Shown here: piece after piece, positions 1-64,000 of the stretch
How the letters are laid out: the number at the start of each line of letters is the position of its first letter
Numbering within the stretch: the stretch's first letter is position 1
Source of the DNA: a virus
Lineage: Duplodnaviria; Caudoviricetes
Reading direction: 5' to 3' (one strand)
Virus record (IMG/VR): IMGVR_UViG_3300036985_003045
Length of the DNA stretch: 64,000 bases
Position numbers and translations under genes: made by a program
The notes under the pieces: generated by a model
The model's database searches: none
Told to the model about the DNA's origin: nothing
What the model saw: only the letters and a program-made list of their open reading frames with translations

Positions 1-131
1 GCCCATTATGAGAGTTTTACCCATTGTTTCAGCTTTGAAAAACTTTAACTCTTCTGAACAATGCCAAGGCATCTTATTGGTTTTTGAATCACCCATTACA
101 TAATTGGATGAACGTGCTGCAATTAACGTTA

Positions 132-1118
132 TCATATTGCTATTGGTGCTTTAATAGTTGGGTGATAATTGTATTTTTGTAAGTCATAAGATTCAATAGT
201 GAAATCATCAATAGAATGATACTTTCTATCAATGACCAACTTAGGCAATTTGTATTCATATAAATCTCTACTCAATAGTTCATTAGCTTGTTCAATATGG
301 TTCTTGTATAGATGCACATCACCAAAAGAGATATGTAATCTATCAGGAATCATATCCACAACATTAGCAATCATTTCTGTTAATAATGCATATGAAGCAA
401 TGTTAAAGGGTAATCCCAAAAAGGTATCACAACTTCTCTGATATAAATGACAAGATAAAGCATATCTTGGTGTTTTCATATCATCCATTATCTTGTGATA
501 TTCTTCTTCATAATATTCAGATGGTTGAATATCAGATGGACAATATTTGGTTCTTTCAAAAAATGATAACTTCCTAACACCAAATTGAAAGAACGCATGA
601 CAAGGTGCTAATGCCATTCTATCATTAATAACATTTTCTTGTGGTGACCAGTGTTCATAGGGTATATCAGCAACATTCCAAGCAGATACAATATGTCTAC
701 GACTAAATGGTCTTTCTATTAATCCTTCAATAAGATTATCAATTTGGTCAACATTAGATTCACCATCACACCACCACTTTCTCCATTGGTATCCATAGAT
801 TGGTCCAAGGTCTCCATCTTCATCAGCCCATTCTTCCCAAATGGTTGGTTTATCATTACCATTCATTCTTCTTAATTGTTCATTATCTGTAGAACCAGAT
901 AAGAACCAAAGTAACTCATTAGCCACCAATTTGAATGGAGTAAACTTTCCTGGTAGTAATGGAAATCCTTTCTTTAAGTCAAACTCAAGATGCTTACCGA
1001 ATAGACTTAAAGTTCCAGTACCAGTTCTATCATCTGAATCATTACCGTCTGCTAATAGTTCCTCAAGCAAACTATAGTAACGGTCCATAGGTCTATCCAT
1101 TGGTTCTATATCGTTCAA
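132..1118 (-). CDS. thyA: thymidylate synthase (ThyA/td type)
   Basis: DRTGTGTLSLFG, ELLWFLSG, GPIYGYQWR, catalytic PCH, YQRSCD and LGLPFNIASY motifs; TTG start overlapping the upstream TGA. Confidence 0.97.
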   Translation of the reverse strand: MNDIEPMDRPMDRYYSLLEELLADGNDSDDRTGTGTLSLFGKHLEFDLKKGFPLLPGKFTPFKLVANELLWFLSGSTDNEQLRRMNGNDKPTIWEEWADEDGDLGPIYGYQWRKWWCDGESNVDQIDNLIEGLIERPFSRRHIVSAWNVADIPYEHWSPQENVINDRMALAPCHAFFQFGVRKLSFFERTKYCPSDIQPSEYYEEEYHKIMDDMKTPRYALSCHLYQRSCDTFLGLPFNIASYALLTEMIANVVDMIPDRLHISFGDVHLYKNHIEQANELLSRDLYEYKLPKLVIDRKYHSIDDFTIESYDLQKYNYHPTIKAPIAI

Positions 1119-1546
1119 AGTATTCCACCAAACTCAGTTATTATAGTGAACCCTGTGAGTGCAATATTCAACACTACAGAGAAGATAAAAATATCGTGTT
1201 TTATATCTGAGAATAGTTTCTTTTTAGCTTCTACTAATGCGTAATATAAAGAAGTATTTTTTTCTGACATATTATACAATTCTTCATCTTTTTGTCTTAG
1301 AATTTCCTCTAATGAAATATTTTGATTATTCATGCTATCAAGTAAACCTTGGTATTTAATATGAATTTCTTCAATTTCTTTTTGCTTAAGGATAATCGTG
1401 CTATTTCTTTCTTGAATAATATCAAGTCTAGAGGCAGCAAGGTCTTCTAACAATAATCTTTCTGATTCAAATAAGGAATACGAAACCCATTCTCCAGTTT
1501 TAGATTCTTTCATATTACCGAATAGCCCATTAGTATATCTTATCAT
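1115..1546 (-). CDS. hypothetical coiled-coil protein with C-terminal TM helix (RY..G..M.E..GEWV family)
   Basis: ORF coupled to neighbours; N-terminal motif shared with 1543, 2065, 34945 and 41100 ORFs; hydrophobic C-terminus. Confidence 0.7.
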   Translation of the reverse strand: MIRYTNGLFGNMKESKTGEWVSYSLFESERLLLEDLAASRLDIIQERNSTIILKQKEIEEIHIKYQGLLDSMNNQNISLEEILRQKDEELYNMSEKNTSLYYALVEAKKKLFSDIKHDIFIFSVVLNIALTGFTIITEFGGIL

Positions 1547-1845
1547 ATTTTTCCCATCATAGTCAATGCAACAATTGCTATTGTGATGAAATTTAAGGTA
1601 GATGAAATAACTAATAAAACAAATAGTTTAATACCTCTAAGTCTTGAATCTTCTAAATCATCACCAAATTCTTGACAAGTTTTTTTTAGATATTCAATTT
1701 CTTCATTGCGTTCTTTAATAACATTAAATAGCACATCAGCATTATGGTTAATTGTTTCGTCAGCTTCTTCATGTTTAACCCATTCACCAGTTTCACATTC
1801 AAACATTGTACCCATACCATTAAATCTTTGTTTATACCTTTTCAT
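1543..1845 (-). CDS. hypothetical membrane-anchored protein (same family)
   Basis: MKRYKQRFNG..GEWVKH start and KLFVLLVISSTLNF tail closely match 34945..35346. Confidence 0.75.
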   Translation of the reverse strand: MKRYKQRFNGMGTMFECETGEWVKHEEADETINHNADVLFNVIKERNEEIEYLKKTCQEFGDDLEDSRLRGIKLFVLLVISSTLNFITIAIVALTMMGKI

Positions 1846-1847
1846 TT

Positions 1848-2051
1848 TTACTCCATTGATTTCATTTCTGATAAATTATATATTTTATCTTTAACAAATA
1901 TCATCATTCCAATGTTTGTCATATGTAATTTATAATATTCAGTATTAATATGTTGATAAACACTAAAACCTGTGATAACTGAACCCATTATAAAACCAAT
2001 GATGCTAGATACAATTATTACTTTTAAATTATTTATTTTTTGAGTTGTCAT
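1848..2051 (-). CDS. hypothetical membrane protein
   Basis: ORF in a tightly packed unit; one hydrophobic segment. Confidence 0.6.
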   Translation of the reverse strand: MTTQKINNLKVIIVSSIIGFIMGSVITGFSVYQHINTEYYKLHMTNIGMMIFVKDKIYNLSEMKSME

Positions 2052-2064
2052 AATATATATACCC

Positions 2065-2334
2065 CTAAATCCAAGTAAACAAGAAAGACATTAATCCACC
2101 AAAAATGATGGCAGACATTATAATAACAGCAGTTCTTAAATTATCCACAGTTTTATTTTCTGATTTTAAATATTGATATTTTTGTATTTCTTCGGAAAAT
2201 CTATTATAAGCTTTTTCTATTTCTTTATTATGGGTAAGTTCACTAAGGTTGTAGTCTTCAAAAGTTACCCAATATCCATCCACACATTCTTCCATTTCTT
2301 TAGGTAAATCTTTATGGTTAAATCTTCTAATCAT
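2065..2334 (-). CDS. hypothetical membrane-anchored protein (same family)
   Basis: EECVDGYWVTF motif resembles 41100..41354; C-terminal TM helix. Confidence 0.7.
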   Translation of the reverse strand: MIRRFNHKDLPKEMEECVDGYWVTFEDYNLSELTHNKEIEKAYNRFSEEIQKYQYLKSENKTVDNLRTAVIIMSAIIFGGLMSFLFTWI

Positions 2335-2516
2335 TTAAGTCTCCAATAATCTTCATCACACAAAACAACATTTATAATTTTAATCATTTCTTCTCTTTGC
2401 AATACCAATTTATCTTTAGCATTTTCTGGTGAGGATGCTTCAAGGAAAGCAAAATTATTTTGTATTGTATCACCTGCAATAATTTGATATTCAATCATAT
2501 ATTCATTATACGACAT
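2331..2516 (-). CDS. hypothetical protein
   Basis: ATGA-type overlap with the downstream gene. Confidence 0.6.
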   Translation of the reverse strand: MSYNEYMIEYQIIAGDTIQNNFAFLEASSPENAKDKLVLQREEMIKIINVVLCDEDYWRLK

Positions 2517-2689
2517 TATTTCTTCCTTTTGATTTGTGGTTTTCGTTTAGGTTTTGGTATACCAGTTAAACATTCACAAGCTTCTGGTTTAACTTTACAT
2601 TTATTTCTAGTAGAACATATCTCAAGAAGTCTAAACAATTGCGATTCTGGAATAGTATATACATTTTCTTCGGTCATAATCTCTCTCAT
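2516..2689 (-). CDS. small Cys/Lys-rich hypothetical protein (57 aa, not in the ORF track)
   Basis: ATG at 2689 just downstream of the early promoter; MREIMTEENVYTIPESQLFRLLEICSTRNKCKVKPEACEC... Confidence 0.55.
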   Translation of the reverse strand: MREIMTEENVYTIPESQLFRLLEICSTRNKCKVKPEACECLTGIPKPKRKPQIKRKK

Positions 2690-2707
2690 TTAAAATTATA
2701 TAGGATT

Positions 2708-2735
2708 ATTATATCACAAAAAGAATACTTGTCAA
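2708..2735 (-). promoter_or_regulatory. early sigma70-type promoter (TTGACA-N16-TATAAT)
   Basis: plus strand reads attata at 2708-2713 and tgtcaa at 2730-2735. Confidence 0.8.
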
Positions 2736-2767
2736 GATATTTCGACTAAGTATTAATACTGATTTTT

Positions 2768-2775
2768 TATAAATA
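2768..2775 (+). promoter_or_regulatory. T4-type late promoter TATAAATA
   Basis: exact TATAAATA, followed by an AGGAGG RBS and the ATG at 2794. Confidence 0.85.
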
Positions 2776-2793
2776 GTAGTATAAGGAGGGGTT

Positions 2794-3090
2794 ATGGATA
2801 TTGGAATACCTAATTTTGATTTTTTTGGTTTGGTACAGCAATGTGGATTTCCCATAGCTTTGGCTGTTGTATGTGGTTGGTTTATTATGCAAGCCATAGA
2901 ACTGGTGTTAGGTTCAGTTGTTAAATCTATTAAAAAACTGACAGGATTACTTCGGTCTATGGATGGTAGAGTTAGTCAAATGAACGTTGATATACTTGAT
3001 TTGGATGACCTGGTATCCCAATCATTAATAGTAGAATCTTTACCTAAAAAGATACATCATCAGGTGCATCAAGAAATGAACAAGTCATGA
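2794..3090 (+). CDS. small membrane protein, YvrJ-like (paralog 1)
   Basis: QQCGFPIALAVVCGWF TM segment followed by a heptad region. Confidence 0.7.
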   Translation: MDIGIPNFDFFGLVQQCGFPIALAVVCGWFIMQAIELVLGSVVKSIKKLTGLLRSMDGRVSQMNVDILDLDDLVSQSLIVESLPKKIHHQVHQEMNKS

Positions 3091-3371
3091 ATCCGGAATA
3101 TGTAAAGTTTTTTTCGGATGTATTAACTCCAATATTAGCATCTTGTGTTTTGGGTAGTTTTATATTCACAGCACTTAAGTTTGTTTTGGGTGATGTTATA
3201 ACTTCGGTTAGAACACTGGCATCAATTGTAATGGCTCTGGAGAATAGAGTTAAAACTTGTTCTCACGAACTTATTAAGATTGATGTTACTATATCATCTG
3301 TACTAGGACTTAGACCAGATTTGGATAGAATATCCAGAATGGATGGTAAGAATGATGCTAGGAGAGATTAA
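3087..3371 (+). CDS. small membrane protein (paralog 2)
   Basis: N-terminal TM plus LENRVKTCSHELIKID heptad like its neighbours; ATGA overlap. Confidence 0.7.
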   Translation: MNPEYVKFFSDVLTPILASCVLGSFIFTALKFVLGDVITSVRTLASIVMALENRVKTCSHELIKIDVTISSVLGLRPDLDRISRMDGKNDARRD

Positions 3372-3634
3372 TGGATGTTACAGAAATAGGTAATCTCATA
3401 CAACAATATGGATTTCCAATTGTTGCGGCTGGATACATGTTAAAGATGGTAAAATATGTTTGGTCATTTACTATTGAACAGATTAATCCAGTATTAGGTG
3501 AAGCTTCAAAAGAATTGATTACTTTAATTGATAGAATACGATTATTGGATAATGATTTATTGAGACTTACTGCGAAATTGAATACCGTATTGCAGATGCG
3601 TGAAAATGCTCAGAAACAAAAGAATGAAAAATGA
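3371..3634 (+). CDS. small membrane protein, YvrJ-like (paralog 3)
   Basis: QQYGFPIVAAGYML and LIDRIRLLDNDLLRL segments. Confidence 0.7.
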   Translation: MDVTEIGNLIQQYGFPIVAAGYMLKMVKYVWSFTIEQINPVLGEASKELITLIDRIRLLDNDLLRLTAKLNTVLQMRENAQKQKNEK

Positions 3635-4062
3635 AAACTATAATCTTATTACTGTTTATGTTCAGCAATGTCCAAGCAGAACAAAGTTTTTCGTTTAAAT
3701 CTCCAGCATTTAGTGGTATAGGATATTCTTCACATGTTCAAACAATAGAAAATACTGAAACTACTAGAAAACAAGCATTAGAGGCACAGAAATTACAAGA
3801 TGCCAAGGATGCTTCAGCATTAGCTAAGAACACTAATCTTAATAAGTTTCTGAATAACTTTGAAAGTCGTGTTTATGCTCAATTATCAACTCAATTGATT
3901 AACAACTTATTTGGTGAAAATCCAAAGAATAGTGGAACAGTTCAGATTGAAGGTAATACTATAACGTATACCAAGACAGCTGACCAAATATCAATGACTA
4001 TTACTGGTGCAGATGGTAATGTAACACAAGTAATAATACCTGTCGGTAGTTTTACATTCTAA
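3631..4062 (+). CDS. csgF: curli assembly protein CsgF-like
   Basis: signal peptide; FSFKSPAFSG N-terminus; FLNNFESRVYAQLSTQL and ITITGADG..TQV segments typical of CsgF; directly before csgG. Confidence 0.85.
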   Translation: MKTIILLLFMFSNVQAEQSFSFKSPAFSGIGYSSHVQTIENTETTRKQALEAQKLQDAKDASALAKNTNLNKFLNNFESRVYAQLSTQLINNLFGENPKNSGTVQIEGNTITYTKTADQISMTITGADGNVTQVIIPVGSFTF

Positions 4063-4850
4063 TGCGTATTATAGTATTATGCCTATTATTAACAGGATGT
4101 TCTGGTGGTATATTAACTCCCTTTAATGTATTCACTAATGAACCAGAAGTATTAGCAATAAATGAGAAACGAGAAACAATTCTACCTGCCCCTAAAGATG
4201 GTAAAGTAGTTGTTGCGGTATATTCATTTTTGGATAAGACAGGTCAAAGAAAAGATTCTGCTACTATTGCAAAATTATCATCTGCTGTAACACAAGGGGG
4301 TGAATCTATATTATTAAAATCATTGGAGGATGCTGGTGATGGTATGTGGTTTAGGGTTGTTGAACGAGTTGGTTTAGATAATTTATTAAAAGAACGACAA
4401 TTGATTCGTTCAGCGAGAGATGAAGCAAAGGATGATAAACAAATAGGTTCGATTCTTTATGCTGGTATGATACTTGAAGGTGCAATAGTATCATATGATA
4501 CCAATATCAGAACTGGTGGTATTGGATTAAGATATATGGGAATAGGACCCGATACACAATATCAGGAAGATATGGTAACTGTATCATTGAGAGCTATTAG
4601 TACACAAACTGGTGAGGTATTACTCACTATTAATGTACAGAAAACAATATTGAGTTATACAGTAGGTGTTGCTGTATTTAAGTTTTTTGATATGGGAACA
4701 CAATCATTCGAAAATGAAGTTGGTGCTACTAAGACTGAGGCAGGAATATATGCATTGAAATCGGCATTAGATTTAGCAGTTGAAGAATTAATTATTAAAG
4801 GTGAAAGAAAAAGATTATGGAAATTTTCAAAAACTTTTAGGAATAATTAA
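4062..4850 (+). CDS. csgG: curli secretion channel CsgG-like lipoprotein
   Basis: lipobox LLLTGC; VAVYSFLDKTGQRK, SSAVTQG, WFRVVERVGLDNLLKERQLIR, LEGAIVSYDTN, VTVSLRAISTQTGEVL. Confidence 0.95.
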   Translation: MRIIVLCLLLTGCSGGILTPFNVFTNEPEVLAINEKRETILPAPKDGKVVVAVYSFLDKTGQRKDSATIAKLSSAVTQGGESILLKSLEDAGDGMWFRVVERVGLDNLLKERQLIRSARDEAKDDKQIGSILYAGMILEGAIVSYDTNIRTGGIGLRYMGIGPDTQYQEDMVTVSLRAISTQTGEVLLTINVQKTILSYTVGVAVFKFFDMGTQSFENEVGATKTEAGIYALKSALDLAVEELIIKGERKRLWKFSKTFRNN

Positions 4851-5561
4851 ATGAACATCATAAGAAATCTATTACTGTTTGTTATGCTTACAGTAATAAA
4901 TCAATCATCAATAGGAGATAGTGGTGGAAATTCTGTATACATTGACCAGACTAATGCAGATAACTCTACTGTAAATATTACACAAACAGGTGCAAATAAT
5001 ACTGTAGGGGACCCAGATTCTATTGGTTCACCATCTTTTCAAATAGAAGGCAACTCTATGTTGTTTACTATTATTCAAGATGGTATGAACAATGCTATAA
5101 CAGGTAATCTTATTGGTGGTGGAGCAACTGCTGATATTACTCAAACTGGTAATAGCAACTCTACTGATTTAAATATGGGCAATATGGGTACTGGTTCAGG
5201 TACTTTAAGTTTGGATTTAACAGGTAGTAATAATACAACTAATCTTAATATTGGATTATTGCATGATTCTGGAAACTATTCATATCTTTCAACTATTACT
5301 GGTAGTAATAACATTTTAACTAGCACTATTAATAGTAAATACACTGAGAATACTTTTATAGTAACGGGGTCTGGTAATGCAATCACAACTACTCAATCTG
5401 GTGCTAATGGCACTAATCTTATTGCTGGTAATAATATCGCCATATCCAATATTGGAAGCAATAATACCATAGGGATTAGCCAAGATGGAACAACGAATCC
5501 AAATTCGGCTATTGTCAATCTTACTGGTGATAATGCTATTGTTAATATCGAGCAACATTAA
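4851..5561 (+). CDS. curlin-repeat protein (CsgA/CsgB-like)
   Basis: signal peptide, then N/G/T/S-rich repeats with a Q.G..N / TG.NN pattern (ITQTGANN, IIQDGMNN, ITQTGNSN, LTGSNN, ITGSNN, TQSGAN). Confidence 0.8.
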   Translation: MNIIRNLLLFVMLTVINQSSIGDSGGNSVYIDQTNADNSTVNITQTGANNTVGDPDSIGSPSFQIEGNSMLFTIIQDGMNNAITGNLIGGGATADITQTGNSNSTDLNMGNMGTGSGTLSLDLTGSNNTTNLNIGLLHDSGNYSYLSTITGSNNILTSTINSKYTENTFIVTGSGNAITTTQSGANGTNLIAGNNIAISNIGSNNTIGISQDGTTNPNSAIVNLTGDNAIVNIEQH

Positions 5562-6543
5562 GGCTGGTATAGGTTCAATAACAGAACATAAAGGTAATGC
5601 TTCTATTACAAGAGAGAAATCAGTATTAGAAGCAAAGAAGGATTCAAGTATTGATTCTATGGATACCATTGAAACTGGTAAAGGTGAAGTGGGTATATCT
5701 TTTGAGGATGATACTCAAGTAAAGGTAACAGAAAATAGTAAATTGGTTATAGATGATTTTGTCTATGACCCCAATAATAAAAGTGTTGGTAAATTGGCAT
5801 TGAAATGTGCTATAGGTACTGTAAGATATGCTTCAGGTAATATAGCACATGCTAATGCCAAGAATGTTGCTATCAATACACCTACAGCAACCATAGCAGT
5901 ACGGGGTACAGCATTTACCATGACTGTAGATGAAATTGGTCAGTCAATGATTATATTACTTCCAAATTTAGATGGGAGTGTTGGTGAGATTGAAGTTAGA
6001 ACTGCTATAGGTTCTGTTGTATTGAATCAAGCATTTCAAGCAACAGTAACGACTTCAAATGAAATTAAACCAACGAAACCAGTGGTGTTATTGATTAATG
6101 AATCAGCTATTACTAATATGATGATAGTAAAACCACCAAAAGAGATTACACAAAAACTAATTGAGGATAACAAATCAGGTTCAGCATTAGATTTTAATGG
6201 ATTAGATAAAGATGCATTATCAGTAAGAGTTTTTATAGACCCATTTGCAAAATTTAATGAATTAAGTGTTGATGCATTATTGATAGATTATTTAATAAAT
6301 GCTTTAGAAGATGCATTTTCAGTAGGTACATTTGCTGCTGGATATAATTCACAGAATCAAGTTTATATATTTGATAAGCAAACAAATTGGCAAGTCCAAC
6401 GAACAGTGAAACAAAGTGCTACATTATTACTTAACAAAGACCGTGGTTACAATATAACATTAGTACAAGATGGGACAACAGTGAAATTACAAAGTGCAGA
6501 TACAACCACTAATAATATTTCAATAAAACAAGGAGCAAACTAA
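5485..6543 (+). CDS. secreted FecR-domain protein (likely start ATG 5533)
   Basis: D.I.TG.G.V.I.FEDDTQVKVTENSKLVID and TPTATIAVRGTAF FecR-type motifs; signal peptide from M17. Confidence 0.85.
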   Translation: MEQRIQIRLLSILLVIMLLLISSNIKAGIGSITEHKGNASITREKSVLEAKKDSSIDSMDTIETGKGEVGISFEDDTQVKVTENSKLVIDDFVYDPNNKSVGKLALKCAIGTVRYASGNIAHANAKNVAINTPTATIAVRGTAFTMTVDEIGQSMIILLPNLDGSVGEIEVRTAIGSVVLNQAFQATVTTSNEIKPTKPVVLLINESAITNMMIVKPPKEITQKLIEDNKSGSALDFNGLDKDALSVRVFIDPFAKFNELSVDALLIDYLINALEDAFSVGTFAAGYNSQNQVYIFDKQTNWQVQRTVKQSATLLLNKDRGYNITLVQDGTTVKLQSADTTTNNISIKQGAN

Positions 6544-6821
6544 TGGCAATAGCTAAGAAAGAAGAAAAGAAAGAAGATTTTATGACATCAAAATGGCGAC
6601 CAATGATGGCAATATCATATATGGCTATTTGTTTGTTTGACTTTATGGCAGGTCCAATTCTATACAATGTTCTCCAGTATATGAATCCTGGACAACATCT
6701 AGAAATGTGGCAAGCAGTTACATTACAAGGTGGTGGGTTATATCATCTATCAATGGGTGCTATTATTGGTATTACTGCTTTTGGTAGAACTAAAGAGAAA
6801 TTAGCAGAAACTACTGAATAA
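6543..6821 (+). CDS. holin, 3TM GTA-type
   Basis: WRPMMAISYMAICLFDF...TLQGGGLYHLSMGAIIGITAFGRTKEK pattern of the 3TM holin family. Confidence 0.75.
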   Translation: MAIAKKEEKKEDFMTSKWRPMMAISYMAICLFDFMAGPILYNVLQYMNPGQHLEMWQAVTLQGGGLYHLSMGAIIGITAFGRTKEKLAETTE

Positions 6822-6828
6822 ATAGTTA

Positions 6829-6915
6829 TGTGGTACAGCTATCTAAGAATAAATCCTATTGTGATAATTTCAATATAGGAAAGTATGCATCGGGTCTTAG
6901 ATAGTTTGTACCGCA
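6829..6915. other. long stem-loop between convergent units (possible bidirectional terminator or ncRNA)
   Basis: gtggtaca-gctatctaaga pairs with tcttagatagt-ttgtaccgc; inner tcctattg/caatatagga hairpin. Confidence 0.55.
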
Positions 6916-7110
6916 TTTTTACCTATTGAGAATATAACAAGTAACTTCAAATCCTAATCTGATATCTTTATAAGTCGGTGTTTTCCACTTCATCTTGTTC
7001 TCCTAATTTATACATAAAGTCTAAGAATTCCTCAAATGTCAGACCTCCTGGCATTGAATAGAATGTACATTCAACAGATTCTTTCATTCTTTCTAAATCA
7101 AAATTCATAA

Positions 7111-9159
7111 TTACTTACTGGTGGCTACAAAAGTTCCCTTCCATTTCTTTGGAAAAGATTCATCAGACATATATCCTGTTATTCTTTTAGTCATCATATC
7201 ATAATAATAATCTAATTCACCATCAAATGAACCTTTCAATTCCATGCAATGTGTAATGGCATATGCCCATTCTTGTTTCTTATAATGCTTAAACATCTTA
7301 TTATGTAATGTTCTAGTATTGGCATATTCTAAACGATTGTATCTATCTGGTTGTAATACTGTATAAATGTCTAATCCAACAGTTTTACCTTTTACAGCAA
7401 TGTTGTCTAGCTTAATAACAAAGTATTCATCTTTAACAAGTTCAGCAGTTTCTGGACCAATGATTAATAATACCCCATAAGATTTGGTTTGGCCTTCCAA
7501 TCTTGCAGCTGTAGAAACTGAATCACCTAATACATCATATCCAAATCTAGTTTTTGAACCTATGTTACCTATAAGTGTTTGTCCAGTATTAACACCAGCA
7601 CCCATACCGACAATTGGTTTACCTTGTGCTATTAGAGTTTCATTAAATCCATTAACAGATTCAATCATTTCTAATGCGGTTTTAACAGCAACCTTGGCAT
7701 GGTTTACATCATCTAGTGGTGCATTATGTACATGAAGACTAGCATCACCAATGAACTTAATGATACATCCATCATTCTTCAATACTGGTTCTGATATGGC
7801 AGTCATATAATCATTCATAATATTGGTAAGACCTTCTACATCATCACCATAAGATTCACCAAGAGTGGTAAATCCCCTTAAATCTGTCATAACAATAGAA
7901 AGTTCTTTGCGTTCACCACCAAGTTTAATCAATTCTGGATTCTTCTGAAGCTTTTCTACCATGATAGGAGAAACATAGGAACCGAATTGTTTTTTAATTT
8001 GAAGTTTTTGTCCTAATTCAGATAGAAACTTTACGGTGTATGTGTGCCCATAGACCGCAACAATTGCGAATATAGGTATTGTAATGTCGAAAAGATAATA
8101 AAGAGTGGTATATAGATAATTAGAAATAGGATAAAGAGAGATAATGATGCTGCAAAATATAAGAATTCCATATTTCCACCTAGATAGTATTATTGATATT
8201 AATGAAAGAAAAAGTATTGTTAATAATTCTGCACCTGTAGTCCAATCAGGTCTTGATATATTTATACCTTTGGTAATAGTATCTAGAATTGATGCTTGAA
8301 TGTAATGAGGAAAGACTGCTCCATTAGAAGTCGCAACGGGGTTATTAAGTCCTTTTGCTGTGAGTCCGACAATAACGATTGCTCCGTTGAAGTCATTTGG
8401 TAAATTGACGGATGAAAATTGTCTAAATCCTGCGGGTTTAATCCAAAGTCTACCGAGGTCATCTGTTTGGATTTTACCGAACTTTGGTATTCTAACTGCT
8501 TGGATTGACCCTTCGTTGATTTTGACTTGGAATGATGGGTCTCCTGATGCCACACGCAAGGTTTCGAGACTGATACTCGGATACAATAATCCTTTGGAAC
8601 TGACCACCATTGGGATTCTTCGGGTAACGCCATCAATTTCTGGGAGTGTATTAACAACACCAATACCAGCAGCATTATCATTGAAAACTTGTATGTTGGG
8701 AAGTATGTTTTCATATTTAACTCCTACATCACCAGTACCTATAACTGATACACCTGGTCTAAATGGTTTATAAGTTTCAGTAAAAGCTTCATTAGTACCA
8801 GTTTGAGGTAATACTACTGGATATTCTTGAAGTACTTGTGTTAATGTATCATCTTTATCAAATCTATCTGCTTCAGGCATAAACAGATTAAAAACAACAA
8901 GACCAGCACCACGGATATACAGCTCCTTAATAAGATTAGCATATTCGTTCCGAGGGAATGGGAATTGACCTTTTTCTTTAAGTGTTGCATCATCTATATT
9001 TACCAATTGTATATCTGATTGTTGAATATCTTGGGTTAAAAGAGTATCAAAATATCTTAAACGAATAGATTCTACAAATGATGGGTCAACTACTCTTAAC
9101 CCAATGATTAAACCTAATGTTACTAACGATAACCATGGGGACAAGAATAGTTTTTTCAT
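7111..9159 (-). CDS. CHASE2-domain class III adenylate/guanylate cyclase
   Basis: N-terminal TM; CHASE2 (NIDDATL..GQFPFPR, DGVTRRIPM); three TMs; cyclase motifs VMTDLRGFT, IKFIGD, GVNTG, GYDVLGDSVSTAARLEG. Confidence 0.95.
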   Translation of the reverse strand: MKKLFLSPWLSLVTLGLIIGLRVVDPSFVESIRLRYFDTLLTQDIQQSDIQLVNIDDATLKEKGQFPFPRNEYANLIKELYIRGAGLVVFNLFMPEADRFDKDDTLTQVLQEYPVVLPQTGTNEAFTETYKPFRPGVSVIGTGDVGVKYENILPNIQVFNDNAAGIGVVNTLPEIDGVTRRIPMVVSSKGLLYPSISLETLRVASGDPSFQVKINEGSIQAVRIPKFGKIQTDDLGRLWIKPAGFRQFSSVNLPNDFNGAIVIVGLTAKGLNNPVATSNGAVFPHYIQASILDTITKGINISRPDWTTGAELLTILFLSLISIILSRWKYGILIFCSIIISLYPISNYLYTTLYYLFDITIPIFAIVAVYGHTYTVKFLSELGQKLQIKKQFGSYVSPIMVEKLQKNPELIKLGGERKELSIVMTDLRGFTTLGESYGDDVEGLTNIMNDYMTAISEPVLKNDGCIIKFIGDASLHVHNAPLDDVNHAKVAVKTALEMIESVNGFNETLIAQGKPIVGMGAGVNTGQTLIGNIGSKTRFGYDVLGDSVSTAARLEGQTKSYGVLLIIGPETAELVKDEYFVIKLDNIAVKGKTVGLDIYTVLQPDRYNRLEYANTRTLHNKMFKHYKKQEWAYAITHCMELKGSFDGELDYYYDMMTKRITGYMSDESFPKKWKGTFVATSK

Positions 9160-9167
9160 ATTATATC

Positions 9168-9944
9168 CTAGAATAAATCTGTAAAGAATTTAGAAACAGA
9201 ATCTAGAAAATCATCATCTTTCTCTACTGCTTCTGTATCAGGTATGGCAACTTCTTCTAATACAATAGGAGCAATAATTGCAGCAGCTACAGCAGGTGCT
9301 ACGACAGCAACCGGAACTGGTTTAGAAAATACATCTTCATCAATAGCACTTAATGCGATATCATAATGATGTTGTCTGTCTTTCAAACCAATAGTACCAC
9401 CATTAATTCTTTTAGTTAATGTAGTAAATTCACTAGAATCACAGAATTGATTTAGTTTATTAGTTTGCCAGAAGAATGCACCTGAACAAATAGCACCCTC
9501 TAATGTTTCACAATATGCAACAGTTTCATCTAATGATTTACCAATAGACTTTGCAAACTTTGAATAGTTATCTTTACCAGTTAATTGAATACAACCACGA
9601 CCACGGAATTTGAAACCATCTCCAGATGCTTCTGTTCCATTACCCATTCTATCAGCATAAACCTTGTTTGCAATCTTTTCTGGATTACGATTATAAGGAG
9701 CAGCCATTGCAACAGAGATAAATCTTTTTGGCCAAACTTTACAAAGACCATCAGCAGAATAATTAAGATTCTCTTTTAATGCTGTAAACTGAGCAGATTC
9801 ATGCCCACATTGAGCCAAGAAAGCAGCAACTCTTTTCTTGGTATTAATTTCATATTCAGGTAGAACTTTATTAAGAACCTCAAGTAATGCTTCGGGTTGT
9901 TTATTGTTCGGGCAAATCTTTTTCAGTTGTTCAAGTTTTAACAT
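9168..9944 (-). CDS. glycoside hydrolase family 19 endolysin
   Basis: AAFLAQCGHES, ENLNYS, YADRMGNG, FRGRGCIQLTGKDNY, TKRINGGTIGLKDR. Confidence 0.92.
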   Translation of the reverse strand: MLKLEQLKKICPNNKQPEALLEVLNKVLPEYEINTKKRVAAFLAQCGHESAQFTALKENLNYSADGLCKVWPKRFISVAMAAPYNRNPEKIANKVYADRMGNGTEASGDGFKFRGRGCIQLTGKDNYSKFAKSIGKSLDETVAYCETLEGAICSGAFFWQTNKLNQFCDSSEFTTLTKRINGGTIGLKDRQHHYDIALSAIDEDVFSKPVPVAVVAPAVAAAIIAPIVLEEVAIPDTEAVEKDDDFLDSVSKFFTDLF

Positions 9945-10523
9945 TTATTTCTCCATTGTTTTCGGGTAAAATACAATAACGCCATCGTGCTTATTTATTA
10001 ATTCATAATCATGTGTATCAGATAATATATTTACAAACTTATCCCAATCAACATCAATCAAATGTTTTTCAGGGAGTTCGCCTTTAGTATATGTAGGATT
10101 TTTTGGTGAACGAAATGTTCTCATATCATCACACACAACGACATCTTTTGAATAATCTGGTTTTAATTTCTTAATTAATTCAATTTCAGGGATTAATGGT
10201 ATTCTAAATTCTTCTGCAAATTCATCTTCACCATAGATATCTGGAAAATGTGCATCTAACCAAAATAAAGTTTTATTGGTTTGATTTGGTAATAGATTAG
10301 TTAGATATGATAGGCTTTCAGAATGTTCTATATTTGCATATGGAAACTTTTGTTGACTCATTGTAACATATTCTAAACCAATATCACAAGAATATACTTC
10401 ATCATATCCAGAATCAAATGCATGACCTATACCAGCACCTTGCCAGCATCCAGTTTCTATAAAGTCTACTAAATTATATTTTTCTCGATATTTCTTTATA
10501 TCTATATGTGTAAGCCAAGTCAT
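9945..10523 (-). CDS. putative SAM-dependent methyltransferase-like protein
   Basis: FIETGCWQG, YSCDI and FWLDAH segments resemble a class I methyltransferase fold. Confidence 0.5.
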   Translation of the reverse strand: MTWLTHIDIKKYREKYNLVDFIETGCWQGAGIGHAFDSGYDEVYSCDIGLEYVTMSQQKFPYANIEHSESLSYLTNLLPNQTNKTLFWLDAHFPDIYGEDEFAEEFRIPLIPEIELIKKLKPDYSKDVVVCDDMRTFRSPKNPTYTKGELPEKHLIDVDWDKFVNILSDTHDYELINKHDGVIVFYPKTMEK

Positions 10524-10855
10524 TTTCTTTCTCCAATTTTATAGGTAGATTTCAACTAATACCGCAATAGCTATCCAAAAAGAAAGGATTGCCAAAACTG
10601 GAATAATTGTAAATATTAAGGTTTCCATTGCTTTTTTCATAAATTATAGAACCTTTAGAAATATAGTATTTAAAACAATAACAAGACTTAACAACAATCC
10701 TAAAGTTGTTATATCAATTATAATACCTATCGTTGATTCATTATAAAAATGTTTCATTGCATATCCTCAATAACTCTAAATATAATAATAAAAAGGGCGA
10801 CTGAAGCCACCCAAACTGCTACTCGTAAAATAAATAAATTTAATTGTTTCATACG

Positions 10856-11074
10856 TTAATCTATATAAGTTATTGTTGGAACATATTCAAACTGTCTTTT
10901 ATGGTTGGATACTGCTTGTTTTGCTTCTTTCATACTATCGTACCAAACAATCCAGTCTGTATCTGAAATATCTTTCCATCTTGTTACATATCCACTCATA
11001 TCTATATATTCTGCTCTAAATTTTTCACCAGTCACAGACATAGCACTAATTACTCTATAATTTATCATATTCAT
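10856..11074 (-). CDS. hypothetical protein (paralog of 28602..28817)
   Basis: near-identical protein at 28602..28817. Confidence 0.75.
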   Translation of the reverse strand: MNMINYRVISAMSVTGEKFRAEYIDMSGYVTRWKDISDTDWIVWYDSMKEAKQAVSNHKRQFEYVPTITYID

Positions 11075-11083
11075 TGTTTCATA

Positions 11084-11281
11084 TTACCACTTATGGATTG
11101 TTGCTACTATTACTACAAGACATGTTATTATATGTAGGAGAATCCAACCAGTTCTAATAACTAATGAAAGTCTTGCTTCTTTTTGAGTTAATATTGGTAT
11201 AGTTGGTTCATCGTGGTCCGATTCACCCATAAGATGGTCAAAACTTCTACTCCAAACTCTTGTCCATCTAATTCTTTTCAT
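11084..11281 (-). CDS. hypothetical membrane protein
   Basis: MKRIRWTRVWSRS... start inside track ORF 11084..11353; C-terminal TM. Confidence 0.5.
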   Translation of the reverse strand: MKRIRWTRVWSRSFDHLMGESDHDEPTIPILTQKEARLSLVIRTGWILLHIITCLVVIVATIHKW

Positions 11282-11450
11282 TTGTAACCCATTATAGTTT
11301 TGTAAATAAAATTGTATAATGGATAGAACCAAAATCCTGCCACCATAAACCACATATTAGATACACCATTTTGTTCCAAGGTAATACCCAAAAGACACCA
11401 TAAGGTTATACCAACAAGACAAGTTATCAACATCAATATTGTAAATCTCA

Positions 11451-12071
11451 TTATGAAACCCCTTCACTGAAATCACTCGCCATTTGTTTAGCATCTTCTA
11501 ATGTTTCTGCTGTCCATTCACCTCTACCATATTGTTCTGGATAAGGGGTAAAATTATTATGTGTGTAATCTCTGTCAGCACCTTTGAATTTAGTTTCAGA
11601 GACCAACATAAATCCAAGTTGACCATCTTGCATATAATTATCATCCAATGATACTAATGATGTTGTGCAAGTGACATCAGGTGATTCACATTCACGCCAA
11701 ATACCATCATCAATATTCCAAAACTTCAAAGATTCTTGAATATAATCTTCCTTACAAGTCGGGGAATATGCACAATCATCTCTACTTACTTTAGAACCAA
11801 CACCAAATCCATAAATTGCTCTATGACTCCAGCCATACCACTGCTTTACTGATGGGCTGAATCCAATTCCGTGTTGTAACTGCTCAGTGATTCCTCTCTT
11901 GACTAGGTGGGTAATAGTATCTTCCATACCAACTCTGGTAATATAACTATCATCGAATTTTGAGTAGTAAATTAAATCAGCATCTTCTGGTATTGTAGAT
12001 GGTCCTGTATAGGCAACCAAATCTAAGTATTCTTCATTTGTCATAATATAATTTCCTCTAATTAACTCCAA
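11451..12071 (-). CDS. hypothetical phage protein
   Basis: 206-codon ORF containing QWYGWSHRAIYGFG; absent from the duplicated block at 28.5-29.6 kb. Confidence 0.7.
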   Translation of the reverse strand: MELIRGNYIMTNEEYLDLVAYTGPSTIPEDADLIYYSKFDDSYITRVGMEDTITHLVKRGITEQLQHGIGFSPSVKQWYGWSHRAIYGFGVGSKVSRDDCAYSPTCKEDYIQESLKFWNIDDGIWRECESPDVTCTTSLVSLDDNYMQDGQLGFMLVSETKFKGADRDYTHNNFTPYPEQYGRGEWTAETLEDAKQMASDFSEGVS

Positions 12072-12700
12072 AGACTTCTGTAATATTTCCCGAACAATTC
12101 AAATCCATTTTGGATTCTTGCTTCGTATTCTGCAATTCCAACCCAATCATATACTTGTGTATGTTTTGGTCCGTGTTTCATTTCCCAACAGGTATCACCC
12201 TCATATACTTCATCAGATTCAACCCAAATGGTATCAGATACACCAGATTTGAACTGTTCCATCCAATTATCTTCAATCTTAGATTCAAAGGCAAATATCA
12301 TTTCTCCCAAACACCATCCCCAGCGTTTGAAGAAGTTATCATCAGTATCCCATTCATTCTCACATCTTGGAGCATTCATAGATTTCAGATAATCTGGAAC
12401 ATCTTCATCATCAACACAAGGAGAACCATGTTTAGATTTCTGCAATTCTTTTAACATAGGTAGAATTATTGGAGCTAGAGTTGAGTCCATGCTCCATGTA
12501 TCCCAAGGGTCAATCTTTACATATTGAATTTTAGGATGAATTGTATCAAGAAACTTTTGGTTCCATTCACATAAAGTTTGTAACCATTTTGGTGGTTCTT
12601 TCTTATAGGCATCATAATCCTTTCTCCAATAGAAAAACTTCTCAAGGATAATATAAGGAGAAATCCAATGATTCCGGTAGTTTCCGATTAATATTTTCAT
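12062..12700 (-). CDS. conserved hypothetical protein (paralog of 28989..29627)
   Basis: 212 aa, colinear and highly similar to 28989..29627. Confidence 0.85.
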   Translation of the reverse strand: MKILIGNYRNHWISPYIILEKFFYWRKDYDAYKKEPPKWLQTLCEWNQKFLDTIHPKIQYVKIDPWDTWSMDSTLAPIILPMLKELQKSKHGSPCVDDEDVPDYLKSMNAPRCENEWDTDDNFFKRWGWCLGEMIFAFESKIEDNWMEQFKSGVSDTIWVESDEVYEGDTCWEMKHGPKHTQVYDWVGIAEYEARIQNGFELFGKYYRSLWS

Positions 12701-12963
12701 AAATCACATAAGGCTGTTAAAGGTATTGCAGAATATATTACACCATTGACTACTGAGAATGCAATATATTTTGTTACAATTTCACCATCTTCTCTTAATA
12801 CTACTTTTACACCGATATAGGAATCCCCACTATTTCTTATTGTGGAACTAGTAATTGTAGCATCAATAAACATTCCTGCATCAATACATTCTTGTAGACC
12901 AAAGAATACATTATCAACATCAGTTTGTAATTTGTTACCTTTGTTTAAATTGTTTATATTCAT
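12697..12963 (-). CDS. hypothetical protein (paralog of 32131..32388)
   Basis: EIVTKYIAFSVVNG vs EIVTKQIAFRVVNG. Confidence 0.65.
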   Translation of the reverse strand: MNINNLNKGNKLQTDVDNVFFGLQECIDAGMFIDATITSSTIRNSGDSYIGVKVVLREDGEIVTKYIAFSVVNGVIYSAIPLTALCDL

Positions 12964-13259
12964 TAATATTCCATCAGGTCATCATTATCAGTTGTTACAA
13001 ATGTTTCTAGTTTTGCTTCATCAGTCCAAGATTGGCAGTAATCGTTATCTTCATCACACAATCTTAACACTTCTTCTTTTGTTACTACTCTTGATGATAT
13101 AAGAGTTTCACCTAATGATAATTGAGAAAACTCTTTAGCTTCATCCATTACAACAGTATCATCAGCCCAAGCCAATTTACCCACAGGAACTTCAACAACA
13201 TAACGCATACGGTATTGTTGGATACATTCTACTAATACTAATTGTGTTTCTTCACTCAT
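12963..13259 (-). CDS. hypothetical protein (paralog of 35348..35761)
   Basis: EETQLVLVECIQQYRMRYVVEVP shared. Confidence 0.8.
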   Translation of the reverse strand: MSEETQLVLVECIQQYRMRYVVEVPVGKLAWADDTVVMDEAKEFSQLSLGETLISSRVVTKEEVLRLCDEDNDYCQSWTDEAKLETFVTTDNDDLMEY

Positions 13260-13402
13260 TTTCTTTCCTAATATAGTTGAATTTAATTAACTTTGATACA
13301 CCATTAACTTTTTCTAATCTAAAACAATCACCCTCTTTCCAACCTATTTCATCAGTATTAAGTTCTTCATCAAGAATAATACCAAAAGAAAATAATTCCC
13401 AT

Positions 13403-13579
13403 CTATAATCTAAGTAAATCATCAGTTTTCCTCAGTGAAAACGACCCATCGCCATTATCTATCCAAATTATTTTATCACCATCAAACCATTCCAATTCTT
13501 CTAACAGTTCCTCTGGAAGTTTAATTATCAAATCATTATCTGGACCAAACTCATAGACTTCAGTTGTATATGTTTTCAT
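13403..13579 (-). CDS. small AbrB/MazE-like protein (58 aa, not in track)
   Basis: DLIIKLPEELLEELEWFDGDKIIW pattern; near-identical copy at 36235..36399. Confidence 0.6.
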   Translation of the reverse strand: MKTYTTEVYEFGPDNDLIIKLPEELLEELEWFDGDKIIWIDNGDGSFSLRKTDDLLRL

Positions 13580-13881
13580 TATTCAACCCCAAAGTGTTCT
13601 TTTAATCCATCTGTAATTTGTGATACAGCATCATTATATCCTGTATTACTTCCCTTGATATATGCCCATTCTTCGTAATGTTCTCTAGTAGGATTTTCTG
13701 GAATAAACCCATCATAGATTGTTGTGGAATGATATTGTGATACTTCATTAATACATTCTTGGATAATCAACTTGGCAAACTTTTCCATATAAAATGTTTT
13801 GTTTTTATCCTCAAACAATTCCATTATATCTTCATTAGGCATACCGCATATATTGAATAGGTTTTTAATTTTCTCATTCAT
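13579..13881 (-). CDS. hypothetical protein, EKFAELI..EC family
   Basis: EKFAKLIIQEC motif and ..KEHFGVE tail. Confidence 0.7.
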   Translation of the reverse strand: MNEKIKNLFNICGMPNEDIMELFEDKNKTFYMEKFAKLIIQECINEVSQYHSTTIYDGFIPENPTREHYEEWAYIKGSNTGYNDAVSQITDGLKEHFGVE

Positions 13882-14105
13882 AATTCTGTTCCAAAATGTT
13901 TTAATATTGCTTTGGGGTAATCTTCCATTTCAACATACCCTGCCACTTTATTACCATTATCCATCATTTCCCAAACACTAAGATGTTCTTGGATAATCAA
14001 ATTAGCAAACTTCTCAATATATCTAGGATGGGGTAGGAAGTGTAAAGTTTCACCATTATCATCATGTATAGCTTGTTCTGAAAACTGTTTAATCTTTTTA
14101 TTCAC
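13878..14105 (-). CDS. hypothetical protein, EKFAELI family
   Basis: EKFANLII; MDNGNKVAGYVEMEDYPKA shared with 19570..19833. Confidence 0.7.
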   Translation of the reverse strand: MNKKIKQFSEQAIHDDNGETLHFLPHPRYIEKFANLIIQEHLSVWEMMDNGNKVAGYVEMEDYPKAILKHFGTEL

Positions 14106-14366
14106 TTATTCACCTTGATGGTATGTTGTAATTTTTGTAGGATTTCTATAAACAGAACCACACCATTCCTTTCCATCATATTGACATGGAAAGTAAACAT
14201 GCCAAGTAGTCCAAAGCGTAAATGGTAATCCTTCTGGCATCCCATAACTTTGGTCAAATTCAATATCCAATTCTTCTTCTGTTAAGGTAGTTACATAGTT
14301 ATTGATATCCTTATCTTCATTATACAACATCCTTTCCATTATTTCTTTGCGCCAAGTGGTTATCAT
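14106..14366 (-). CDS. hypothetical protein (paralog of 38279..38542)
   Basis: TTWRKEIM...LPFTLWTTWHVYFP shared. Confidence 0.75.
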   Translation of the reverse strand: MITTWRKEIMERMLYNEDKDINNYVTTLTEEELDIEFDQSYGMPEGLPFTLWTTWHVYFPCQYDGKEWCGSVYRNPTKITTYHQGE

Positions 14367-14395
14367 GATTTTCTCTCAAAATTTATATATAGGTA

Positions 14396-14423
14396 ATTAT
14401 AACATAGATATAAAATGTGTCAA
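14396..14423 (-). promoter_or_regulatory. early promoter (TTGACA-N16-TATAAT)
   Basis: attata 14396-14401, tgtcaa 14418-14423. Confidence 0.75.
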
Positions 14424-14426
14424 GAT

Positions 14427-14561
14427 TTATTCAGGATGATTATCAGAATTGCAGAAGGAAGGATTTGGAGAAAAAGTAGAGCATGGAGATTGTGAGGAAA
14501 TCTCCATGCTTAGATAGACAAATAGCAGAATTGCTATTAGAATGAGTGGTATTGCTTTCAT
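14427..14561 (-). CDS. 44-aa hydrophobic/secreted peptide, copy 1 (not in track)
   Basis: MKAIPLILIAILLFVYLSMEISSQSPCSTFSPNPSFCNSDNHPE; equal-length homolog at 23192..23326. Confidence 0.7.
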   Translation of the reverse strand: MKAIPLILIAILLFVYLSMEISSQSPCSTFSPNPSFCNSDNHPE

Positions 14562-14594
14562 AAATCACCATAAGTGTTATGAATTATTTATGTT

Positions 14595-15164
14595 TTATTT
14601 GAATTGAGGACCTGTAACCCATGCTACCAAACTATACCGTGTTCCTTCGGTAACAGGGGTAACTCTATGCAAAACATATGATGGGAAACATAAAAGTGTA
14701 CCTCTTGTTCTATGCAATTTTGTTTCATCATCACTGAGTTTTATTTCTAAATCACCACCAGCGTAATCATTTTCATCGGTTAGTTGCACAACCAAAGATA
14801 GTTTTCGTATTTTAAGGTCTTTTTCACTATCTGTATGGAATGAATAATGTCCTGTGGGTGCTTCATATTTTGTAAACTGTAGATTCTCACCAAATCCTTG
14901 TAAGTCAAAGTTAAAGAATTCTTTGTTTAGGTATTCGGTAACATCAGTCAATCTTTGAAATATCCATGTACTATTTTCATCAGGTGATAAAAATCTTGTA
15001 CTAGAGTTTCTTATGGTATCCGATTGAACTAAGTCACCCGTTTGACTTTTGGTTAATTTTGATTTGTTTCCGAGTTTTATAATTTTATCACATTCTTTGG
15101 CTGTAAATGCTTCTGAATATGCCCATGGTTGGGTTTCATCAATTTTAAATGGCCAATAACCCAT
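14595..15164 (-). CDS. 2OG-Fe(II) oxygenase (prolyl-hydroxylase/PKHD-like)
   Basis: LQFTKY...HYSFHTD, RKLSLVVQL, YAGGDLE, FPSYVLHRVTPVTEGTRYSLVAW. Confidence 0.92.
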   Translation of the reverse strand: MGYWPFKIDETQPWAYSEAFTAKECDKIIKLGNKSKLTKSQTGDLVQSDTIRNSSTRFLSPDENSTWIFQRLTDVTEYLNKEFFNFDLQGFGENLQFTKYEAPTGHYSFHTDSEKDLKIRKLSLVVQLTDENDYAGGDLEIKLSDDETKLHRTRGTLLCFPSYVLHRVTPVTEGTRYSLVAWVTGPQFK

Positions 15165-15243
15165 AATATAATTCCTATTTAGATGTTCCTAGTAAAATTC
15201 GTTTGTCAAATTTATGGTCTTTGTGTGGACCATTAGCATCAAC

Positions 15244-15615
15244 TTATGTTGTTTGCAAATTGTAAAATATAGTATCAATTTTAATATTTGATGTAGTACC
15301 TTCTTTTGATGCTGCTTTCATCAATTTCGAATGTTCTTTTTTATCTTTCTTTTTATCTTGTATAATATTAAGTAATACTTTTTGCAAATGGGTTTCAAAT
15401 TTGTTAGACCCCATCAATTTGATATTGTTTAGATTATCTGGTTTAGCATATAAAGTATAGGTAAATGTAAAATCTTGTATGCCTTCTGAATATGTTAAGA
15501 AAGAACTACCAAATTCTATAATAACATCTTTATAGTTGCCTGTTAAAAGTTTTACTCTAATTTGAAACAAATTTAAATCAGAATACTCATAAATGTAATC
15601 TTTTTCATTTTTCAT
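15244..15615 (-). CDS. hypothetical protein
   Basis: 123-codon ORF in the adhesin cassette. Confidence 0.65.
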   Translation of the reverse strand: MKNEKDYIYEYSDLNLFQIRVKLLTGNYKDVIIEFGSSFLTYSEGIQDFTFTYTLYAKPDNLNNIKLMGSNKFETHLQKVLLNIIQDKKKDKKEHSKLMKAASKEGTTSNIKIDTIFYNLQTT

Positions 15616-15631
15616 ATCAATTCTCTTTCTG

Positions 15632-15868
15632 TTATACTATAGCACTAACTTCATCACTTGTAGGTATACCTGTTTTTTGGTCTATATTTTTCCAAGATTC
15701 TGTACCTGTTTCTGGGTCAATATCAACTTGTAATATTGAAAACATTTCACTAACTTTGCTTTGAATATAATCTATAATATATTGTTGTCTTGCATCTTGT
15801 GCTAATTTTAATGTATCGAAAGATACTCGTTCATTAGTATTTTGGTCATGAATTAAATATGTTGACAT
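15632..15868 (-). CDS. hypothetical protein (possibly tail-fibre associated)
   Basis: directly downstream of the Gly-rich adhesin, with an AGGAG RBS. Confidence 0.6.
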   Translation of the reverse strand: MSTYLIHDQNTNERVSFDTLKLAQDARQQYIIDYIQSKVSEMFSILQVDIDPETGTESWKNIDQKTGIPTSDEVSAIV

Positions 15869-15882
15869 TTTTTTCTCCTAAA

Positions 15883-16821
15883 TTATGAAACTGTGCCCCA
15901 CACTGTTCCTACTGTTATATATGCAACAGTTTTGCCGTTTAGACTTATCGCTTTTCCACCAGCACCTCCGGCACCACCAGCAGCACCCCATCCTCCTCCA
16001 CCGCCCGAATATGTACCACCACTGGCACCAGCACCACCACCACTACCACCACCACCTCCTGGCTTAGGCCCGCCTCCACCAGCACCCCCAGTTCCAGGCA
16101 ATATTCTACCACCACCGCCACCACCACCGCCACCAAATACAAAGGTGGTTCCGGCACCACCACCTGAACCACCTCCAGCACCCGCAAGTCCTGAGCCTTT
16201 AGTGGTGCCATTCGCTCCAGCAACACCAATTGCACCACCAGCACCTCCGGCACCACCAGAATTAACCCCTGTAGCACCATTACCGCCTCCGGCACCACCG
16301 CCACCACCACCGCCTCCAGGTTGGCCTGTTGTCCATCCACCACCTCCTCCTCCAGCAATGTAGCCATTATTTGTTATGGTTACTGGATAAGAAAGATTTA
16401 ATGCTGGACCGCCAGCTGCAGAACTAGCAGCACCACCCCTACCAATAATATATCCATTATTCACTAATTTTAATGTATCCCCTGCAGTACCCCCAGAAAA
16501 TGTTAATCCATAGTTTCCTGTTGTACTAGCCCATAAATAAATACCAGAATTAACTGTAACAGTAATATCACTATATCCAGCAATATATCCAGAAATTAAA
16601 GAAAGTGTTAAAGAAACATTAACAGCAGAAGTTGAATATATTACAAATAAAGATTTTCTTTGAGTTTTTCCATAAAAATTGCTCATGGAAATCCCACCAG
16701 ATGCTATACCAGCAAGGGTTCTGAATGCTGCAGCATTCAAGGAGTTGGTTGCTGTTGCAGATAGTCCCAATTCAACATTTATATTAGATATCGAAATTGC
16801 ACCAGAGGCTTGTAGTGTCAT
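15883..16821 (-). CDS. glycine-rich tail-fibre adhesin (gp38-like)
   Basis: MTLQASGAISISNINVELG...ISMSNFYGK N-terminal module; NNGYIIGRGG and polyglycine tracts; GTVWGTVS end. Confidence 0.8.
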   Translation of the reverse strand: MTLQASGAISISNINVELGLSATATNSLNAAAFRTLAGIASGGISMSNFYGKTQRKSLFVIYSTSAVNVSLTLSLISGYIAGYSDITVTVNSGIYLWASTTGNYGLTFSGGTAGDTLKLVNNGYIIGRGGAASSAAGGPALNLSYPVTITNNGYIAGGGGGGWTTGQPGGGGGGGGAGGGNGATGVNSGGAGGAGGAIGVAGANGTTKGSGLAGAGGGSGGGAGTTFVFGGGGGGGGGRILPGTGGAGGGGPKPGGGGGSGGGAGASGGTYSGGGGGWGAAGGAGGAGGKAISLNGKTVAYITVGTVWGTVS

Positions 16822-16852
16822 TAGTTGTTTCCTTTTGTATAAATATATATCG

Positions 16853-16860
16853 TATTTATA
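16853..16860 (-). promoter_or_regulatory. late promoter TATAAATA
   Basis: plus strand tatttata about 30 nt upstream of the adhesin ATG. Confidence 0.75.
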
Positions 16861-16866
16861 TGATAC

Positions 16867-18126
16867 TTATTTGTTTTGTATATTTTTATCCACACATGAT
16901 TTATATATATCAATCAACTTTTGTAGATTTTCAGCATACTCGACATCATCACCAGAATAGTTAAAATTTATTATAACAGGATTTTCATTAACGTATGCAA
17001 AAGTGTTATCAAATTTTATTTCAAAATATCCAGATGGGTCTCCCAATTCTTCCATAATATTTAAAACATTACGAATTTCTTCTATAAAAGTATTCTTGAT
17101 AAATTTGAAAATGGGTGTAATATTATCACTATTATGTTCTATATAATTAAAATTAGATATATTAGAATGTGATTGTGTGGTTTTATTTTTATAAGACCCT
17201 AATGCAATTGTATCTAAATTTATATCAGTCTTGTATTGAGGGTCCATAAAATTTGTTAAATTAATTAAATTATTTTGGAATTTTATATCTAATTCTTTTT
17301 TTATTAATCTAAAACATTTGTTATTGTTTGTATTTACACTTTCTAAAATACTCAAATCAATCTGTTGGATATCTTTATATATATTATCATTTTCAATTTT
17401 ATATTGATTATCGCTAATAAATTTGCTAGTCAATACTTCAGAAATACAAAGGGGTGTCCACTCTTTATTTTGATAAACTGTCTGTATGCTAATTTCTTCG
17501 GGATAAATGTGATTATATACAAGTTCTAAGTCATTTTTTAAAATATCAACATCACTATCTTTTCTATTCAAAAATGCTATGATATCAACAAAAACATTTA
17601 TGTTTCGTTTCTTCAACTCATTAGATAGATTTATAACACTCTCAAAATCTGCTGGTACTCTTTTTTGTGAGATAAGAGTTGTTCTATCGAATGTCTGAAG
17701 GCATATAGTTGCGTTATCAAACTTATATTTTTCTAACACATCTAACAAATCAGTATTCCAATATGCTGGATGAATTTCAAAAGTTTTAAATGCAGTTGAA
17801 TCTTTGAAATTTGGAAGAAGATTTATCACATTTTCCAAAGTTTCTGCTGACATCATTGATGGTGTTCCCCCACCAAAAAACCAATTTGATATTAAGTCTT
17901 TTTTATTTTCTAATATAGGACGATATAATTCTATAACTTTTGGTAAATATTTATCATAATAATCAGTGTATTGGTTTTTATTTTTTATTATGTTTCCAGC
18001 ATATATACAAAATTTACATATTGAAGGGCAAAATGGGCTATGGATATACACTCCTATTTTGTTTGTGCTTTTGTTAAATTTATTAACTATTAGTGAGAAG
18101 TCAATTTCATCGTATCGGTTTATCAT
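16867..18126 (-). CDS. radical SAM protein, HemN/HemW-like
   Basis: YIHSPFCPSICKFC (CxxxCxxC), FFGGGTPS, FEIHP. Confidence 0.85.
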   Translation of the reverse strand: MINRYDEIDFSLIVNKFNKSTNKIGVYIHSPFCPSICKFCIYAGNIIKNKNQYTDYYDKYLPKVIELYRPILENKKDLISNWFFGGGTPSMMSAETLENVINLLPNFKDSTAFKTFEIHPAYWNTDLLDVLEKYKFDNATICLQTFDRTTLISQKRVPADFESVINLSNELKKRNINVFVDIIAFLNRKDSDVDILKNDLELVYNHIYPEEISIQTVYQNKEWTPLCISEVLTSKFISDNQYKIENDNIYKDIQQIDLSILESVNTNNNKCFRLIKKELDIKFQNNLINLTNFMDPQYKTDINLDTIALGSYKNKTTQSHSNISNFNYIEHNSDNITPIFKFIKNTFIEEIRNVLNIMEELGDPSGYFEIKFDNTFAYVNENPVIINFNYSGDDVEYAENLQKLIDIYKSCVDKNIQNK

Positions 18127-18563
18127 TTTCTATATTCCAATTCATTTTCAAACACTTTCACAATATGACTTTTCAAATGTGTCTGAGTTTCTAATATGGC
18201 TTCAATATGTTCTGTATCTAATGATTTCAAAGGTATTAATACTAATGGTTGGTTGAGGTGTGCACCATTCTTACCATATGTGCCCCATTTAAAACTTTCT
18301 CTAATTACCTCATGTGTATCATCATCATGTACAAAAGCATCAACAGCTCTTTCTTTATTAACACTTCTTCTAACATAATCTAAACCACCATCAATCATAT
18401 ATTCTTCACCATTAGCATCAATATGTGTCTGATAATCATGTCTATGTCTTGATTCTAATCTTGTACCATCTGGTGTAATAATGGCATTAACCAATAAGTT
18501 TCTCACAATAATCCTAATCCAAATATCACAGTTAATATTAATGTCATTGTCATCATTACCCAA
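18123..18563 (-). CDS. conserved hypothetical phage protein
   Basis: TPDGTRLESRHRHDY...MIDGGLDYVRRS. Confidence 0.7.
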   Translation of the reverse strand: MGNDDNDININCDIWIRIIVRNLLVNAIITPDGTRLESRHRHDYQTHIDANGEEYMIDGGLDYVRRSVNKERAVDAFVHDDDTHEVIRESFKWGTYGKNGAHLNQPLVLIPLKSLDTEHIEAILETQTHLKSHIVKVFENELEYRK

Positions 18564-18776
18564 GCGAATGTTGATATAACAAAAGCACCTTTCAATATTT
18601 TTTCAACAGTCATTATCTATTCCTTAATCTCATTAATATATCATTTACAATTTCATCATTTTCAATCATATTATATAGTATTTCTGTAGATATAGCAATA
18701 TATTCTTCTTGTTCTTCATAAGTTAATATATCGTGTTTTTGGATTTCTGCCAATTCTTCATATCGTTTTAAATTCA

Positions 18777-19025
18777 TTATTCATCCTCTAGTAATGTATA
18801 ACAAGGAAACAGTTTAGGTAATCCCAATACAACATTATAGTTTTTATATTTCAATGATTCATTTAATTCCATTGAACGAACTTCACATTCATATTTACCT
18901 CCACGCCATTCTCTTTCAAGTTTAGCTTGTTTCAGCGATTCTTCTTCATTGTCAAATGCACCAACCACATAACTATGACTTTCTCTATCACCAAAACGAT
19001 AGGCTGTTACTACATAAATTAACAT
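18777..19025 (-). CDS. hypothetical protein
   Basis: ORF coupled to the upstream gene. Confidence 0.6.
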   Translation of the reverse strand: MLIYVVTAYRFGDRESHSYVVGAFDNEEESLKQAKLEREWRGGKYECEVRSMELNESLKYKNYNVVLGLPKLFPCYTLLEDE

Positions 19026-19573
19026 TGTATTACCTCTATAAAATCTGGAATTGGTCTATTCTTCCAATTATGTAAATGTTGTTTAGAACCATTATAGTAA
19101 TTCTTATATGATTGTATTGAATCACCTTTAATTATATATTCTTCTGGCATTGCTGGTGTTGGTTCAGTGAAGGTAGGATGTTCTTTAATTCCACTTGGCA
19201 CAAATCTTAATTGTTCTAATAAACCTTCACGTTCTACTTTATGTATTTTATTATATCTATATGTGTATTCTTTACATAAATCATCTAATAATAACCACAA
19301 CCATGCATAGTTATCACGGGATTGTCTGACCCATATGGCCGATGGATGATTCAGGTGTGTTGCTTTGTATAGAATATCATTACGTTTGTCTGGAAGAATC
19401 CAAGATGTAGTTTTACGACCAGTATCAGATATGCCTGTTAATAATACACCATCCAATACTCTATGTGCTGTAGATAATAGTTGGGCATACTCAACAATCA
19501 TCTTCACACAGTGCCTATCAACATGATATTCAGCGCATTTCTGAGTATTATTATCAAGATAAAATATATTCAC
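19019..19573 (-). CDS. pyrimidine-dimer DNA glycosylase family protein
   Basis: MNIFYLD...HVDRHCVKMIVEYAQLLSTAH, ATHLNHPSAIWVR, YTYRYNKIH. Confidence 0.8.
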   Translation of the reverse strand: MNIFYLDNNTQKCAEYHVDRHCVKMIVEYAQLLSTAHRVLDGVLLTGISDTGRKTTSWILPDKRNDILYKATHLNHPSAIWVRQSRDNYAWLWLLLDDLCKEYTYRYNKIHKVEREGLLEQLRFVPSGIKEHPTFTEPTPAMPEEYIIKGDSIQSYKNYYNGSKQHLHNWKNRPIPDFIEVIQC

Positions 19574-19833
19574 TTCTTTTTCCTCTCATAATTAAATTTC
19601 TTTATAACAGCTTTTGGATAATCTTCCATCTCAACAAATCCAGATACTTTATTACCATTATCCATTTGCTCCCAAATAATAAGATGTTCATGCACTATTA
19701 GATTAATTAAATCCTCAAGCATATAACCCTTGCAATAATAAGAGTTATTTTCCTCTGACATACCAAAAGAAGTAACATCATTTAAAGGAATAATACCTAC
19801 TCTACGTGCAAGTTCTTTGATAGTTTCATTCAT
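19570..19833 (-). CDS. hypothetical protein, EKFAELI family
   Basis: shares its C-terminal half with 13878..14105. Confidence 0.7.
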   Translation of the reverse strand: MNETIKELARRVGIIPLNDVTSFGMSEENNSYYCKGYMLEDLINLIVHEHLIIWEQMDNGNKVSGFVEMEDYPKAVIKKFNYERKKK

Positions 19834-19866
19834 AAGTTTCCTATATAATATTAGAATTCATAATCT

Positions 19867-19894
19867 ATTATATACTATATTTTTAAGATGTAAA
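19867..19894 (-). promoter_or_regulatory. early promoter (TTTACA-N16-TATAAT)
   Basis: attata 19867-19872, tgtaaa 19889-19894. Confidence 0.8.
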
Positions 19895-19905
19895 CATTTA
19901 TTTTT

Positions 19906-19913
19906 TATAAATA
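19906..19913 (+). promoter_or_regulatory. late promoter TATAAATA
   Basis: exact match upstream of the plus-strand tail fibre gene. Confidence 0.8.
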
Positions 19914-19959
19914 CATATAATATACCATTTCGAATTAGTCAACAACCGAGAATAAAAAT

Positions 19960-22794
19960 ATGGCAGCATCAACTATAACATTACGTAATATTAAAGGTAG
20001 TCCGTTGACCAATACGGAAATGGATACCAATATTTCTCTTTTGAATAGTTATTCAAAAGGTCATTTAAGTAAAACAATAACAACAAATGTAACATTAACT
20101 GATATAGAAGCGGAAAATTACTTTTTTAATATTTCCGGTACTTTAACTGCAGATGCTACTATAACAATACCAAGTATACTTATTAAGTCCTGGACAGTTA
20201 ATAATATAACTTCAGGCGGGTTTAGTATTACTGTAAAATATGCTACAGGTGCAGGTATTACAATACAAAATGGTACTAGATCTACATTTTATTTTGATGG
20301 CACTAATATGCTTAGTATTAGTTATAGTAATACTGTACGTATATCAGATACAGGTACTGTCACAAATACAATGTTAGCGTCAAGTACAATTTCAGGTGTA
20401 TCTCTTGGTTCAAATTTAAATGCATTAACTATTGGCACAGGATTATCAGGTACCACCTATAATGGTTCTTCTGCAGTTACTATTGCTATTGATTCTACTG
20501 TTGCCACATTAACAGGTTCTCAAACTCTTACTAATAAAACCCTTACCTCTCCAGTAGTTACAACTAGTTTAACTACTACAAACACAAGTTTTGCTTTACT
20601 TAATGCAACTGCAACAACTGTGAACTTTGCAGGTGCAGCAACCACATTAACTATGGGTGCATCTACTGGAACTTCTACAGTTAATAATGATTTAGTTGTT
20701 TCCGGTAACTTAACTGTAAATGGAACAACTACTACAATCAATACAGCTACATTGTCTGTTGATGACAAAAACCTTGAATTAGGATCTGTTCAAAATGCTA
20801 CAATTAGTGCAACAGGAACAGTAGGAACAATTACAGGGACAGGTCCTTGGGCAGCGATTGTTACTGGAATGACAACTACTACAGGATTGATAGTAGGTAG
20901 TTCTTTATCTGCGACTGTTGGAACTGGAAGTTTAGGTGGAAGTGGTTCATATATTATTACATCTATAGATAGTAAAACACAAGTATCATATAGTGCTACA
21001 GGCGGAACTACACCAGTGGCAGGAACAATCACTGCAATTACTACAACTGGATATAATAATATCACTGCTAATGGTGCTGGTATCACAGTCAAGGGTACTA
21101 CAGATAAGACGTTAAATTGGGTAAGTTCTACAACTGCTTGGACTTCCTCAGAAAACTTAGATATTGCACCTGGTAAATCTTATTCAATAGCTGGAACAAG
21201 TGTTCTTTCTTCTACTACATTAGGTTCGGGTGTTACTGCTTCTTCATTAACATCTGTTGGAACATTAGTTAATCCTGCATATTCTGGCACTTTGACTGGT
21301 GGAACTGGTATAATTAATATCGGTAGCGGTCAGATATACAAAGATGCTTCCGGTAACGTGGGGATTGGTACGAGTAGTATAACGCAATTATATTCTGCAA
21401 TAACTACTGCTGTAGCTGGTAACTTGCGATTAGGGTCATCGGCTACCACAGGGTTTATATCTTTTGGAGATCAAACATCAGCTACAAGTAATGTTGGTAT
21501 TTGGAGAGGGGCAGGTGGTAATTCGCTTGCCACAGGTAACTATTTGCAACTTGGTGGTTATGACGGTATTAGTTTTACCACAGGCAATGCTAGTTTAGCT
21601 TCTCAAACAGAGCGCCTACGCATCGACTCCTCCGGCAACGTGGGGATAGGTTATGCAATCCCTGCAAATACATTACATGTCGCTAATGGGGTAGACACTC
21701 AAATCAGAGTCAGTACGCCAACAAATAATTTTTATTTTGATATGGGTAGAGCTTCCGCTGATGGTCTATTTCAAATAAATGGCAATCAAGGATCGGGATA
21801 TAAGTGGCTTAATAATGGCACTGAGGCAATGCGTATTAGTGCTGCTGGCTACGTGGGGATTGGAACTACTAGTCCCGGTTCTATTGGTAAATTAGTTGTG
21901 TCCAACACAGCAACCACTGATAATAGCAGTATAGGTGTTGTGGCAACCGCATTTTTATCCACTCCTACGTATACAGGAACTTTTTTAAGTCAAGGTGATA
22001 CAGCAACGGCTGGAACTGTTTGTGGCTTACCTAAGGCTAACTTAGGGTCTTTACTGTTTCAAAATGTAAGCGCAGGGTTAATTTACACCAATAGTCAATC
22101 TTTAATATTCGGAACTGCTGGTGTAGAAGCCTTACGAATAAACACTACACAAGACGTATCCATCCCAGCAGGGCAACTTACAATAACCAACGCCAACAAC
22201 ACCGCAACAGGTGGTGGTCAGCTATACCTAAATGGGGCTACGGGCAATAGGATAGATTTTAATACTGCTGGAGTTGCTCCTCCTGCTTTTACTACAAGAA
22301 GTCTTGGTACTAAAATTGTTCTTTATCCAGGTGTAGCTGCCGCAGCAGTTGATTTTGCGTTAGGAATACAAGGAGGCGGAATGTGGCTTTCAGTTTCCAC
22401 AACCGCTGAAACTTTCAGATGGTATGGAGGTACAACAATTGCCGCTACTTTATCAGGTGCAGGTGATTTTGAAGCAACTGCAAATATAACAGCTTATTCT
22501 GATGAACGACTTAAAGAGAACATTAAAACTATTCCAAACGCATTAAATAAAGTCAATACTATTCGTGGTGTTACATTCACCCGTAATGATTTGGACGATA
22601 AAGAAAAAGTCCATACTGGTGTAATAGCTCAGGAAGTTCTGAAAGTATTACCAGAAGCAGTATCACAAAATGAAAATGGAATATATTCTGTTGCTTATGG
22701 TAATATGGTAGGTCTATTAATAGAATCAATCAAAGAATTATCTGAGCAAAATCAACAATTACTAAAAAGAATTGAAGCCTTAGAAAATAAATAG
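19960..22794 (+). CDS. long tail fibre protein with C-terminal peptidase S74 chaperone
   Basis: T/G/S-rich; repeated GNVGIG motifs; YSDERLKENI...GVIAQEV...VAYGNMVGLLIESIKEL coiled-coil end. Confidence 0.92.
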   Translation: MAASTITLRNIKGSPLTNTEMDTNISLLNSYSKGHLSKTITTNVTLTDIEAENYFFNISGTLTADATITIPSILIKSWTVNNITSGGFSITVKYATGAGITIQNGTRSTFYFDGTNMLSISYSNTVRISDTGTVTNTMLASSTISGVSLGSNLNALTIGTGLSGTTYNGSSAVTIAIDSTVATLTGSQTLTNKTLTSPVVTTSLTTTNTSFALLNATATTVNFAGAATTLTMGASTGTSTVNNDLVVSGNLTVNGTTTTINTATLSVDDKNLELGSVQNATISATGTVGTITGTGPWAAIVTGMTTTTGLIVGSSLSATVGTGSLGGSGSYIITSIDSKTQVSYSATGGTTPVAGTITAITTTGYNNITANGAGITVKGTTDKTLNWVSSTTAWTSSENLDIAPGKSYSIAGTSVLSSTTLGSGVTASSLTSVGTLVNPAYSGTLTGGTGIINIGSGQIYKDASGNVGIGTSSITQLYSAITTAVAGNLRLGSSATTGFISFGDQTSATSNVGIWRGAGGNSLATGNYLQLGGYDGISFTTGNASLASQTERLRIDSSGNVGIGYAIPANTLHVANGVDTQIRVSTPTNNFYFDMGRASADGLFQINGNQGSGYKWLNNGTEAMRISAAGYVGIGTTSPGSIGKLVVSNTATTDNSSIGVVATAFLSTPTYTGTFLSQGDTATAGTVCGLPKANLGSLLFQNVSAGLIYTNSQSLIFGTAGVEALRINTTQDVSIPAGQLTITNANNTATGGGQLYLNGATGNRIDFNTAGVAPPAFTTRSLGTKIVLYPGVAAAAVDFALGIQGGGMWLSVSTTAETFRWYGGTTIAATLSGAGDFEATANITAYSDERLKENIKTIPNALNKVNTIRGVTFTRNDLDDKEKVHTGVIAQEVLKVLPEAVSQNENGIYSVAYGNMVGLLIESIKELSEQNQQLLKRIEALENK

Positions 22795-22816
22795 TCATAC
22801 ACTTCAAAATATTCTA

Positions 22817-22858
22817 ATCCTATGTATCCTCTTGGATTACATAGGATATTTTTATTTT
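22817..22858 (+). terminator. rho-independent terminator after the tail fibre gene
   Basis: atcctatgta-tcc/gga-ttacataggat hairpin followed by a T-rich run. Confidence 0.75.
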
Positions 22859-23121
22859 AAATCATCTCCACCAAAATCGTCACAAACATCTTTTTTAAAT
22901 CTTTCAATAATATCCATAGCTTCCGTTATATCTTCATCAGTCGCATCTGGATATAATGATTTCAGTTTTTTTACACCTATACTTTTTAGTTCTTTATATG
23001 TATAGTCTTTTGTTTCAGTAACATGCCAAAGAGATAATACTTGATCATCCTTTGCAGAACCTTCTGAAGAACTATTATAAAAACTATACCAATTAGAAGT
23101 AGACCATCTTGCATAACTCAT
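22852..23121 (-). CDS. hypothetical protein
   Basis: ORF right after an early promoter. Confidence 0.65.
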   Translation of the reverse strand: MSYARWSTSNWYSFYNSSSEGSAKDDQVLSLWHVTETKDYTYKELKSIGVKKLKSLYPDATDEDITEAMDIIERFKKDVCDDFGGDDLK

Positions 23122-23159
23122 TATATTTTCCTATAACATGATAAATTATTTATGATACT

Positions 23160-23187
23160 ATTATATCATACTTTCAGGAAATGTAAA
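23160..23187 (-). promoter_or_regulatory. early promoter (TTTACA-N16-TATAAT)
   Basis: attata 23160-23165, tgtaaa 23182-23187. Confidence 0.8.
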
Positions 23188-23191
23188 CAAT

Positions 23192-23326
23192 TTATTCAGG
23201 ATGATTATCTGAGTTACAGAGAGAAGGATTTGAAGAAAAAGAAGAACATGGAGACTGTGCTGAAATCTCCATGTTTATATACATGAACAACAATGCTGCC
23301 AATAGAATTAGAGGTATTGCTTTCAT
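23192..23326 (-). CDS. 44-aa hydrophobic/secreted peptide, copy 2 (not in track)
   Basis: MKAIPLILLAALLFMYINMEISAQSPCSSFSSNPSLCNSDNHPE; mostly synonymous or conservative changes versus copy 1. Confidence 0.7.
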   Translation of the reverse strand: MKAIPLILLAALLFMYINMEISAQSPCSSFSSNPSLCNSDNHPE

Positions 23327-23354
23327 AATGTACCATTAGGTTATTATGGTTTAT

Positions 23355-24014
23355 TTATCCTTCATTTTTTAATAATAAACTAGGATTAATAGATGGAAAT
23401 TCTTGACCTAGTAATAATTGAGTTGGAGTGTCTGATCTCAATTTCAAGATTTCTTCAACAGGAACATTTTGCAACATCAATTGTTTTGTATTTTCAATTG
23501 CGGGTAATATTTCCGTCACAAAATCTGGATGCAATCTCATAGCACCAAATTGGTCAGTAGCAATGGCACCTGTAGTCAATAAACAATTTTCCGCACGATG
23601 AATAAATTCAAACTTCCACTCATCTCGTTGTGTTGCTTCATGAGCTTCGGCATCTGGCAAATGTGCATACTTTCTATGAGGTTGTACTCTTTCAATACAT
23701 AATTGTATAAACTCTAATTCTTTTATAGCGGCATTTGCACACCTATCTTCCATTTCTTTAGTATTTTCTGTCTCATTTTTTAATATTTCTCCATCAATTC
23801 TTTTCAATTCATCTTCACTATTTAATAGTTTTTGAATTTTAATATCATTTTTTTTCAGCATTAAGTCTCTATTTCTAAGAGTTCTGACCGAATGAAGTTT
23901 TTCTTCTTCTAAGTCCTTTAATAAAGCATATGCGCCGTCTGCTGTAAAACAAGACCCCACAAGAAAATGTAATATTTGAAAATCATGATTTGCTCTATTG
24001 TTTGATGCATTCAT
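23355..24014 (-). CDS. hypothetical coiled-coil protein, partner of the propeller-type adhesin
   Basis: heptad region; EWKFEFIHRAENCLLTTGAI; directly downstream of 24038..25270. Confidence 0.65.
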   Translation of the reverse strand: MNASNNRANHDFQILHFLVGSCFTADGAYALLKDLEEEKLHSVRTLRNRDLMLKKNDIKIQKLLNSEDELKRIDGEILKNETENTKEMEDRCANAAIKELEFIQLCIERVQPHRKYAHLPDAEAHEATQRDEWKFEFIHRAENCLLTTGAIATDQFGAMRLHPDFVTEILPAIENTKQLMLQNVPVEEILKLRSDTPTQLLLGQEFPSINPSLLLKNEG

Positions 24015-24037
24015 ATTGTTACCCTAAAAATTAAAAA

Positions 24038-25270
24038 TTAAAAACCACCTGGAACATTGCATATAGAATGAGTAGCGGAAATTTCGACACCCAAATCGTA
24101 CGCTTGAAAAAACGTTCTATTATTTACAGCGGTTACAGTATCATTTGAATATAAATATTTTTTTTGATACATGGCACCGCTGTACATCCCATCATCGGCA
24201 ATAGTTACAAGATATGATATATATGCCGCTGTTTGAGTTCCTCCTTGACCCTTTATACGATCAGCGCTGCCTGGAGCAGTTTGGTCAGCAGGTATTGGAG
24301 GATAAAATGTTGTGCCGGCAACCCGAGTGGCGGTTGCAAAGGTATATTTATTCATTGTGCCGGTAGTTAATGTTTTTGATGCATAAAAATAACCATTTGT
24401 TGTACTAGAAGTTGCATCTAATCCAAAAGTGGCAACGCCTAAAACAGTACCAACCGCTCTAACATTTGTGGCAAAAGTTATTCTATCTGTGGCGGTAGAG
24501 GCAACGCCCGCATAAGTTTTACCACCTACAACACATCCTAATGTTGCATTAGCCGCAGATGCTCTATAACCCAATGCGACCCCCAATGCAGGACCAGCCA
24601 CACTTGCTTGAGTTGCATAAGTGTATTTAGTGCTAGTAGCAACCGCCGCAGTTACAGCAGTATTATACCCTGCACAGGCATATGCAATTGTTGCATTACC
24701 AAATGTGGTAAAACCTACGTGATGCCTACCAAGTGTTATAGCTGTGCCAGTCGCCTCCACTTCAGTAGCCCAAGGCATTTTGATAGTTCTTACATATGAA
24801 GTACCTTGACCAAAGCACCACCCATCGGTTGTTGTTGAAGTCCAACTATCAAAGTTTGTTATTAAAGTATTTTCTTCCGGATATGCATGGCCCCAAGTGC
24901 TAATTGGCTGTCTAAATTCGAAATAAGAGGATGTATAAACGGAGATATATATCGTTTCATAAGTAGGAAAAAATTTACTTATTACAGAACTAACATTATA
25001 ATCATAGGAAAAATCGATACCACCACGCCAAGTTTTACTAAATATGAACAAATTAACAAATGTAAATGATGCAAATGATGACATTGAAATTGATGTTCCA
25101 TATGTAATATTAGCTGCACCGACTATTATATTTCTAACCCAAGCATCATTTAAAGTTATCGTATTGCCAGGATATGGATCAACACGAGATGCAGCAGAGC
25201 CTAATTTCACTACCCCTTCTATTTCATTTTTGATATTCAACATGCTAAAATTAGTTGCTGGAATAGTCAT
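24038..25270 (-). CDS. putative tail adhesin: gp38-like N-terminal module plus Kelch/propeller-like repeats
   Basis: MTIPATNFSMLNIKNE...TLNDAWVR...SISMSSF start; repeated (A/G)..GG.....T.(K/R).T(Y/F)AT units. Confidence 0.6.
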   Translation of the reverse strand: MTIPATNFSMLNIKNEIEGVVKLGSAASRVDPYPGNTITLNDAWVRNIIVGAANITYGTSISMSSFASFTFVNLFIFSKTWRGGIDFSYDYNVSSVISKFFPTYETIYISVYTSSYFEFRQPISTWGHAYPEENTLITNFDSWTSTTTDGWCFGQGTSYVRTIKMPWATEVEATGTAITLGRHHVGFTTFGNATIAYACAGYNTAVTAAVATSTKYTYATQASVAGPALGVALGYRASAANATLGCVVGGKTYAGVASTATDRITFATNVRAVGTVLGVATFGLDATSSTTNGYFYASKTLTTGTMNKYTFATATRVAGTTFYPPIPADQTAPGSADRIKGQGGTQTAAYISYLVTIADDGMYSGAMYQKKYLYSNDTVTAVNNRTFFQAYDLGVEISATHSICNVPGGF

Positions 25271-25271
25271 C

Positions 25272-25688
25272 TTACTCTCCTATACCAGCAGATTTAAATG
25301 ATATATCTCGTCTAATTGATTGTTTAATATCATCACTATTATTAAATATCCATTGCACCCAATCTAACATTAATTCTTCAGTACAATCGACTTCTGAAAT
25401 AATAAAATTTTCAGGAATATTTGTTTCAGAAAACAAGGTTAAGGCATCAAGTGAACTTTCATATTGATCATACTTACCTGTAACTGTCCAATCTACTTCT
25501 ATGGAAAATAATACTCCATATTCTACATTAGGCACTGGTTCTTCAATTGCAGACTCTTCTACATTAGGCACTGGTTCTTCAATTGCAGACTCTTCAATTA
25601 TAATTGTTGCAGGATCTATAGTCTTATTTTGAATAATATTATTTATTTTAAATGATAATTCTGTATCATCCATATTTACAGTAGTCAT
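25272..25688 (-). CDS. hypothetical acidic protein with an internal 12-aa duplication
   Basis: EESAIEEPVPNV twice. Confidence 0.65.
   Translation of the reverse strand: MTTVNMDDTELSFKINNIIQNKTIDPATIIIEESAIEEPVPNVEESAIEEPVPNVEYGVLFSIEVDWTVTGKYDQYESSLDALTLFSETNIPENFIISEVDCTEELMLDWVQWIFNNSDDIKQSIRRDISFKSAGIGE
25521..25595. repeat. perfect 36-bp tandem duplication
   Basis: ttctacattaggcactggttcttcaattgcagactc at 25521-25556 and 25557-25592. Confidence 0.95.
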
Positions 25689-25697
25689 TAAGTATCC

Positions 25698-26426
25698 TTA
25701 TTTAGGAAAATCGTAATTAAAATGCTCCAATTGAAAAGAAAATAACTCTTTTACCAATTGTATTGATTCATCATCATATAATATTTCAGGAGTTACCCAA
25801 TTGGGCTTATTATGTCCTATATTGAATTTACTAAACGTATCGGGTTCCCATTTAATATTCAATTTGTTACACAATATTTCCATGTCATCATTTATTGTTT
25901 CCAATTTAATAAAAAAATCTGGAACAAGTTCAGTGCAAATTTTAAATATATAATCTGAATTTAAACGAATAAATGGCAATTCATGTTTAACCCAAATTCT
26001 AAAATACGTTTTAATATTTTCAGGAATAGGGTCATTAAAAGCCTGCATTTGAAATTGCATTGAAAACATAGGAAATAACAAAGGTCTTCTTGTTAATCCA
26101 TAATAAAAAAATGCAGATATCACAATATTATATGGGTTTCTAATGATTGAAAATTTATAATATGTTTTCCATATATTTACATCTATATTATCCAATAGAA
26201 GCTTCAATTTAACCGATGGTATATGTTCTCCTTGTGTTTTATTAAAAACATTTGCATATTCGCCTTTAGCAGAAGTAATACCAAATTCAGTAAATGTTTC
26301 AGGCATATGCCTAGTTATTTCACTTTCGGGAGAGATGCAATATTTTAAAAAATATTCTCTAACAGAAGTACCTGCAGTTTTTTTAGATTTTAAAAATATA
26401 AACTTTTTACTATGGCTTACTAACAT
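25698..26426 (-). CDS. sulfotransferase family protein
   Basis: FIFLKSKKTAGTS (5'-PSB-like) and FSIIRNPY (3'-PB-like) motifs. Confidence 0.8.
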   Translation of the reverse strand: MLVSHSKKFIFLKSKKTAGTSVREYFLKYCISPESEITRHMPETFTEFGITSAKGEYANVFNKTQGEHIPSVKLKLLLDNIDVNIWKTYYKFSIIRNPYNIVISAFFYYGLTRRPLLFPMFSMQFQMQAFNDPIPENIKTYFRIWVKHELPFIRLNSDYIFKICTELVPDFFIKLETINDDMEILCNKLNIKWEPDTFSKFNIGHNKPNWVTPEILYDDESIQLVKELFSFQLEHFNYDFPK

Positions 26427-26480
26427 ATTGTTTCATTATATTAACTGTTATCTTGCTATTTCGATAATTGATTTTATATA

Positions 26481-27500
26481 CTATTTATCCACTAAATTGT
26501 CTTCAAATATTTCCCAACAGTTTTCCCAAGTCCATTTCTTTGAATGTTTCTCTACATCATCACGTTCGAGATATAAACAAGCACCTATTGCATCTTCAAT
26601 ATCTTCATTCATAAACCCAGTAACACCTTGTTCTATGACATCAATGGGTCCAGCAACAGGATATGCAGCAACAGGAGTGCCCATTGACATAGATTCTATC
26701 ATAACAATACCAAATGTATCTGTTCTACTTGGAAAACATAACACATCAGCATTTCTATAATATTGGGCAAGTTCTTTACCTTTCTTATAACCAACAAACT
26801 CTACATTTGGATATTTAGTTTCTAATTCTTTTCGGTATGGTCCATCACCAACGATTTTGATTTTGAAATCTAACATAGAATAATTAATTTTACATAGGTC
26901 ATCTAATCCTTTCTCTTTGGAAACACGACCAACATATAAAATTGTTTCGCCTTTAGAAACTTCTCTAGTAATATCACTGAATATTTCTGTATCAACACCT
27001 CTAGTCCAAGGGATAACATCAGCGGTAAACCCATTAGATTTAAGTTCATCAACCATTGTTTGTGTAGTTGTTAAAACTTTCTTTGAGTTTTTATGGAACC
27101 ACCTAACATACTTATATGTAATTGATTCTGGAATACCGTAAATTTCCTTAAGAAATTCTGGGAATTTAGTATGATAAGAAGAATTATAATTATAACCTTT
27201 CTTATTACAATAATTTCTTACTGCTAATCCTACAGTTCCTTCAGTAGCAATATGTATGTAATCTGGATTGATTCTTTCGACTATCTTACCAACATTAAAA
27301 GGTATGCTGATTTTAACTTCAGGATACCCCAAGGCTGAGAAGTGAAAGAACAAACTTGGATCAATATAACTTATCTTGTAATTATTTTTTAATGCTTGCT
27401 TTTCTACATTAGTAAAGGTTGTAACAACACCATTAACTTGGTCTAAAAGATTATCTGTTACTATTAGGATTCTTTTCACAAGATGCTTTTCTTCAGGCAA
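26481..27500 (-). CDS. GT4 glycosyltransferase, Agt/glycolipid-synthase-like (likely start GTG 27479)
   Basis: ILIVTD...QVNGVVTT, HIATEGTVG, YHTKFPE, WTRGVD, YVGRVSKEKG, FPSRTDTFGIVMIESMSMGTPVAAY. Confidence 0.88.
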   Translation of the reverse strand: MPEEKHLVKRILIVTDNLLDQVNGVVTTFTNVEKQALKNNYKISYIDPSLFFHFSALGYPEVKISIPFNVGKIVERINPDYIHIATEGTVGLAVRNYCNKKGYNYNSSYHTKFPEFLKEIYGIPESITYKYVRWFHKNSKKVLTTTQTMVDELKSNGFTADVIPWTRGVDTEIFSDITREVSKGETILYVGRVSKEKGLDDLCKINYSMLDFKIKIVGDGPYRKELETKYPNVEFVGYKKGKELAQYYRNADVLCFPSRTDTFGIVMIESMSMGTPVAAYPVAGPIDVIEQGVTGFMNEDIEDAIGACLYLERDDVEKHSKKWTWENCWEIFEDNLVDK

Positions 27501-27652
27501 ACATATAACTCACCGTCTCTATGTTCTTTTGATTTTTGTAATTGTTCTACTGCAACTTTGCACAATTCAGGTGAAGTAAATTCCCCGATTGGTTGCCAAA
27601 AAAGACTAGTACCCAATGCTGCCACTGCTTGTAATGCTACTAAAATATACAT
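27476..27652 (-). CDS. small exported hypothetical protein (58 aa, not in track)
   Basis: MYILVALQAVAALG...CKVAVEQL...YVC; its TGA overlaps the GTG of the glycosyltransferase. Confidence 0.5.
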   Translation of the reverse strand: MYILVALQAVAALGTSLFWQPIGEFTSPELCKVAVEQLQKSKEHRDGELYVCLKKSIL

Positions 27653-27661
27653 AAATTATTC

Positions 27662-28411
27662 CTATATTATTTTGTCCCAAGTGATTATTTCCCAAGTACC
27701 ATCTAAATGTTCTACTAAAGCTGTCATACTTTCTACCCAATCGCCATCATTCATATACATCAATCCATCTATCTCTTTTATTTCTGCGTGATGGATATGT
27801 CCACAAATGATCCCAGCATATCCTCGCTTCTTACAATAATTTATTAGATTAACTTCAAATTCAAATATAAAATCTACTGCTGATTTTACTTTATGTTTCA
27901 GATAAGCACTAAGAGACCAATATCCAAATCCCATCTTATGTCGCACCCAATTGAACTTGTTGTTAAGATTCAATATAAGGTCATAACCTTTATCACCGAT
28001 GAATCCCAACCAAGGAGCAATAGTAGATATACCATCGAATAAGTCACCGTGTATAACCAGATATCGTTTACCGTCTATACCAAGATGGTCAATTTGATTA
28101 ACAATTTCTATATCACCGAATCCTATACCATATGGCATTAATGGTCTTAGGAATTCATCGTGGTTACCAGCAACATAGATTACTCTAGTTTTTCTTTTAG
28201 CTAATTTAAGTATCATTTGAACAACATTAGAATGTGATTGGTTCCACATCCATTTATTTTGTTGGATACGCCATCCATCAATTATATCACCGACAAGATA
28301 AAGTGTTTCACATTTATTATGTTTAAGGAAATTGTGCAGTTCTAATGCTTTGCAATCCCTAGTTCCGAGATGGACATCAGATATAAAGATGGATTTATAA
28401 TTGCTCTTCAT
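27662..28411 (-). CDS. metallophosphoesterase, PlcP-like phospholipase C (UDP-2,3-diacylglucosamine hydrolase superfamily)
   Basis: SIFISDVHLG, LVGDIIDGW, YVAGNHDE, IHGDLFD, ICGHIHH, YMNDGDWVES. Confidence 0.85.
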   Translation of the reverse strand: MKSNYKSIFISDVHLGTRDCKALELHNFLKHNKCETLYLVGDIIDGWRIQQNKWMWNQSHSNVVQMILKLAKRKTRVIYVAGNHDEFLRPLMPYGIGFGDIEIVNQIDHLGIDGKRYLVIHGDLFDGISTIAPWLGFIGDKGYDLILNLNNKFNWVRHKMGFGYWSLSAYLKHKVKSAVDFIFEFEVNLINYCKKRGYAGIICGHIHHAEIKEIDGLMYMNDGDWVESMTALVEHLDGTWEIITWDKII

Positions 28412-28601
28412 TAGAATTGTGTTAGAGCAGTTTCAACGATTACTGCAACAGCCAGAACAACTGAAAGTATAAGGGATACTGAAAGGACTAATGCTAACCT
28501 CATTGCATATCCTCAATAACCCTAATTATTAAAATAAAAAGAGCAACTGAAGCGACCCAGACAGCGCATTTTAGAATGAACAAGTTTAATTTTTTCATAC
28601 G

Positions 28602-28817
28602 TTACTCTATATAAGTTATTGTTGGAACATATTCAAACTGTCTTTTATGGTTGGATACTGTTTGTTTTGCTTCTTCCATACTATCGTGCCAAACAAACCA
28701 GTCTGTATCTGAAATATTTTTCCAACTGTTATGCCTCGCCATATCTATATATTCTGCTCTAAATTTTTCACCAGTTACAGTCATAGCACTAATTACTCTA
28801 TAATTTATCATATTCAT
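28602..28817 (-). CDS. hypothetical protein (paralog of 10856..11074)
   Basis: near-identical sequence. Confidence 0.75.
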   Translation of the reverse strand: MNMINYRVISAMTVTGEKFRAEYIDMARHNSWKNISDTDWFVWHDSMEEAKQTVSNHKRQFEYVPTITYIE

Positions 28818-28988
28818 TTGTAACCCATAATTCTTTCATTGAGAAAACTAAATGCTGGATAGAACCAATATCCTGCCACCATAAACCATACATTAGATAC
28901 TCCATATTGTTCTAATGTAATACCCAAGAGACACCATAAAGCAACACCTATAATAATACTTACCAACATCAATAACGCAAATTTCATA

Positions 28989-29627
28989 TCAACTCCAAAG
29001 ACTTCTGTAATATTTCCCGAACAATTCAAATCCATTCTGGATTCTTGCTTCATAGGCATTGATTCCAACCCAATCATATACTTGTGTATGGTTTGGACCG
29101 TGTTTCATTTCGTGACAAGTATCACCCTCATATACTTCATCAGATTCAACCCAAATGACATCAGATTCCCCAGTTATAAACTGTGCCATCCAATTGTCAG
29201 TAATCTTAGCTTCAAATGCAAATACCATCTCTTGAAGTATCCAGTCCCAACGTTTGAACCAATTATCATCAGTATCCCATTCTTCTTCACATCTTGGAGC
29301 ATTCATAGATTTTAGTTCGTCTGGAACGTCCGCATCATCAACATAAGGTGCGCCTTGTTTAGATTTCTGTAATTCTTTTAACATCGGTAGAATAATTGGA
29401 GCAAGTGTATGGTCCATACTCCAGGTATCCCAAGGGTCTATCTTTATATATTCAATTTTAGGATGAACTGTATCAAGGAACTTCTGATTCCATTTACATA
29501 CAGTCTGAAGCCAAATTGGTGGCTCTTTCTTGTAGGCATCATAGTTCTTTCTCCAATAGAAAAACTTCTCAAGGATTATGTAAGGAGACAGCCAATGATT
29601 CCTGTAGTTTCCGATTACTATTTTCAT
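28989..29627 (-). CDS. conserved hypothetical protein (paralog of 12062..12700)
   Basis: colinear 212 aa. Confidence 0.85.
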   Translation of the reverse strand: MKIVIGNYRNHWLSPYIILEKFFYWRKNYDAYKKEPPIWLQTVCKWNQKFLDTVHPKIEYIKIDPWDTWSMDHTLAPIILPMLKELQKSKQGAPYVDDADVPDELKSMNAPRCEEEWDTDDNWFKRWDWILQEMVFAFEAKITDNWMAQFITGESDVIWVESDEVYEGDTCHEMKHGPNHTQVYDWVGINAYEARIQNGFELFGKYYRSLWS

Positions 29628-29630
29628 TCT

Positions 29631-29876
29631 TCAACTCCAAAAATTATATTGTCTTCGCCAGTCATGGTTGATGCCCAATCTTTCACATATCAACCATTCT
29701 GGGCTATCGCTAAGGGTAATGACTTCATCCGATATATTGAGAATTTCCTTCGCAATCAATTCAGCAAACTTTTCCCAATCAACATTAGATTCAACAACAC
29801 CAGATTGTATAGCAAATTCTAATAATTTATCGTTCATTCTTCTATTCCAAAATGATTTTTGATTGAGCCAATACAA
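29631..29876 (-). CDS. hypothetical protein, EKFAELI family
   Basis: WEKFAELIAKE. Confidence 0.6.
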   Translation of the reverse strand: MYWLNQKSFWNRRMNDKLLEFAIQSGVVESNVDWEKFAELIAKEILNISDEVITLSDSPEWLICERLGINHDWRRQYNFWS

Positions 29877-30103
29877 AATTCTGGACCAATCTCAGGATCA
29901 ACCCCAACCCAGCTTTTTGTTTCTTTAAGATCTTTATCAATTTCAATCCATTCTTCACACAACATTATACATTCCTTCACAATCAATTCAGCAAACTTTT
30001 CCTCGTTTAATCGCAATACACAATCTTTATCGCCATAATAATCGGTATAGACATATATTTCCATTGCCTGCTTTTTGAGTTTTTCTACGTTATCGTTCAT
30101 CAA
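29834..30103 (-). CDS. hypothetical protein, EKFAELI family
   Basis: EEKFAELIVKEC...IKNHFGIEE. Confidence 0.7.
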   Translation of the reverse strand: MMNDNVEKLKKQAMEIYVYTDYYGDKDCVLRLNEEKFAELIVKECIMLCEEWIEIDKDLKETKSWVGVDPEIGPEFCIGSIKNHFGIEE

Positions 30104-30365
30104 CTACTCCAAAATGTTGTTTCATAGCACTGCAACAATCAGCAACAGCAGCATATAAAATACCTTCTTCCCGTGCTGCAAAGCATTTTCTCATATATTC
30201 ATCAAGTAAATCGTCTTCGCATACACGAACACATTCTTGGATAATCAATTCAGCAAACTTTTCCAATTCTGGTAAATCTAATTTGATAAGTAGTGAACCC
30301 TCGTATGGTCTAGTAATAGTTCGTCCAGAAGATTTAGACAATATTTCAAAGAATTTATCGTTCAT
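30090..30365 (-). CDS. hypothetical protein, EKFAELI family
   Basis: LEKFAELIIQEC...MKQHFGV. Confidence 0.7.
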   Translation of the reverse strand: MNDKFFEILSKSSGRTITRPYEGSLLIKLDLPELEKFAELIIQECVRVCEDDLLDEYMRKCFAAREEGILYAAVADCCSAMKQHFGVVDER

Positions 30366-30548
30366 TCTTCACCCACTTATTTCCAAGAATTAAAAACTGC
30401 ATCTTTCTCCAAAACCAGTTAGGTTCGTTGTCTTTATTTGGATGATATACCAAACCATTACCATCTGGACGACTACCAAACATATAACATTTCCATTCTG
30501 ATTTTTCAGGAATGGATAGTGTATAGGTTGCATTTTGGATATCTTCAT

Positions 30549-30941
30549 TCATAATCTTATTTCCTCTAATGATATTGTATGTTCTCTACCCAGATTATTC
30601 ACTACAATACCTGTTCCCAATGTCCATCCACACTTTTCCTCAAATCTAACTATATGAACATATAATGTATGATTTGGATACTTCTGTCTATGATATTCTA
30701 CTACACGACCAACATATAATTGTTTCAACAACCAAACAAATCCTTGACCTTCTAGTTCATCGGTCTTTTGTTCTTCATACGATTTACGAGGTTCTTCACG
30801 TTTTGTTGGATCATTGTGATATTGAGCATACGGATCTACTGGTTTTTCAAATAGACCAGTACATTGAGGACCACCTTTTTTATCTGTAAATCTATCAACA
30901 CTTCCAAAACCACTCATTATTCTACTCCAATGCCGTAACAT
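30549..30941 (-). CDS. hypothetical protein
   Basis: ORF in a packed early unit. Confidence 0.55.
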   Translation of the reverse strand: MLRHWSRIMSGFGSVDRFTDKKGGPQCTGLFEKPVDPYAQYHNDPTKREEPRKSYEEQKTDELEGQGFVWLLKQLYVGRVVEYHRQKYPNHTLYVHIVRFEEKCGWTLGTGIVVNNLGREHTISLEEIRL

Positions 30942-31294
30942 TTCTCAGCATCTCTAAATCCCCATATGTATTCCTGCTTGTCCATCGCCCAAGTATGTTG
31001 GCTATACCAGACTTCCAGTTCTCCATCTTCGATAGACTCACGTTTTTGTGGGTCTTTTCTTCCGGTTTCATATCCATCAAGCCACAATTCAGAAGGAAGT
31101 ATCTCTACTTCAATGCCATCTTCAATTCTTAATATCTTTTGATACACACCTTCTTCTTCAGGTTGGGCGAGGAGTTCTTGTATTTCTCTACTTAGTTTTA
31201 TACAAGTTCTTGATGTATCACTATCTTCTTCCCAATCAGAAGGTTCTAAAAAATAAAGCGATCTTTCCAACAACTCTCTTTCTTTATTCATCAT
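30917..31294 (-). CDS. hypothetical protein (related to 37853..38146)
   Basis: ERELL...ELLAQPE..KRES pattern shared. Confidence 0.6.
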   Translation of the reverse strand: MMNKERELLERSLYFLEPSDWEEDSDTSRTCIKLSREIQELLAQPEEEGVYQKILRIEDGIEVEILPSELWLDGYETGRKDPQKRESIEDGELEVWYSQHTWAMDKQEYIWGFRDAEKCYGIGVE

Positions 31295-31358
31295 AATTCC
31301 TCAACACAAAAACAGAACAATGGATATAAACACTAAAGAAACGCATACTATATTTTCA

Positions 31359-31634
31359 CTACTCATCATCTACCCCAAAATGGTTCTTGATAGCATCATA
31401 ATATTGGTCAACAGTATTATCATAAACTCTAAGTAATGCTGCTGAACCATATTGTGATTCCGACCCAGCACCAGCAGAATCCATTGCATCAAAAGGATTA
31501 AGGTCACTGCTTAATGACAAACATTCTTTGATAATCAACTTGGCGTAATTCTGCATCATTAATTTTACATCTACGGCATTACCCAAGTTGGCTGATTGTT
31601 CTGCTTCTTGTGCAAGTTCCAATAATATACTCAT
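31359..31634 (-). CDS. hypothetical protein, EKFAELI family
   Basis: YAKLIIKECL...IKNHFGV. Confidence 0.65.
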   Translation of the reverse strand: MSILLELAQEAEQSANLGNAVDVKLMMQNYAKLIIKECLSLSSDLNPFDAMDSAGAGSESQYGSAALLRVYDNTVDQYYDAIKNHFGVDDE

Positions 31635-31861
31635 ACCCTATACTCCAAGTCTGTGTAAAATTTCTCACCAGTATCTTTATCAATAACGATACATCTTGGG
31701 AACGATTTGTTCCATTCAACATTGTGGCGATTTAGGAAGTTACAATTAGCAATAGCATCTTCGCAGGTTCTATGTGATTCTACAAAGCCATCAGTGTTGA
31801 TGTTTTTGATGATGAATCTATCAGTGGGATTGTTTTGATTGATATGTAAAATAGTCATAAT

Positions 31862-32134
31862 TCAATCCCAATAAAAATTTTCAATACTTACGCCATCTTT
31901 ATCATTCATCCAACCACCATTAGGTTCTAAATCTCTGATAGTAAATGATTCATTATTATACACTTCCATACGGTAAATATTATCAGTATCACCACCAATT
32001 TCTACAATAAGTTCATTACCATTTTCTAATATGGCAGAATAACGGAAATGATACTTGTAATAAGAACTAAAAGTAACTTCTATATCACCATATTTTTCAA
32101 TAAATTCTTCATAATTCATAATATAATCTCTCAC
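31862..32134 (-). CDS. hypothetical protein
   Basis: packed ORF. Confidence 0.6.
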   Translation of the reverse strand: MRDYIMNYEEFIEKYGDIEVTFSSYYKYHFRYSAILENGNELIVEIGGDTDNIYRMEVYNNESFTIRDLEPNGGWMNDKDGVSIENFYWD

Positions 32135-32460
32135 CCATTGACCACCCTGAATGCAATCTGTTTCGTTACAATTTCACTTTCTTCCCTCACCAATACCTCT
32201 ACTTCATTAGCTCTTAGGATATAACTGGTCACTTTTGTACCACTAAACATTCCTGCATTAATACATTCTTTTGATCCAAACTTATCATTCAAGAAATCTA
32301 TGGTTAATTCTTCACTTCTAATTGGTATGTAAATTTTATCATTCATAATATAATCTCTCTTATTTAAATAATTTACAAAACTTCTCAACTAAATAGGGGA
32401 AACTTAAAACAGCCCACCCAAACCCCATTGACATAATCGTATAAAACCATTCAACATTAC

Positions 32461-32703
32461 TCATAACTCATACCCACTAGTGAATCTATCAACTCTGAAA
32501 TAATTTACTTCATCAAATGAAACTAGATATCGGGGAACTTCAGTTTTAACATCATCAACTGTCCAACTATAATTTCTTACTTCAGCATCTTTTACAACAC
32601 CAACTACTGCATCAACAACACCGTTGATTACAACACCAACAGTCAATCCGATAACTGAAGTAGGATCTTTTTTCATCATTTCAAGTATATACATGTTATG
32701 CAC
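32461..32703 (-). CDS. hypothetical protein
   Basis: packed ORF. Confidence 0.55.
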   Translation of the reverse strand: MHNMYILEMMKKDPTSVIGLTVGVVINGVVDAVVGVVKDAEVRNYSWTVDDVKTEVPRYLVSFDEVNYFRVDRFTSGYEL

Positions 32704-32929
32704 TCACTTTGTTAAAAAGTTCATTCCACATTATCTTTTGTTGTATGTACTTATAAAATGATAAAGCAGGAATACCATTAGCACGACATTCAAAACTTGA
32801 TTCTTCCCAACCTTCATAGAACATATCCATTTCTTCTTTAGTAGAACTACCAAGTTCTGTCATTAAGGATTTTTCAGCAGGAGTAAATGATTTCATAATA
32901 TATAGCCTCTTTAATTAGTTTATGGGTCT

Positions 32930-32957
32930 ATTATATCATGTATTTTGGAAATGTAAA
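32930..32957 (-). promoter_or_regulatory. early promoter (TTTACA-N16-TATAAT)
   Basis: attata 32930-32935, tgtaaa 32952-32957. Confidence 0.85.
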
Positions 32958-33453
32958 CGTTTTATTTCACTTTGTGTGAATATTTTTCATATTTATCTTT
33001 ACTTGATTTCTTTATATCAATAAGCATATCTGGATTATTGATACGTAAATCTTCAAATACAATTTTACAAACTTCTTGCCATTCAATATCTTCATCTGGG
33101 TGAAATGGTATACAATCGTGATATTTTATCGACAATTCAGCATATCGCTTATTTGCTTCTTTTAGTGTCATAATTAACTCTTTGGAAAGTAGTCCATAGA
33201 TTTACTAATGCATATTTTGGACTGACAATTCCAACAAGGATAATCGCCAATCCAAATAATATGATAAAGATTCGTTCAAATATAAATCTAACAATCGTAT
33301 TCATTTTTGTAATTTACACCCTCAATTCTAAGATTAACTACTTCAACGAAATCCTTTAATCTTGCTATATGATAACTAACACTATTGGAATCTATTTTCA
33401 TAGATATTTGCTTTAATAAATCAGTATAAACTTTCTTTTCTTCAGTTGTCATT

Positions 33454-33966
33454 TCATTCATAATAGTAATAAAACTCCTCAATTGTTTCTTTCCAAGATG
33501 TGTGCAATATTGCTTTACCACCTTTAGCTCGCCATTGATCTATGTTAGAAATTGTATCATCAATCAATAGTCTATCAGGTCTAGCATAAGTTTGCTTTAA
33601 TATCTTTCCAGGTACAAATATAGCAGGATATTTAATATCATAATCTTTTAACCATTGTTTTTTTTGACTTGATATAGTTTGCTTAAGTTCAATTCTAGCA
33701 GTTGATGATAATATCTTTATGGTAAAATCATATCGTTTAAATGCAAGAATATCTAAAAACCTAATACCTTCATCTAAATCTGGCATAGGATCAAGTGTAG
33801 CAAATTGCTCTTCATCGACCATAGTAGCAAATCTACCTTTATAGGCACTCTTTTCTTTACTTTTAGATGGATAGTCTACTTCAGGTTCTTCTTTAAACCT
33901 TTCTACAAATCTCTTCTTGAAATCTGCCAATACACCATCCATATCCACATATATTGTTTTAATCAT
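33454..33966 (-). CDS. HAD-family 5'(3')-deoxyribonucleotidase-like protein
   Basis: YVDMDGVLADF, ILSS, LLIDDTISNIDQWRAKGG. Confidence 0.85.
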   Translation of the reverse strand: MIKTIYVDMDGVLADFKKRFVERFKEEPEVDYPSKSKEKSAYKGRFATMVDEEQFATLDPMPDLDEGIRFLDILAFKRYDFTIKILSSTARIELKQTISSQKKQWLKDYDIKYPAIFVPGKILKQTYARPDRLLIDDTISNIDQWRAKGGKAILHTSWKETIEEFYYYYE

Positions 33967-34271
33967 AATTTATATCTATCTTTCATGGAAAATGTTAATG
34001 GAATATCTATTAACTCAGATTCAATCTTTTTTTTTTCAAGCTTAAACTTTGCATAAGCCCAAGTTAATGGCAATATTATTAAATAATAAATTGCAGATAT
34101 TGAAAGTGTAATTAGTATATAAACCGCAGCAACTTTATCAAATGGTTTTGGTAAAAACACAAATGAAAAACATATAACTAAATGGAAAAACAATGCTATA
34201 TAAAAATAATTAATATTCTTAAATATCCACTTTAAAAACTCTACTTTATCTTGCATCATATCTCCTAACAC
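33963..34271 (-). CDS. hypothetical membrane protein
   Basis: two hydrophobic segments. Confidence 0.55.
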   Translation of the reverse strand: MLGDMMQDKVEFLKWIFKNINYFYIALFFHLVICFSFVFLPKPFDKVAAVYILITLSISAIYYLIILPLTWAYAKFKLEKKKIESELIDIPLTFSMKDRYKL

Positions 34272-34896
34272 GGACCAGTTAAATATATTCTTCTATATAC
34301 AATATAGTTATTAGCAACTATCACAAATACAATAGTCATTATACACGAAATAACTAATTCACCCGTTATAATTAAAATAAACAATGAACTAACTATTAAA
34401 AACATCAAAATAAAATCCATAGTATAAACTATAAAAGTCTTCATTCTACCTCTTCTTCTGTATTAACACAAACTGCCCTTTTAATCTTTTTATAATTACC
34501 TACATCTGTTTTCTGAATCAATCCAACTTCACAATCTGATGCATTTGGATATTCATATACTGCTATTTGCCCTGTAAACATTACAATTAGTAATAGGTAC
34601 ATTAATTATTTTCCTTTCTAGCAACTAAACCAAAGTAGAACGACATAACACCTAATGCCAACCATACTGCGGGTTGTACTCCTGGATCAAACTGATTAAC
34701 TTCTATATATAATAAAGAACCAACCATCATTAATGCACCAACAACTAAACGAATTAAACCTTTCATTTTTATATCCTCAAATATTAAAAATAAGACTAGC
34801 AGCCATATACAATATACCGGTAGTAATTGCCATTGTTATCATTTGAATTGTTTGTTTCATAATATAATATTCCTCATTTATTTAGTTTATGTGTCT

Positions 34897-34924
34897 ATTA
34901 TATCATGTATTTTAGAAATGTAAA
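34897..34924 (-). promoter_or_regulatory. early promoter (TTTACA-N16-TATAAT)
   Basis: attata 34897-34902, tgtaaa 34919-34924. Confidence 0.85.
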
Positions 34925-34944
34925 CGTTTATTTTCACTAAAGTA

Positions 34945-35346
34945 CTATTTAATTCCTATTCTTTCTAACACAAAGAAGGCAATTGCTCCAAAGTTAAATA
35001 CTGTTGATATCACTAATAATGAAAATAATTTGATGTTCCAATTTTTGTATTCTTGTAAATCATCACCTAGACGTTGAAGTTCTTCAAAATTTTGCATAGA
35101 TTCACTTTGATGTTCTTTAAGGTCATCTTCTCTCCATCTATTAACTTTACTAATTAACACATTAAGTCCTTCAATACACGTTTTATGCGTTTCAATTTCG
35201 TCATTACGATCTCTGATAACATCAAACAATGCGTCTTCACAACCTTTTAGTACAACTTCAAACTCATCATGTTTAACCCATTTACCAGTATCAGATTTAA
35301 TCAGTTGTGCGAACGCACCAGTAAATCTTTGCTTATATCTTTCCAT
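34945..35346 (-). CDS. hypothetical membrane-anchored protein (paralog of 1543..1845)
   Basis: shared N- and C-termini with a longer central coiled coil. Confidence 0.75.
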   Translation of the reverse strand: MERYKQRFTGAFAQLIKSDTGKWVKHDEFEVVLKGCEDALFDVIRDRNDEIETHKTCIEGLNVLISKVNRWREDDLKEHQSESMQNFEELQRLGDDLQEYKNWNIKLFSLLVISTVFNFGAIAFFVLERIGIK

Positions 35347-35347
35347 T

Positions 35348-35761
35348 TTAATACTCCATTAAATCTTCGTTATCATATGTCACAAACGCTTCAAGTTTTT
35401 CTTCATCAGTCCAAGAACTGCAATAATCATTATCATCATCACATAACTTTAGGACTTGATCTCGGGATACTACTCTATGGGATACGATAGTTTCACCGAG
35501 AGATAATTGAGAGAACTCTTTGGCTTCTTCCATTGTAACTGTATCTAATGCCCAATCTGCGTGTCCAAATGGAACTTCAACAACATAACGCATACGATAT
35601 TGTTGGATACATTCCACTAATACTAATTGCGTTTCTTCACCAGGATACGGTATGCCTCTTGCTTGTTCACTCATTTTCATATCTTCGGTTTTGTCATACC
35701 AATAATTTACTTCACCTGGATACGTTGCACCTGTTGGACCATCTTCTCTAATTTCACTCAT
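35348..35761 (-). CDS. hypothetical protein (paralog of 12963..13259, N-terminally extended)
   Basis: shared core and identical DLMEY end. Confidence 0.75.
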   Translation of the reverse strand: MSEIREDGPTGATYPGEVNYWYDKTEDMKMSEQARGIPYPGEETQLVLVECIQQYRMRYVVEVPFGHADWALDTVTMEEAKEFSQLSLGETIVSHRVVSRDQVLKLCDDDNDYCSSWTDEEKLEAFVTYDNEDLMEY

Positions 35762-36048
35762 TCTACTGCCTCATAGGTCATTTCAAAAATATCTTCACGG
35801 CATGGATAAATTTCACCCATAACACCTTGGATAATGTAATCATTCATTGTTACTCTTTGTAATCCTTCCAAAGTGACTATTGCTAAATCATCCGGACGTT
35901 CATACATAGGATATAATGCACCAGTTTCCTTTACCTCTTTCTGCCAAGCACGATGTAACCATTCTGGCCAATCACAATTAGAATTTCTTGTTACTTCTGT
36001 AATTTGAAATGCTTCAATTACTACTGGCTTCTTTCTATATTTTGCCAT
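35758..36048 (-). CDS. conserved phage protein (YRKKPVVIEA family)
   Basis: KYRKKPVVIEAFQ...TLEG...DYIIQGVMGEIYPC. Confidence 0.8.
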   Translation of the reverse strand: MAKYRKKPVVIEAFQITEVTRNSNCDWPEWLHRAWQKEVKETGALYPMYERPDDLAIVTLEGLQRVTMNDYIIQGVMGEIYPCREDIFEMTYEAVE

Positions 36049-36234
36049 TATCTTTCCTCATTTTTAAGTTGATTTAGATAATCTTCCCATTCTTTACAAG
36101 CCACATAATGTGCCATCCTAATAATACTATCTACCATCTCATCTGTCGCTTGAGCAACTCTGTATGCAACATATGGTTCTTTTGCTTTATCTAATGGTGC
36201 TTTTGCATAAAGTTCTTGTAGTGCTTTAATTTTA

Positions 36235-36399
36235 TTATTCATTTTCTTTCCTCAAGTTAAAAGTACCATCATTGTTATCTATCCAAATTATTTTATCACC
36301 ATCAAACCATTTCAATTCTTCTAATAGTTCATCCGGAAGTTTAATTATCAAATCATTATCTGGACCAAACTCATAGACCTCAGTTGTATATGTTTTCAT
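36235..36399 (-). CDS. small AbrB/MazE-like protein, copy 2 (not in track)
   Basis: near-identical to 13403..13579. Confidence 0.6.
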   Translation of the reverse strand: MKTYTTEVYEFGPDNDLIIKLPDELLEELKWFDGDKIIWIDNNDGTFNLRKENE

Positions 36400-37541
36400 T
36401 ATTCAATTCCAAAGTGAAGGTCTTGATATGAATTCAAGACTCGTTTCAGCAAATTTTGATTTTGAGCCCTCACAGGTAATATAATAACCATCTGATACAA
36501 AAAGATGACCTTCGACTAATTCAATTGATTCGATAATTTTTACCTTACCGTCATTTATCCATTTAGGTCCAAAACTACGAAATAAAACCTCTTCAATAAT
36601 TTTTACTTTATCGCCAATCTCAAATCTTGTCATCATTTAACTCCAAAGGTTGTTTTATACATCTTCTCTCCAAATCTTACCACACTCTAGGCAGGTAAAC
36701 TTTTTCTCATAACCATCATCAGTAGGATCAAAGTTTCCTGTGCTACCAATATGTTCTACTGTAGTATCTATATGATTACAACACCAATCCCTAATATGCC
36801 GCAATTGCGAATTCAATTGTTCAATCTTGTCTTGGATTTCTTTTACTCGTTCTTTAGTGGACATTATTAACCTCAAAATATAATTTCTTTTGTAAATCAA
36901 ACATAAACCTACAATCATCGGGGGTAAAAACTTCATCAAAATAAGCAGTTATTAAATTCAACCATTCTTTTGAACAAGTTTTATCCATACGTTTTTTCTC
37001 TAATATTCCAATGATATAATCTGATTGTGCAATTGAGCAATGTTCGTAAAAATCTATAATCTCGGTAACTAAGTCATATTCACTAAGCATAATCATTGAC
37101 TCCCAAATTCTTTTGCATTGATCCATTCTTGCACACCGTGCATCTCGCTTGGTGACGCTTCAGACTTATAGTTGCATTCTGTGCAATATACACCATAGTG
37201 CTGAATGAATTTGAATGCAATATATTGTCTCAACCCAACCTTTCCACATTTGTTGCAAACTTTAGTTGTTTGTGCACAATTCCTATCTCTCATAATCATT
37301 GACCCCCAAGTCTTAGGAAAGGTCCAATCTTACCAGATCCTGAGAAGAAATCCAGTGAGTCGGAAGATTCGTGAAAATGTTCTGTCGGAAGTTCTAGGTC
37401 AACCCAATGACAATAACTGCTGTATCCTGATGAATCTTCGTTGAGAACATCAACAGTGGTTTCGGGTGGAAGTGTTTGAAGATAGGTGATAAGTTCTGTT
37501 ACAGTACTCATAATATAATCTCTTTTTATTAAGTATAAGTT

Positions 37542-37570
37542 ATTATACTATATCTGAGGAGAAATGTAAA
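37542..37570 (-). promoter_or_regulatory. early promoter (TTTACA-N17-TATAAT)
   Basis: attata 37542-37547, tgtaaa 37565-37570. Confidence 0.8.
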
Positions 37571-37574
37571 CGTT

Positions 37575-37856
37575 TTATTTTAGTTTTTCTAAATCTTTTT
37601 TCAATCTTTCGTGAAATGTTTCCTCTCCATCATCTCCAGAAAGCAACCAATCTATTCTTTGGGTATAAACCATTGCTTGTTTTAAATACCATACAGCCAA
37701 TTTGAATTCTTGTATAGTATCTTCGCTGAATCCATTACCTCTTTTATCATTATATTCATTAACTTCTTCTGAATCATTATAATAGATTTCATCTTCAATA
37801 TCTGCTGAGATTTGGGCTAGGTTATACTGACTATGGTTGAAAAATCCGCCACTCAT
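37575..37856 (-). CDS. conserved hypothetical protein
   Basis: MSGGFFNHSQY...RIDWLLSGDDGEETF. Confidence 0.7.
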   Translation of the reverse strand: MSGGFFNHSQYNLAQISADIEDEIYYNDSEEVNEYNDKRGNGFSEDTIQEFKLAVWYLKQAMVYTQRIDWLLSGDDGEETFHERLKKDLEKLK

Positions 37857-38146
37857 TCCTCAACTCCTAATTGTAATACCTCATTCTTTTCCTGCAAACC
37901 TAATTTCCTTCTCACAAGCATTTGGTATGCTGTTATTATTTCTTCATCACTCAAAGGCTCACGTTTTGCATCTTCTACACCTTGTCGGTAATTAACCCAA
38001 TCTGGTTTAAAAGGCTCTTGCTCAGATTGTGCCAATAAATCTTTAATCTCGCCAACAATCAAATCAGTTTGTCTTTGTAAAGGTTCCATATTAGAGCATT
38101 CCAACAATACCTTTACTCTTCTCAATAAAGCTCTTTCAGCACTCAT
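37853..38146 (-). CDS. hypothetical protein
   Basis: KREPLSDEEI motif. Confidence 0.6.
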   Translation of the reverse strand: MSAERALLRRVKVLLECSNMEPLQRQTDLIVGEIKDLLAQSEQEPFKPDWVNYRQGVEDAKREPLSDEEIITAYQMLVRRKLGLQEKNEVLQLGVEE

Positions 38147-38278
38147 AATCTTTTTCTCAGTTCATTAAATTTATTAAAAATACATTTAAGCATCTTATAC
38201 ATTGTAGCCAATATTAAACCACCAGACAATACACTGATAACTATAAAATTAATTAATTGCAAATCAGTTACTGGCACA

Positions 38279-38542
38279 CTAACCACCTTGATGATATGTA
38301 GGATTCTGTGTGGGATTCCTATCTACTGACCCACACCATTCTGAACCATCATATTCAATCGGGAAGTAAACGTGCCAAGTTGTCCAAAGTGTAAATGGTA
38401 ATCCTGCGGTTCCACCATAACCAGCATCAAACTCAATATCAAGTTCTTCTTCAGTTAAGGTAGTCACATAATTAGTGATATCCTTATCTTTATTTTCCAA
38501 CATCCTTTGCATTATTTCTTTACGCCAAGTTGTCATTCTCAT
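38279..38542 (-). CDS. hypothetical protein (paralog of 14106..14366)
   Basis: colinear, highly similar. Confidence 0.75.
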   Translation of the reverse strand: MRMTTWRKEIMQRMLENKDKDITNYVTTLTEEELDIEFDAGYGGTAGLPFTLWTTWHVYFPIEYDGSEWCGSVDRNPTQNPTYHQGG

Positions 38543-39064
38543 AATTTCACCTTTATCATCATAAATAGATTAATATCTGCAAGCATTTTGTTTGTTTTTT
38601 CAATTGAAGTATAAGAACCATGATCCCATTCTAAATCATATTCGTAAATCTGATTCAAAGTTGTTTTATCTTTTGAGATGATTGAAATTAATCGATTCCC
38701 TTCATCAATAACAAAGTCATATTCATTAGGATAAAAATCATCATCCCACTTAATCATATACTTGCCAGTATCAAAGTGTTCTTTAACTTTCTTCGCCCAC
38801 TTAAGGACATTGTTCCATCGGGCTTCATAAATGTTCATCTTAATAACTAGACAAACCTTCTTGTAGAAACTTACCAAATTCTTCAGCAATTTCTTTCTCA
38901 CCTTTCCATTCAAGAAAGTCTTGGATACATTTACCAGTCATCCAGTCCTCTGGTCCATACCATTCATCACTATTTGAATCTAAAGTCTTTATAAATTTCT
39001 TCAAATCATTCAAATCTATTGTTACTTTCATTTCACTTTCCTCATTAATTTAATTTATGAGTCT

Positions 39065-39092
39065 ATTATATCATGCTTTCTATAAATGTAAA
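39065..39092 (-). promoter_or_regulatory. early promoter (TTTACA-N16-TATAAT)
   Basis: attata 39065-39070, tgtaaa 39087-39092. Confidence 0.85.
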
Positions 39093-39104
39093 CGTTTATT
39101 TTCA

Positions 39105-39896
39105 CTAAATGTCAATATATTTTAGTTCAAAAGTATCGGCAATTGCTTCATAACCAGCATATCCTCTCGGATTACAAACAACTCTAGTTTTGCCGATCAT
39201 ATAATCGTGTGCAGTATGAGTATGACCATGAATCCAGACCTTAATCTGAGGTCTATTGGTAATGAACTCCTCAAGGTTAGAATGAAATCCACCATTCATT
39301 AATTTATCTTTCTCAAATTCCTTTGAAACACTTCTAAAACTAGGAGAATGATGACCAACTACAACATAATCTCCTTCACCTACTATATCCCAAATGAACT
39401 TCAACATCCTACGATGTTCAAGAATAGCATCATTTGGACTGAACTTTACAATTCCATTCTTAATAATCCTAAAGTCATTCATCCGTGTAAGCATATATTC
39501 TTTAGTAGCAGGATCTTCGTTGTTCATATCAGACCAAAGAGTTCCACAGATAAAGGTAGTTCCAGCAATGGTAATTACTTCTCTATCAAGAATATGTAGA
39601 TTAGGTAGATAACCAAGATTTGTCTTTAATCTACCTATTGTATCGTAGAACTGATGATGATAATGTTCATGGTTACCCATAATATAGATAACCTTTTCAA
39701 ACTTATCACAACAATCCTTGAAAAAGTTATGGATTCGTTGACTTCTAAAGTACCCGATATCAATATCATTTAATGAATCTAAATCTGTAACAGTACAAAT
39801 ATCACCAGCCAATACCAATACCTTAGCATCTTCTGTGTTATTAATTTCAAGGGCTCTGATTTCCAGGTGGATATCTGAGCCATAAGCAATTTTCAT
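39105..39896 (-). CDS. calcineurin-like metallophosphoesterase
   Basis: SDIHLE, LAGDI, MGNHEHY, VGHHSP, WIHGHTH, VCNPRGY. Confidence 0.92.
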   Translation of the reverse strand: MKIAYGSDIHLEIRALEINNTEDAKVLVLAGDICTVTDLDSLNDIDIGYFRSQRIHNFFKDCCDKFEKVIYIMGNHEHYHHQFYDTIGRLKTNLGYLPNLHILDREVITIAGTTFICGTLWSDMNNEDPATKEYMLTRMNDFRIIKNGIVKFSPNDAILEHRRMLKFIWDIVGEGDYVVVGHHSPSFRSVSKEFEKDKLMNGGFHSNLEEFITNRPQIKVWIHGHTHTAHDYMIGKTRVVCNPRGYAGYEAIADTFELKYIDI

Positions 39897-39897
39897 A

Positions 39898-40179
39898 TTA
39901 TACTCCGTAAAATTGTTTCATAACTAAAAAACCGGCATGAGTTATTCCTACAAGAGAATCTCTTCCTTCTCCTTCATGCCAAACTAAATCAGCATTGATT
40001 AAACTTGCTAAGGTTCCTTTATCTGATGCTGATTCAACGATCATGGAAGTCCAAGTAGCACTGCTAATAGGTTCACTTGATTCAATTAATGCTTTAGCAT
40101 TACCATTGAAACTGGTATAATCAGATTCGACGATTTTAGTTAATAAGTTGAGTTGTAATTCGGTAGGTTTTTTGATCAT
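39898..40179 (-). CDS. hypothetical protein (possibly winged-helix)
   Basis: first gene after an early promoter. Confidence 0.6.
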   Translation of the reverse strand: MIKKPTELQLNLLTKIVESDYTSFNGNAKALIESSEPISSATWTSMIVESASDKGTLASLINADLVWHEGEGRDSLVGITHAGFLVMKQFYGV

Positions 40180-40215
40180 GATATAATATTCCTCATTTAT
40201 TTAATTTATGGGTCT

Positions 40216-40243
40216 ATTATATCATGCTTTCTGAGAATGTAAA
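40216..40243 (-). promoter_or_regulatory. early promoter (TTTACA-N16-TATAAT)
   Basis: attata 40216-40221, tgtaaa 40238-40243. Confidence 0.85.
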
Positions 40244-40690
40244 CGTTTTATTTTAAAATAACTATATCCATTGGATCATAATGGATAACTTGATTAATTT
40301 TATTATTCACCCAGACTATAATATTACCACGATTAGATATATCAACTCTATCAATAACAAGATGTTCATTATTTTTTATAATGACTTGACCTTTGGTTAA
40401 ATCCCGTGCTCTATAGGTTTGCATTTAGTCCTCGTATTTCCAATCTTTTAATTCAACATTAACAAAGTTCTTTGGGTGCCATCTAGTCATTATGAAATGT
40501 AATCTTGTATGATAACATTCCTTCATAATATCATCATCCATTTCATCTATTAAATCCCTTAACTCTTGTATAGAACAACAAAAAGTTATTGTTGAAATGT
40601 CTACATTAGGAAACGGATAAGAATTAATTATGACTTCTTCATTATCCGTTTCCTGATCGCGTTCTACTACATCTACCCATAATATTTTTT

Positions 40691-41098
40691 TCATTTTATA
40701 ACAGTTCTTATTGTTTGAACATCAGTGTTTGGTACTGCAAAGATTCTTGCTCTATAAGTTAATAACATATCATGAGGATTAGTTTGTTTAGTAAATTCAA
40801 TATAATTACTTTTCATTAATTTATCTACTAATGCTCGGGCCAATTCTTGTTTAATTTCATCCTCAGATAACTGATAGTGTCGCAATATAAAATGACTTTC
40901 AGGTTGTTCTTCAATAAACATTTCACCTTTAATTTGAACTAATGAGACTGGCATGTCCACGGAATAACTTGACTTGTATATTATCGGTTGAGGTCCAGTA
41001 GAACTACCTAGAGCAGTAACACCTATTGATGTACTTATATTTGAGGTACTAATACCTGTCGCAACATAAAAATCATCTTGTGGTGTTGCAAATTCCAT
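40691..41098 (-). CDS. hypothetical protein
   Basis: packed ORF. Confidence 0.6.
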   Translation of the reverse strand: MEFATPQDDFYVATGISTSNISTSIGVTALGSSTGPQPIIYKSSYSVDMPVSLVQIKGEMFIEEQPESHFILRHYQLSEDEIKQELARALVDKLMKSNYIEFTKQTNPHDMLLTYRARIFAVPNTDVQTIRTVIK

Positions 41099-41099
41099 A

Positions 41100-41354
41100 T
41101 CAATTCCTCATCCAAATAAACAATAATGCAGCAACTGCCACAAACAATGCAATAGATAAACCAACAATGATATCGTGCATCTTTTCTAACTTAATTTCAT
41201 CCACAACAGCCAAACTATTTCTGGCTCTCCAAGACTTTTCAACTAACTTATTAGAATCTAATACTGTTTGGTTATGATCATCATAAGTAACCCAATACCC
41301 ATCTTTATCTTCTACCATTGGCATAGGAACGCCGTCGTGATTATATCGTTTCAT
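41100..41354 (-). CDS. hypothetical membrane-anchored protein (RY..G.WV family)
   Basis: MKRYNH...EDKDGYWVTY and C-terminal TM. Confidence 0.7.
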   Translation of the reverse strand: MKRYNHDGVPMPMVEDKDGYWVTYDDHNQTVLDSNKLVEKSWRARNSLAVVDEIKLEKMHDIIVGLSIALFVAVAALLFIWMRN

Positions 41355-41509
41355 TTTTTATCCTGGAGTAGGCTTCATTAACAAGTTTCTTTGCCAGATT
41401 ATGACTAGAACCATCTTTCACTAATTGTTTAACAGATTTCTTTTTTGCTGCTTTAATCTGTTTATCTGATTTCCATTGCATAAGCGATTGTTGCATTTCA
41501 TATCCTATT

Positions 41510-41806
41510 TTAGTTAAAACTTTCTTCAACATAGTTTACATCTTTAATACCATTTAACCATTCACCATCATATTTACCTTCGATAATATCACGGAATTTT
41601 TCATTTAAAAATTTAGTAGCATATTCAGGATACTGAAGGTCATGGTTTTCGATTTTATAAAAATGTTCAACACAACGTTCGATTCTTACTGCTTCTTTTT
41701 CAATTTCATCACGATTTATAGGTTGTTTTCTTATATCTAAAGATGCAATTGCAATAATTTTAAATCCATTGTCTAAACGATCTTGGATAGGTGTAGTTGA
41801 TTTCAT
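41510..41806 (-). CDS. hypothetical protein
   Basis: first gene after an early promoter. Confidence 0.6.
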   Translation of the reverse strand: MKSTTPIQDRLDNGFKIIAIASLDIRKQPINRDEIEKEAVRIERCVEHFYKIENHDLQYPEYATKFLNEKFRDIIEGKYDGEWLNGIKDVNYVEESFN

Positions 41807-41842
41807 AATATAGTTTTCCTTAGTTATTTAATTTATGTATCT

Positions 41843-41870
41843 ATTATATCATGGCTTCTGTAAATGTAAA
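41843..41870 (-). promoter_or_regulatory. early promoter (TTTACA-N16-TATAAT)
   Basis: attata 41843-41848, tgtaaa 41865-41870. Confidence 0.85.
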
Positions 41871-41917
41871 CATTTATTTTTAACCAAATATGAAATAGAC
41901 TGTTTCCTAGGAAGAAA

Positions 41918-42196
41918 CTATTTATATGCTATAAGAACTAATAGAATTGTTTGAAAAAAGAATCCTACTGAATTAGATACTATGTATAATGAATCTTTAT
42001 TAGCAATAGCTCTTAATAAGAATAAGAACAATCCTACCCATATCATAATAGTCATATCTATAGGAGGTATTCTTTCAACATTACCACGAATGATACTGAT
42101 TGAAACTGGGATGGTTGAGGACTGGATAAGAATCATTCCTACCCAGCCACCAAATTCTGATATTTTTTGAAGTCTTGCCTGTACTACTTTATTCAT
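41918..42196 (-). CDS. small 3-TM membrane protein
   Basis: three hydrophobic segments. Confidence 0.65.
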   Translation of the reverse strand: MNKVVQARLQKISEFGGWVGMILIQSSTIPVSISIIRGNVERIPPIDMTIMIWVGLFLFLLRAIANKDSLYIVSNSVGFFFQTILLVLIAYK

Positions 42197-42230
42197 GATA
42201 TAATATCCTCAATAATTAATTTATGAGTCT

Positions 42231-42258
42231 ATTATATCATACTTTATAGAAATGTAAA
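42231..42258 (-). promoter_or_regulatory. early promoter (TTTACA-N16-TATAAT)
   Basis: attata 42231-42236, tgtaaa 42253-42258. Confidence 0.85.
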
Positions 42259-42262
42259 CGTT

Positions 42263-42415
42263 TTATTTATGAGTAGTTCCACAAACAGTGCATTTATAAC
42301 CTTTCTTCTGGTCTTCATTACAAACTCTGTTTCCTTGCCCATATTCTTTATCTTGGAATTTTGCTGCTGGAGTATCTTTGCAAACACATTTTTTAATCAT
42401 TACTGTTGACGCCAT
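42263..42415 (-). CDS. small Zn-finger-like protein (50 aa, not in track)
   Basis: CVC...FQDKEYGQGNRVCN...CTVCG. Confidence 0.6.
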   Translation of the reverse strand: MASTVMIKKCVCKDTPAAKFQDKEYGQGNRVCNEDQKKGYKCTVCGTTHK

Positions 42416-42548
42416 CTTTCACCTCTTCTTTTGTTTTAGAATCATCTTGTTTTTTCTTGTTAAAAATAGCATCCCAATTATCATCAAACTTCTTTCTGTC
42501 TGAAATTGGTCTTGGTTTACTACCTTTACCGCCTTTCCAACTACTCAT

Positions 42549-43379
42549 TTAGTTTACTAATCCTCCGTTAGAGTATTTTGCCAAAGCCCCAATACTACCT
42601 GAAAATGCATAAGTTCCTGTATGTGTGGTATTAGTAAATGGAGCATACCATATATCAATACCTATTTTTCTACACATATAACAGAATTTATAATCTTCTC
42701 CCATATTTACTTTTTGAACAATTCCACCATCTTCTACTTCAGTAATACCTACATTGAAATATGAATAAGATAATTCAATCTTCTTTGCTTCGCCTTTTAA
42801 TTGATAGGAATCTACATCCGGTGAATAATAATAATCTGGATAAGACTCACGGAACTGTCTAAATACATCTCGTTCAATTATCATTAAACCAGTTCCAGTT
42901 CCCTTTACTTTCATAATATCGGCAGAACTATATTCAGCATTTGTATCTACCGGAATAATAGGAAATGAACCTGTTACAGATGGTAATAAACTTGGATCAA
43001 TATCAGGATTCTTCAATATAACATCTTTTATATTGTTCCAATTAATAAGTTTCCTTGGATATGCTCCACCAATAACTTGTTTGCCTGTAGCTAACATAGC
43101 AATTACTTCAATTGCCTTGAATCCTACATCGGCATCAATGAATAATAAATGAGTATATTCAGTTTCCAAGAATTGATTAACAATATGATTACGCGCTTCT
43201 TGTACTAAACTAATATTAGATGTGCTAATTAGTTTAATAGGAATTTCATACTGTAAACATAAATGCTGTAGTTCTAATAAAGCATGTAGATACTCATGAT
43301 AGCATTGACCACCATACATGGGAGTACCAACTAATAGACTTTTACCACCGAGAGTTTCTTTACTTAATTGGATATCCAT
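42549..43379 (-). CDS. glycosyltransferase-like protein (GT-A fold)
   Basis: TPMYGG, ARNHIV..FL...THLLFIDADVGF, GTGLMIIER, GEDYKFC. Confidence 0.8.
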   Translation of the reverse strand: MDIQLSKETLGGKSLLVGTPMYGGQCYHEYLHALLELQHLCLQYEIPIKLISTSNISLVQEARNHIVNQFLETEYTHLLFIDADVGFKAIEVIAMLATGKQVIGGAYPRKLINWNNIKDVILKNPDIDPSLLPSVTGSFPIIPVDTNAEYSSADIMKVKGTGTGLMIIERDVFRQFRESYPDYYYSPDVDSYQLKGEAKKIELSYSYFNVGITEVEDGGIVQKVNMGEDYKFCYMCRKIGIDIWYAPFTNTTHTGTYAFSGSIGALAKYSNGGLVN

Positions 43380-43380
43380 A

Positions 43381-43650
43381 TTATCTGTCTAATACAGCTA
43401 TAATGAATTCTTCTTTAATCATTACTCGTTGTTCACCATTAATAGTAACAGGATTACCTTTTGACCAATCTAATAATATTTCATCTCCAACTGCAACTTC
43501 AGTAACTTCTGAACCAATTGCTAATACCCGCCCAGTTTCATTATCAATTACAGACCTAACACCTTCAATAATAATACCACCCGTTGAAATGGTTTTTCTA
43601 GCAATTTGGGCAATCAATACTTGTTTTCTAATTGGTGTAACTTCACTCAT
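43381..43650 (-). CDS. groES: co-chaperonin GroES
   Basis: PIRKQVLI, STGGIII, GRVLAIG, VAVGDEIL, GEQRVMIKEEFIIAVL. Confidence 0.88.
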   Translation of the reverse strand: MSEVTPIRKQVLIAQIARKTISTGGIIIEGVRSVIDNETGRVLAIGSEVTEVAVGDEILLDWSKGNPVTINGEQRVMIKEEFIIAVLDR

Positions 43651-43927
43651 TTCACTATCCTTTTATTAATTAAAATTATTTAGTACACTCTTTCTTCCAT
43701 AATACAAACGATTCTTCACGGCATTGTATTAATCCAGACTTTGCTGCTATTTCCATCTTAACAGTATCTTCGTGGTTTACTGTATAAACAGATACACCAA
43801 TCAAACTGCATAATGCGATAATTGATATTATATATTGCATAATTCACCTCATGTTATAAAATTGGTCGCTTATTATGTTCCGAGCGATAGCGGAAACGGA
43901 CTTCTACCACTGGTAGACCCCTAAAAT

Positions 43928-44004
43928 TGGTCTCCTATGAAGGATTTGAACCTCCGACCCTTCCGCCCCAAACGGAATGCGCTACCAGACTGCGCTAATA
44001 GGAG
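43928..44004 (-). tRNA. trnP: tRNA-Pro(TGG)
   Basis: cloverleaf, anticodon loop TTTGGGG, encoded CCA. Confidence 0.95.
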
Positions 44005-44010
44005 AAAAAT

Positions 44011-44085
44011 TGGCGGTTCTAATGGGAATTGAACCCATCTCTACGCTGTGACAGAGCGTTATACTAACCAATATACTATAGAACC
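44011..44085 (-). tRNA. trnD: tRNA-Asp(GTC)
   Basis: cloverleaf, loop CTGTCAC, encoded CCA. Confidence 0.93.
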
Positions 44086-44091
44086 TAAAAT

Positions 44092-44166
44092 TGGTGTCCC
44101 TAATGAGATTCGAACTCATGTTATTGGATTGAAAGTCCAATATCCTAACCGCTAGACGATAGGGAC
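44092..44166 (-). tRNA. trnE: tRNA-Glu(TTC)
   Basis: cloverleaf, loop CTTTCAA, encoded CCA. Confidence 0.95.
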
Positions 44167-44173
44167 ATAATTT

Positions 44174-44248
44174 TGGAGCTCCCTACCGGAATCGAACCGA
44201 TTTATGATGATTACAAGTCAACTGCATCGCCACTTATGCTTAGGGAGC
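44174..44248 (-). tRNA. trnT: tRNA-Thr(TGT)
   Basis: cloverleaf, loop CTTGTAA, encoded CCA. Confidence 0.92.
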
Positions 44249-44507
44249 AAACTATTTAAATGTACTTATACGTAATTAGGAACTATCTCCATAGGTAACC
44301 TAATCAATTACAAATACATTTAAGAAAACACACTAGCCTTACGATACCCCATTTCTGGCTCCAGCAGTTAGACTCGACTCAGTAGGTCTATCTAATGTGT
44401 TTTATTAAAATTAGAGGCGTAATTCAGGGACTCTTACCCCACCATTGTTCCAGTAAAACCGCCCTACTGGTAGTGCCTTACTTTTCGGGTAATTAATCCG
44501 ATTAATT

Positions 44508-44581
44508 TGGAGCGGGATATCAGAATCGAACTGATGACAGAAGTTTGGAAAACTCCAGTTTTACCATTAAACTAATCCCGC
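44508..44581 (-). tRNA. trnG: tRNA-Gly(TCC)
   Basis: cloverleaf, loop TTTCCAA, U discriminator, encoded CCA. Confidence 0.95.
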
Positions 44582-44586
44582 AAAAT

Positions 44587-44661
44587 TGGCTCCTTGAGAT
44601 GGGCTCGAACCACCGACCGGACGATTAACAGTCGTCTGCTCTACCACTGAGCTATCAAGGA
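44587..44661 (-). tRNA. trnN: tRNA-Asn(GTT)
   Basis: cloverleaf, loop CTGTTAA, G discriminator, encoded CCA. Confidence 0.95.
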
Positions 44662-44669
44662 TTAAATCT

Positions 44670-44939
44670 TTATTTAGTTGTGTATCTTCTATGTATGTAT
44701 ACATCATAACGAACAGCATCTGCTAAAGCTATAGTAACAATACTAGTGTTTTTATATTTAGCAGCTGCTGGATTATTCTTTCCTAATCTACCTTTAACCG
44801 ATACTCTAAAAGATTGTTTATTAATCTTATTCAGAGTTTTAACTGTGGTTCTAATAGAAGCTAATTGAGCCATTTCAACAGTAGATTTAGGATCTACAGT
44901 CATAACATAATTTTCTGTTCTCATAATATAATTCCTCAT
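44670..44939 (-). CDS. conserved hypothetical protein
   Basis: RVSVKGRLGKNNP motif. Confidence 0.7.
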   Translation of the reverse strand: MRNYIMRTENYVMTVDPKSTVEMAQLASIRTTVKTLNKINKQSFRVSVKGRLGKNNPAAAKYKNTSIVTIALADAVRYDVYIHRRYTTK

Positions 44940-45113
44940 TTATTTCGTTTTATCAACTACTAATACTTTATAGCCTAATTCACTCTTTTTATCGGCAAAT
45001 TCATTTGCTTCAATAAGGGTTTCAAATTTAGTATGCCCTACCATATTGCCATTAACATATACGTATACAATAAACATAATATATAATTCCTCATTTATTT
45101 AATTTATGAGTCT

Positions 45114-45141
45114 ATTATATACAGTTTTCAGAAAAAGTAAA
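45114..45141 (-). promoter_or_regulatory. early promoter (TTTACT-N16-TATAAT) likely driving the tRNA unit
   Basis: attata 45114-45119, agtaaa 45136-45141, conserved leader. Confidence 0.8.
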
Positions 45142-45166
45142 CATTTATTTTCACTTTTTATATCCT

Positions 45167-45640
45167 TTATTCGCCTTCTGGCAAGTCCTTTTGACCAGTC
45201 TTCACCGACTTTTTTCTTTCTTTTTTCACCTTTTCCACAGGCACTATAGAAACTAAACCATTATCAAATGCAAATTTATGACTTAAATTTTTATATAATG
45301 GAGTCAAATCCTGTTCTTTAACTGCAAGAATTAACTTAGCTTCTGTAGGATGCAATCCTTCTAATAATTGAACAAAGATAGATTCTCTACGTAATGCTGT
45401 TAAATCAGTACGACAAAAGATGTATAACTTCTTTACTTCCATCATTAAATTACCCGGTGTCATACCTATTGGAGCCACATCTTCTTTATATGGAGGTGCA
45501 CCCTCTGGTAATACCATCTTTTTTGCTGGGTCATAAGCATATTCAAACAATAATCTTAATGCGCCATTTTCTCTATATTTCATTAATGCTGAAGCATCAG
45601 TATTAATTTCATCTAATATTTCTGTTAAATATTTACTCAC
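45167..45640 (-). CDS. conserved T4-like hypothetical protein
   Basis: LPEGAPPYK, RRESIFVQLLEGLHPTEAKLI; directly after RNase H. Confidence 0.75.
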   Translation of the reverse strand: MSKYLTEILDEINTDASALMKYRENGALRLLFEYAYDPAKKMVLPEGAPPYKEDVAPIGMTPGNLMMEVKKLYIFCRTDLTALRRESIFVQLLEGLHPTEAKLILAVKEQDLTPLYKNLSHKFAFDNGLVSIVPVEKVKKERKKSVKTGQKDLPEGE

Positions 45641-46542
45641 TAAAATTCCTCAATTTTGTCTAATAGTAATTTGCACCTATTTTGAATAAGATAATTCATT
45701 ATTCGCATTCGATCCATTTTGGGTTTGCATTTTATATATTCATCTATAATAGTTTCTTTTATATCAACAGGAATCTTTTCAAATGATATCAATTGTTCAT
45801 TTCTATCCCAATTACGGATTTCAGTATCATTTTTGCAAGCCGCTTTTCCTAATTCTATAAATTCTGCAAGACGTTTTGCTGAAACAGGGGTTTGTCTTAC
45901 ACCTTCTGTGACTATAGCAGAATCATCACTTAGTATATTTGGTATACCGTCATCAGAAGCCTTTACAATATGGGTGATATACTTCTCATAAAGATCTCGC
46001 TTTGACATCTTTAACTGTTTTTTAATTATAGGCGAGAATTGATAAATGTTATCCCATTTTTGTAATTGTAAAAAGTCATGATCAGAACTAATAATCATTA
46101 TTTTCTGTGGTTCCTCAAATAAACCTGTCGATGCTAGTTCATTTGTTTGAGACCATTCAGATAGTATTGCAATAATATCATCTGCTTCTGCTCTATCAAT
46201 ATGCATAACTTTGTATGGAAAATATTCTTTAATATCCTCACGGATACTAGTCATACAATCAAATATTAGTTTCCAGTTCATGTCAGACTTTTCACGGCTT
46301 TTCTTTCTATCTCCTTTATAATAAGGAAATACTTCTTTACGCCAATAGTTTCTACCATCTGCTGCGATTACTACTTGGCCATATTCTTTACTGTACTTAT
46401 TTTTATAAGACAATATAGTATTCAATATAGCATGTCTTACAATATTCTTAACTTGGGTTTCATCACCACCAACCAATAATGGTTTGAATTCACTGTTTGT
46501 TATAACAGACATTGCTATCTGTGAATAATCTAATATAATCAT
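45640..46542 (-). CDS. rnh: T4-type RNase H (5'-3' exonuclease)
   Basis: IILDYSQ, VVIAADGRNYWRK, EADDII, ISSDHDFLQLQ, DDGIPNILSDD. Confidence 0.92.
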   Translation of the reverse strand: MIILDYSQIAMSVITNSEFKPLLVGGDETQVKNIVRHAILNTILSYKNKYSKEYGQVVIAADGRNYWRKEVFPYYKGDRKKSREKSDMNWKLIFDCMTSIREDIKEYFPYKVMHIDRAEADDIIAILSEWSQTNELASTGLFEEPQKIMIISSDHDFLQLQKWDNIYQFSPIIKKQLKMSKRDLYEKYITHIVKASDDGIPNILSDDSAIVTEGVRQTPVSAKRLAEFIELGKAACKNDTEIRNWDRNEQLISFEKIPVDIKETIIDEYIKCKPKMDRMRIMNYLIQNRCKLLLDKIEEF

Positions 46543-47696
46543 CAGAATGCTCCTAATAATATTGTGTCTTCATTCAACCTGCCATTTGGTGTTACTGTTT
46601 TTGCATTAACTGTTTTTACACCGGCACTTAAAGTTTTCTTTGCGATTGCAGTATTATTAAAGAACTCTTCAGGTTTCCTAAGCATAATTTGTATAGATTC
46701 AGTTATATCAAAACCAAGAATTGCTGTACCTTTAATAGTCAATTTAGTATCTTTAACTGCTTTATATACTGCAAGTTTTCTGTACTTAGTATTATAAGTC
46801 CATATTTCATTACTATCAACTAAGGATGTAGGTGAAATAGATTTTAGTTTAAGATCACCAAACTCTTTAAGATACTTAACCTTTTCAATAATTTTATTTA
46901 GAGGTATAGGTTTCTTAACTCTAGGTTTAGATACCTTTGCTGAAACTATACGTTGATTGCATCCATTAACTATAGAAGAAACAAATGTAATAAACTTCTT
47001 TAATTGAGCTTTTGTGAAATTACTATATCCTTCTTGAAGATCTAAATCAGTCTCTACTTCTTCAAGTTCTTTTAATAGTTCATTATAATATGAACCTATA
47101 TCTTTAGCTACAGGACCGGTGATTTCACGTGCTTTTAAATAACTTGTAATATCAAAATCAGATTTTTTATTCTTTACAAAATCATCGATAGCACCTTCAA
47201 TATCTTCAGAATACTGAATTGCTAATTCATGGGTTTTATCTACTTTAATCTTAGGTTCTACTTTAGTAGTAACTAAAAGATCTGGTTCTTTAACTAAACT
47301 GTAAATCTCAATCAACCTTTTAATTGTATCTTCAATATAAGTTGAATGTACATCTTCGAGATATTCTTCTCTAAGTTTTAAACGACATAAAACACCGAGA
47401 GATCTTATTTCAGAATCAGAAGCTTTATTAATAGTAGGGACTAATTTCTTCCTTTCAGTTGAGATAAGATATTCATGAATATATGTTCTAGCTTGCTTAA
47501 AGTCTATATTAAGATTATACCAATTAGTTACATGAACTAGTGACATTTTATAATTGAAAGGATCTGTAGAAGGTTCATCTCCACCTTTAAACTTAGCTTC
47601 GATACTTCTAACCTTATCACGTCTTTTTTCAGCTTTTGCTTTTTTACTTTCAACAAAAGAGTCTGATCGCTCTATTTTTTTAGTTTTAATAGCCAT
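46542..47696 (-). CDS. conserved T4-like hypothetical protein
   Basis: WTYNTKYRKL...LRKPEE...NGRLNEDTILL; adjacent to rnh. Confidence 0.75.
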   Translation of the reverse strand: MAIKTKKIERSDSFVESKKAKAEKRRDKVRSIEAKFKGGDEPSTDPFNYKMSLVHVTNWYNLNIDFKQARTYIHEYLISTERKKLVPTINKASDSEIRSLGVLCRLKLREEYLEDVHSTYIEDTIKRLIEIYSLVKEPDLLVTTKVEPKIKVDKTHELAIQYSEDIEGAIDDFVKNKKSDFDITSYLKAREITGPVAKDIGSYYNELLKELEEVETDLDLQEGYSNFTKAQLKKFITFVSSIVNGCNQRIVSAKVSKPRVKKPIPLNKIIEKVKYLKEFGDLKLKSISPTSLVDSNEIWTYNTKYRKLAVYKAVKDTKLTIKGTAILGFDITESIQIMLRKPEEFFNNTAIAKKTLSAGVKTVNAKTVTPNGRLNEDTILLGAF

Positions 47697-47719
47697 AATT
47701 GCTCCAATTTCAAAGTACC

Positions 47720-47748
47720 ATTATATATCAAAAGCTGAGAAAAGTAAA
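47720..47748 (-). promoter_or_regulatory. early promoter (TTTACT-N17-TATAAT)
   Basis: attata 47720-47725, agtaaa 47743-47748. Confidence 0.65.
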
Positions 47749-47925
47749 TAGTTAACAAATGCGAAAAAGTGACCTTTTTAATAAAAATTTCATTTTAAAA
47801 TCAATCATTTAGAGACCACCTTTTTCGCTTTTCTGTGAAAATGCTAAGTATATCACCCTTAAAAATAAAAAGTGTGCACCGAACGCATTATTTTTATTTT
47901 GTTACACATAATCAATATGTTAGAA

Positions 47926-48264
47926 TCATTCGGTCTCAAGTAAAGATTCATATAAATGTTGAAATTCTTCTGAATCGGTAACTTGCTCGTTATAGTTTTG
48001 TTTATGATAAGCTCGTGCAATCTTATTGATATGTTTCTTGGGTAACTCAAATTTATCAGCTAAATCTTCAACAATATCTTTGACGAGTTCTTTCTCAGCG
48101 TCAATTCTAGTATACGAATTGCTAATCTCGAATAAGGCATCTTTAATTTTTTTCTTGTCGACTGGATTGCTCACTACTAATGTCATATTATTTTCCTGAA
48201 GTGGTTGAAGTTGTTGATATTTTAAAAATACAAATAAGTACCCATGCTGCAAGATAATTTTCAA
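47926..48264 (-). CDS. dsbA: T4 DsbA-like double-stranded DNA-binding protein (likely start at MTLVV)
   Basis: KIKDALFEISNSYTRIDAEKELVKDI...KFELPKK..NKIARAYHKQN. Confidence 0.75.
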   Translation of the reverse strand: MKIILQHGYLFVFLKYQQLQPLQENNMTLVVSNPVDKKKIKDALFEISNSYTRIDAEKELVKDIVEDLADKFELPKKHINKIARAYHKQNYNEQVTDSEEFQHLYESLLETE

Positions 48265-49020
48265 ATGAAGAATCTATTGCTAACGAAGGAAACAAAGTGT
48301 TCAATGCCCATATTAATAATATGGGCGCAATTGATAATAGTACAAGTAAAAATGTAATTAATAATACTGTTGGGATTGATTTCATAATATTGTTATACCT
48401 TTTCGACTATACAGTTTTTTAGATTTCACGACTTGCATCTTGAACCTTGGAGTTCTTAATGCCTTCGCTACAGGACTTCTCATTTTTTGCACCTCTTTAT
48501 TGTTTCTGAAAATAAATCACATACATCTTGTAAAGCTATTGCAACAAAAGTAAATACACCAGCAATTACAACAAAATATTGAATAAATTGTAACATGTTA
48601 TACTCCAAATGTTTGGTCAAATTCTTGTTGACCTTCATCCAGTTCTTTTAAACACTGTTCAAGTTTATTAATTCTTTCACATAGTTTATAATAACCAGCA
48701 TATGATAATGCCATCTCATAAGAACCATCTTGTGATGATTTCCAATGGCTATTACTACTATGAATGGATTCAGCTTTTTCTTTTAGTTCTTGTAAAGTCA
48801 TTTCTTCTAAGTTCATTATTTAACCTCTTTAACAGTATATTTCTTAATGTCTGAAAGTGGATAACCACTAAGTCTAAGAGTTTCAATTGCAGAAACTTTT
48901 GCTCTTAGCTTGCAATCAGCATCAATATTAGTAATGGAAAAAGTTCCTTTTGGTTTTAGTTTAAAGTCGACGGTGTATTTCATAATATATAATTTCCTCA
49001 TTTATTTAATTTATGAGACT

Positions 49021-49048
49021 ATTATATACTAGTTTACATCATTGTAAA
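49021..49048 (-). promoter_or_regulatory. early promoter (TTTACA-N16-TATAAT)
   Basis: attata 49021-49026, tgtaaa 49043-49048. Confidence 0.85.
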
Positions 49049-49084
49049 CGTTTATTTTTAACCAAAAAGGAAATATACTGTTTC

Positions 49085-49528
49085 CTAGGGAGAAATAATA
49101 AGGACTTTATCTCGTATATGATTACCATGCACGCGAATCATTATATTATTATTATAATAATCATTTGATTCTAATACATTACGAAGCATTTGTTCTTTTG
49201 CTTCTAAATAAGAACATGATGCCTTTGATGAGCAGAAATATAGTATTTCACGTTTGAATTTATCTTGACCTAATGTAGATACATCCAAAGATAGTTCAAT
49301 ACTAGATCCATAATAATCTAGCCAATCTGAATCTACCTTTGATTTAATCTTCTTCTTTTTCTTTTCGCCAGTCTTTAGAGTAACAGTTTTTGTTTTTGTT
49401 TTTGAAAACTTGGCTGATTTCTTACCTATATATTTACGACCTGAAGGTATACAAGTTATTAAATATACAAAACCTATACAATTATCAGGTAACTCAGTTA
49501 CCTCAACATCCTTGTAATACCAAGTCAT
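49085..49528 (-). CDS. GIY-YIG nuclease (T4 endonuclease II-like)
   Basis: GFVYLIT...KYIGKK, DWLDYYGSS, FKREIL, YLEAKEQ, YYN. Confidence 0.7.
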   Translation of the reverse strand: MTWYYKDVEVTELPDNCIGFVYLITCIPSGRKYIGKKSAKFSKTKTKTVTLKTGEKKKKKIKSKVDSDWLDYYGSSIELSLDVSTLGQDKFKREILYFCSSKASCSYLEAKEQMLRNVLESNDYYNNNIMIRVHGNHIRDKVLIISP

Positions 49529-49677
49529 TAATAATAGTCATCCGTATCTTCTTCTAATATATCTGCTCCACATACTGGACAATATACAATTTCTTCTAAA
49601 CTTATATCTTTAGATATAATCACTATTTTGCCTTCAGTTTCACATGATTTGCATTCAAATGTTTTTGATGTTGCCAT
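49528..49677 (-). CDS. small zinc-ribbon protein (49 aa, not in track)
   Basis: FECKSCE...YCPVCG. Confidence 0.65.
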   Translation of the reverse strand: MATSKTFECKSCETEGKIVIISKDISLEEIVYCPVCGADILEEDTDDYY

Positions 49678-49749
49678 TTCTATCCTTATTTAATTTAATT
49701 TAATTGGCTTACAATATGGTAAACCAATTTACAATTTGTAAAACTTTAT

Positions 49750-51459
49750 TTATCCGTGACAACTAGTACATTCACCTTTACTAACATTTACTCCTGATTC
49801 ACTACGTATATAGTATAGACTCTTTATATATGGATCAAGAAATGCCAATTTATGTACTTCAGAAATATATTCTTCATTTTCATCGGCAGAAAAGAACAAA
49901 TTAATACTTTGTGCTTGGTCTATATATCTTTGTCTACCGGAAGCTAAACGAATAATTTGTTTTTGGTCAATTTCAAATGCAGTTTTAAATACTGATTTCT
50001 CATCTTCAGTCAACCATTCAACATGTTGAACTGAACCATTATGACTAATAATATCTTTTATAGTTTCTTGTGAATATACATCTTTATCTTTCATTACTTT
50101 TAATAAAGATGGATTAACCCGTTCCATTTTGCCGGCAGATGTATTTTGTACATATGCATTCTTATATATTGGTTCAATTCCCTGACTAACAGAACCACAT
50201 ATTAAAGCAGAACTAAGGTTAGGTGCAATGGCTATTCTATGTGTATTTCTAACTCCATAACCTTTACACCATAATGGTGAACCCCATTCTTTTGCCATCC
50301 ATTCAGTAGCTCTTTTAGACTCTGAATCTAGATGTTGGAATATTTCGCCATTCTTAAAGTATGCTTCCATTGATTCAAAAGCAATCATATGGTCTTGCAA
50401 ATACGTATGAAATCCTAATAGACCTAAACCTAATGCTCTACTCTTTTCAGCAAAACGAACTACCTTTTCCATGCCTGGAGTTCGTTTACCTATTTCAATT
50501 AAGTCTGAATTAACACAATCTAAAAATACTGTAGCATCAAAAACAGCATCTGTATCTTTCCATTCATCATATAGACTTGCATTCATTGAAGATAATACAC
50601 AAGAAAAGGTATGTTCTTCATCTGAAAATAATGCAATTTCTGTACATAGATTACTTGCTTTTACAGTAAGATTTCTATCTTTATACATTTGAGGATTTTG
50701 TTTATTGACTTTGTCAATGAAATTAAAATATCCTTTACCTGTGACCATCTTTAACTTTAATGCTTTTTGGTATCTCTCAATAGCATCTTTATCACCTGCT
50801 TCTAATCTAGCAATAAATTCATCTGAAATATTCCAACCAATATTAGCATCATCTGGATTTTTATTAATATAGTTAACTAATTCATAAAAATCATTATGAT
50901 CTATTTCAATATAACCTGCCCAAGCCCCTCGTCTTTGAGAACCTTGACTAATATCTCTTGACATTTGCACAAAGTCTTTAAAAACTGGTAATACACCTGA
51001 AGCAGCACCTTTAATACCGGCAATCTTAGCACCTCTAGGTCTGATTGCTCCTAAATAACCAGATGTACCAAATCCATTTTTTGATAGAACTGCAGCTTCT
51101 TGTTGAGCACCATAAAATGAATAAACAGAATCTTCAAGGAATCCACCTGAACAACTTACAGGACATCCAATTCCAGTACCCATATTAGATAATACAGGAG
51201 TAGAAGCTGCCAGGTAACCATTCCATAATAGATTAAAGAACTTATTTTCCCATAATATTTGATTTGATGTATACTTTGCTGCATGCGAGGCTACACGTGT
51301 ATAAACTGATTTCAAATCTGGATAATCTTTTGAAAGATAATTCTCTTTGAGCATCTGATATGCAGGTGTAGTTACCCATTCAGGTAACATGCCTTCAGAC
51401 TGGAGTTGCTTGCGTTCTTCTCCTAATTCATCGTATATACTTTTAAATTTTACCATCAT
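49750..51459 (-). CDS. nrdA: ribonucleotide reductase class Ia alpha subunit
   Basis: STPVLSN, SCS, SNLCTEI, CVLSS, GLGLLG, IAIAPNLSSA, QAQSINLF, KSLYYIRS, C-terminal CTSCHG. Confidence 0.97.
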   Translation of the reverse strand: MMVKFKSIYDELGEERKQLQSEGMLPEWVTTPAYQMLKENYLSKDYPDLKSVYTRVASHAAKYTSNQILWENKFFNLLWNGYLAASTPVLSNMGTGIGCPVSCSGGFLEDSVYSFYGAQQEAAVLSKNGFGTSGYLGAIRPRGAKIAGIKGAASGVLPVFKDFVQMSRDISQGSQRRGAWAGYIEIDHNDFYELVNYINKNPDDANIGWNISDEFIARLEAGDKDAIERYQKALKLKMVTGKGYFNFIDKVNKQNPQMYKDRNLTVKASNLCTEIALFSDEEHTFSCVLSSMNASLYDEWKDTDAVFDATVFLDCVNSDLIEIGKRTPGMEKVVRFAEKSRALGLGLLGFHTYLQDHMIAFESMEAYFKNGEIFQHLDSESKRATEWMAKEWGSPLWCKGYGVRNTHRIAIAPNLSSALICGSVSQGIEPIYKNAYVQNTSAGKMERVNPSLLKVMKDKDVYSQETIKDIISHNGSVQHVEWLTEDEKSVFKTAFEIDQKQIIRLASGRQRYIDQAQSINLFFSADENEEYISEVHKLAFLDPYIKSLYYIRSESGVNVSKGECTSCHG

Positions 51460-51647
51460 TCCACCAATAAAGTTTGTTTCTCACTAATTTCACCTAGACC
51501 TTCATCTAACTTATCCAGTTGTTCTTTTAATTCTTGTCTTCTTTTAGGATCAGTTGCCTTTGCTAGTTCCATTCTTAAATATCTTACTTGTGCTTCTTCT
51601 ATCATTTTTAATTGCTCAGTTACCATTGGAATTTGCCTTCTGACCAT
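51456..51647 (-). CDS. hypothetical protein between nrdB and nrdA
   Basis: overlaps both neighbours. Confidence 0.5.
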   Translation of the reverse strand: MVRRQIPMVTEQLKMIEEAQVRYLRMELAKATDPKRRQELKEQLDKLDEGLGEISEKQTLLVE

Positions 51648-52612
51648 GCTCTATTATAATCATTGCCAGTGGATGAAAAGAAATCGTGTAATGTGCTTGA
51701 CTCTAAATCTCGATAGAACCAATCTGCTATAGGATTATATGATGGTTTAAATATCATTTTATATCCTAGATTCTTAAGACATGTATCAAGTCTTGATTCT
51801 ACAAAGTTTTTTAATTGATTTTCGGTGATGCCTTTGATATGTCCTTTTTCGAATATCTTATCTATAATAACGGTTTCATGCTCAAGAATAACTTTTGTAG
51901 TATCTTCAAGTTCAGTTCTTAGTTCTAATAATGCTTCTTCTGATATAACACCGGCATCAGTTGCTTCTTTCAATAGAGTTCTAAATAACCAAGCACCTGC
52001 TTGACTATGCAATGTTTCATCTATTGCTGAAAAGTTAATACCCGCATTAATGTTTATAAGTTTATTTTTGCCAACATTATTAAAATGTTTAAGAAAAGCA
52101 AATGAACTGTATAATATAGCACCTTCAATCATTGAGAAAATACCGATTGATTTAAGGATATTATAGACAGTATCTTGTTTTTCTACACGTTTGCCTATCC
52201 ATGCCATTCTATTCTTTAGTACATCATCATTTAGATAATCATTATAAAACTCATCGGTATCTAGACCCAGAATCTCATTGATTTTATTATAGAATGGCGC
52301 ATGAACTCCTATTTCCATAAATGCAAAAGTTGTAGCCATTCGCTGAATATCCGGTCTTTGGAATATTTTACCTACATAATTCTGCCAATAATCATTACCA
52401 ACTGATAATTCATATATTGTAAACAGTTTCAAAGTAGATATAACACCATGGTATTCTGCTTCTGTGAAGTTCGTTTTTAGATCGTGTAAATCTTTTTCTA
52501 CTTCAATTTCATCCGGCAACCAGAATATTTCTGCTTGCTGCTTAGCAAATTCTATTGCAGTTGGATAATCTACTGTATACGTAGACTTTTTCTCTAATAG
52601 TCTTATCGACAT
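51620..52612 (-). CDS. nrdB: ribonucleotide reductase class Ia beta subunit
   Basis: FWLPDEI, EIGVHAPFY, IEGAILYSSF, DETLH, HDFF. Confidence 0.95.
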   Translation of the reverse strand: MSIRLLEKKSTYTVDYPTAIEFAKQQAEIFWLPDEIEVEKDLHDLKTNFTEAEYHGVISTLKLFTIYELSVGNDYWQNYVGKIFQRPDIQRMATTFAFMEIGVHAPFYNKINEILGLDTDEFYNDYLNDDVLKNRMAWIGKRVEKQDTVYNILKSIGIFSMIEGAILYSSFAFLKHFNNVGKNKLININAGINFSAIDETLHSQAGAWLFRTLLKEATDAGVISEEALLELRTELEDTTKVILEHETVIIDKIFEKGHIKGITENQLKNFVESRLDTCLKNLGYKMIFKPSYNPIADWFYRDLESSTLHDFFSSTGNDYNRAWSEGKFQW

Positions 52613-53448
52613 TATTTATTTCCTTTATTATATATGTTAGCTTCTACAGTAACTCTATGTTGAATCCATCCTTTAAAATTCTTATTAAATGAATCAGTTG
52701 TTGCAGCGGAAGCTTGATGTTCTGTTGGAGAAGCATGTAATGGTATTGATCCAACAAGATCATTAAATAGTTTTAAATCTTTTTCTATTGAAGGTATCTG
52801 TTTATCATGAGTAAAATATGATACTCGTGCACATCTTGCTGCAGATATTTCCATTAATCTTCCGGTGGTATTGTCATGTCCCAAAGCAATATAGTCAGAA
52901 TTAGTAATATAAGGAAGGTGAAAAACCCGTTCTGCAGGAGTAGAATTGTCCATTGCATTTTTCATTTCTCTCGCTAATTCTTGTATTTCAGGTTGGGCAT
53001 CTGGATGATTTCTTAATTCAAAGAAATTATCCCATTCAGTAGATGTTACTATAACAGATATATATTGCCAAGGTTCTAGCAACCGGTTGAATACTTGTTT
53101 ATGGGGACTACTAACTTTATTAGTTATCCATACTAAAGAACACACTATGCGTCCTGAAGTTTTCCACATAAACTGAGCAAACCATTTCTTGAATCCAGTT
53201 AATTCAACACGCGCTTTCATACCTGGTTGATTTGCGCCCCAATGAATAGGTGTCGCAGGATCATTCCAAACTTGTTTAAGAAATGTTGAAACAGGTATTG
53301 CTCTAGAACTTGATGCATTGCGACTAAATACTCGGTGAGTCATGAATTCTGCATGAATGCCTCTCCAATATTTTAATTGCATTGTAGTTAATCTTATTTT
53401 ATTATGGGGATTTAAACTATCCTCTATCACTTTTACTTCACACGCCAT
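52612..53448 (-). CDS. thyX: flavin-dependent thymidylate synthase ThyX
   Basis: HAEFMTHRVFSRNASSSRAIP, NRLLEPW, WDNFFELR...AQPEIQELA, HASPTEHQA. Confidence 0.88.
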   Translation of the reverse strand: MACEVKVIEDSLNPHNKIRLTTMQLKYWRGIHAEFMTHRVFSRNASSSRAIPVSTFLKQVWNDPATPIHWGANQPGMKARVELTGFKKWFAQFMWKTSGRIVCSLVWITNKVSSPHKQVFNRLLEPWQYISVIVTSTEWDNFFELRNHPDAQPEIQELAREMKNAMDNSTPAERVFHLPYITNSDYIALGHDNTTGRLMEISAARCARVSYFTHDKQIPSIEKDLKLFNDLVGSIPLHASPTEHQASAATTDSFNKNFKGWIQHRVTVEANIYNKGNK

Positions 53449-53772
53449 TAATTTCTCCTATTATATAAAATAATGTATTCCAAAGTATATTAAGGTGATT
53501 ATAATAGCAATTACTATAATAATAGAACCTGCACCTATGAATAATGCAATAATAAATCCTATAATAGCAGCAATGATTCTCATGCTACAAATAGCCATTA
53601 ATATTAAAAGGAATGCACCTAATGTTTGTAATATTTCTAATGTTTCTGGACTCATAAATTCCTCACTTAAAATAATGTATTATAGTTGATATAATTACCA
53701 ATGGTCCAAATGTAAATATTGTTGCCATAGTAATTGATATTAGCATTAAAATTATATAATAAAATATAAATT

Positions 53773-54093
53773 TCATAAATTTAAAACTTTTGCAATATCT
53801 GTATGAGGTAACTTATCATTACCTGTTTTATATCTTTCGATGACATATAATTTATACAATTCTGAATTTATCTTTTCTAAAAAAGATCCAAGTGAACTAC
53901 TATATTGACAATTGTGACATTTTACAAATAGACTTGTAAATCTTTTATAGATGAATAATCGAGCTTTTTTGAGGTTCTTTTTTGAATCACCGCATAAACA
54001 ACATCTTGAATTCCAAACAAATTCAGATTTTTGTTTACCGTTTTGTAATTGGGGGATTATTAAATTCGCATACTTAACATCTATATCAATCAT
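53773..54093 (-). CDS. stand-alone T4 gp61-type primase zinc-binding domain
   Basis: NSRCCLCGDSKKNLKKARLFIY...VKCHNCQYS.SLGSFL; stops after 106 aa. Confidence 0.8.
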   Translation of the reverse strand: MIDIDVKYANLIIPQLQNGKQKSEFVWNSRCCLCGDSKKNLKKARLFIYKRFTSLFVKCHNCQYSSSLGSFLEKINSELYKLYVIERYKTGNDKLPHTDIAKVLNL

Positions 54094-54123
54094 AATGAAT
54101 TACCTATTTAGTTTAATAGGGTT

Positions 54124-54152
54124 ATTATATCATGTAGATGTTATTTTGTACA
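54124..54152 (-). promoter_or_regulatory. probable early promoter (TGTACA-N17-TATAAT)
   Basis: attata 54124-54129, tgtaca 54147-54152. Confidence 0.55.
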
Positions 54153-54243
54153 TTAAAATATATTTTTATTTTACTGTTTACAACTGTTTACTTTTGTGAT
54201 ATACTGGTTATACCAGGTTTTTCTAGGTTAATGCTTAGTTAGT

Positions 54244-54648
54244 TTATTTGAATATATCAAAATGTTTAATTAGAAAACCTACTGCTACTGCACTACCTAC
54301 TACCATCCATTTCCAGTTTTCTAGTACTGTTAGTCTATCTGATATTGATTTATGTTGGGATACGGATTTATCTGAATGCTCTTTTAACTTAAGTTCTATT
54401 CTTTCTTCCATATCCTCTAGTTTTTCAACTATTTCCTTTGTATTTTCATTCATTTTCTTATACAATTCGCGAACATCTGTTGAAGTTTCTCTACTGCCAA
54501 ACTCTAAATTACCTATACGTGAATCATGAACTGCTAATAATCTTGTCACCTCAGTAGATGATTTTGCTATTTCAGCTACAGCTGAATCTATTTTATATAC
54601 TACTGATTGCAGAACGGCTACTTCAGTTTTTAGTTCATTAACCATCAC
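54244..54648 (-). CDS. coiled-coil protein with C-terminal TM (holin/XhlA-like)
   Basis: heptads, then RLTVLENWKWMVVGSAVAVGFLI; follows the spanin-like genes. Confidence 0.6.
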   Translation of the reverse strand: MMVNELKTEVAVLQSVVYKIDSAVAEIAKSSTEVTRLLAVHDSRIGNLEFGSRETSTDVRELYKKMNENTKEIVEKLEDMEERIELKLKEHSDKSVSQHKSISDRLTVLENWKWMVVGSAVAVGFLIKHFDIFK

Positions 54649-54937
54649 TCAATTCCTTTTGCTTTCTAATCCATTCTTGTAATGATTTTAATTGTTCTAC
54701 TACTTTATAGTATGTTCCGTAATTTTTACTAACTGTTATTGCTACATCAGAGAGTTTAACATCGGAGGTTCCTTCATTAATATCTCTGGAGGTGTTGGGA
54801 ACTTTTGTTTGACCTATAGTATTTAAATCTTTAGGTTCCTTCATTAACATCTCTGGAGGAGTTGGGAACTTTTGTTTAACTGGAACCACAGTTGAACACC
54901 CACTTATCAATAAAGAGCATATTATTATTTTAATCAT
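54638..54937 (-). CDS. outer-membrane lipoprotein, o-spanin-like
   Basis: lipobox LISGC, then VPVKQKFPTPPEMLM; Pro-rich. Confidence 0.7.
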   Translation of the reverse strand: MIKIIICSLLISGCSTVVPVKQKFPTPPEMLMKEPKDLNTIGQTKVPNTSRDINEGTSDVKLSDVAITVSKNYGTYYKVVEQLKSLQEWIRKQKELSDG

Positions 54938-55616
54938 TGATATGCTCTTTATTGATATGATTTTCTAATTGCTTTTTATATTTATACGTTTTAGTACAAT
55001 GCGTGCAACTTAATATATCTTTTTTTAAAACACTTGTAGAACGATTATTTGTTCTTTTGTTGAGATTATTATATAATTCGTCAAGTTTTTCTGGTAGTAT
55101 ATTTGGATTATTTTTACAGTTATCAAAATGCCAAAACTTCATATTTCTAGAACCACCTAAAATATCACAATGAGGGCATTTTACAACAGAGTCTTTAACA
55201 TTAGAAAATAAAATAGATAGTTTTTCGTAGTGATCTGGTTTTGTAGCATTTAACCAATGACCTATTTTTCCTTTATTGACATTATTTTTTGATATAGCAT
55301 CTTTGGCCTTTTGAGAATGTTTAAATACTCCTTTTACCCCTTTATTTGCAGGAATGTATCCACACCCCATTCCTTTATTATATGTAGTTTTTCTATCTTT
55401 TAAAAGGGATTTAATAATAACTTGTTCAAAAATATAAGATTCTTTTGTAGAACCTTGAAATAATATAGTTCTAGTAAAATCTGACATTCTTAATTTGTAT
55501 TGTTCATTCATTTCTTTACTAGAACATATATAACCATCATCAGTTTTACCTTTATGAAATCCTACATACACTTTGGATGTCTTTAGGTCTGACCAACAAT
55601 ACACAAATGCTTCCAT
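54930..55616 (-). mobile_element. free-standing GIY-YIG homing endonuclease (Seg-like)
   Basis: AFVYCWSD..TSKVYVGFHKG..DDGYICSS; HSQKAKDAIS NUMOD-like segment; CPHC and C-terminal CTHC..H..H zinc fingers. Confidence 0.8.
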
Positions 55617-56053
55617 TATTTTTTCCTAGGATTAGTCGCTGCCATATTAATTAAAGTGACAAACCCATTATTAATAGTACACTTATCATCAGATTCTTTG
55701 GTAATATAAATTGGTACTTTCTTAATAATTTCATGGGTTTTTCCTTCAACAATTTTAACTCTATCAACATATTTAGTTACAACTTCATGACTAATCTTTT
55801 CTGCCTCAAGTTCTTTCTTAGCAATTTCTGCTTCCATCTGTTTGACTTTTAATTGCCATTCTGCTTCATTAGACATACCACCAATAAAGAATATACCTAC
55901 AACTAATAGAAATGCAGATAAAATCTGTAATCCTAATTTATACGGTAAAGGTATTAAACCACCAAATATCATAACTAAAACTGTACCTACTCCGCCAGCA
56001 AATGCTAACGCATAAAATATCCAATCAGGTAGGAAGTTTAATAATAACATCAT
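55616..56053 (-). CDS. inner-membrane spanin-like protein
   Basis: N-terminal TMs, coiled coil, VVTKYVDRVKIVE...KVPIYIT..DDKC. Confidence 0.7.
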   Translation of the reverse strand: MMLLLNFLPDWIFYALAFAGGVGTVLVMIFGGLIPLPYKLGLQILSAFLLVVGIFFIGGMSNEAEWQLKVKQMEAEIAKKELEAEKISHEVVTKYVDRVKIVEGKTHEIIKKVPIYITKESDDKCTINNGFVTLINMAATNPRKK

Positions 56054-56592
56054 AGTGTTTTTTGATTAATGTCAATAGCAATTTGTTTCATTGATTGCCT
56101 TTTTACAATAGGAGGTCTTTTCTTTCTAATAACTGGTTCTTGCGTTGATACTAGACCAGTTGTTTTATTAGTAGGCTCTGTAGAAGCAACAACCTGCCCT
56201 TGACCTACAATAGCACCATCTTCAAACATTTTTACCTGTAATGTCTCTTCGGCAAGAATAACATTAAGGTTTATAATTCTTTGTAATTCTTGTTCTGAAA
56301 TAGTTTCCAATTCAGATTTAGAATTCCATTGTTCTTTGATTAAAAACAAGGCAGCTACTATATTTTTTAATTTAGTATCTCCACCCGGTAGTTTATTTAT
56401 CAATTTTTTCATATTGAATGTCAATCGACTTAGGTAATCGTAAGAATCCTTTTCTTGTTCAGTTTTAGGATCTCTTATTTTTTTACCTGTTTTATCGATT
56501 ATACCAAACTTGAATGCTTCTGTTTCAGGAAATGGTTTAACGAGCATCGAGAGGACTCTGAATGCTATAAGATTATCAACTATGCGTGACAT
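56050..56592 (-). CDS. conserved T4-like hypothetical protein
   Basis: KPFPETEAFKFGIIDKTG...RLTFNMKKL..KLPGG. Confidence 0.75.
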   Translation of the reverse strand: MSRIVDNLIAFRVLSMLVKPFPETEAFKFGIIDKTGKKIRDPKTEQEKDSYDYLSRLTFNMKKLINKLPGGDTKLKNIVAALFLIKEQWNSKSELETISEQELQRIINLNVILAEETLQVKMFEDGAIVGQGQVVASTEPTNKTTGLVSTQEPVIRKKRPPIVKRQSMKQIAIDINQKTL

Positions 56593-56972
56593 TAAATTTT
56601 CCTTAGGTTTGAAACAATATAATCATCAAGTAAATAATCAGATGTGATAATACCATATTGAGGTAATGTATCAGGCATCCTATTTAAATAAATTAGGAAT
56701 GTAATCAATATATTCCAATATTCGTTATCTATTTTATAAAATAATATATTTACTGTAGCATCATTAAATAAATTAAATAGAACGATAAAATGGTTTAATA
56801 TTAATCGTTCTCTTAATTCATCTTTATTATTAATATATCTTGTCAATAATTTCTGAAGATATAAAACCCTATTCAAATCCTCTTCAAATTCCTTTAAGGA
56901 AGTACATTGAGGATTATCATAATGTTTCATACAATAAAGTATAAAATTATCTTTATTTAATATTTCAATCAT
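56592..56972 (-). CDS. conserved T4-like hypothetical protein
   Basis: KHYDNPQC...EFEEDL...RERLILNH. Confidence 0.75.
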   Translation of the reverse strand: MIEILNKDNFILYCMKHYDNPQCTSLKEFEEDLNRVLYLQKLLTRYINNKDELRERLILNHFIVLFNLFNDATVNILFYKIDNEYWNILITFLIYLNRMPDTLPQYGIITSDYLLDDYIVSNLRKI

Positions 56973-56975
56973 AAT

Positions 56976-56997
56976 AAAAGGGGAGCCTTAACTCCCC
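56976..56997 (-). terminator. rho-independent terminator
   Basis: ggggag/ctcccc hairpin followed by TTTT on the minus strand. Confidence 0.7.
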
Positions 56998-57005
56998 AAT
57001 ATTAA

Positions 57006-57800
57006 TTATGCAGTAACAGTCAATGTTTTAGGTGTAGATGTTTTGCTTGTGCAACCATCAGAACTAATTACACAACGGAATCTATAACCATCATATCCTG
57101 TGACATCACTAATTGATAATGTTGCTAAAGTTACATCGGAGAATACGCCTGAATTACTTAAATCAGCATAAGTGGGGAAAGCATCTGTAGCAGTTTGCCA
57201 TTTATATGACAATGTAGTTCCACCAACTAGTGTAGCAGCAACTACAAATGTTGTTGGTAAACCTGCAGCAATAGTTCTATTAGAACCTTGTGAAGTAATA
57301 GTAATTGTACCGTCAACAACAGTTGCATCATCAGCAGCATCACTTGATACAGCAGGTAATACAGAAAATGCAACTAAATGCTCAGCTTTATTACGAACTT
57401 GACCTTGAGCATCAGTATATGTTTTGTAGAACCACCAACCTGGTTCATTTAAACCTTTAACAATGTTTTCTTCTTGTTGAGCTTCTACTTGATCTAAAAA
57501 GAATACATATTGTAAATCTTGTTGAAGAATATACTTAGGAATATCTGCACCTTTAAGATTAGTATTTAATACTGTAGCAGTAGAACCTGCAAAGTTAACA
57601 ACTAAAGTTAATACTGTGGCTGAATTAATTTTAAAAATTTTATACTTAACACCGGTAATAACAATTGTATCACCTTCTTGAAAGTCTGTTAAGAATGTAG
57701 TATCTGTAGCACCATTGCTAGTAACAGTAGGTGAACCATTTACTACACTAACGCTTGTACCTGTGATTGAGAATGAATCTCTATTGCCCCAAAGTGCCAT
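57006..57800 (-). CDS. virion structural protein with C-terminal Ig-like domain
   Basis: MALWG start; C-terminal LSYKWQ...YRFRCVIS Ig-type pattern; late promoter upstream. Confidence 0.75.
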   Translation of the reverse strand: MALWGNRDSFSITGTSVSVVNGSPTVTSNGATDTTFLTDFQEGDTIVITGVKYKIFKINSATVLTLVVNFAGSTATVLNTNLKGADIPKYILQQDLQYVFFLDQVEAQQEENIVKGLNEPGWWFYKTYTDAQGQVRNKAEHLVAFSVLPAVSSDAADDATVVDGTITITSQGSNRTIAAGLPTTFVVAATLVGGTTLSYKWQTATDAFPTYADLSNSGVFSDVTLATLSISDVTGYDGYRFRCVISSDGCTSKTSTPKTLTVTA

Positions 57801-57829
57801 TTCTTTATTCCTTATTTAAGTTTATTAGT

Positions 57830-57837
57830 TATTTATA
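57830..57837 (-). promoter_or_regulatory. late promoter TATAAATA
   Basis: plus strand tatttata. Confidence 0.8.
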
Positions 57838-57841
57838 ATGA

Positions 57842-59908
57842 TTAGTTTACATACATATTCAGTTCATTATTCTTTGGTATTGTATTACCTCGGTTATAAA
57901 CTTGAATATGCGCTACTTTTTTAGATTTTACACCATCTTTATGTAATGGTACATGTAGTTGAACAGTTTTACCCTCAGATGGCTTAGATGGACCATGACT
58001 GATATGTTGTTGCCAATCATCAGGATGAATGTCATAACCTTGTTTGTTTAGATGTTTCTCAGCGTGTTGAAGTGCAGCAGAGTAACCAGTATGGTAAACT
58101 TCCATTGGTTCTTTCTTTGCTTCTTCTAATTCAATAGATTCTCTGGTCAATTTATTGATCGCTTTCTCTGTATTTCTTTCTCTCTTGACTGCCTTTTCGC
58201 CAGCATCGATTCTTTTGTCAACACCTGATCCTGGAACATTTTTGACCGAAGGATCACCAGCAATTCTGGTTTTATGGGCAGCATCTACTATTGATTTTTT
58301 GATATACGAACCTAGAGTTTTTTTGCTCAATTCTTCTAACTCTTCAACTTCTTCTTTAACATCAGGCATCTTTTGAGCAATTTTTGTAGCAGTTGCATAC
58401 ATAACACCTTTTGCCTTTTCGCCATACTTATCTTTGAAAGATTGGATGTTTTTCTTCATGCCCTTTACAACTTTTTCTTTTTGCTTAACATCTGTATCTG
58501 TTAATTCTTTTTCGTCAAGTTCAACTGATTCTTTGACTTTACCTCTTGGACCTCGAGTAATAACCTTTGCTCCAGGATGTTTTTCATCACGGTCTTTTTC
58601 AGCCTTAGCTTTATCATAGTAAGCAGCCAAACTTAATGGTTTGTTTTCTTTATCAACAATATGATGAGTGTCTGGTCTAGGTTGCTTTTTACCAATATTC
58701 ATTTCATCCAATTCAACTTCTTCTTTAGCAAGAATCTTACTAACTCTTTGAGAGTTTTGAGCTTTAGTTATATTCAATTTCAAATCAGCATTATGGTCAA
58801 CAGGTTTTTTTGTTGCTGCGTTAGCTTTACGTTTTGCTACCAAAGCATCCCATGCATCACCATTTTCTTCTAATTGTTCTTCAACTTCTTCTTTAAGATG
58901 ACCCGCAGCACTAGCGTCTCTATAAATCTTACGTCCATGGGACATACTAGTAATTTTAGAAATAGGATACTTTGAATGATGTTCAGGTTTAATTAAATCT
59001 TTGATTTGAGATTTTGCTACATCAATTTCTTCAGAAGACTTAACCTTTGAATCACCGTGTGAACTTAATTTATTAAAAGCCAGTGCTCTACCAGCTTGTC
59101 TTTTAAATCCAGGTTCATCAAATGATTTCTTACGGTAACTATCTAAAGTAGCTATAGAAACTTCATCTAAGTCTTCAACTGATTCTTTAGTCAATTTGGC
59201 AACTGCTTTTGAAATGCCTTTTTGTCTTTTGTCTATCTTTGATCCATGATACTCAGCATTTTTAATGTTAAAGTTTCCTACAGAACCCATCAAATTAGTG
59301 CCATGTGATGCAAGTTTACCAGATGCTTTATTGACATAAGAACCTAAAGTCTTTTTAGATAATTCATCTATTTGCTCAACTGATTCTTTAATACCATATA
59401 ATCCTAATCGCTTCTTTTCTGTTGCAATTCTTTGATTAATTTTATTTCTATCAAGATTAGGATTTGGGTTAGTTAATTCATTTTGTAATCGCTTTATTGC
59501 CCCTTTTATTGCTTCTATATCTTTTTTATCACTGGCAGTTAATGCTTCTTCTAACTCAACTTCTTCACTATAAGAACGATTAGACTTTTTATCATAATCA
59601 CCTAACTTATACTTGTCACTTGAAGTTCCAAGTGCGGGTGGATTAGGATTAGTTTCTTTTCTTTTAGCAATTAAAGCATCTCTTGCTGCTTTTTGATCAG
59701 CAACCGAACCTCTTGCCTTAGCACCTTTAATGAAAGATAGATCCATTTCTTCTAAGTCTTCTTTCATTGAACAATCTTCTTTAGTTGATTGTTTTTTCTT
59801 TCTTAATAACTTAAAATCATCAGCATCAAGTTTGCCATTGTAATTAGCATCTAATTTTTTATGATTAGAATGCACAAACCCTTCTTTGAATTCTTTATAA
59901 CTTTTCAT
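57842..59908 (-). CDS. large charged internal head / prohead-core-like protein with EVELDE repeats
   Basis: MKSYKEF start; many E(E/S)VE(L/Q)(D/E)E motifs. Confidence 0.7.
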   Translation of the reverse strand: MKSYKEFKEGFVHSNHKKLDANYNGKLDADDFKLLRKKKQSTKEDCSMKEDLEEMDLSFIKGAKARGSVADQKAARDALIAKRKETNPNPPALGTSSDKYKLGDYDKKSNRSYSEEVELEEALTASDKKDIEAIKGAIKRLQNELTNPNPNLDRNKINQRIATEKKRLGLYGIKESVEQIDELSKKTLGSYVNKASGKLASHGTNLMGSVGNFNIKNAEYHGSKIDKRQKGISKAVAKLTKESVEDLDEVSIATLDSYRKKSFDEPGFKRQAGRALAFNKLSSHGDSKVKSSEEIDVAKSQIKDLIKPEHHSKYPISKITSMSHGRKIYRDASAAGHLKEEVEEQLEENGDAWDALVAKRKANAATKKPVDHNADLKLNITKAQNSQRVSKILAKEEVELDEMNIGKKQPRPDTHHIVDKENKPLSLAAYYDKAKAEKDRDEKHPGAKVITRGPRGKVKESVELDEKELTDTDVKQKEKVVKGMKKNIQSFKDKYGEKAKGVMYATATKIAQKMPDVKEEVEELEELSKKTLGSYIKKSIVDAAHKTRIAGDPSVKNVPGSGVDKRIDAGEKAVKRERNTEKAINKLTRESIELEEAKKEPMEVYHTGYSAALQHAEKHLNKQGYDIHPDDWQQHISHGPSKPSEGKTVQLHVPLHKDGVKSKKVAHIQVYNRGNTIPKNNELNMYVN

Positions 59909-59914
59909 TTATTA

Positions 59915-60088
59915 TTACCTTTTTGGTTCGTCAGACTGACTGGGTTCACCGCCAGATCTGCTATTTTTAAAATCTACCATATGTGGATGTATTTTTCTAG
60001 AACGAGTAACCCCATTATGATCCACATATTTTTTAACTTTAATATCTGATGTTGCAATATCTTCAAGCAACTCTTTATAAGTCTTCAT
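59915..60088 (-). CDS. small putative internal head protein (57 aa, not in track)
   Basis: MKTYKELLEDIATSDIKVKKY...; fills the gap between dps and the large internal protein. Confidence 0.65.
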   Translation of the reverse strand: MKTYKELLEDIATSDIKVKKYVDHNGVTRSRKIHPHMVDFKNSRSGGEPSQSDEPKR

Positions 60089-60089
60089 A

Positions 60090-60527
60090 TTACTTTGCTA
60101 ATGCTTTTAATTGCCATCCATGTTTTGCATGGACATCTAAACGATCTGCAAGAAAATTACATAGTCCTTGCTTTTTAGAATATGTTGCAATGTCAAATGC
60201 TTTATTTAGACTTTCGATAACTGCATCGTTAGCATCAATAAGATTTAAAAACATTTGCTTTGTTAATACTACTCTTGAAGAGTCATCTGCTGCAGTTTTA
60301 GCATCATAAAGATCGGCAAGACCAACGGGTGCATATTGATCAATAGCACGAATCTGTTCTGCCATAGGATCTACTGCATCATGCAATTCTTCATACAATC
60401 CACCGAAATAACCATGGTAATCACTGAAGTTAGGTCCTTCTATATTCCAATGATATGAATGTGCCTTAAAGTACATTACAAAAGTATTTGCCATAGCAAT
60501 TTTCAATGCTGCTGATAATTCATTCAT
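60090..60527 (-). CDS. dps: Dps/ferritin-like protein
   Basis: YFKAHSYHWNIEGPNF..YH..F..LYEE....VD.MAEQIR; H.KH.WQL end. Confidence 0.92.
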   Translation of the reverse strand: MNELSAALKIAMANTFVMYFKAHSYHWNIEGPNFSDYHGYFGGLYEELHDAVDPMAEQIRAIDQYAPVGLADLYDAKTAADDSSRVVLTKQMFLNLIDANDAVIESLNKAFDIATYSKKQGLCNFLADRLDVHAKHGWQLKALAK

Positions 60528-60529
60528 TA

Positions 60530-62764
60530 TTATTTCCTAGTAAAGTTTTTATGTGATAATCTTTCTTTTTCAGTTTGACGAACTCTAGATGTAAGTTTCA
60601 TAGCCATACGACTTAAAACAGGTTTTTTCTTTTCTATAATTCTATCAATTCTTTCTCTTTCAGATGTAGCCAAAGTAGAAGAATCTCGACCTTTTAGTAA
60701 TTTTTTACGCATTAAACTAATTGCAAGGTGACGTGCTCTTTTATTTATCTTTTTTGAATCTGAATGCTTCTTCAAAGCTAACATTCTTGCACGATCAATT
60801 TTAGCTCTATTCTTGGAAAATCTTAATCTTGCTTTCATTCTTTCAATTTTAGAAAGAACTTCCAGTAAAGTTTCTTCTTTAATTGGTTTATCTTCTTCAT
60901 CTGGTTCGCCCGTTTCAGCATCAACAACTTGAAACTCGTCATCATCATAAGCATCAAGAATATCTTCATGCTCTAATGAACCAATCATTTTATCTATTTC
61001 TTCATCTGATTCTTCTTCATCATGTTCACCACATTCTTCTTCATTCATATACTTGACTTTCATTCTGTCAATAGTATCTGAACCTTTTGGTCCAGAAGTT
61101 AGATGAGCTCCAACGTGAGTAATTTCAGATTGACCAACTCCATGTGGAGGAGTGCCTAAAGTTGCATGTCCAGTTGCAGCAAGATTTTCAATCTTTTCTA
61201 CATCATCCTTTGGTAATGGTTTGCCTTTAACAAATGCTTTTGCTTCATTAACCCAAGCAGTATCAATAGGGTTAGGGAAACGTCTTCCATAACGTTCTGC
61301 CCTCTCAGTAGCTAATTGAAATTGTTCTTCAGTTAGATTACTTTTTGAGATATTTTTAATTGCTTTCTTATCATAGTTAATACCAACTTCATCGGCAAGT
61401 TTTAACATTTTAGAAACTATTTTCAAAGAATCTTTATTCAATGTTTTAGTTTTACGTAATGCACTGTTTACCAATACTTCAGCATTACTTGATTTCTCAG
61501 CATCGTCAAACCCTAGAATAGTTGCAATCATTCTAGCAACTTTAAGTTTGTCATTAGTTTTTAATGTTTTGTCTGTTAATTCTTCAGTCATACCATTTGC
61601 CGTTGATGCTCTAAATTGATTAATCATTAGTTCTATTTCAGTTCCATGCATATGCCAATAGTCTAAATGGTGTAGGAAATCTCCATTTCTTTCCAATGCT
61701 TGTTTAGCTCTTAAATGAGCATCTTCCCATTGGTTTAAATCTTTTTCATCAGGAACCTGTTCTTGTTCAAGGTGTTTATCATTAATACCCATATAGATAT
61801 CTGTTGCTTTCAAAGCATTTAAAACAGATACTGGATCATGATCACCGGATATTTTTATAGTTTGTATGAATGCTCTAATAGCATCTTCTGAATGATGAAG
61901 ATTTTTTGTTGTATAACCTTTGAACGTGATTTCAGAAGGTATAGTTCCAGGTTGAATATCTTCAAATAAAGTTTGTTCTGACATTACTACGTCCTGTATC
62001 CATTTTTTACTAGTTTCACCAATTGAGTTTACAACAGTAAGATAATTACTGCCTCTGTCTAATATCTCAAATGGTTCGTTATTTGATTCTACAATATCGC
62101 CAATATTGAATATTTCTTTTTTAAAATATTTTTCTCTGAGTTCATCAACATTTAATTTAATTTGTTCTTTAATAATGTCAAGACCCATTCCTTGTCTAAC
62201 ATCATTCATTAATCGTTTAGCATCAATATCACGTAGTGTGGATGGTAAACCTTTCTTAAAACTTTGATAATCACCTTCAGAAGCTGCCGATCTCATCTTA
62301 GTACCAGACATACCGGAAGCATCATCAGCATCTGGATCTCTTTCGCCGGCTGAAATTACTTGAATAGAATCATAATTGTATTCTTTACCATTATACTGGT
62401 TAAGTAATCTTTCAAAGTCTGAAATGCGATCAGAACCTGCAATCATGACAAGATTTTTATATTTAGAGTTTAATGCTTTCGCAACCTCTATGAAAGTGCG
62501 CTCTGTATCAGTTGCAGGTTTGAAATTGGTATGTGGAAACATTAGATTCAAATAATGAACCTTTTTATCCACAGATAAAGGATTCTTCTTTTTATCTTGA
62601 GTTCTTGAAGCATAGATTGCATAATCTGCTTTATTAGCAGTCGCAATCTTCTTAACTACATTAATAAGTAGTCCATGCCCCGTGGTCGGAGGAGAAAATC
62701 TGCCAAAAGCAAATACAATTGTTTTGGCAGGCATTTCCTTTAGGAATTGTCTATACTGTTTCAT
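60530..62764 (-). CDS. cytidyltransferase-like (HIGH-superfamily) protein with long C-terminal extension
   Basis: FAFGRFSPPTTGH, KKNPL, MIAGSDR, SAGERDPD, MSGTKMR. Confidence 0.85.
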   Translation of the reverse strand: MKQYRQFLKEMPAKTIVFAFGRFSPPTTGHGLLINVVKKIATANKADYAIYASRTQDKKKNPLSVDKKVHYLNLMFPHTNFKPATDTERTFIEVAKALNSKYKNLVMIAGSDRISDFERLLNQYNGKEYNYDSIQVISAGERDPDADDASGMSGTKMRSAASEGDYQSFKKGLPSTLRDIDAKRLMNDVRQGMGLDIIKEQIKLNVDELREKYFKKEIFNIGDIVESNNEPFEILDRGSNYLTVVNSIGETSKKWIQDVVMSEQTLFEDIQPGTIPSEITFKGYTTKNLHHSEDAIRAFIQTIKISGDHDPVSVLNALKATDIYMGINDKHLEQEQVPDEKDLNQWEDAHLRAKQALERNGDFLHHLDYWHMHGTEIELMINQFRASTANGMTEELTDKTLKTNDKLKVARMIATILGFDDAEKSSNAEVLVNSALRKTKTLNKDSLKIVSKMLKLADEVGINYDKKAIKNISKSNLTEEQFQLATERAERYGRRFPNPIDTAWVNEAKAFVKGKPLPKDDVEKIENLAATGHATLGTPPHGVGQSEITHVGAHLTSGPKGSDTIDRMKVKYMNEEECGEHDEEESDEEIDKMIGSLEHEDILDAYDDDEFQVVDAETGEPDEEDKPIKEETLLEVLSKIERMKARLRFSKNRAKIDRARMLALKKHSDSKKINKRARHLAISLMRKKLLKGRDSSTLATSERERIDRIIEKKKPVLSRMAMKLTSRVRQTEKERLSHKNFTRK

Positions 62765-62794
62765 TTGGTCCCATCTATAAAATAAACTGTATAG

Positions 62795-62802
62795 TATTTA
62801 TA
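62795..62802 (-). promoter_or_regulatory. late promoter TATAAATA
   Basis: plus strand tatttata about 30 nt upstream of the ATG at 62764. Confidence 0.8.
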
Positions 62803-62821
62803 CTTTTTAAAACTTCAATTA

Positions 62822-64000
62822 TTAAATATGTTCTTGCCAAGTTACTACACCTACAGCATCATCATTATTGGTAGTAGATATAGCAGCTAGACACCAAATA
62901 TCACTGACTCCACCTATGGTACGACCAATCTGTTGGCTAAAATCTACATCATTGGAAGTAATAGATGCTGAACCACCTTTGTTAGATCCTGCAAAAATTC
63001 CTTGGTCAATAACCGTTCCGCCAGATAATGCGGTGGCAGAAAGGTCATACTGTACTGAACTATTAGCACCAGATGAAACCCAACTAGCACCAGTTAATGT
63101 CGGGTTTATTATAATGCGATAACCAAATGCTGCTAATTGTAATCCAAAAATATCAAATTTAACAGGAACAACTACTGATTCAATATTGGCAGAATTTAGT
63201 CTAATACATACTAAAGGTCTATACACATTATTACTTAAATCTTTACCAGTTAAACCAGTTCCAATACTTCGAGTAATACTACGATTCATATATCCACCTT
63301 CAGACATAACAGTAGAACATATTGCTCTCATAGTGCCAGCAGGTCCAGTGCTTGTTAATTCATATCTAACTGGCAACGTTGCAGTAGTCATATAAACCTT
63401 GTTTAGGGTATTAGCATGGTGGAATGTATGACAAACTATAAATTGTCCATCAATAACAAATCCACAACGAACAGACCCCACACCAAGCCATTCAATATCG
63501 CACCAAAAAATTTGTGCTTTAGACACATCTAAAGTTATACCACTAGCACCTGTGCCATTAAGTTTATCACCATTCCAGTTTGCTTGGGCAAACTTTTCTG
63601 ATGTATCGTCTACTGCTCCAGATGTATATTTTCTTATGACCATATTTACAGTTGTGCCATCTACTTCAAAGTAAACACCATTTTGAGCACCGAACAATCC
63701 AACACGTTGACGCAATCCCGCTGTTGGTGCAGTCATTACAAAAGTTGCTAGTGTTAATAGACTTTTTCCAGGCTGATAAGCAAATACGGATTTTGTCTGT
63801 CTAGTAGATGAATCACCATTACCAGATACTGACATTAAAACTGAACTCTCATTTACAAGAAATGTTGATGTCGCTGCGCCAGTATCTACTTGATCCCACT
63901 TAAATGGATCGTCTCGATATCTTTGAGCTCCATCAAATAGTGTATGTGGATTACTTACTCTTAATCTACCAAAAGCATCAGACTGAGTTGGGTGAAAGAA
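62822..64000 (-). CDS. virion structural protein, 5'-truncated by the window edge
   Basis: frame stays open upstream of 63835 (…SDAFGRLRVSNPHTLFD…) to the window end; beta-rich; YQPGKS and WLGVGSVRCG motifs. Confidence 0.75.
   Translation of the reverse strand, partial: FFHPTQSDAFGRLRVSNPHTLFDGAQRYRDDPFKWDQVDTGAATSTFLVNESSVLMSVSGNGDSSTRQTKSVFAYQPGKSLLTLATFVMTAPTAGLRQRVGLFGAQNGVYFEVDGTTVNMVIRKYTSGAVDDTSEKFAQANWNGDKLNGTGASGITLDVSKAQIFWCDIEWLGVGSVRCGFVIDGQFIVCHTFHHANTLNKVYMTTATLPVRYELTSTGPAGTMRAICSTVMSEGGYMNRSITRSIGTGLTGKDLSNNVYRPLVCIRLNSANIESVVVPVKFDIFGLQLAAFGYRIIINPTLTGASWVSSGANSSVQYDLSATALSGGTVIDQGIFAGSNKGGSASITSNDVDFSQQIGRTIGGVSDIWCLAAISTTNNDDAVGVVTWQEHI

Follow-up and report, generated by a model that had tools for sequence, protein, structure and literature searches.

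A curli module of the pelagiphage type in an uncultured freshwater T4-like phage, a candidate viral type VIII secretion locus

Curli modules have already been published for marine phages of SAR11 and OM43, and the locus described here is a module of this pelagiphage type, in this case carried by a freshwater phage. The complete pelagiphage module, including the fiber subunit, the FecR protein and the cyclase, was presented by Wittmers et al. (2022; PMC9599517), who proposed for it the same candidate roles that are considered below. This viral type VIII secretion system (T8SS; PMC9599517, PMC7029224) is composed of one or two small proteins (labeled “HK”), CsgF, CsgG, curlin of the CsgA/B-like kind, FecR and the adenylate cyclase, in this order as in the window; like the locus analyzed here, it is without CsgE, CsgC and CsgD. 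The phages Melnitz (Methylophilales) and HTVC008M (Pelagibacter), both cultured Kyanoviridae, have two small paralogs, CsgF, CsgG, one or more curlin-repeat proteins, FecR and the cyclase, and the GenBank record of HTVC008M annotates a “curlin-associated protein.” Freshwater pelagimyophages were reported to be without the curli operon (Zaragoza-Solas et al. 2020; PMC7029224).

The source of our sequence is an uncultured freshwater T4-like phage whose clade comes from fresh water. Within the window, by which we mean the whole 64-kb stretch of DNA that was analyzed, the module spans positions 2768–6821. An exact TATAAATA is followed there by eight closely spaced genes on the plus strand, for three small paralogous membrane proteins, then CsgF and CsgG, a single protein with curlin repeats, a protein with a FecR domain and, last, one that resembles a holin. 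These features, together with three neighboring genes on the minus strand, are the following:

2768..2775, plus strand: T4-type late promoter motif TATAAATA (exact match, conserved position)
2794..3090, plus strand: S1, additional and diverged paralog among the small membrane proteins, single-pass (phrog_18771, 2e-13)
3087..3371, plus strand: S2, small membrane protein, conserved type A (phrog_18771, 2.2e-23)
3371..3634, plus strand: S3, small membrane/amphipathic-helix protein, conserved type B (phrog_18771, 5.4e-22)
3631..4062, plus strand: CsgF homolog with a signal peptide (PF10614, 3.6e-15, 56.7 bits against a cut-off of 25.8)
4062..4850, plus strand: CsgG homolog, outer-membrane lipoprotein channel (PF03783, 2.4e-53, 181 bits against a cut-off of 20.8)
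4851..5561, plus strand: CsgA-like curlin-repeat subunit with a signal peptide (PF07012, 27.3 bits against a cut-off of 20.7, in four stretches)
5485..6543, plus strand: FecR-domain envelope protein (PF04773, 2e-8, 35 bits against a cut-off of 24; phrog_37870, 2e-74)
6543..6821, plus strand: holin-like protein with two transmembrane (TM) helices (PF11351, 28.4 bits against a cut-off of 24.8; phrog_3427 holin, 3e-6)
6968..7108, minus strand: small acidic ORF of 46 aa that is coupled to the cyclase gene at the 3' end of the latter (phrog_17259, 6e-8), conserved in loci L002 and L003
7111..9159, minus strand: CHASE2 receptor class III adenylate cyclase (PF05226, 3.9e-38; PF00211, 2.1e-16; phrog_35576, 1e-236)
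9168..9944, minus strand: GH19-type endolysin (phrog_181 endolysin, 8.4e-72; PF00182, 1.8e-6)

All eight plus-strand reading frames lie exactly where an earlier sequence-only reading of this DNA had placed them, and its description of a translationally coupled operon was borne out as well: the junctions between the genes are ATGA, TAATG or direct abutment, the one exception being the start of FecR. The first ATG of that gene, at 5485, entails a 77-nt overlap with the curlin gene; its homologs are mostly 336–344 aa long, and translation may therefore actually begin at the ATG at 5533, which is the likelier of the two starts. The profile searches that the same reading had suggested for CsgG, CsgF and curlin repeats (PF03783, PF10614 and PF07012) all gave matches above cut-off. 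The genes of the module are real; their function in the phage is a candidate one only. A synteny comparison found the same order of the module in ~80 viral loci, with all parts intact and the gene order kept at CsgG identities down to 45%, in both myo- and podophages from the sea and from fresh water. The region that harbors the module is accessory and variable, the neighboring genes differing between loci, and in other clades it is flanked by accessory metabolic or membrane genes.

The earlier reading had considered the presence of a candidate substrate and a periplasmic partner to be new relative to Melnitz; this does not hold, since two proteins with curlin repeats, one with a FecR domain and the cyclase are all annotated in the Melnitz record. 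The differences from the described phages lie elsewhere. The window phage is from fresh water, its CsgG has only 42–45% identity to those of the isolates, and it has a single curlin gene, whereas in Melnitz and HTVC008M a second gene of curlin type is situated between FecR and the cyclase. In these two phages the cyclase is co-directional and there is no homolog of the holin-like gene; the opposite is true of the window phage. Moreover, HTVC008M has TATAAATA ahead of csgF, while in the window phage it precedes the small genes. Only the window clade has the third small paralog, the holin-like gene after FecR and the inverted cyclase coupled to a GH19 endolysin.

The three small proteins (87–98 aa, each with one TM helix and an amphipathic helix) had been read as membrane paralogs, and this was confirmed, as all of them match phrog_18771 and their HMMs cross-hit. 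S2, found in nearly all loci, has the C-terminal motif RPDLDRI...DARRD in the alignment, and S3 is recognized by LIDRIRxLDNDLxRL. S1, with its TM segment at residues 21–39, is matched by the S2 HMM at 3e-18 and is limited to the window clade (L002, L003, L005, L008 and L082). The published label “histidine kinase” was considered for the small proteins and rejected, no HisKA or HATPase_c Pfam match being found at E ≤ 0.1. The two or three small membrane proteins would be conserved accessory parts of the module.

With bacterial curli (E. coli csgBAC/csgDEFG; Pontibacter CsgA, 8C50) the phage module has in common the CsgG channel lipoprotein, the CsgF plug motif and a Q-x-G-x-x-N beta-solenoid. 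The window CsgG aligns with E. coli CsgG over its full length (2.8e-46, residues 4–256), and its lipobox, LLLTGC, is intact as had been claimed, with Cys13 invariant in 10 phage CsgGs. The putative CsgG-binding motif near the N-terminus of CsgF (SFSFKSPAFSG; pattern F-x-F-[KR]-x-P-x-F-x-G) is likewise conserved, its residues P25, F27 and G29 being invariant among E. coli, Hymenobacter and the phages. The curlin-repeat protein has ~8–9 Q-x-G-x-x-N rungs in which the G/N ladder is invariant, and it is predicted to be a beta-solenoid. The modeling check proposed for this point turned out in its favor: the AF2 model is all-beta (pLDDT 82) and its best fold match among 48,161 PDB chains is the Pontibacter CsgA 8C50 (Z 19.5), while the sole matches of the curlin profile to the PDB are the CsgA entries 8ENQ and 8C50.

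There are also differences from the bacterial systems. Among the module ORFs and their neighbors no CsgE, CsgC or CsgD was found, in agreement with the sequence-only reading, and the phage module is without a distinct CsgB. The constriction-loop residues of E. coli CsgG (Y51, N55 and F56) are not conserved in the alignment, where YPASNF is replaced by SATIAKL; at the last position of the loop most phage CsgGs have F (consensus AKFSS) and the window CsgG has L. The phage CsgF contains an extra charged helical insert of ~25 residues that bacterial CsgF does not have, and in the bacterial CsgG loci that were retrieved neither small membrane proteins nor FecR nor a cyclase was found beside CsgG.

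The explanation that we favor, and consider somewhat better than an even bet, is that the locus is a viral type VIII secretion (curli) module by which a fiber subunit is exported from the infected cell. Several points nonetheless count against this. Buchholz et al. observed no clumping of Melnitz-infected cells; the window has a single curlin gene and, by the curlin HMM, no recognizable CsgB-type nucleator in its 64 kb, a second curlin gene being found in other clades; the CsgG constriction loop has changed as just described; and FecR is near just 2 of the 20 closest alphaproteobacterial homologs of the cyclase.

When in the infection would such a module act? The exact TATAAATA that had been reported ahead of the operon is present, with the first ATG 18 nt downstream and an AAGGAGG Shine-Dalgarno sequence between them. 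The window contains no excess of the 8-mer as such (10 copies vs 17 expected); further copies lie upstream of tail-fiber and head-protein genes. Its position, however, is conserved: among 61 non-identical and diverged related loci, it is found ≤60 nt upstream of the in-frame ATG of the first small gene in 42, against an expectation of 0.02 per locus. The claim of a late promoter was thereby strengthened, and late expression of the operon is well supported, because the motif precedes the first gene in so many diverged loci. Expression of the module in metatranscriptomes has been described (Wittmers et al. 2022; PMC9599517), and contigs from RNA libraries of two independent freshwater studies cover S1–S3, CsgF and CsgG, DNA carry-over not being excludable in these.

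Late expression would also suit a role in the control of lysis, as Buchholz et al. proposed for lysis timing from the synteny in Melnitz. The CsgG/CsgF pore would then permeabilize or depolarize the envelope late in infection, together with the holin-like protein and the endolysin, and FecR and the cyclase would set the timing. The gene arrangement of the window phage lends itself to such an interpretation: the last gene of the operon is the holin-like one, which begins within the stop codon of FecR (TAATG), and the cyclase lies 8 nt behind the GH19 endolysin on the same strand, the endolysin itself being 2.3 kb from the holin-like gene and on the opposite strand. In addition, S3 has weak matches to YvrJ and to the PHROG holin family phrog_4898 (8e-8), and in locus L036 a D-Ala-D-Ala carboxypeptidase adjoins the cyclase. 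The holin-like gene was nevertheless present in only 8 of the 80 viral loci and absent from the other 72, as it is from HTVC008M and Melnitz; it is a clade-specific addition that lies outside the conserved module. Five viral loci of the window clade, and also L082, have the endolysin upstream of the cyclase; in all other clades it is absent from the flanks of the module. The linkage to lysis genes is therefore limited to one derived clade (the 8 viral loci and L082), other clades having the metabolic or membrane genes mentioned above in this place. Nor is the holin-like protein the 3TM holin that it was thought to be: in all 8 clade members there are two hydrophobic helices (at about residues 18–44 and 56–80) and a conserved basic C-terminal tail, and its match to PF11351 (GTA_holin_3TM) is partial, covering profile positions 53–108 of 123. 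Furthermore, CsgG is located in the outer membrane and therefore cannot depolarize the inner one, and a role confined to the pore leaves both the universally conserved CsgA-like subunit and the retained CsgF motif unexplained. We consider lysis control to be an unlikely explanation of the module.

The FecR-domain protein and the cyclase offer a different point of departure. In the AF2 model the former has an N-terminal TM helix or signal anchor, a FecR beta domain, a disordered linker and a small C-terminal beta domain. Residues 57–213 match the PupR CCSSD (Z 15.7) and residues 26–121 match 5IX9, the N-terminal domain of MpIBP (Z 10.6, 26% identity); the fold is thus the periplasmic beta domain that is common to the FecR/PupR anti-sigma regulators and the LapA/MpIBP retention module, and in both of these relatives it is a periplasmic module that engages an outer-membrane protein. 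An anti-sigma regulator was considered for the phage protein and rejected, since its membrane helix begins at residue 2 and so leaves no cytoplasmic anti-sigma domain. Neither an ECF sigma factor nor a TonB-dependent transducer was found among the neighboring ORFs, and the phage locus also differs from LapA/MpIBP in having no giant adhesin body. The CHASE2 and cyclase Pfam domains of the cyclase are well above their cut-offs, and among its catalytic residues both metal-binding Asp have been retained, as have the Lys and Arg; this clade has Ser in place of the usual Asn, a change that co-varies with whether Asp or Thr occupies the substrate position. The gene is inverted, and hence convergent, in this clade and follows FecR in the same direction in all others, with a FecR/cyclase overlap of 4 nt in 21 loci.

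Such a pair could mean that the module mainly serves to produce cAMP, which the CHASE2 cyclase would make when FecR relays a cue from the periplasm or the cell surface, with the curlin protein being secondary, and that a CsgG pore left ungated for want of CsgE admits solutes or cofactors. FecR and the cyclase equal the curli genes in conservation, and translational coupling between the two is frequent. In Burkholderiales and in Pseudomonas FecR shares an operon with a CHASE2 receptor, and in S. meliloti it lies with CyaD1 (PMC5192318, PMC5498481); FecR together with a CHASE2 receptor recurs in our bacterial loci L128, L138, L151 and L155, and import was raised as an option by Wittmers et al. 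(PMC9599517). Adjacency of FecR and cyclase is uncommon, however, among the nearest alphaproteobacterial cyclases, and the strict conservation of the fiber subunit would be left without an explanation. Signaling or uptake as the primary role thus seems to us improbable, and about on a par with lysis control.

It could finally be argued that the cassette was captured from a bacterium and merely persists in a hypervariable region without any specific role in infection; its variable surroundings and the fact that the known hosts have no curli genes would fit such a history. Yet the parts are intact, their order is maintained at the CsgG divergence and across the phage types and habitats noted above, the TATAAATA promoter is conserved and there are >6,800 FecR homologs in metagenomes. 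Streamlined phage genomes rarely retain 6–8 kb of unused genes. A passenger cassette is accordingly very improbable.

We return, then, to the export of a fiber subunit. The sequence-only reading had sketched an outer-membrane pore, built late in infection, that exports an amyloid-like protein; the promoter, CsgG, the CsgF motif and the curlin fold all fit this sketch, and the holin is not part of the conserved module. From the T4-type late promoter a single operon of envelope proteins would be expressed. The CsgG lipoprotein would form an outer-membrane channel into which CsgF would dock by way of its conserved N-terminal motif, and the CsgA-like beta-solenoid subunit, exported by Sec, would be secreted through the pore and polymerize at the surface of the host cell during infection. 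The protein with the FecR domain presumably constitutes, with the CHASE2 adenylate cyclase, a co-inherited envelope-sensing pair: from its periplasmic side the FecR-like domain would probably touch a partner in the outer membrane, and the cyclase would turn the signal into cAMP. The fold match to PupR, the 4-nt overlaps of the two genes and the recurrence of FecR with CHASE2 receptors in bacteria speak for this pairing too. To this, the window clade alone appears to have added the 2-TM holin-like gene behind FecR and to have inverted the cyclase and coupled it to the endolysin. For these freshwater T4-like phages we thus infer a module that may assemble a pore, export a fiber and signal by cAMP, and from which the phage may benefit.

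A curli operon of eight closely spaced plus-strand open reading frames had been proposed from a sequence-only reading of this region, and all eight are present with the coordinates claimed for them. The profile search that it suggested as a check was carried out with Pfam and PHROGs, which recognize CsgF (PF10614, 3.6e-15), CsgG (PF03783, 2.4e-53) and the curlin repeats (PF07012 over its cut-off, four repeats found), as well as the FecR-domain protein (PF04773, 2e-8), the holin-like protein (PF11351, 28.4 bits; phrog_3427) and S1, S2 and S3, the three small membrane paralogs that open the operon, all of which match phrog_18771. The genes are coupled, as had been supposed, by ATGA or TAATG junctions or by direct abutment, with the exception of FecR. 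If translated from its first ATG, this gene would share 77 nt with the curlin gene; most FecR homologs have 336-344 aa, and the true start may therefore be the internal ATG at position 5533. The intact CsgG lipobox is borne out (LLLTGC, with an invariant Cys), and neither the ORFs of the module nor their neighbors give a match to CsgE, CsgC or CsgD. The supposed three-helix holin, however, has two hydrophobic helices, a property common to all eight members of its clade, and it covers only the C-terminal part of the PF11351 profile. The small proteins consist of a single membrane helix and an amphipathic helix, and their alignment resolves two conserved orthologous types; their published label, "histidine kinase," was ruled out, as Pfam finds no kinase domain. 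A protein atlas search with S2 returned only viral clusters, one of them automatically named MotA/TolQ/ExbB, and gave no usable lead.

Such modules have been described before. The genes csgF and csgG, with associated genes, were reported in pelagimyophages (Zaragoza-Solas et al. 2020, PMC7029224) and then in the OM43 phage Melnitz, where a role in lysis timing was proposed (Buchholz et al. 2022). The complete module was found in both podo- and myo-pelagiphages, in the order one or two small "HK" genes, CsgF, CsgG, CsgA/B, FecR, an optional second CsgA/B and adenylate cyclase; it is expressed in metatranscriptomes, makes up ~0.1% of assembled ocean viral proteins, and may serve in aggregation, superinfection exclusion, sibling capture or import (Wittmers et al. 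2022, PMC9599517). In its GenBank record Melnitz is annotated with two curlin-repeat proteins, the cyclase and a FecR-domain protein, and HTVC008M with a "curlin-associated protein." Because these records and Wittmers et al. (2022) already give the same parts, the contrast drawn earlier, in which a substrate and a periplasmic partner distinguished the window from Melnitz, does not hold. The system is thus a published one, and the window is a freshwater representative of the same kind of system.

A scan of viral contigs based on CsgG gave 93 relatives, 80 of which were retained. In nearly all of these 80 loci the small paralogs, CsgF, CsgG, curlin, FecR and the cyclase lie on the same strand; in 21 of them the FecR gene shares 4 nt with the cyclase gene, in the HTVC008M-like clades a second curlin gene separates the two, and in other clades unrelated genes do. 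The only clade to depart from this layout is that of the window (L002-L008 together with L082, a 103-kb contig binned as "Luteolibacter"): most members have a third paralog, the holin-like gene directly follows FecR, and the cyclase is inverted and placed behind a GH19 endolysin. A quick tree of CsgG recovers this clade as monophyletic (99*) and places it among uncultured viruses, separate from bacterial CsgG (98*) and apart from the isolates HTVC008M and Melnitz, to whose CsgG that of the window is just 42-45% identical. The holin-like protein has no homolog in either isolate, and no lysis gene flanks the module in eight loci of other clades, with the single exception of L036. In this locus of a marine-type clade a D-Ala-D-Ala carboxypeptidase (7237-8070, minus strand; Peptidase_S11, 7e-39) is convergent with the module's cyclase and abuts it, and is thus another cell-wall enzyme adjoining the module. 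The clade-specific linkage to lysis genes lends modest support to the lysis-timing idea.

A bacterial origin was considered and rejected: the high-GC CsgG loci of Hymenobacter and Asticcacaulis contain CsgF and CsgG, in some cases together with a curlin gene, and are devoid of small paralogs, FecR and cyclase. Several contigs from bacterial MAGs (L082, accession CAYWLC010000001.1, L083-L088 and L099, labeled Luteolibacter, Flavobacteriales, Rhodobacterales, Polynucleobacter, Saprospirales, Synechococcus and Bacteroidetes) bear the phage module in full, at a low, phage-like GC content of 0.32-0.41. These are probably misbinned phage contigs; in CsgG, L082 shares 95% identity with the window.

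The late promoter reported before the operon is there: an exact TATAAATA occupies 2768-2775 and is followed by AAGGAGG and then the ATG. Its enrichment in the window was dropped as an argument, since 10 copies were observed and 17 expected, and it is positional conservation that carries the case. Of 61 non-identical related loci, 42 have an exact TATAAATA no more than 60 nt upstream of an in-frame ATG belonging to the first small gene (background 0.02 per locus), and further copies in the window precede one tail-fiber gene and one head-protein gene. Late expression of the operon, as predicted from this conserved position and the company of these genes, is accordingly well supported. The same 100-nt gap contains a perfect sigma-70 promoter (2708-2735, minus strand; TTGACA, 16 nt, TG-n-TATAAT) directed away from the curli operon, so that promoters of early and late type stand back to back. 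On its far side, and elsewhere in the window, lie the following features:

132-1118, minus strand: thymidylate synthase of the ThyA type, 328 aa, with ~60 residues beyond the Pfam profile
1115-2334, minus strand: three paralogous small ORFs of 143, 100 and 89 aa with a shared N-terminal "E/C-x-TGEWV / DGYWV" motif
43928-44661, minus strand: six clustered tRNA genes (Pro, Asp, Glu, Thr, Gly, Asn)
60530-62764, minus strand: 744-aa protein with an N-terminal cytidyltransferase-like domain, behind a TATAAATA motif

The three small paralogs, divergent to the curli operon and without a Pfam family, have a coiled-coil middle and a hydrophobic C-terminal tail, on account of which they look tail-anchored; a 67-aa ORF with an N-terminal TM helix is interspersed among them. 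At the place corresponding to the ThyA gene Melnitz instead has a flavin-dependent ThyX. It would be unusual for a cytidyltransferase-like enzyme of this sort to be expressed late.

Two independent studies supply RNA-library contigs over S1-S3, CsgF and CsgG, and a third library has a contig over the cyclase and endolysin of a relative; these point to transcription of the module, with DNA carry-over possible in such contigs. The sample that yielded the first RNA library also yielded DNA, whose coverage of the whole stretch is even. One of these contigs, from a freshwater metatranscriptome (RNA run X18, 751 nt, 2794-3544), starts precisely at the opening ATG of the operon, as would fit a transcript whose 5' end lies just 3' of TATAAATA, although the end of a contig is not a mapped start. 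The public runs that hold the stretch, from 12 studies, are all freshwater, lake or sediment metagenomes. Because no curli operon was found in freshwater pelagimyophages (Zaragoza-Solas et al. 2020, PMC7029224), the window's lineage widens the known range of the module.

CsgG aligns over its full length with E. coli CsgG (2.8e-46), from which it differs in the residues of the constriction loop. In E. coli the N-terminal segment of CsgF is located within the CsgG barrel (6L7A and 6SI7 complexes). The N-terminal motif F-x-F-[KR]-x-P-x-F-x-G is common to the CsgF of the window, E. coli and Hymenobacter, and the fact that the phage protein has kept it speaks against a suggested uncoupling of CsgF from CsgG in phages; phage CsgF differs from the other two in a phage-specific charged insert after the motif. 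A phmmer search of the PDB with CsgF found no CsgF. In the curlin protein a Q-x-G-x-x-N ladder is invariant across 34 aligned phage homologs, and its profile retrieves exactly two sequences from the whole PDB, the CsgA of E. coli (7e-6) and of Pontibacter (3e-5). The beta-solenoid anticipated for it emerged from structure prediction as stacked strand-turn-strand rungs (AF2, pLDDT 82, pTM 0.79), and of the 48,161 chains compared with this model Pontibacter CsgA matches it best (Z 19.5, 24% identity over 199 aligned residues). CsgA was thus reached by the profile search and by an aligner independent of Foldseek; Foldseek itself gave nothing significant for the model in PDB or Swiss-Prot. The mechanism sketched earlier, a late outer-membrane pore that would export an amyloid-like protein, has passed the available in silico tests and is plausible.

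In the AF2 model of the FecR protein a membrane helix (2-20) is followed by a beta domain, which a disordered linker connects to another, small beta domain at the C terminus. By structure, residues 57-213 resemble the cell-surface signaling domain of PupR (Z 15.7) and residues 26-121 the N-terminal anchoring domain of MpIBP (5IX9; Z 10.6, 26% identity), the template for the LapA retention module, which plugs a TolC-like pore; the FecR profile had zero matches among PDB sequences. As it lacks an anti-sigma domain, the protein is not a usual FecR-type regulator. The cyclase retains its metal-binding Asp residues, Lys and Arg. In the segment of residues 541-555 of the window's cyclase (alignment A4), the phage cyclases are of two co-varying types, YDVLGD...VSTAARLE (Asp and Ser) and YTCLGD...VNLA[AS]RLE (Thr and Asn), each constant inside its own clades.

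Operons joining periplasmic FecR-domain proteins with CHASE2 receptors are known in Burkholderiales and Pseudomonas, and S. meliloti CyaD1 is likewise associated with a FecR-domain protein (PMC5192318, PMC5498481). A homolog of the cyclase occurs in 89 of 201 alphaproteobacterial genomes; near the closest of these homologs FecR was found in 2 of 30 cases when short flanks were searched and in 2 of 20 when the flanks were 6 kb long, and in five genomes the Pfam FecR model detected none directly adjoining the cyclase, apart from a giant ORF with a FecR N-terminus (G180). The pairing thus recurs, yet is not the rule, and physical contact is putative: a complex prediction that combined FecR (28-352) and the CHASE2 domain (23-308) scored 0.00, which speaks neither for nor against binding. 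Giant alphaproteobacterial ORFs of 3,356-6,679 aa (G180:C62:122-10190, G005:C2 and G089:C2) begin with a Pfam FecR domain, and that of G180 ends immediately upstream of a CHASE2 cyclase. Taken together with the 5IX9 match, the "FecR" domains that open such giant proteins may be adhesin retention modules.

We consider, as a long shot, that the FecR-like protein sits under CsgG in place of CsgE and signals the state of the channel to the cyclase, whose cAMP would, in this freshwater clade, feed a holin/endolysin lysis-timing circuit. The states supposedly reported to the CHASE2 cyclase, in this same improbable scheme, would be occupied, empty and stressed. The periplasmic domain of the FecR-like protein has the fold by which PupR docks to an outer-membrane transducer and LapA/MpIBP plugs an outer-membrane pore. 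If this were true, the whole block would be an envelope-sensing lysis timer, more than a fiber factory.

Hosts without curli would gain from these phage modules an entirely new putative envelope structure. To what was known we add that freshwater T4-like phages also carry the module, that a conserved late promoter appears to govern it, and that in one lineage it is physically coupled to lysis genes. This lineage is a natural variant against which the fiber and the lysis-timing hypotheses can be weighed.

Follow-up and report, generated by a model that had tools for sequence, protein, structure and literature searches.

Does a phage locus that encodes a curli pore, a FecR-domain protein and a CHASE2 cyclase amount to a signalling circuit that spans the envelope of its host? 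The locus lies in a 64,000-nucleotide stretch of viral DNA (IMG/VR record IMGVR_UViG_3300036985_003045; hereafter the window), whose source is a marine T4-like phage with T4-like neighbour genes and matches to Kyanoviridae isolates. The region is not new, being the known viral type VIII secretion (curli) module of pelagiphages. The question bears on what its FecR and cyclase genes do there.

Two converging operons

The plus-strand operon (2794-6821) comprises eight genes, encoding three small membrane paralogs, CsgF, CsgG, a curlin-repeat protein, a FecR-domain protein and a 3TM holin-like protein. A T4-type late promoter motif, TATAAATA (2768..2775, plus strand), is located 19 nt before the first gene and is followed by an AAGGAGG ribosome-binding site; as the motif is not enriched across the whole window (10 found, 17 expected), the argument for a promoter is its position alone. 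Between the converging operons, a long hairpin followed by a U-run (6828..6921, plus strand; MFE -36.4 kcal/mol, z -6.3), matched in stability by 0 of 200 shuffles, probably terminates transcription of the plus-strand operon. Facing it on the minus strand is an operon that includes a GH19 endolysin gene and a TM-CHASE2-3TM-class III cyclase gene, the latter 290 nt past the end of the plus-strand operon. The convergence of the curli operon on the cyclase described in the first-pass annotation is confirmed by the open reading frames and their Pfam domains.

The three tandem paralogs (98, 94 and 87 aa; 2794..3634, plus strand) combine a hydrophobic N-terminal segment, which passes the hydropathy threshold in just the first two paralogs, with a coiled-coil-like tail. 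Translational coupling links them to one another and to csgF, and their homologues are found upstream of csgF in most related loci. They are the counterparts of the genes named 'HK' by Wittmers et al., yet their sole Pfam matches are weak ones to YvrJ (E 0.009 and 0.07), with no kinase domain among them, and at 87-98 aa they are too short for a kinase. Pfam and sequence features identify all three core curli components on the plus strand, namely CsgF, the curli pore accessory protein (143 aa, 3631..4062; PF10614, E 3.6e-15), CsgG, the outer-membrane channel lipoprotein with an LTGC lipobox (262 aa, 4062..4850; PF03783, E 2.4e-53), and a curlin-repeat protein with a signal peptide (236 aa, 4851..5561; PF07012, E 3.4e-6) that is the candidate fibre subunit. 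These are shared with the CsgBAC-CsgDEFG system of E. coli, from which the window differs in having no CsgE, CsgC or CsgD (the periplasmic adaptor CsgE has no Pfam match among the eight operon ORFs) and in carrying the three membrane paralogs, the FecR and holin-like genes and the cyclase as extras.

The exported FecR-domain protein (352 aa, 5485..6543, plus strand; Pfam PF04773, E 2e-8) had been assigned a start at 5533, but 5485 is the most likely start, as a full signal peptide is present in the longer form alone and alignments with homologues begin at residues 1-7. Nor is its gene the last of the operon, as had been supposed, since a 92-aa 3TM holin-like gene (6543..6821, plus strand) follows it through a TAATG overlap. 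The protein consists of a signal peptide (2-24), then a beta domain of FecR/PupR type (26-210), a linker (211-280) modelled with low confidence by AF2 (whole-protein pLDDT 75.5) and a small beta domain at the C-terminus (281-349), whose last strands carry a conserved IxIxQ pattern. The head folds like the C-terminal cell-surface signalling domain of PupR (6ovk_R, Z 15.2, rmsd 2.5 over 134 residues; 4m0n, Z 14.1), which in PupR is the binding partner of an outer-membrane transducer's periplasmic signalling domain. In contrast to the FecA-FecR-FecI and PupB-PupR systems, however, the FecR domain directly follows a cleavable signal peptide, with neither a cytoplasmic anti-sigma domain at the N-terminus nor a single TM anchor, and Pfam found no ECF sigma factor or TonB-dependent receptor in the operon. 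The outer-membrane partner of this protein, if it has any, would be CsgG.

The proposal that the FecR protein ends in a curlin-like tail is weakly supported. The [IV]x[IL]xQ strands are conserved among homologues, with Gln349 invariant and Gln328 present in about 90%, and curlins are the best non-FecR matches of a C-terminal HMM, but only at E 0.07-0.7 (hhalign P 0.006). Pfam Curlin_rpt, however, was found in 0 of 47 FecR homologues, and the C-terminal domain modelled alone (pLDDT 89.8) matched no solved PDB fold (best Z 3.8).

Linkage in phages and in bacteria

The CsgF-CsgG-CsgA/B-FecR-adenylate cyclase cluster of pelagiphages, with its ocean co-distribution and metatranscriptome expression, was described by Wittmers et al. 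in 2022 (PMC9599517), who also report podophage modules with FecR but without the cyclase and pelagiphage hosts without curli genes. The earlier statement that no such phage system has been characterised thus fails as to the cluster itself, which is published, and stands as to experiment. Compared with the published 'HK'-CsgF-CsgG-CsgA/B-FecR-(CsgA/B)-adenylate cyclase region (Wittmers et al. 2022, PMC9599517; Zaragoza-Solas et al. 2020, PMC7029224; Melnitz, PMC9004378), the window has an identical gene set and order from the small membrane paralogs to FecR, whereas its cyclase is inverted into a separate operon with the GH19 endolysin and the second curlin after FecR is replaced by the holin-like gene. 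The CHASE2 domain, the Asn-to-Ser change described below and domain swapping are not named in those papers. HTVC008M and Melnitz both retain the order csgF-csgG-curlin-FecR-x-cyclase, and their cyclases are 37-41% identical to that of the window over 82-99% of its length.

Linkage was measured in IMG/VR loci that were retrieved with only the FecR protein as query. All 70 loci with enough upstream DNA carry both csgF and csgG, and 30 of the 31 with enough flank carry the cyclase, this co-occurrence being one that the first-pass annotation had proposed to test. These counts support the view that csgF, csgG, curlin, FecR and the CHASE2 cyclase form one conserved unit across diverged marine phages. 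The attachment of the cyclase is retained where its position changes: it heads the module in four loci (L081, L084, L097 and L099) and is inverted in the clade of the window, with the convergent arrangement, and the adjacency of endolysin and cyclase, recurring in L022, L023 and L025-L027. In one locus (L033) an autotransporter-domain protein occupies the slot after FecR in place of the cyclase.

Bacterial CHASE2 cyclases do often lie near FecR genes, as the first-pass annotation stated: FecR is present in the flanks of 30 of 80 loci, at a distance of <=300 bp in 20 of the 80, and ten of ten tested neighbours score above the Pfam FecR cut-off. The closest bacterial relatives of the window cyclase are mostly from Alphaproteobacteria and often adjoin a FecR-domain gene, and bacterial CHASE2 cyclases share its overall architecture, C-terminal tail included. 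Like the window, the bacterial modules encode an exported FecR-domain protein beside a TM-CHASE2-TM sensor; unlike the window, they have no csgG or csgF linked to the pair (0 of 80 loci), and genes for a HlyD protein with a cNMP-binding domain (32 loci), for an ABC exporter (30) and for a TolC-like OEP (10) recur nearby. The bacterial pair is often accompanied by a type I secretion system with this cNMP-binding HlyD, and this suggests that the bacterial version also couples cyclase and FecR to an envelope-spanning secretion machine. Related clusters have been described as CHASE2 cyclase-PDE-FecR-TPR in Campylobacterota (PMC9239204) and as a CHASE2 histidine kinase-LysM/FecR 'BiofilmReg' operon in Burkholderia (PMC5192318). 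Sinorhizobium meliloti, which has the CHASE2 cyclases CyaD1/D2/K and the FecR-domain gene smc02177, is the sole bacterium in which a FecR-domain gene of a CHASE2-cyclase regulon has been mutated; smc02177 is a cAMP-Clr target within the CyaD1/D2/K-Clr regulon and proved dispensable for signal perception (PMC5498481).

An exchanged catalytic cassette

The cyclase (682 aa, 7111..9159, minus strand) was correctly recognized as a full receptor-type enzyme. Pfam and hydropathy place one N-terminal TM segment (6-24), a CHASE2 domain (PF05226, E 3.9e-38, residues 14-323) and a three-TM cluster (307-369) ahead of a conserved IKKQFG linker (388-393), a class III catalytic domain at about 410-600 (Guanylate_cyc, E 2.1e-16) and a C-terminal tail. 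Adenylate-specific class III cyclases combine Lys with Asp (IIIa) or with Thr/Ser (IIIb), Lys plus Asp being the textbook ATP-specifying pair. The Lys of KFIGD and the Asp of YDVLGD, previously taken to indicate ATP specificity, are present as Lys468 and Asp542 and form the adenine-specifying pair of the window cyclase. Lys468, Arg553 and the metal-binding Asp426 and Asp472 do not vary across 53 phage and 77 bacterial sequences. The canonical catalytic residues are all intact apart from the transition-state Asn, which is Ser549 (GDSVSTAAR), a point absent from the first-pass annotation; this change occurs in 18 of the 53 phage sequences and in none of the 77 bacterial ones. In mammalian adenylyl cyclase, Asn-to-Ser reportedly cuts kcat 30-100-fold (Yan et al. 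1997). Relative to subclass IIIb, the window enzyme has the same fold and five of six canonical catalytic positions alike, but it has Asp at position 542, like class IIIa, Ser for the transition-state Asn, and 'GDASLHV' in place of 'GDxxMAF'. Ser/Thr at position 542 is the ancestral state of the family.

All 77 bacterial relatives have Ser/Thr with Asn at the positions of Asp542 and Ser549. The Asp/Ser combination is confined to ten of the best 150 50%-identity cluster representatives, all of them among the top 16 matches, and a tree of the catalytic domains unites the sequences that have it in one clade (support 99). The Melnitz cyclase is of this type and that of HTVC008M is not; two further divergent Asp/Ser cyclases occur on short metagenome contigs, each adjoining a FecR gene. 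The catalytic half has been swapped between phage lineages at the conserved linker behind the last TM helix, such that Asp/Ser domains are found on at least four sensor backbones. As the type is one clade on unrelated sensor halves, it is exchanged as a cassette.

Signalling, structural and lytic readings

We lean towards reading the region as a copy of the curli module with two accessory signalling genes that would work by envelope sensing. Late in infection, the plus-strand operon would equip the outer membrane of the host with a CsgG/CsgF channel for curlin export and send the FecR-domain protein to the periplasm, where its folded head would stay while the linker and curlin-like C-terminal domain engage the pore or the fibre. 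The CHASE2 domain may then read the state of this envelope machine, either directly or through the FecR head, and the cytoplasmic domain would produce a cyclic nucleotide, most likely cAMP. This would act on a receptor of the host, given that a classical receptor is missing from the phage: searches for a cNMP-binding domain came up empty in the complete HTVC008M and Melnitz genomes (Pfam PF00027) and, with a home-made HMM, in the window ORFs, so any receptor would be host-encoded or non-classical. Of the specifics proposed in the first-pass annotation, curlin or superinfecting virions as the cue and an altered host CRP control or lysis timing as the output are speculative. In the lineage of the window, the circuit would be co-transcribed with holin and endolysin, and its output is therefore probably tied to the end of infection.

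FecR could instead be a structural part of the curli machine that does not signal to the cyclase, acting as a substitute for CsgE or as a pore-tethered nucleator, with the cyclase an independent, co-acquired host-manipulating gene. The missing CsgE match, the curlin-like strands at the FecR C-terminus with curlins as the best non-self HMM matches, and the dispensability of smc02177 for perception in S. meliloti are consistent with such a role. FecR is also always found with csgF, csgG and curlin, while the cyclase is at times absent or replaced (PMC9599517; L033), and this greater constancy suggests that FecR may belong to the curli part. However, FecR and CHASE2 are adjacent in bacteria without curli genes nearby, which argues that the pair predates its union with curli, and in phages the adjacency persists after the cyclase has moved or been inverted, as well as in the two divergent contigs. 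We consider the structural role rather unlikely. A separate doubt, to which we give a little less weight, concerns the enzyme: the Asp542/Ser549/'GDASLH' type may make another product, work far more slowly or be a pseudo-enzyme. Its absence from the bacterial relatives and confinement to one clade fit this, and its transfer onto several backbones suggests selection as a functionally distinct alternative. Against it, neither of the two metal Asp residues varies, nor do Lys468 and Arg553, and a Lys paired with Asp is the textbook signature of ATP specificity. Moreover, Asp/Ser members have preserved the domain at full length, with 54-77% identity to one another, which argues for an active enzyme.

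The module may also be mainly a lysis device in which the CsgG/CsgF pore serves as an outer-membrane gate timed by the cyclase and FecR, the fibres being irrelevant. A pinholin- or secretin-like gate of this kind was proposed by Buchholz et al. 2022, who argued for lysis timing from synteny. In the window, the holin-like gene ends the curli operon, and in other lineages its homologues occur within the module at three different places. The GH19-type endolysin (258 aa, 9168..9944, minus strand; PF00182, E 1.8e-6), which matches phage endolysins and chitinases, precedes the cyclase by 8 nt on a shared strand and lies 2.3 kb from the holin-like gene on the opposite one; endolysins adjoin the module in two arrangements. 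Most module-bearing loci, however, have no holin or endolysin HMM match nearby, and the conserved curlin subunit with its signal peptide would be superfluous for a mere pore. The holin assignment is itself one Pfam match barely over the cut-off (PF11351 GTA_holin_3TM, E 2.5e-6; 28.4 bits against 24.8), and a simple hydropathy scan gives one segment above threshold. We regard a mainly lytic function as improbable, the most so of these alternatives. Several lineages nonetheless have holin-like and endolysin genes lodged within the module; together with the Asp542/Ser549 type and its exchange as a cassette, these embedded lysis genes extend the module beyond its published picture.

Gene layout and linkage of the module

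With a GC content of about 31-35%, the window is AT-rich. It is T4-like, and the isolates closest to it are two Kyanoviridae, Pelagibacter phage HTVC008M and Methylophilales phage Melnitz. Eight tightly coupled plus-strand genes (2794-6821; neighbours overlap by 1-4 nt, and in one case by 77 nt) encode, in order, three small paralogs, CsgF, CsgG, a signal-peptide curlin-repeat protein, an exported FecR-domain protein (5485-6543) and a 92-aa holin-like protein with three transmembrane (TM) segments (6543-6821), and the late-promoter motif TATAAATA and a strong ribosome-binding site lie immediately 5' of this operon. Converging on it from the minus strand are genes for a 192-aa ORF, a GH19 endolysin (9168-9944), the 682-aa cyclase (7111-9159), a 45-aa ORF that abuts the cyclase stop codon (6973-7110), and a 24-aa ORF, MKWKTPTYKDIRLGFEVTCYILNR (6919-6993), which overlaps the 45-aa ORF and is the final gene of the endolysin-cyclase strand. 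We take the 24-aa product, from its E-x3-Y motif, to resemble PqqA, the PQQ peptide precursor; no pqqB-E genes were seen near it. The converging operons are separated by a branched hairpin of roughly 90 nt with a U-run (6828-6921; MFE -36.4 kcal/mol, z -6.3), which is without an Rfam match and is probably a terminator. The Rfam search of the window returned six tRNAs only, clustered at 43931-44661 on the minus strand, and no match in the curli-FecR-cyclase region. The window also encodes a ThyA-type thymidylate synthase (132-1118, minus strand; PF00303, E 5.4e-91), and the GenBank annotation of Melnitz places thyX on the strand of the curli module, a few kb upstream of that module. Small corrections aside, the first-pass annotation described the genes and domains of the region correctly.

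Its statement that no such phage system was known is wrong at the genomic level, as the gene cluster has been published. Wittmers et al. 2022 (PMC9599517) describe, in pelagiphage podo- and myoviruses, a region of one or two 'HK' genes, CsgF, CsgG, CsgA/B and FecR, in which a second CsgA/B and an adenylate cyclase often come after FecR. They report an alphaproteobacterial origin for the module, abundances that co-vary across 65 ocean stations, expression detected in metatranscriptomes, and phage curli genes at ~0.1% of assembled viral proteins; the discussions of Zaragoza-Solas et al. 2020 (PMC7029224) and Buchholz et al. 2022 are limited to the curli genes. The GenBank annotations of HTVC008M and Melnitz give csgF-csgG-curlin-FecR-x-cyclase on a single strand.

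IMG/VR yielded 80 loci when the FecR protein was the only query and 18 when the cyclase was used. Both csgF and csgG are present in all 70 FecR loci having at least 3 kb upstream, and the cyclase in 30 of the 31 whose flanks extend at least 6 kb downstream and 4 kb upstream (same strand in 26, inverted in 4), so that csgG, FecR and the CHASE2 cyclase, whose co-occurrence had been proposed as a check, are linked in phage loci. The cyclase remains attached where it has been relocated to the module head (phage loci L081, L084, L097 and L099) and where it is inverted, as in the window clade (L022, L023, L025-L027). In the one exception, phage locus L033, the cyclase slot after FecR (L033:9565-11550) is filled by a protein of 661 aa that carries an autotransporter beta-domain (E 1.3e-9). 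A non-specific endonuclease gene and a NifU-like gene come after it.

Lysis genes join the module at several positions. In the window clade the holin-like gene comes after FecR, and the GH19 endolysin gene adjoins that of the cyclase. Elsewhere, the holin-like gene is found behind the second curlin gene (L081 and L084) or between two of the small paralogs (phage loci L091 and L100), and the endolysin gene ahead of the first paralog (L007-L013). The window endolysin carries, near its C-terminus, an Ala/Val/Pro-rich segment of strong hydrophobicity (residues 210-228, hydropathy 2.45) that may be a membrane anchor. Repeated capture of lysis genes by the module is compatible with the proposal on lysis timing by Buchholz et al., without being proof of it. 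The window system belongs to a known kind, and the interpretation put forward in the first-pass annotation is partly supported; what the window contributes is a rearranged, lysis-linked member of the module with a derived catalytic cassette.

Catalytic types of the phage cyclases

The window cyclase consists of an N-terminal TM segment, a CHASE2 domain (E 3.9e-38), three TM segments and a class III catalytic domain (E 2.1e-16), and belongs to an abundant family, with at least 6835 proteins at E <= 1e-10 among 8000 candidates scored. Its metal residues Asp426 and Asp472, together with Lys468 and Arg553, are invariant in phage and bacterial relatives. All 77 bacterial relatives have Ser/Thr at position 542 and Asn at 549 and are class IIIb-like; the window cyclase has Asp542 and Ser549 (Asp/Ser type), and 'GDASLH' where others have 'GDxxMAF'. 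Of 53 distinct phage sequences, 18 are of the Asp/Ser type, Melnitz included, as are 10 of the best 150 catalytic-domain hits from a search of 1.84 billion cluster representatives, all 10 within the top 16. FecR genes adjoin both of the most divergent Asp/Ser cyclases looked up.

In a quick tree of the full-length cyclases, the Asp/Ser type is scattered over at least 4-5 places. FastTree phylogenies of the two partitions conflict, as the Asp/Ser type forms a single clade (support 99) in the catalytic part (residues 410-600) and is split at least six times in the sensor part (residues 1-400). Half-by-half identities give the same picture: the cyclases of phage loci L067 and L079 are 96% identical in the sensor half and 53% in the catalytic half, Melnitz and HTVC008M 53% and 36.5%, and the window and Melnitz 34% and 58%. 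At the DNA level, L067:5777-7744 and L079:10764-12827 are 80-100% identical and then 45-60% identical from about nucleotide 1200, a breakpoint just past the conserved IKKQFG linker; from sequence, this pair looks like a recent catalytic-domain swap between the Asp/Ser and Thr/Asn types. The trees, the pairwise identities and the sharp DNA breakpoint together argue that the catalytic half is exchanged as a cassette among phages, of which we found no mention in the published accounts consulted, PMC9599517 included. Since the phage cyclases comprise two catalytic types exchanged in this way, the output of the circuit would be a target of selection.

The FecR protein and its bacterial counterparts

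The AF2 model of the window FecR protein (pLDDT 75.5) comprises a signal-peptide helix, a beta domain (residues 26-210), a low-confidence linker (211-280) and a small beta domain (281-349). The first beta domain matches the C-terminal cell-surface signalling domain of PupR (6ovk_R, Z 15.2) and BDI_1681 (Z 14.1). Because this protein lacks the anti-sigma and TM parts found in true FecR regulators, it has their fold in common but does not belong to that family in function. The RTX-adhesin surface-anchor domain 5ix9, a candidate match for the C-terminal domain, actually aligns to the N-half of the FecR head (residues 26-121, Z 7.1) and is a fold resemblance only.

The first-pass annotation had described the FecR tail as curlin-like. 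Folded alone, the C-terminal domain reaches pLDDT 89.8, and its model has no match among solved structures (Foldseek, VIA-align; best Z 3.8). Pfam Curlin_rpt detects none of 47 FecR homologues and hhalign gives a probability of 6% for tail against curlin, and on these results, together with the structural null, the identification as a curlin repeat is rejected. What stands of the description is a weak curlin-like strand motif: the most conserved residues of the domain are two Gln within [IV]x[IL]xQ strands, and curlins are the best non-FecR hits of its HMM among 5201 ORFs, at E 0.07-0.7, which makes the motif a lead and not a finding. A co-fold of CHASE2 (24-306) with mature FecR (28-352) from self-made alignments scored 0.00 and counts neither way.

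To place the pair outside phages, we surveyed 80 bacterial loci found with the phage-cyclase profile, mostly Alphaproteobacteria, at 26-36% identity. A FecR gene flanks the cyclase in 30-31 of these, depending on whether an HMM of phage FecR proteins or flanking-ORF clustering is used, and lies within 300 bp of it in 20; all ten bacterial neighbours tested pass the Pfam FecR cut-off. This bears out the earlier claim that bacterial CHASE2 cyclases often sit beside FecR genes. A FecR gene likewise accompanies the CHASE2 sensor in Campylobacterota, where the cluster is cyclase-PDE-FecR-TPR (PMC9239204), and in Burkholderia a LysM-FecR protein occurs with a CHASE2 kinase, that is, with a different sensor output (PMC5192318). 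Neither csgG nor csgF was found at any of the 80 loci, and because bacteria thus pair FecR and CHASE2 without them, the pairing predates its union with curli.

Flanking-ORF clustering at these bacterial loci (L101-L180) showed further recurrent neighbours: a membrane-fusion protein of the HlyD type, its N-terminal domain being cNMP-binding (32 of the 80 loci), an ABC exporter (30), a TolC-like OEP (10), a class II cAMP phosphodiesterase (7) and TPR proteins (6). The first three form a type I secretion set (for example at L109, L116, L119, L120 and L124), which a FecR-domain gene frequently accompanies. The combination of cNMP-binding HlyD, ABC exporter and OEP suggests cAMP-gated secretion, and our literature search turned up no account of such gating for a type I system beside CHASE2 cyclases. 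Cyclic-nucleotide-binding genes also flank the cyclase in the genome carrying L124 (SAG AG-337-E20) and in a SAR86 SAG; the former belongs to an order in which 33 of 42 small genomes (0.8-2.0 Mb) carry a CHASE2 protein, mostly single and of about 790 aa.

From this flank survey, the bacterial pair is often also linked to an envelope-spanning secretion system with its own cAMP receptor. The FecR-cyclase unit is an older bacterial pair that regularly goes with a secretion machine of the envelope, type I in bacteria and type VIII in phages. In contrast to the bacterial clusters, the phage module is without a classical cAMP receptor: PF00027 has no match in HTVC008M, Melnitz or the nearest virus record (19% complete), and an HMM built from the bacterial cNMP-HlyD N-termini has none among the window ORFs.

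A possible trans-envelope reading of the module

The module could be read as a phage-built trans-envelope device, in which a CsgG-held FecR protein would inform the CHASE2 cyclase of the state of the fibre or pore, with swapped outputs and an effect on lysis timing; we consider this reading unlikely as a whole. It would parallel the bacterial FecR-CHASE2 cyclase clusters beside type I secretion with cNMP-binding HlyD. The FecR-head protein may be anchored at the CsgG channel or pass through it, with its head remaining periplasmic, its linker of ~70 residues occupying the pore and its curlin-like C-terminal domain lying outside. In S. meliloti, the FecR-domain gene of a CHASE2-cyclase regulon is dispensable for signal perception (PMC5498481); these genetics argue that such a gene can be an effector and not a co-sensor. 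On the trans-envelope reading, the output domain may be under diversifying selection, with ancestral Ser/Thr + Asn and phage-specific Asp + Ser forms recombining at the IKKQFG linker, and the two types could differ in the signal made or in sensitivity to host counter-measures. The circuit may time lysis in those lineages where holin and endolysin have joined the module.

The surface ocean is rich in phage-encoded curli genes. They occur in phages of SAR11 and OM43, hosts without curli, and the question of their purpose dates from 2013-2020. The window leaves the basic picture of the phage curli module unchanged and sharpens three testable points, namely an older FecR-cyclase pair placed on secretion machines, catalytic types that are exchanged, and lysis genes drawn into the module in several lineages. 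HTVC008M on HTCC1062 and Melnitz on H5P1 offer cultivable systems in which cAMP, fibre formation and lysis timing can be followed.

Follow-up and report, generated by a model that had tools for sequence, protein, structure and literature searches.

The arbitrium peptide of phages (AimP) is encoded by a short gene with an N-terminal hydrophobic segment, and single-pass, periplasm-facing disulfide proteins such as RI are known in the lysis control of T4. MgrB, the PhoQ inhibitor of Enterobacterales, is about 45-47 aa long and has one transmembrane helix, two conserved cysteines and a periplasmic disulfide (PMC12648545). Toxins of the Hok/Gef type are under 60 aa, with one hydrophobic helix and cysteines in a C-terminal extension (PMC12648545), and WatS1-4 of Methylomonas sp. 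DH-1 are single-helix methanotroph proteins of about 50 aa that tune a membrane partner (PMC10355033). Here we compare with these systems a 44-aa protein gene that occurs twice in an AT-rich, T4-like phage, of which a stretch of 64,000 nucleotides (hereafter, the window) was analyzed. Judging from its sequences, the family to which the gene belongs is an undescribed group of membrane micro-proteins of about 44 residues with a two-cysteine loop, and a search of the published literature returned no description of it.

The two gene copies and their protein family

The two reading frames lie at the coordinates of the preliminary description, on the minus strand of the window:

14427-14561, minus strand: copy 1, a 44-aa protein gene; predicted transmembrane helix spanning roughly residues 3-23, followed by a loop that holds Cys27 and Cys37
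23192-23326, minus strand: copy 2 of the same gene, with 80% protein identity to copy 1

The copies are separated by 12 synonymous and nine non-synonymous codon differences, with 14 changes at third positions and two at second positions, and the resulting rates (dN 0.12, dS 0.89, dN/dS 0.14) indicate that both reading frames are real coding genes under purifying selection. Across 26 phage genes of the family the median dN/dS is 0.28. The DNA that flanks the two copies is far less similar than the copies themselves, and a search of the window for a third copy found none. In one relative (L001) a copy-1-like 5′ half sits at the copy-2 locus, a mosaic of both copies, so exchange between the copies does occur. 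Duplication is not peculiar to the peptide gene, as several other genes of the window are present twice at 77-90% DNA identity. Small genes are doubled between positions 10754-14363 and 28500-38536 (for example, 12061-12700 and 28988-29627), which suggests that the early region has undergone duplication or recombination. Elsewhere the window holds a curli-like block (CsgF, CsgG, curlin repeat and FecR; 3631-9159) that faces the gene of a 682-aa adenylate cyclase, radical SAM, sulfotransferase and probable glycosyltransferase genes beside the tail-fibre region (16867-18126 and 25698-27500), and six tRNA genes clustered on the minus strand (43931-44661).

Profile searches assembled a family of 88 proteins (40 clusters at 90% identity, 56 representatives at 50%), in which one transmembrane helix is followed by the motif NPCSx(F/W)SxxPxxCxSD. 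The hydrophobic N-terminus and the two conserved cysteines reported for the copies extend to the whole family: in an alignment of 77 sequences the first 21 residues are hydrophobic and Cys27 and Cys37 are invariant (77/77), with nine residues between them in 70 rows. P26, S28, F/W30, S39 and D40 are nearly invariant in the same alignment; in the helix it is mostly hydrophobicity and not sequence that is kept, and an N/Q-I-E-I motif is conserved ahead of the putative signal peptidase I site that follows residue 23. Of the aligned sequences, 96% have a neutral or basic N-terminus and 92% a neutral or acidic tail, a charge pattern that fits an N-in topology. The AlphaFold model (pLDDT 89.6) predicts a single helix at residues 3-23 followed by a confident loop. 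No lipobox precedes the first cysteine in any of the 77 sequences, which argues against a spanin- or Cor-like lipoprotein. Fused forms were absent from the 56 matches obtained in 1.84 billion proteins, the long members being upstream extensions. The copy in L014 (543-690) carries a frameshift, and L153 and P0037 also look frameshifted within the cysteine loop; these may be assembly errors.

PDB sequences, PDB folds and the genomes of cultured phages gave no match to the family, and matches in the ESM Atlas either scored under 0.8 or were generic helices. The only structural match was UniProt A0A6J5KY72, a protein of 44 aa from an uncultured Caudovirales phage (55% identity, TM-score 0.85), which by sequence almost certainly belongs to this family. 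Its name, "Late nodulin", appears to be an automatic label; the Pfam model Nodulin_late is touched by just one of the 77 members, with an E-value of 0.07.

The in-frame hairpin and the surrounding transcription signals

Both copies contain a hairpin spanning nt 52-82 of the coding region, away from the ribosome binding site:

14480-14510, minus strand: copy 1 hairpin, 12 perfect pairs with a 7-nt loop, codons 18-28
14469-14479, minus strand: U-rich tail after the copy 1 stem, interrupted and weaker than in relatives
23245-23275, minus strand: copy 2 hairpin, 12 pairs (10 Watson-Crick, one G-U and one U-A)
23234-23244, minus strand: U-rich tail 3′ of the copy 2 stem, retained across the lineage

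The coordinates of both stems, the perfect pairing of copy 1 and the 10 Watson-Crick pairs of copy 2 agree with the preliminary description, whereas the copy 1 stem has 12 pairs instead of the 11 it gave and the copy 2 stem includes a G-U and a U-A pair as well. Both structures are more stable than the peptide and the codon usage of the phage would yield by chance (P 0.0005 for copy 1 and 0.0015 for copy 2, for a region picked post hoc). The codon differences previously noted between the copies, AGC/AAC (S18N) and TGC/TGT (C27), are present, but they do not amount to the compensatory replacement of a G-C by an A-U pair that had been read from them. Four sequences have A-U at this position, four others have G-U, and copy 1 alone has G-C; since G-U bridges the two states in four relatives, G-C and A-U represent two independent single changes, each tolerated through wobble.

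Among 26 homologs the hairpin is intact in nine, which form a single branch (bootstrap 92) that is the lineage of the window, partial in the distant homolog L101 and absent in 16. The remaining 17 form 4-9 of the 12 pairs, and in most homologs the protein motif is enough by itself to produce 6-7 pairs. Of all cells in the 26 genes 69.6% are paired, a value that 67 to 398 of 500 shuffles equalled or exceeded depending on the measure, and covariation was not significant relative to shuffles in the full set and was flat within the lineage too. The expectation that homologs keep the pairing therefore fails family-wide, and an Rfam search found tRNAs only, with no RNA family for the hairpin; a hairpin-pattern search retrieved no further family members. 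On this distribution the hairpin is best described as a lineage-specific add-on and not as a feature of the family, and the proposed joint selection on peptide and structure divides accordingly: it holds for the peptide (dN/dS), and for the stem it appears to hold only inside the window's lineage.

Within that lineage the stem looks to be under selection. The lineage stems exceed the stability expected from codon usage (P 0.0005-0.007), and 107 of 108 pairs have survived, compared with 92±5 in codon simulations on the lineage tree, where none of the 600 runs in each of four settings reached this value. The simulation leaves out recombination, which occurs, and drives rare codons toward decay, so it may overstate selection on the stem. 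In six of the seven variable stem columns pairing is preserved by way of G-U in the mRNA, a sign of an RNA structure rather than a DNA palindrome, and serine and phenylalanine codons 3′ of the stem maintain the U-rich tail. Synonymous variability is not lower in the stem codons (4/7) than outside them (18/30). A separate question from the role of the protein is whether the hairpin has a function at all, as it could have originated once by chance from S/N-M-E and S-P-C codons and been inherited by close, recombining phages. The absence from 16 homologs, the single branch of carriers, the non-significant covariation and the pairs supplied by the protein motif would all agree with such an origin. 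We nevertheless find it doubtful, given the survival above simulation, the variable columns that still pair, the 9-bp version in the distant L101 (P 0.003), and the rare codons GAG (12% usage), AGC (4%) and AAC (20%), which are retained in all nine sequences.

The copies are bordered by the following signals:

14585-14592, minus strand: putative T4 late-promoter-like box CATAAATA, 31 nt before the copy 1 ATG
14565-14569, minus strand: GGTGA, Shine-Dalgarno-like site of copy 1
14396-14423, minus strand: sigma70-type (early-like) promoter after the copy 1 stop, 12/12 matches
23352-23359, minus strand: putative T4 late-promoter-like box GATAAATA, 33 nt before the copy 2 ATG
23160-23187, minus strand: sigma70-type (early-like) promoter after the copy 2 stop, 11/12 matches

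The T4 late-promoter consensus is TATAAATA (PMC3014915). In nine distinct phage sequences, the two copies and seven more, an xATAAATA box was found 31-41 nt upstream of the start, and in four of the nine it is a perfect TATAAATA. Within the window, perfect late boxes also stand ahead of the tail-fibre gene and of further genes that are probably late; by this consensus, the peptide gene of the window phage would have its own late-type promoter. The placement of each stop codon in the upstream region of an early promoter was borne out, as the gene ends 3-4 nt before the -35 box, with the promoter class assigned from the consensus only. These two promoters are the best sigma70-type matches of the region and belong to a family with about ten occurrences across the window. 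A promoter repeat of about 80 bp (TTTACA-16-TATAAT with a conserved downstream leader) recurs in at least eight places on the minus strand between 32891 and 49095.

In a terminator scan of 11.5 kb the stem and tail of the two copies were the top two matches. The tail has 6 U in 8 positions in eight lineage members and 4-5 in 8, interrupted, in copy 1. The lineage stem with its U-rich tail probably acts as a leaky terminator or a 3′-end signal for late transcripts, which would limit late read-through into the early region, where intergenic room is nil, and would perhaps also limit the dose of the peptide. Against this reading, an in-frame terminator would cut short the mRNA of the gene that contains it, unless it leaked or ribosomes covered it, and the U-tract is broken up, most of all in copy 1.

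Regarding translation initiation, the mean unpaired probability of the ribosome binding site in the predicted mRNA is 0.32 and 0.49 for the two copies, with pairings that differ between them, and the start region of copy 1 is partly paired. An antisense sigma70-like match lies in copy 1 at 14515-14543.

Carriers, neighbours and probable host

The family is carried by freshwater phages, both T4-like ones and unrelated complete phages of 67 kb, and by one bacterial clade. In the T4-like phages the gene is preceded by 2OG-Fe(II) oxygenase, putative adhesin, Band 7 or metallophosphoesterase genes, or it overlaps a pyrimidine-dimer glycosylase gene, lies between MazG and UvsX, or sits among tRNA genes; in further phages it is found near ribonucleotide reductase or ligase genes. 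Many homologs are translationally coupled within operons that leave no space for a leader, and among the homolog loci read no gene is a conserved neighbour. These shifting neighbourhoods imply that closing an adhesin cassette, as both copies had been said to do, is a position local to the window's lineage. Most homologs do not follow adhesin genes, and the genes upstream of the two copies lack any family match that would identify them as adhesins. L101 encodes an Lpp/OprI alanine-zipper lipoprotein near the peptide gene (6007-6273), and a similar-looking lipoprotein gene follows it in L015.

Seven sequences form one tight bacterial-type clade (SH-aLRT 95). At the readable loci of this clade the gene stands alone amid housekeeping genes in bacterial-type DNA of 43-51% GC, with ABC transporter, GGDEF/EAL, hydroxylase and transposase genes as neighbours, and the 5′ regions of the bacterial homologs align. 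Upstream of the gene we recognized sigma54-like sites:

L092:2965-2980, sigma54-like site
L153:1589-1604, sigma54-like site
L064:5888-5903, sigma54-like site

The distance from the site to the gene is 110-113 nt in L092 and L153; L064 has a near match, and L151 has lost the site. Together with the stand-alone position of the gene, the site fits a regulated host gene. The direction of transfer between phages and bacteria is not readable from the family tree.

The host is probably a gammaproteobacterial methanotroph of the Methylococcaceae, a prediction made from one porin gene in one relative. L004, which is close to the window phage (83-87% DNA identity over 6.4 of 13 kb), encodes an OprO/OprP-type porin (2482-4080) of a 23-member cluster, 63-76% identical to Methylococcaceae porins; its named relatives, at 63-74% identity, are all from Methylobacter, Methylomicrobium or Methylococcaceae. 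Large freshwater phages of Methylococcaceae-type methanotrophs are known (PMC7674155). A search for pmoC in phage records, most of them fragments, gave no match, and its control gave no signal either. Luteolibacter was set aside as a carrier: a 103-kb phage contig filed in a Luteolibacter MAG (L022) is 86% identical to the window, but of 300 genomes searched from the same phylum a single one gave a weak match, which on inspection did not show the family motif, and the contig is probably mis-binned. One RNA run contained 6% of the words, a figure that refers to assembled contigs only.

A 44-residue gene that is kept by unrelated phage types, and doubled here, probably acts on an important component of a host that these phages have in common. 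The likeliest such hosts are freshwater methanotrophs, a group with few well-characterized phages. The family is covered by no model of Pfam, PHROG or NCBIfam and is small enough for direct testing. The hairpin carries less weight, as a local case of an RNA signal written within a coding sequence.

Candidate roles and comparison with known systems

The best explanation, to which we assign an even chance, combines an MgrB-like anchored modulator of the host envelope with a lineage-specific, terminator-like stem. The small protein would sit in the inner membrane in an N-in orientation, a disulfide between Cys27 and Cys37 would close its short loop on the outer side, and this loop would bind and tune a host envelope protein, which could be a sensor kinase, a transporter or a component of phage uptake. 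We favour an anchored modulator because the conserved residues cluster in an outside loop open to oxidation, the gene occurs by itself and bacteria seem to regulate it. Against it, residue 23 is followed by a permissive signal peptidase I site, at which the loop may be cut off.

Cleavage at that site is the basis of the next candidate, a secreted peptide, which we consider unlikely. The helix would then be a Sec signal peptide, and the product a disulfide-looped signal or inhibitor of 21 residues that acts in the periplasm or the medium, between infected cells, with arbitrium-like logic in a Gram-negative host. Every invariant residue lies C-terminal of the site, the gene is common to unrelated phages, and in a rule-based prediction the (-3,-1) rule fits in 59 of the 77 sequences (small residue 23, aliphatic residue 21), far above neighbouring sites. 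A canonical A/V-x-A site, however, is present in just four of the 77; the conserved N/Q-I-E-I before the site would be odd in a discarded signal peptide, and no receptor, regulator or transporter gene recurs as a neighbour.

Ranking behind the secreted peptide is an accessory of lysis timing or superinfection exclusion that would act on a phage protein or the membrane in the manner of an antiholin, a holin or Imm. The late-type boxes ahead of nine distinct phage sequences and the precedent of RI-type proteins in T4 would suit it, but other homologs are coupled in early or replication operons (between MazG and UvsX, or after ribonucleotide reductase), homologs are not beside lysis genes, and the bacterial clade retains the gene on the chromosome. 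Lower again we place a composite in which a secreted or periplasmic disulfide-loop peptide, common to unrelated methanotroph phages and run by sigma54 in one bacterial clade, would signal from one infection to another or block an envelope sensor of the host, its dose being set in one lineage by an in-frame terminator that ribosomes can mask.

A type I toxin with a cis-antisense RNA and the hairpin as part of its control, which the preliminary description had called to mind, fits the small size, the single hydrophobic helix and the C-terminal cysteines likewise found in Hok-family toxins (PMC12648545), as well as the antisense match and the partly paired start of copy 1, but is very improbable, as an antisense promoter-like site is present in only two of 29 sequences, such sites are at chance level here (64 vs 60), searches gave no Rfam or toxin family match, the stem is not over the ribosome binding site and the many operon-coupled homologs have no space for a leader. 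At the sequence level we found no sign of a toxin-antitoxin system, and searches for homology to Hok, Ldr, TisB, Ibs and Fst gave a single Ibs match (E 0.66) among the 77 members.

Compared with Hok/Gef, then, this family differs in having no profile match, no conserved antisense promoter and no long structured leader, and in being often operon-coupled. With AimP it shares the short phage gene and the hydrophobic N-terminal segment, but here there is no receptor gene nearby, the probable host is Gram-negative, the phage is a lytic T4-like one, and a disulfide loop takes the place of a linear hexapeptide. WatS1-4 resemble it in size (about 50 aa), in the single helix and in the methanotroph setting, yet they are under WatR control at -35/-10 promoters, and their cloning primers imply polar N-termini and basic C-termini, unlike those of this family, which rules out identity with WatS. 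MgrB has a different motif, gave no match in the Pfam and NCBIfam searches (E ≤ 1), and differs from a family that is mostly phage-borne, with neither PhoPQ nor another conserved partner nearby; it nevertheless has in common with this family one helix and two conserved C-terminal cysteines.
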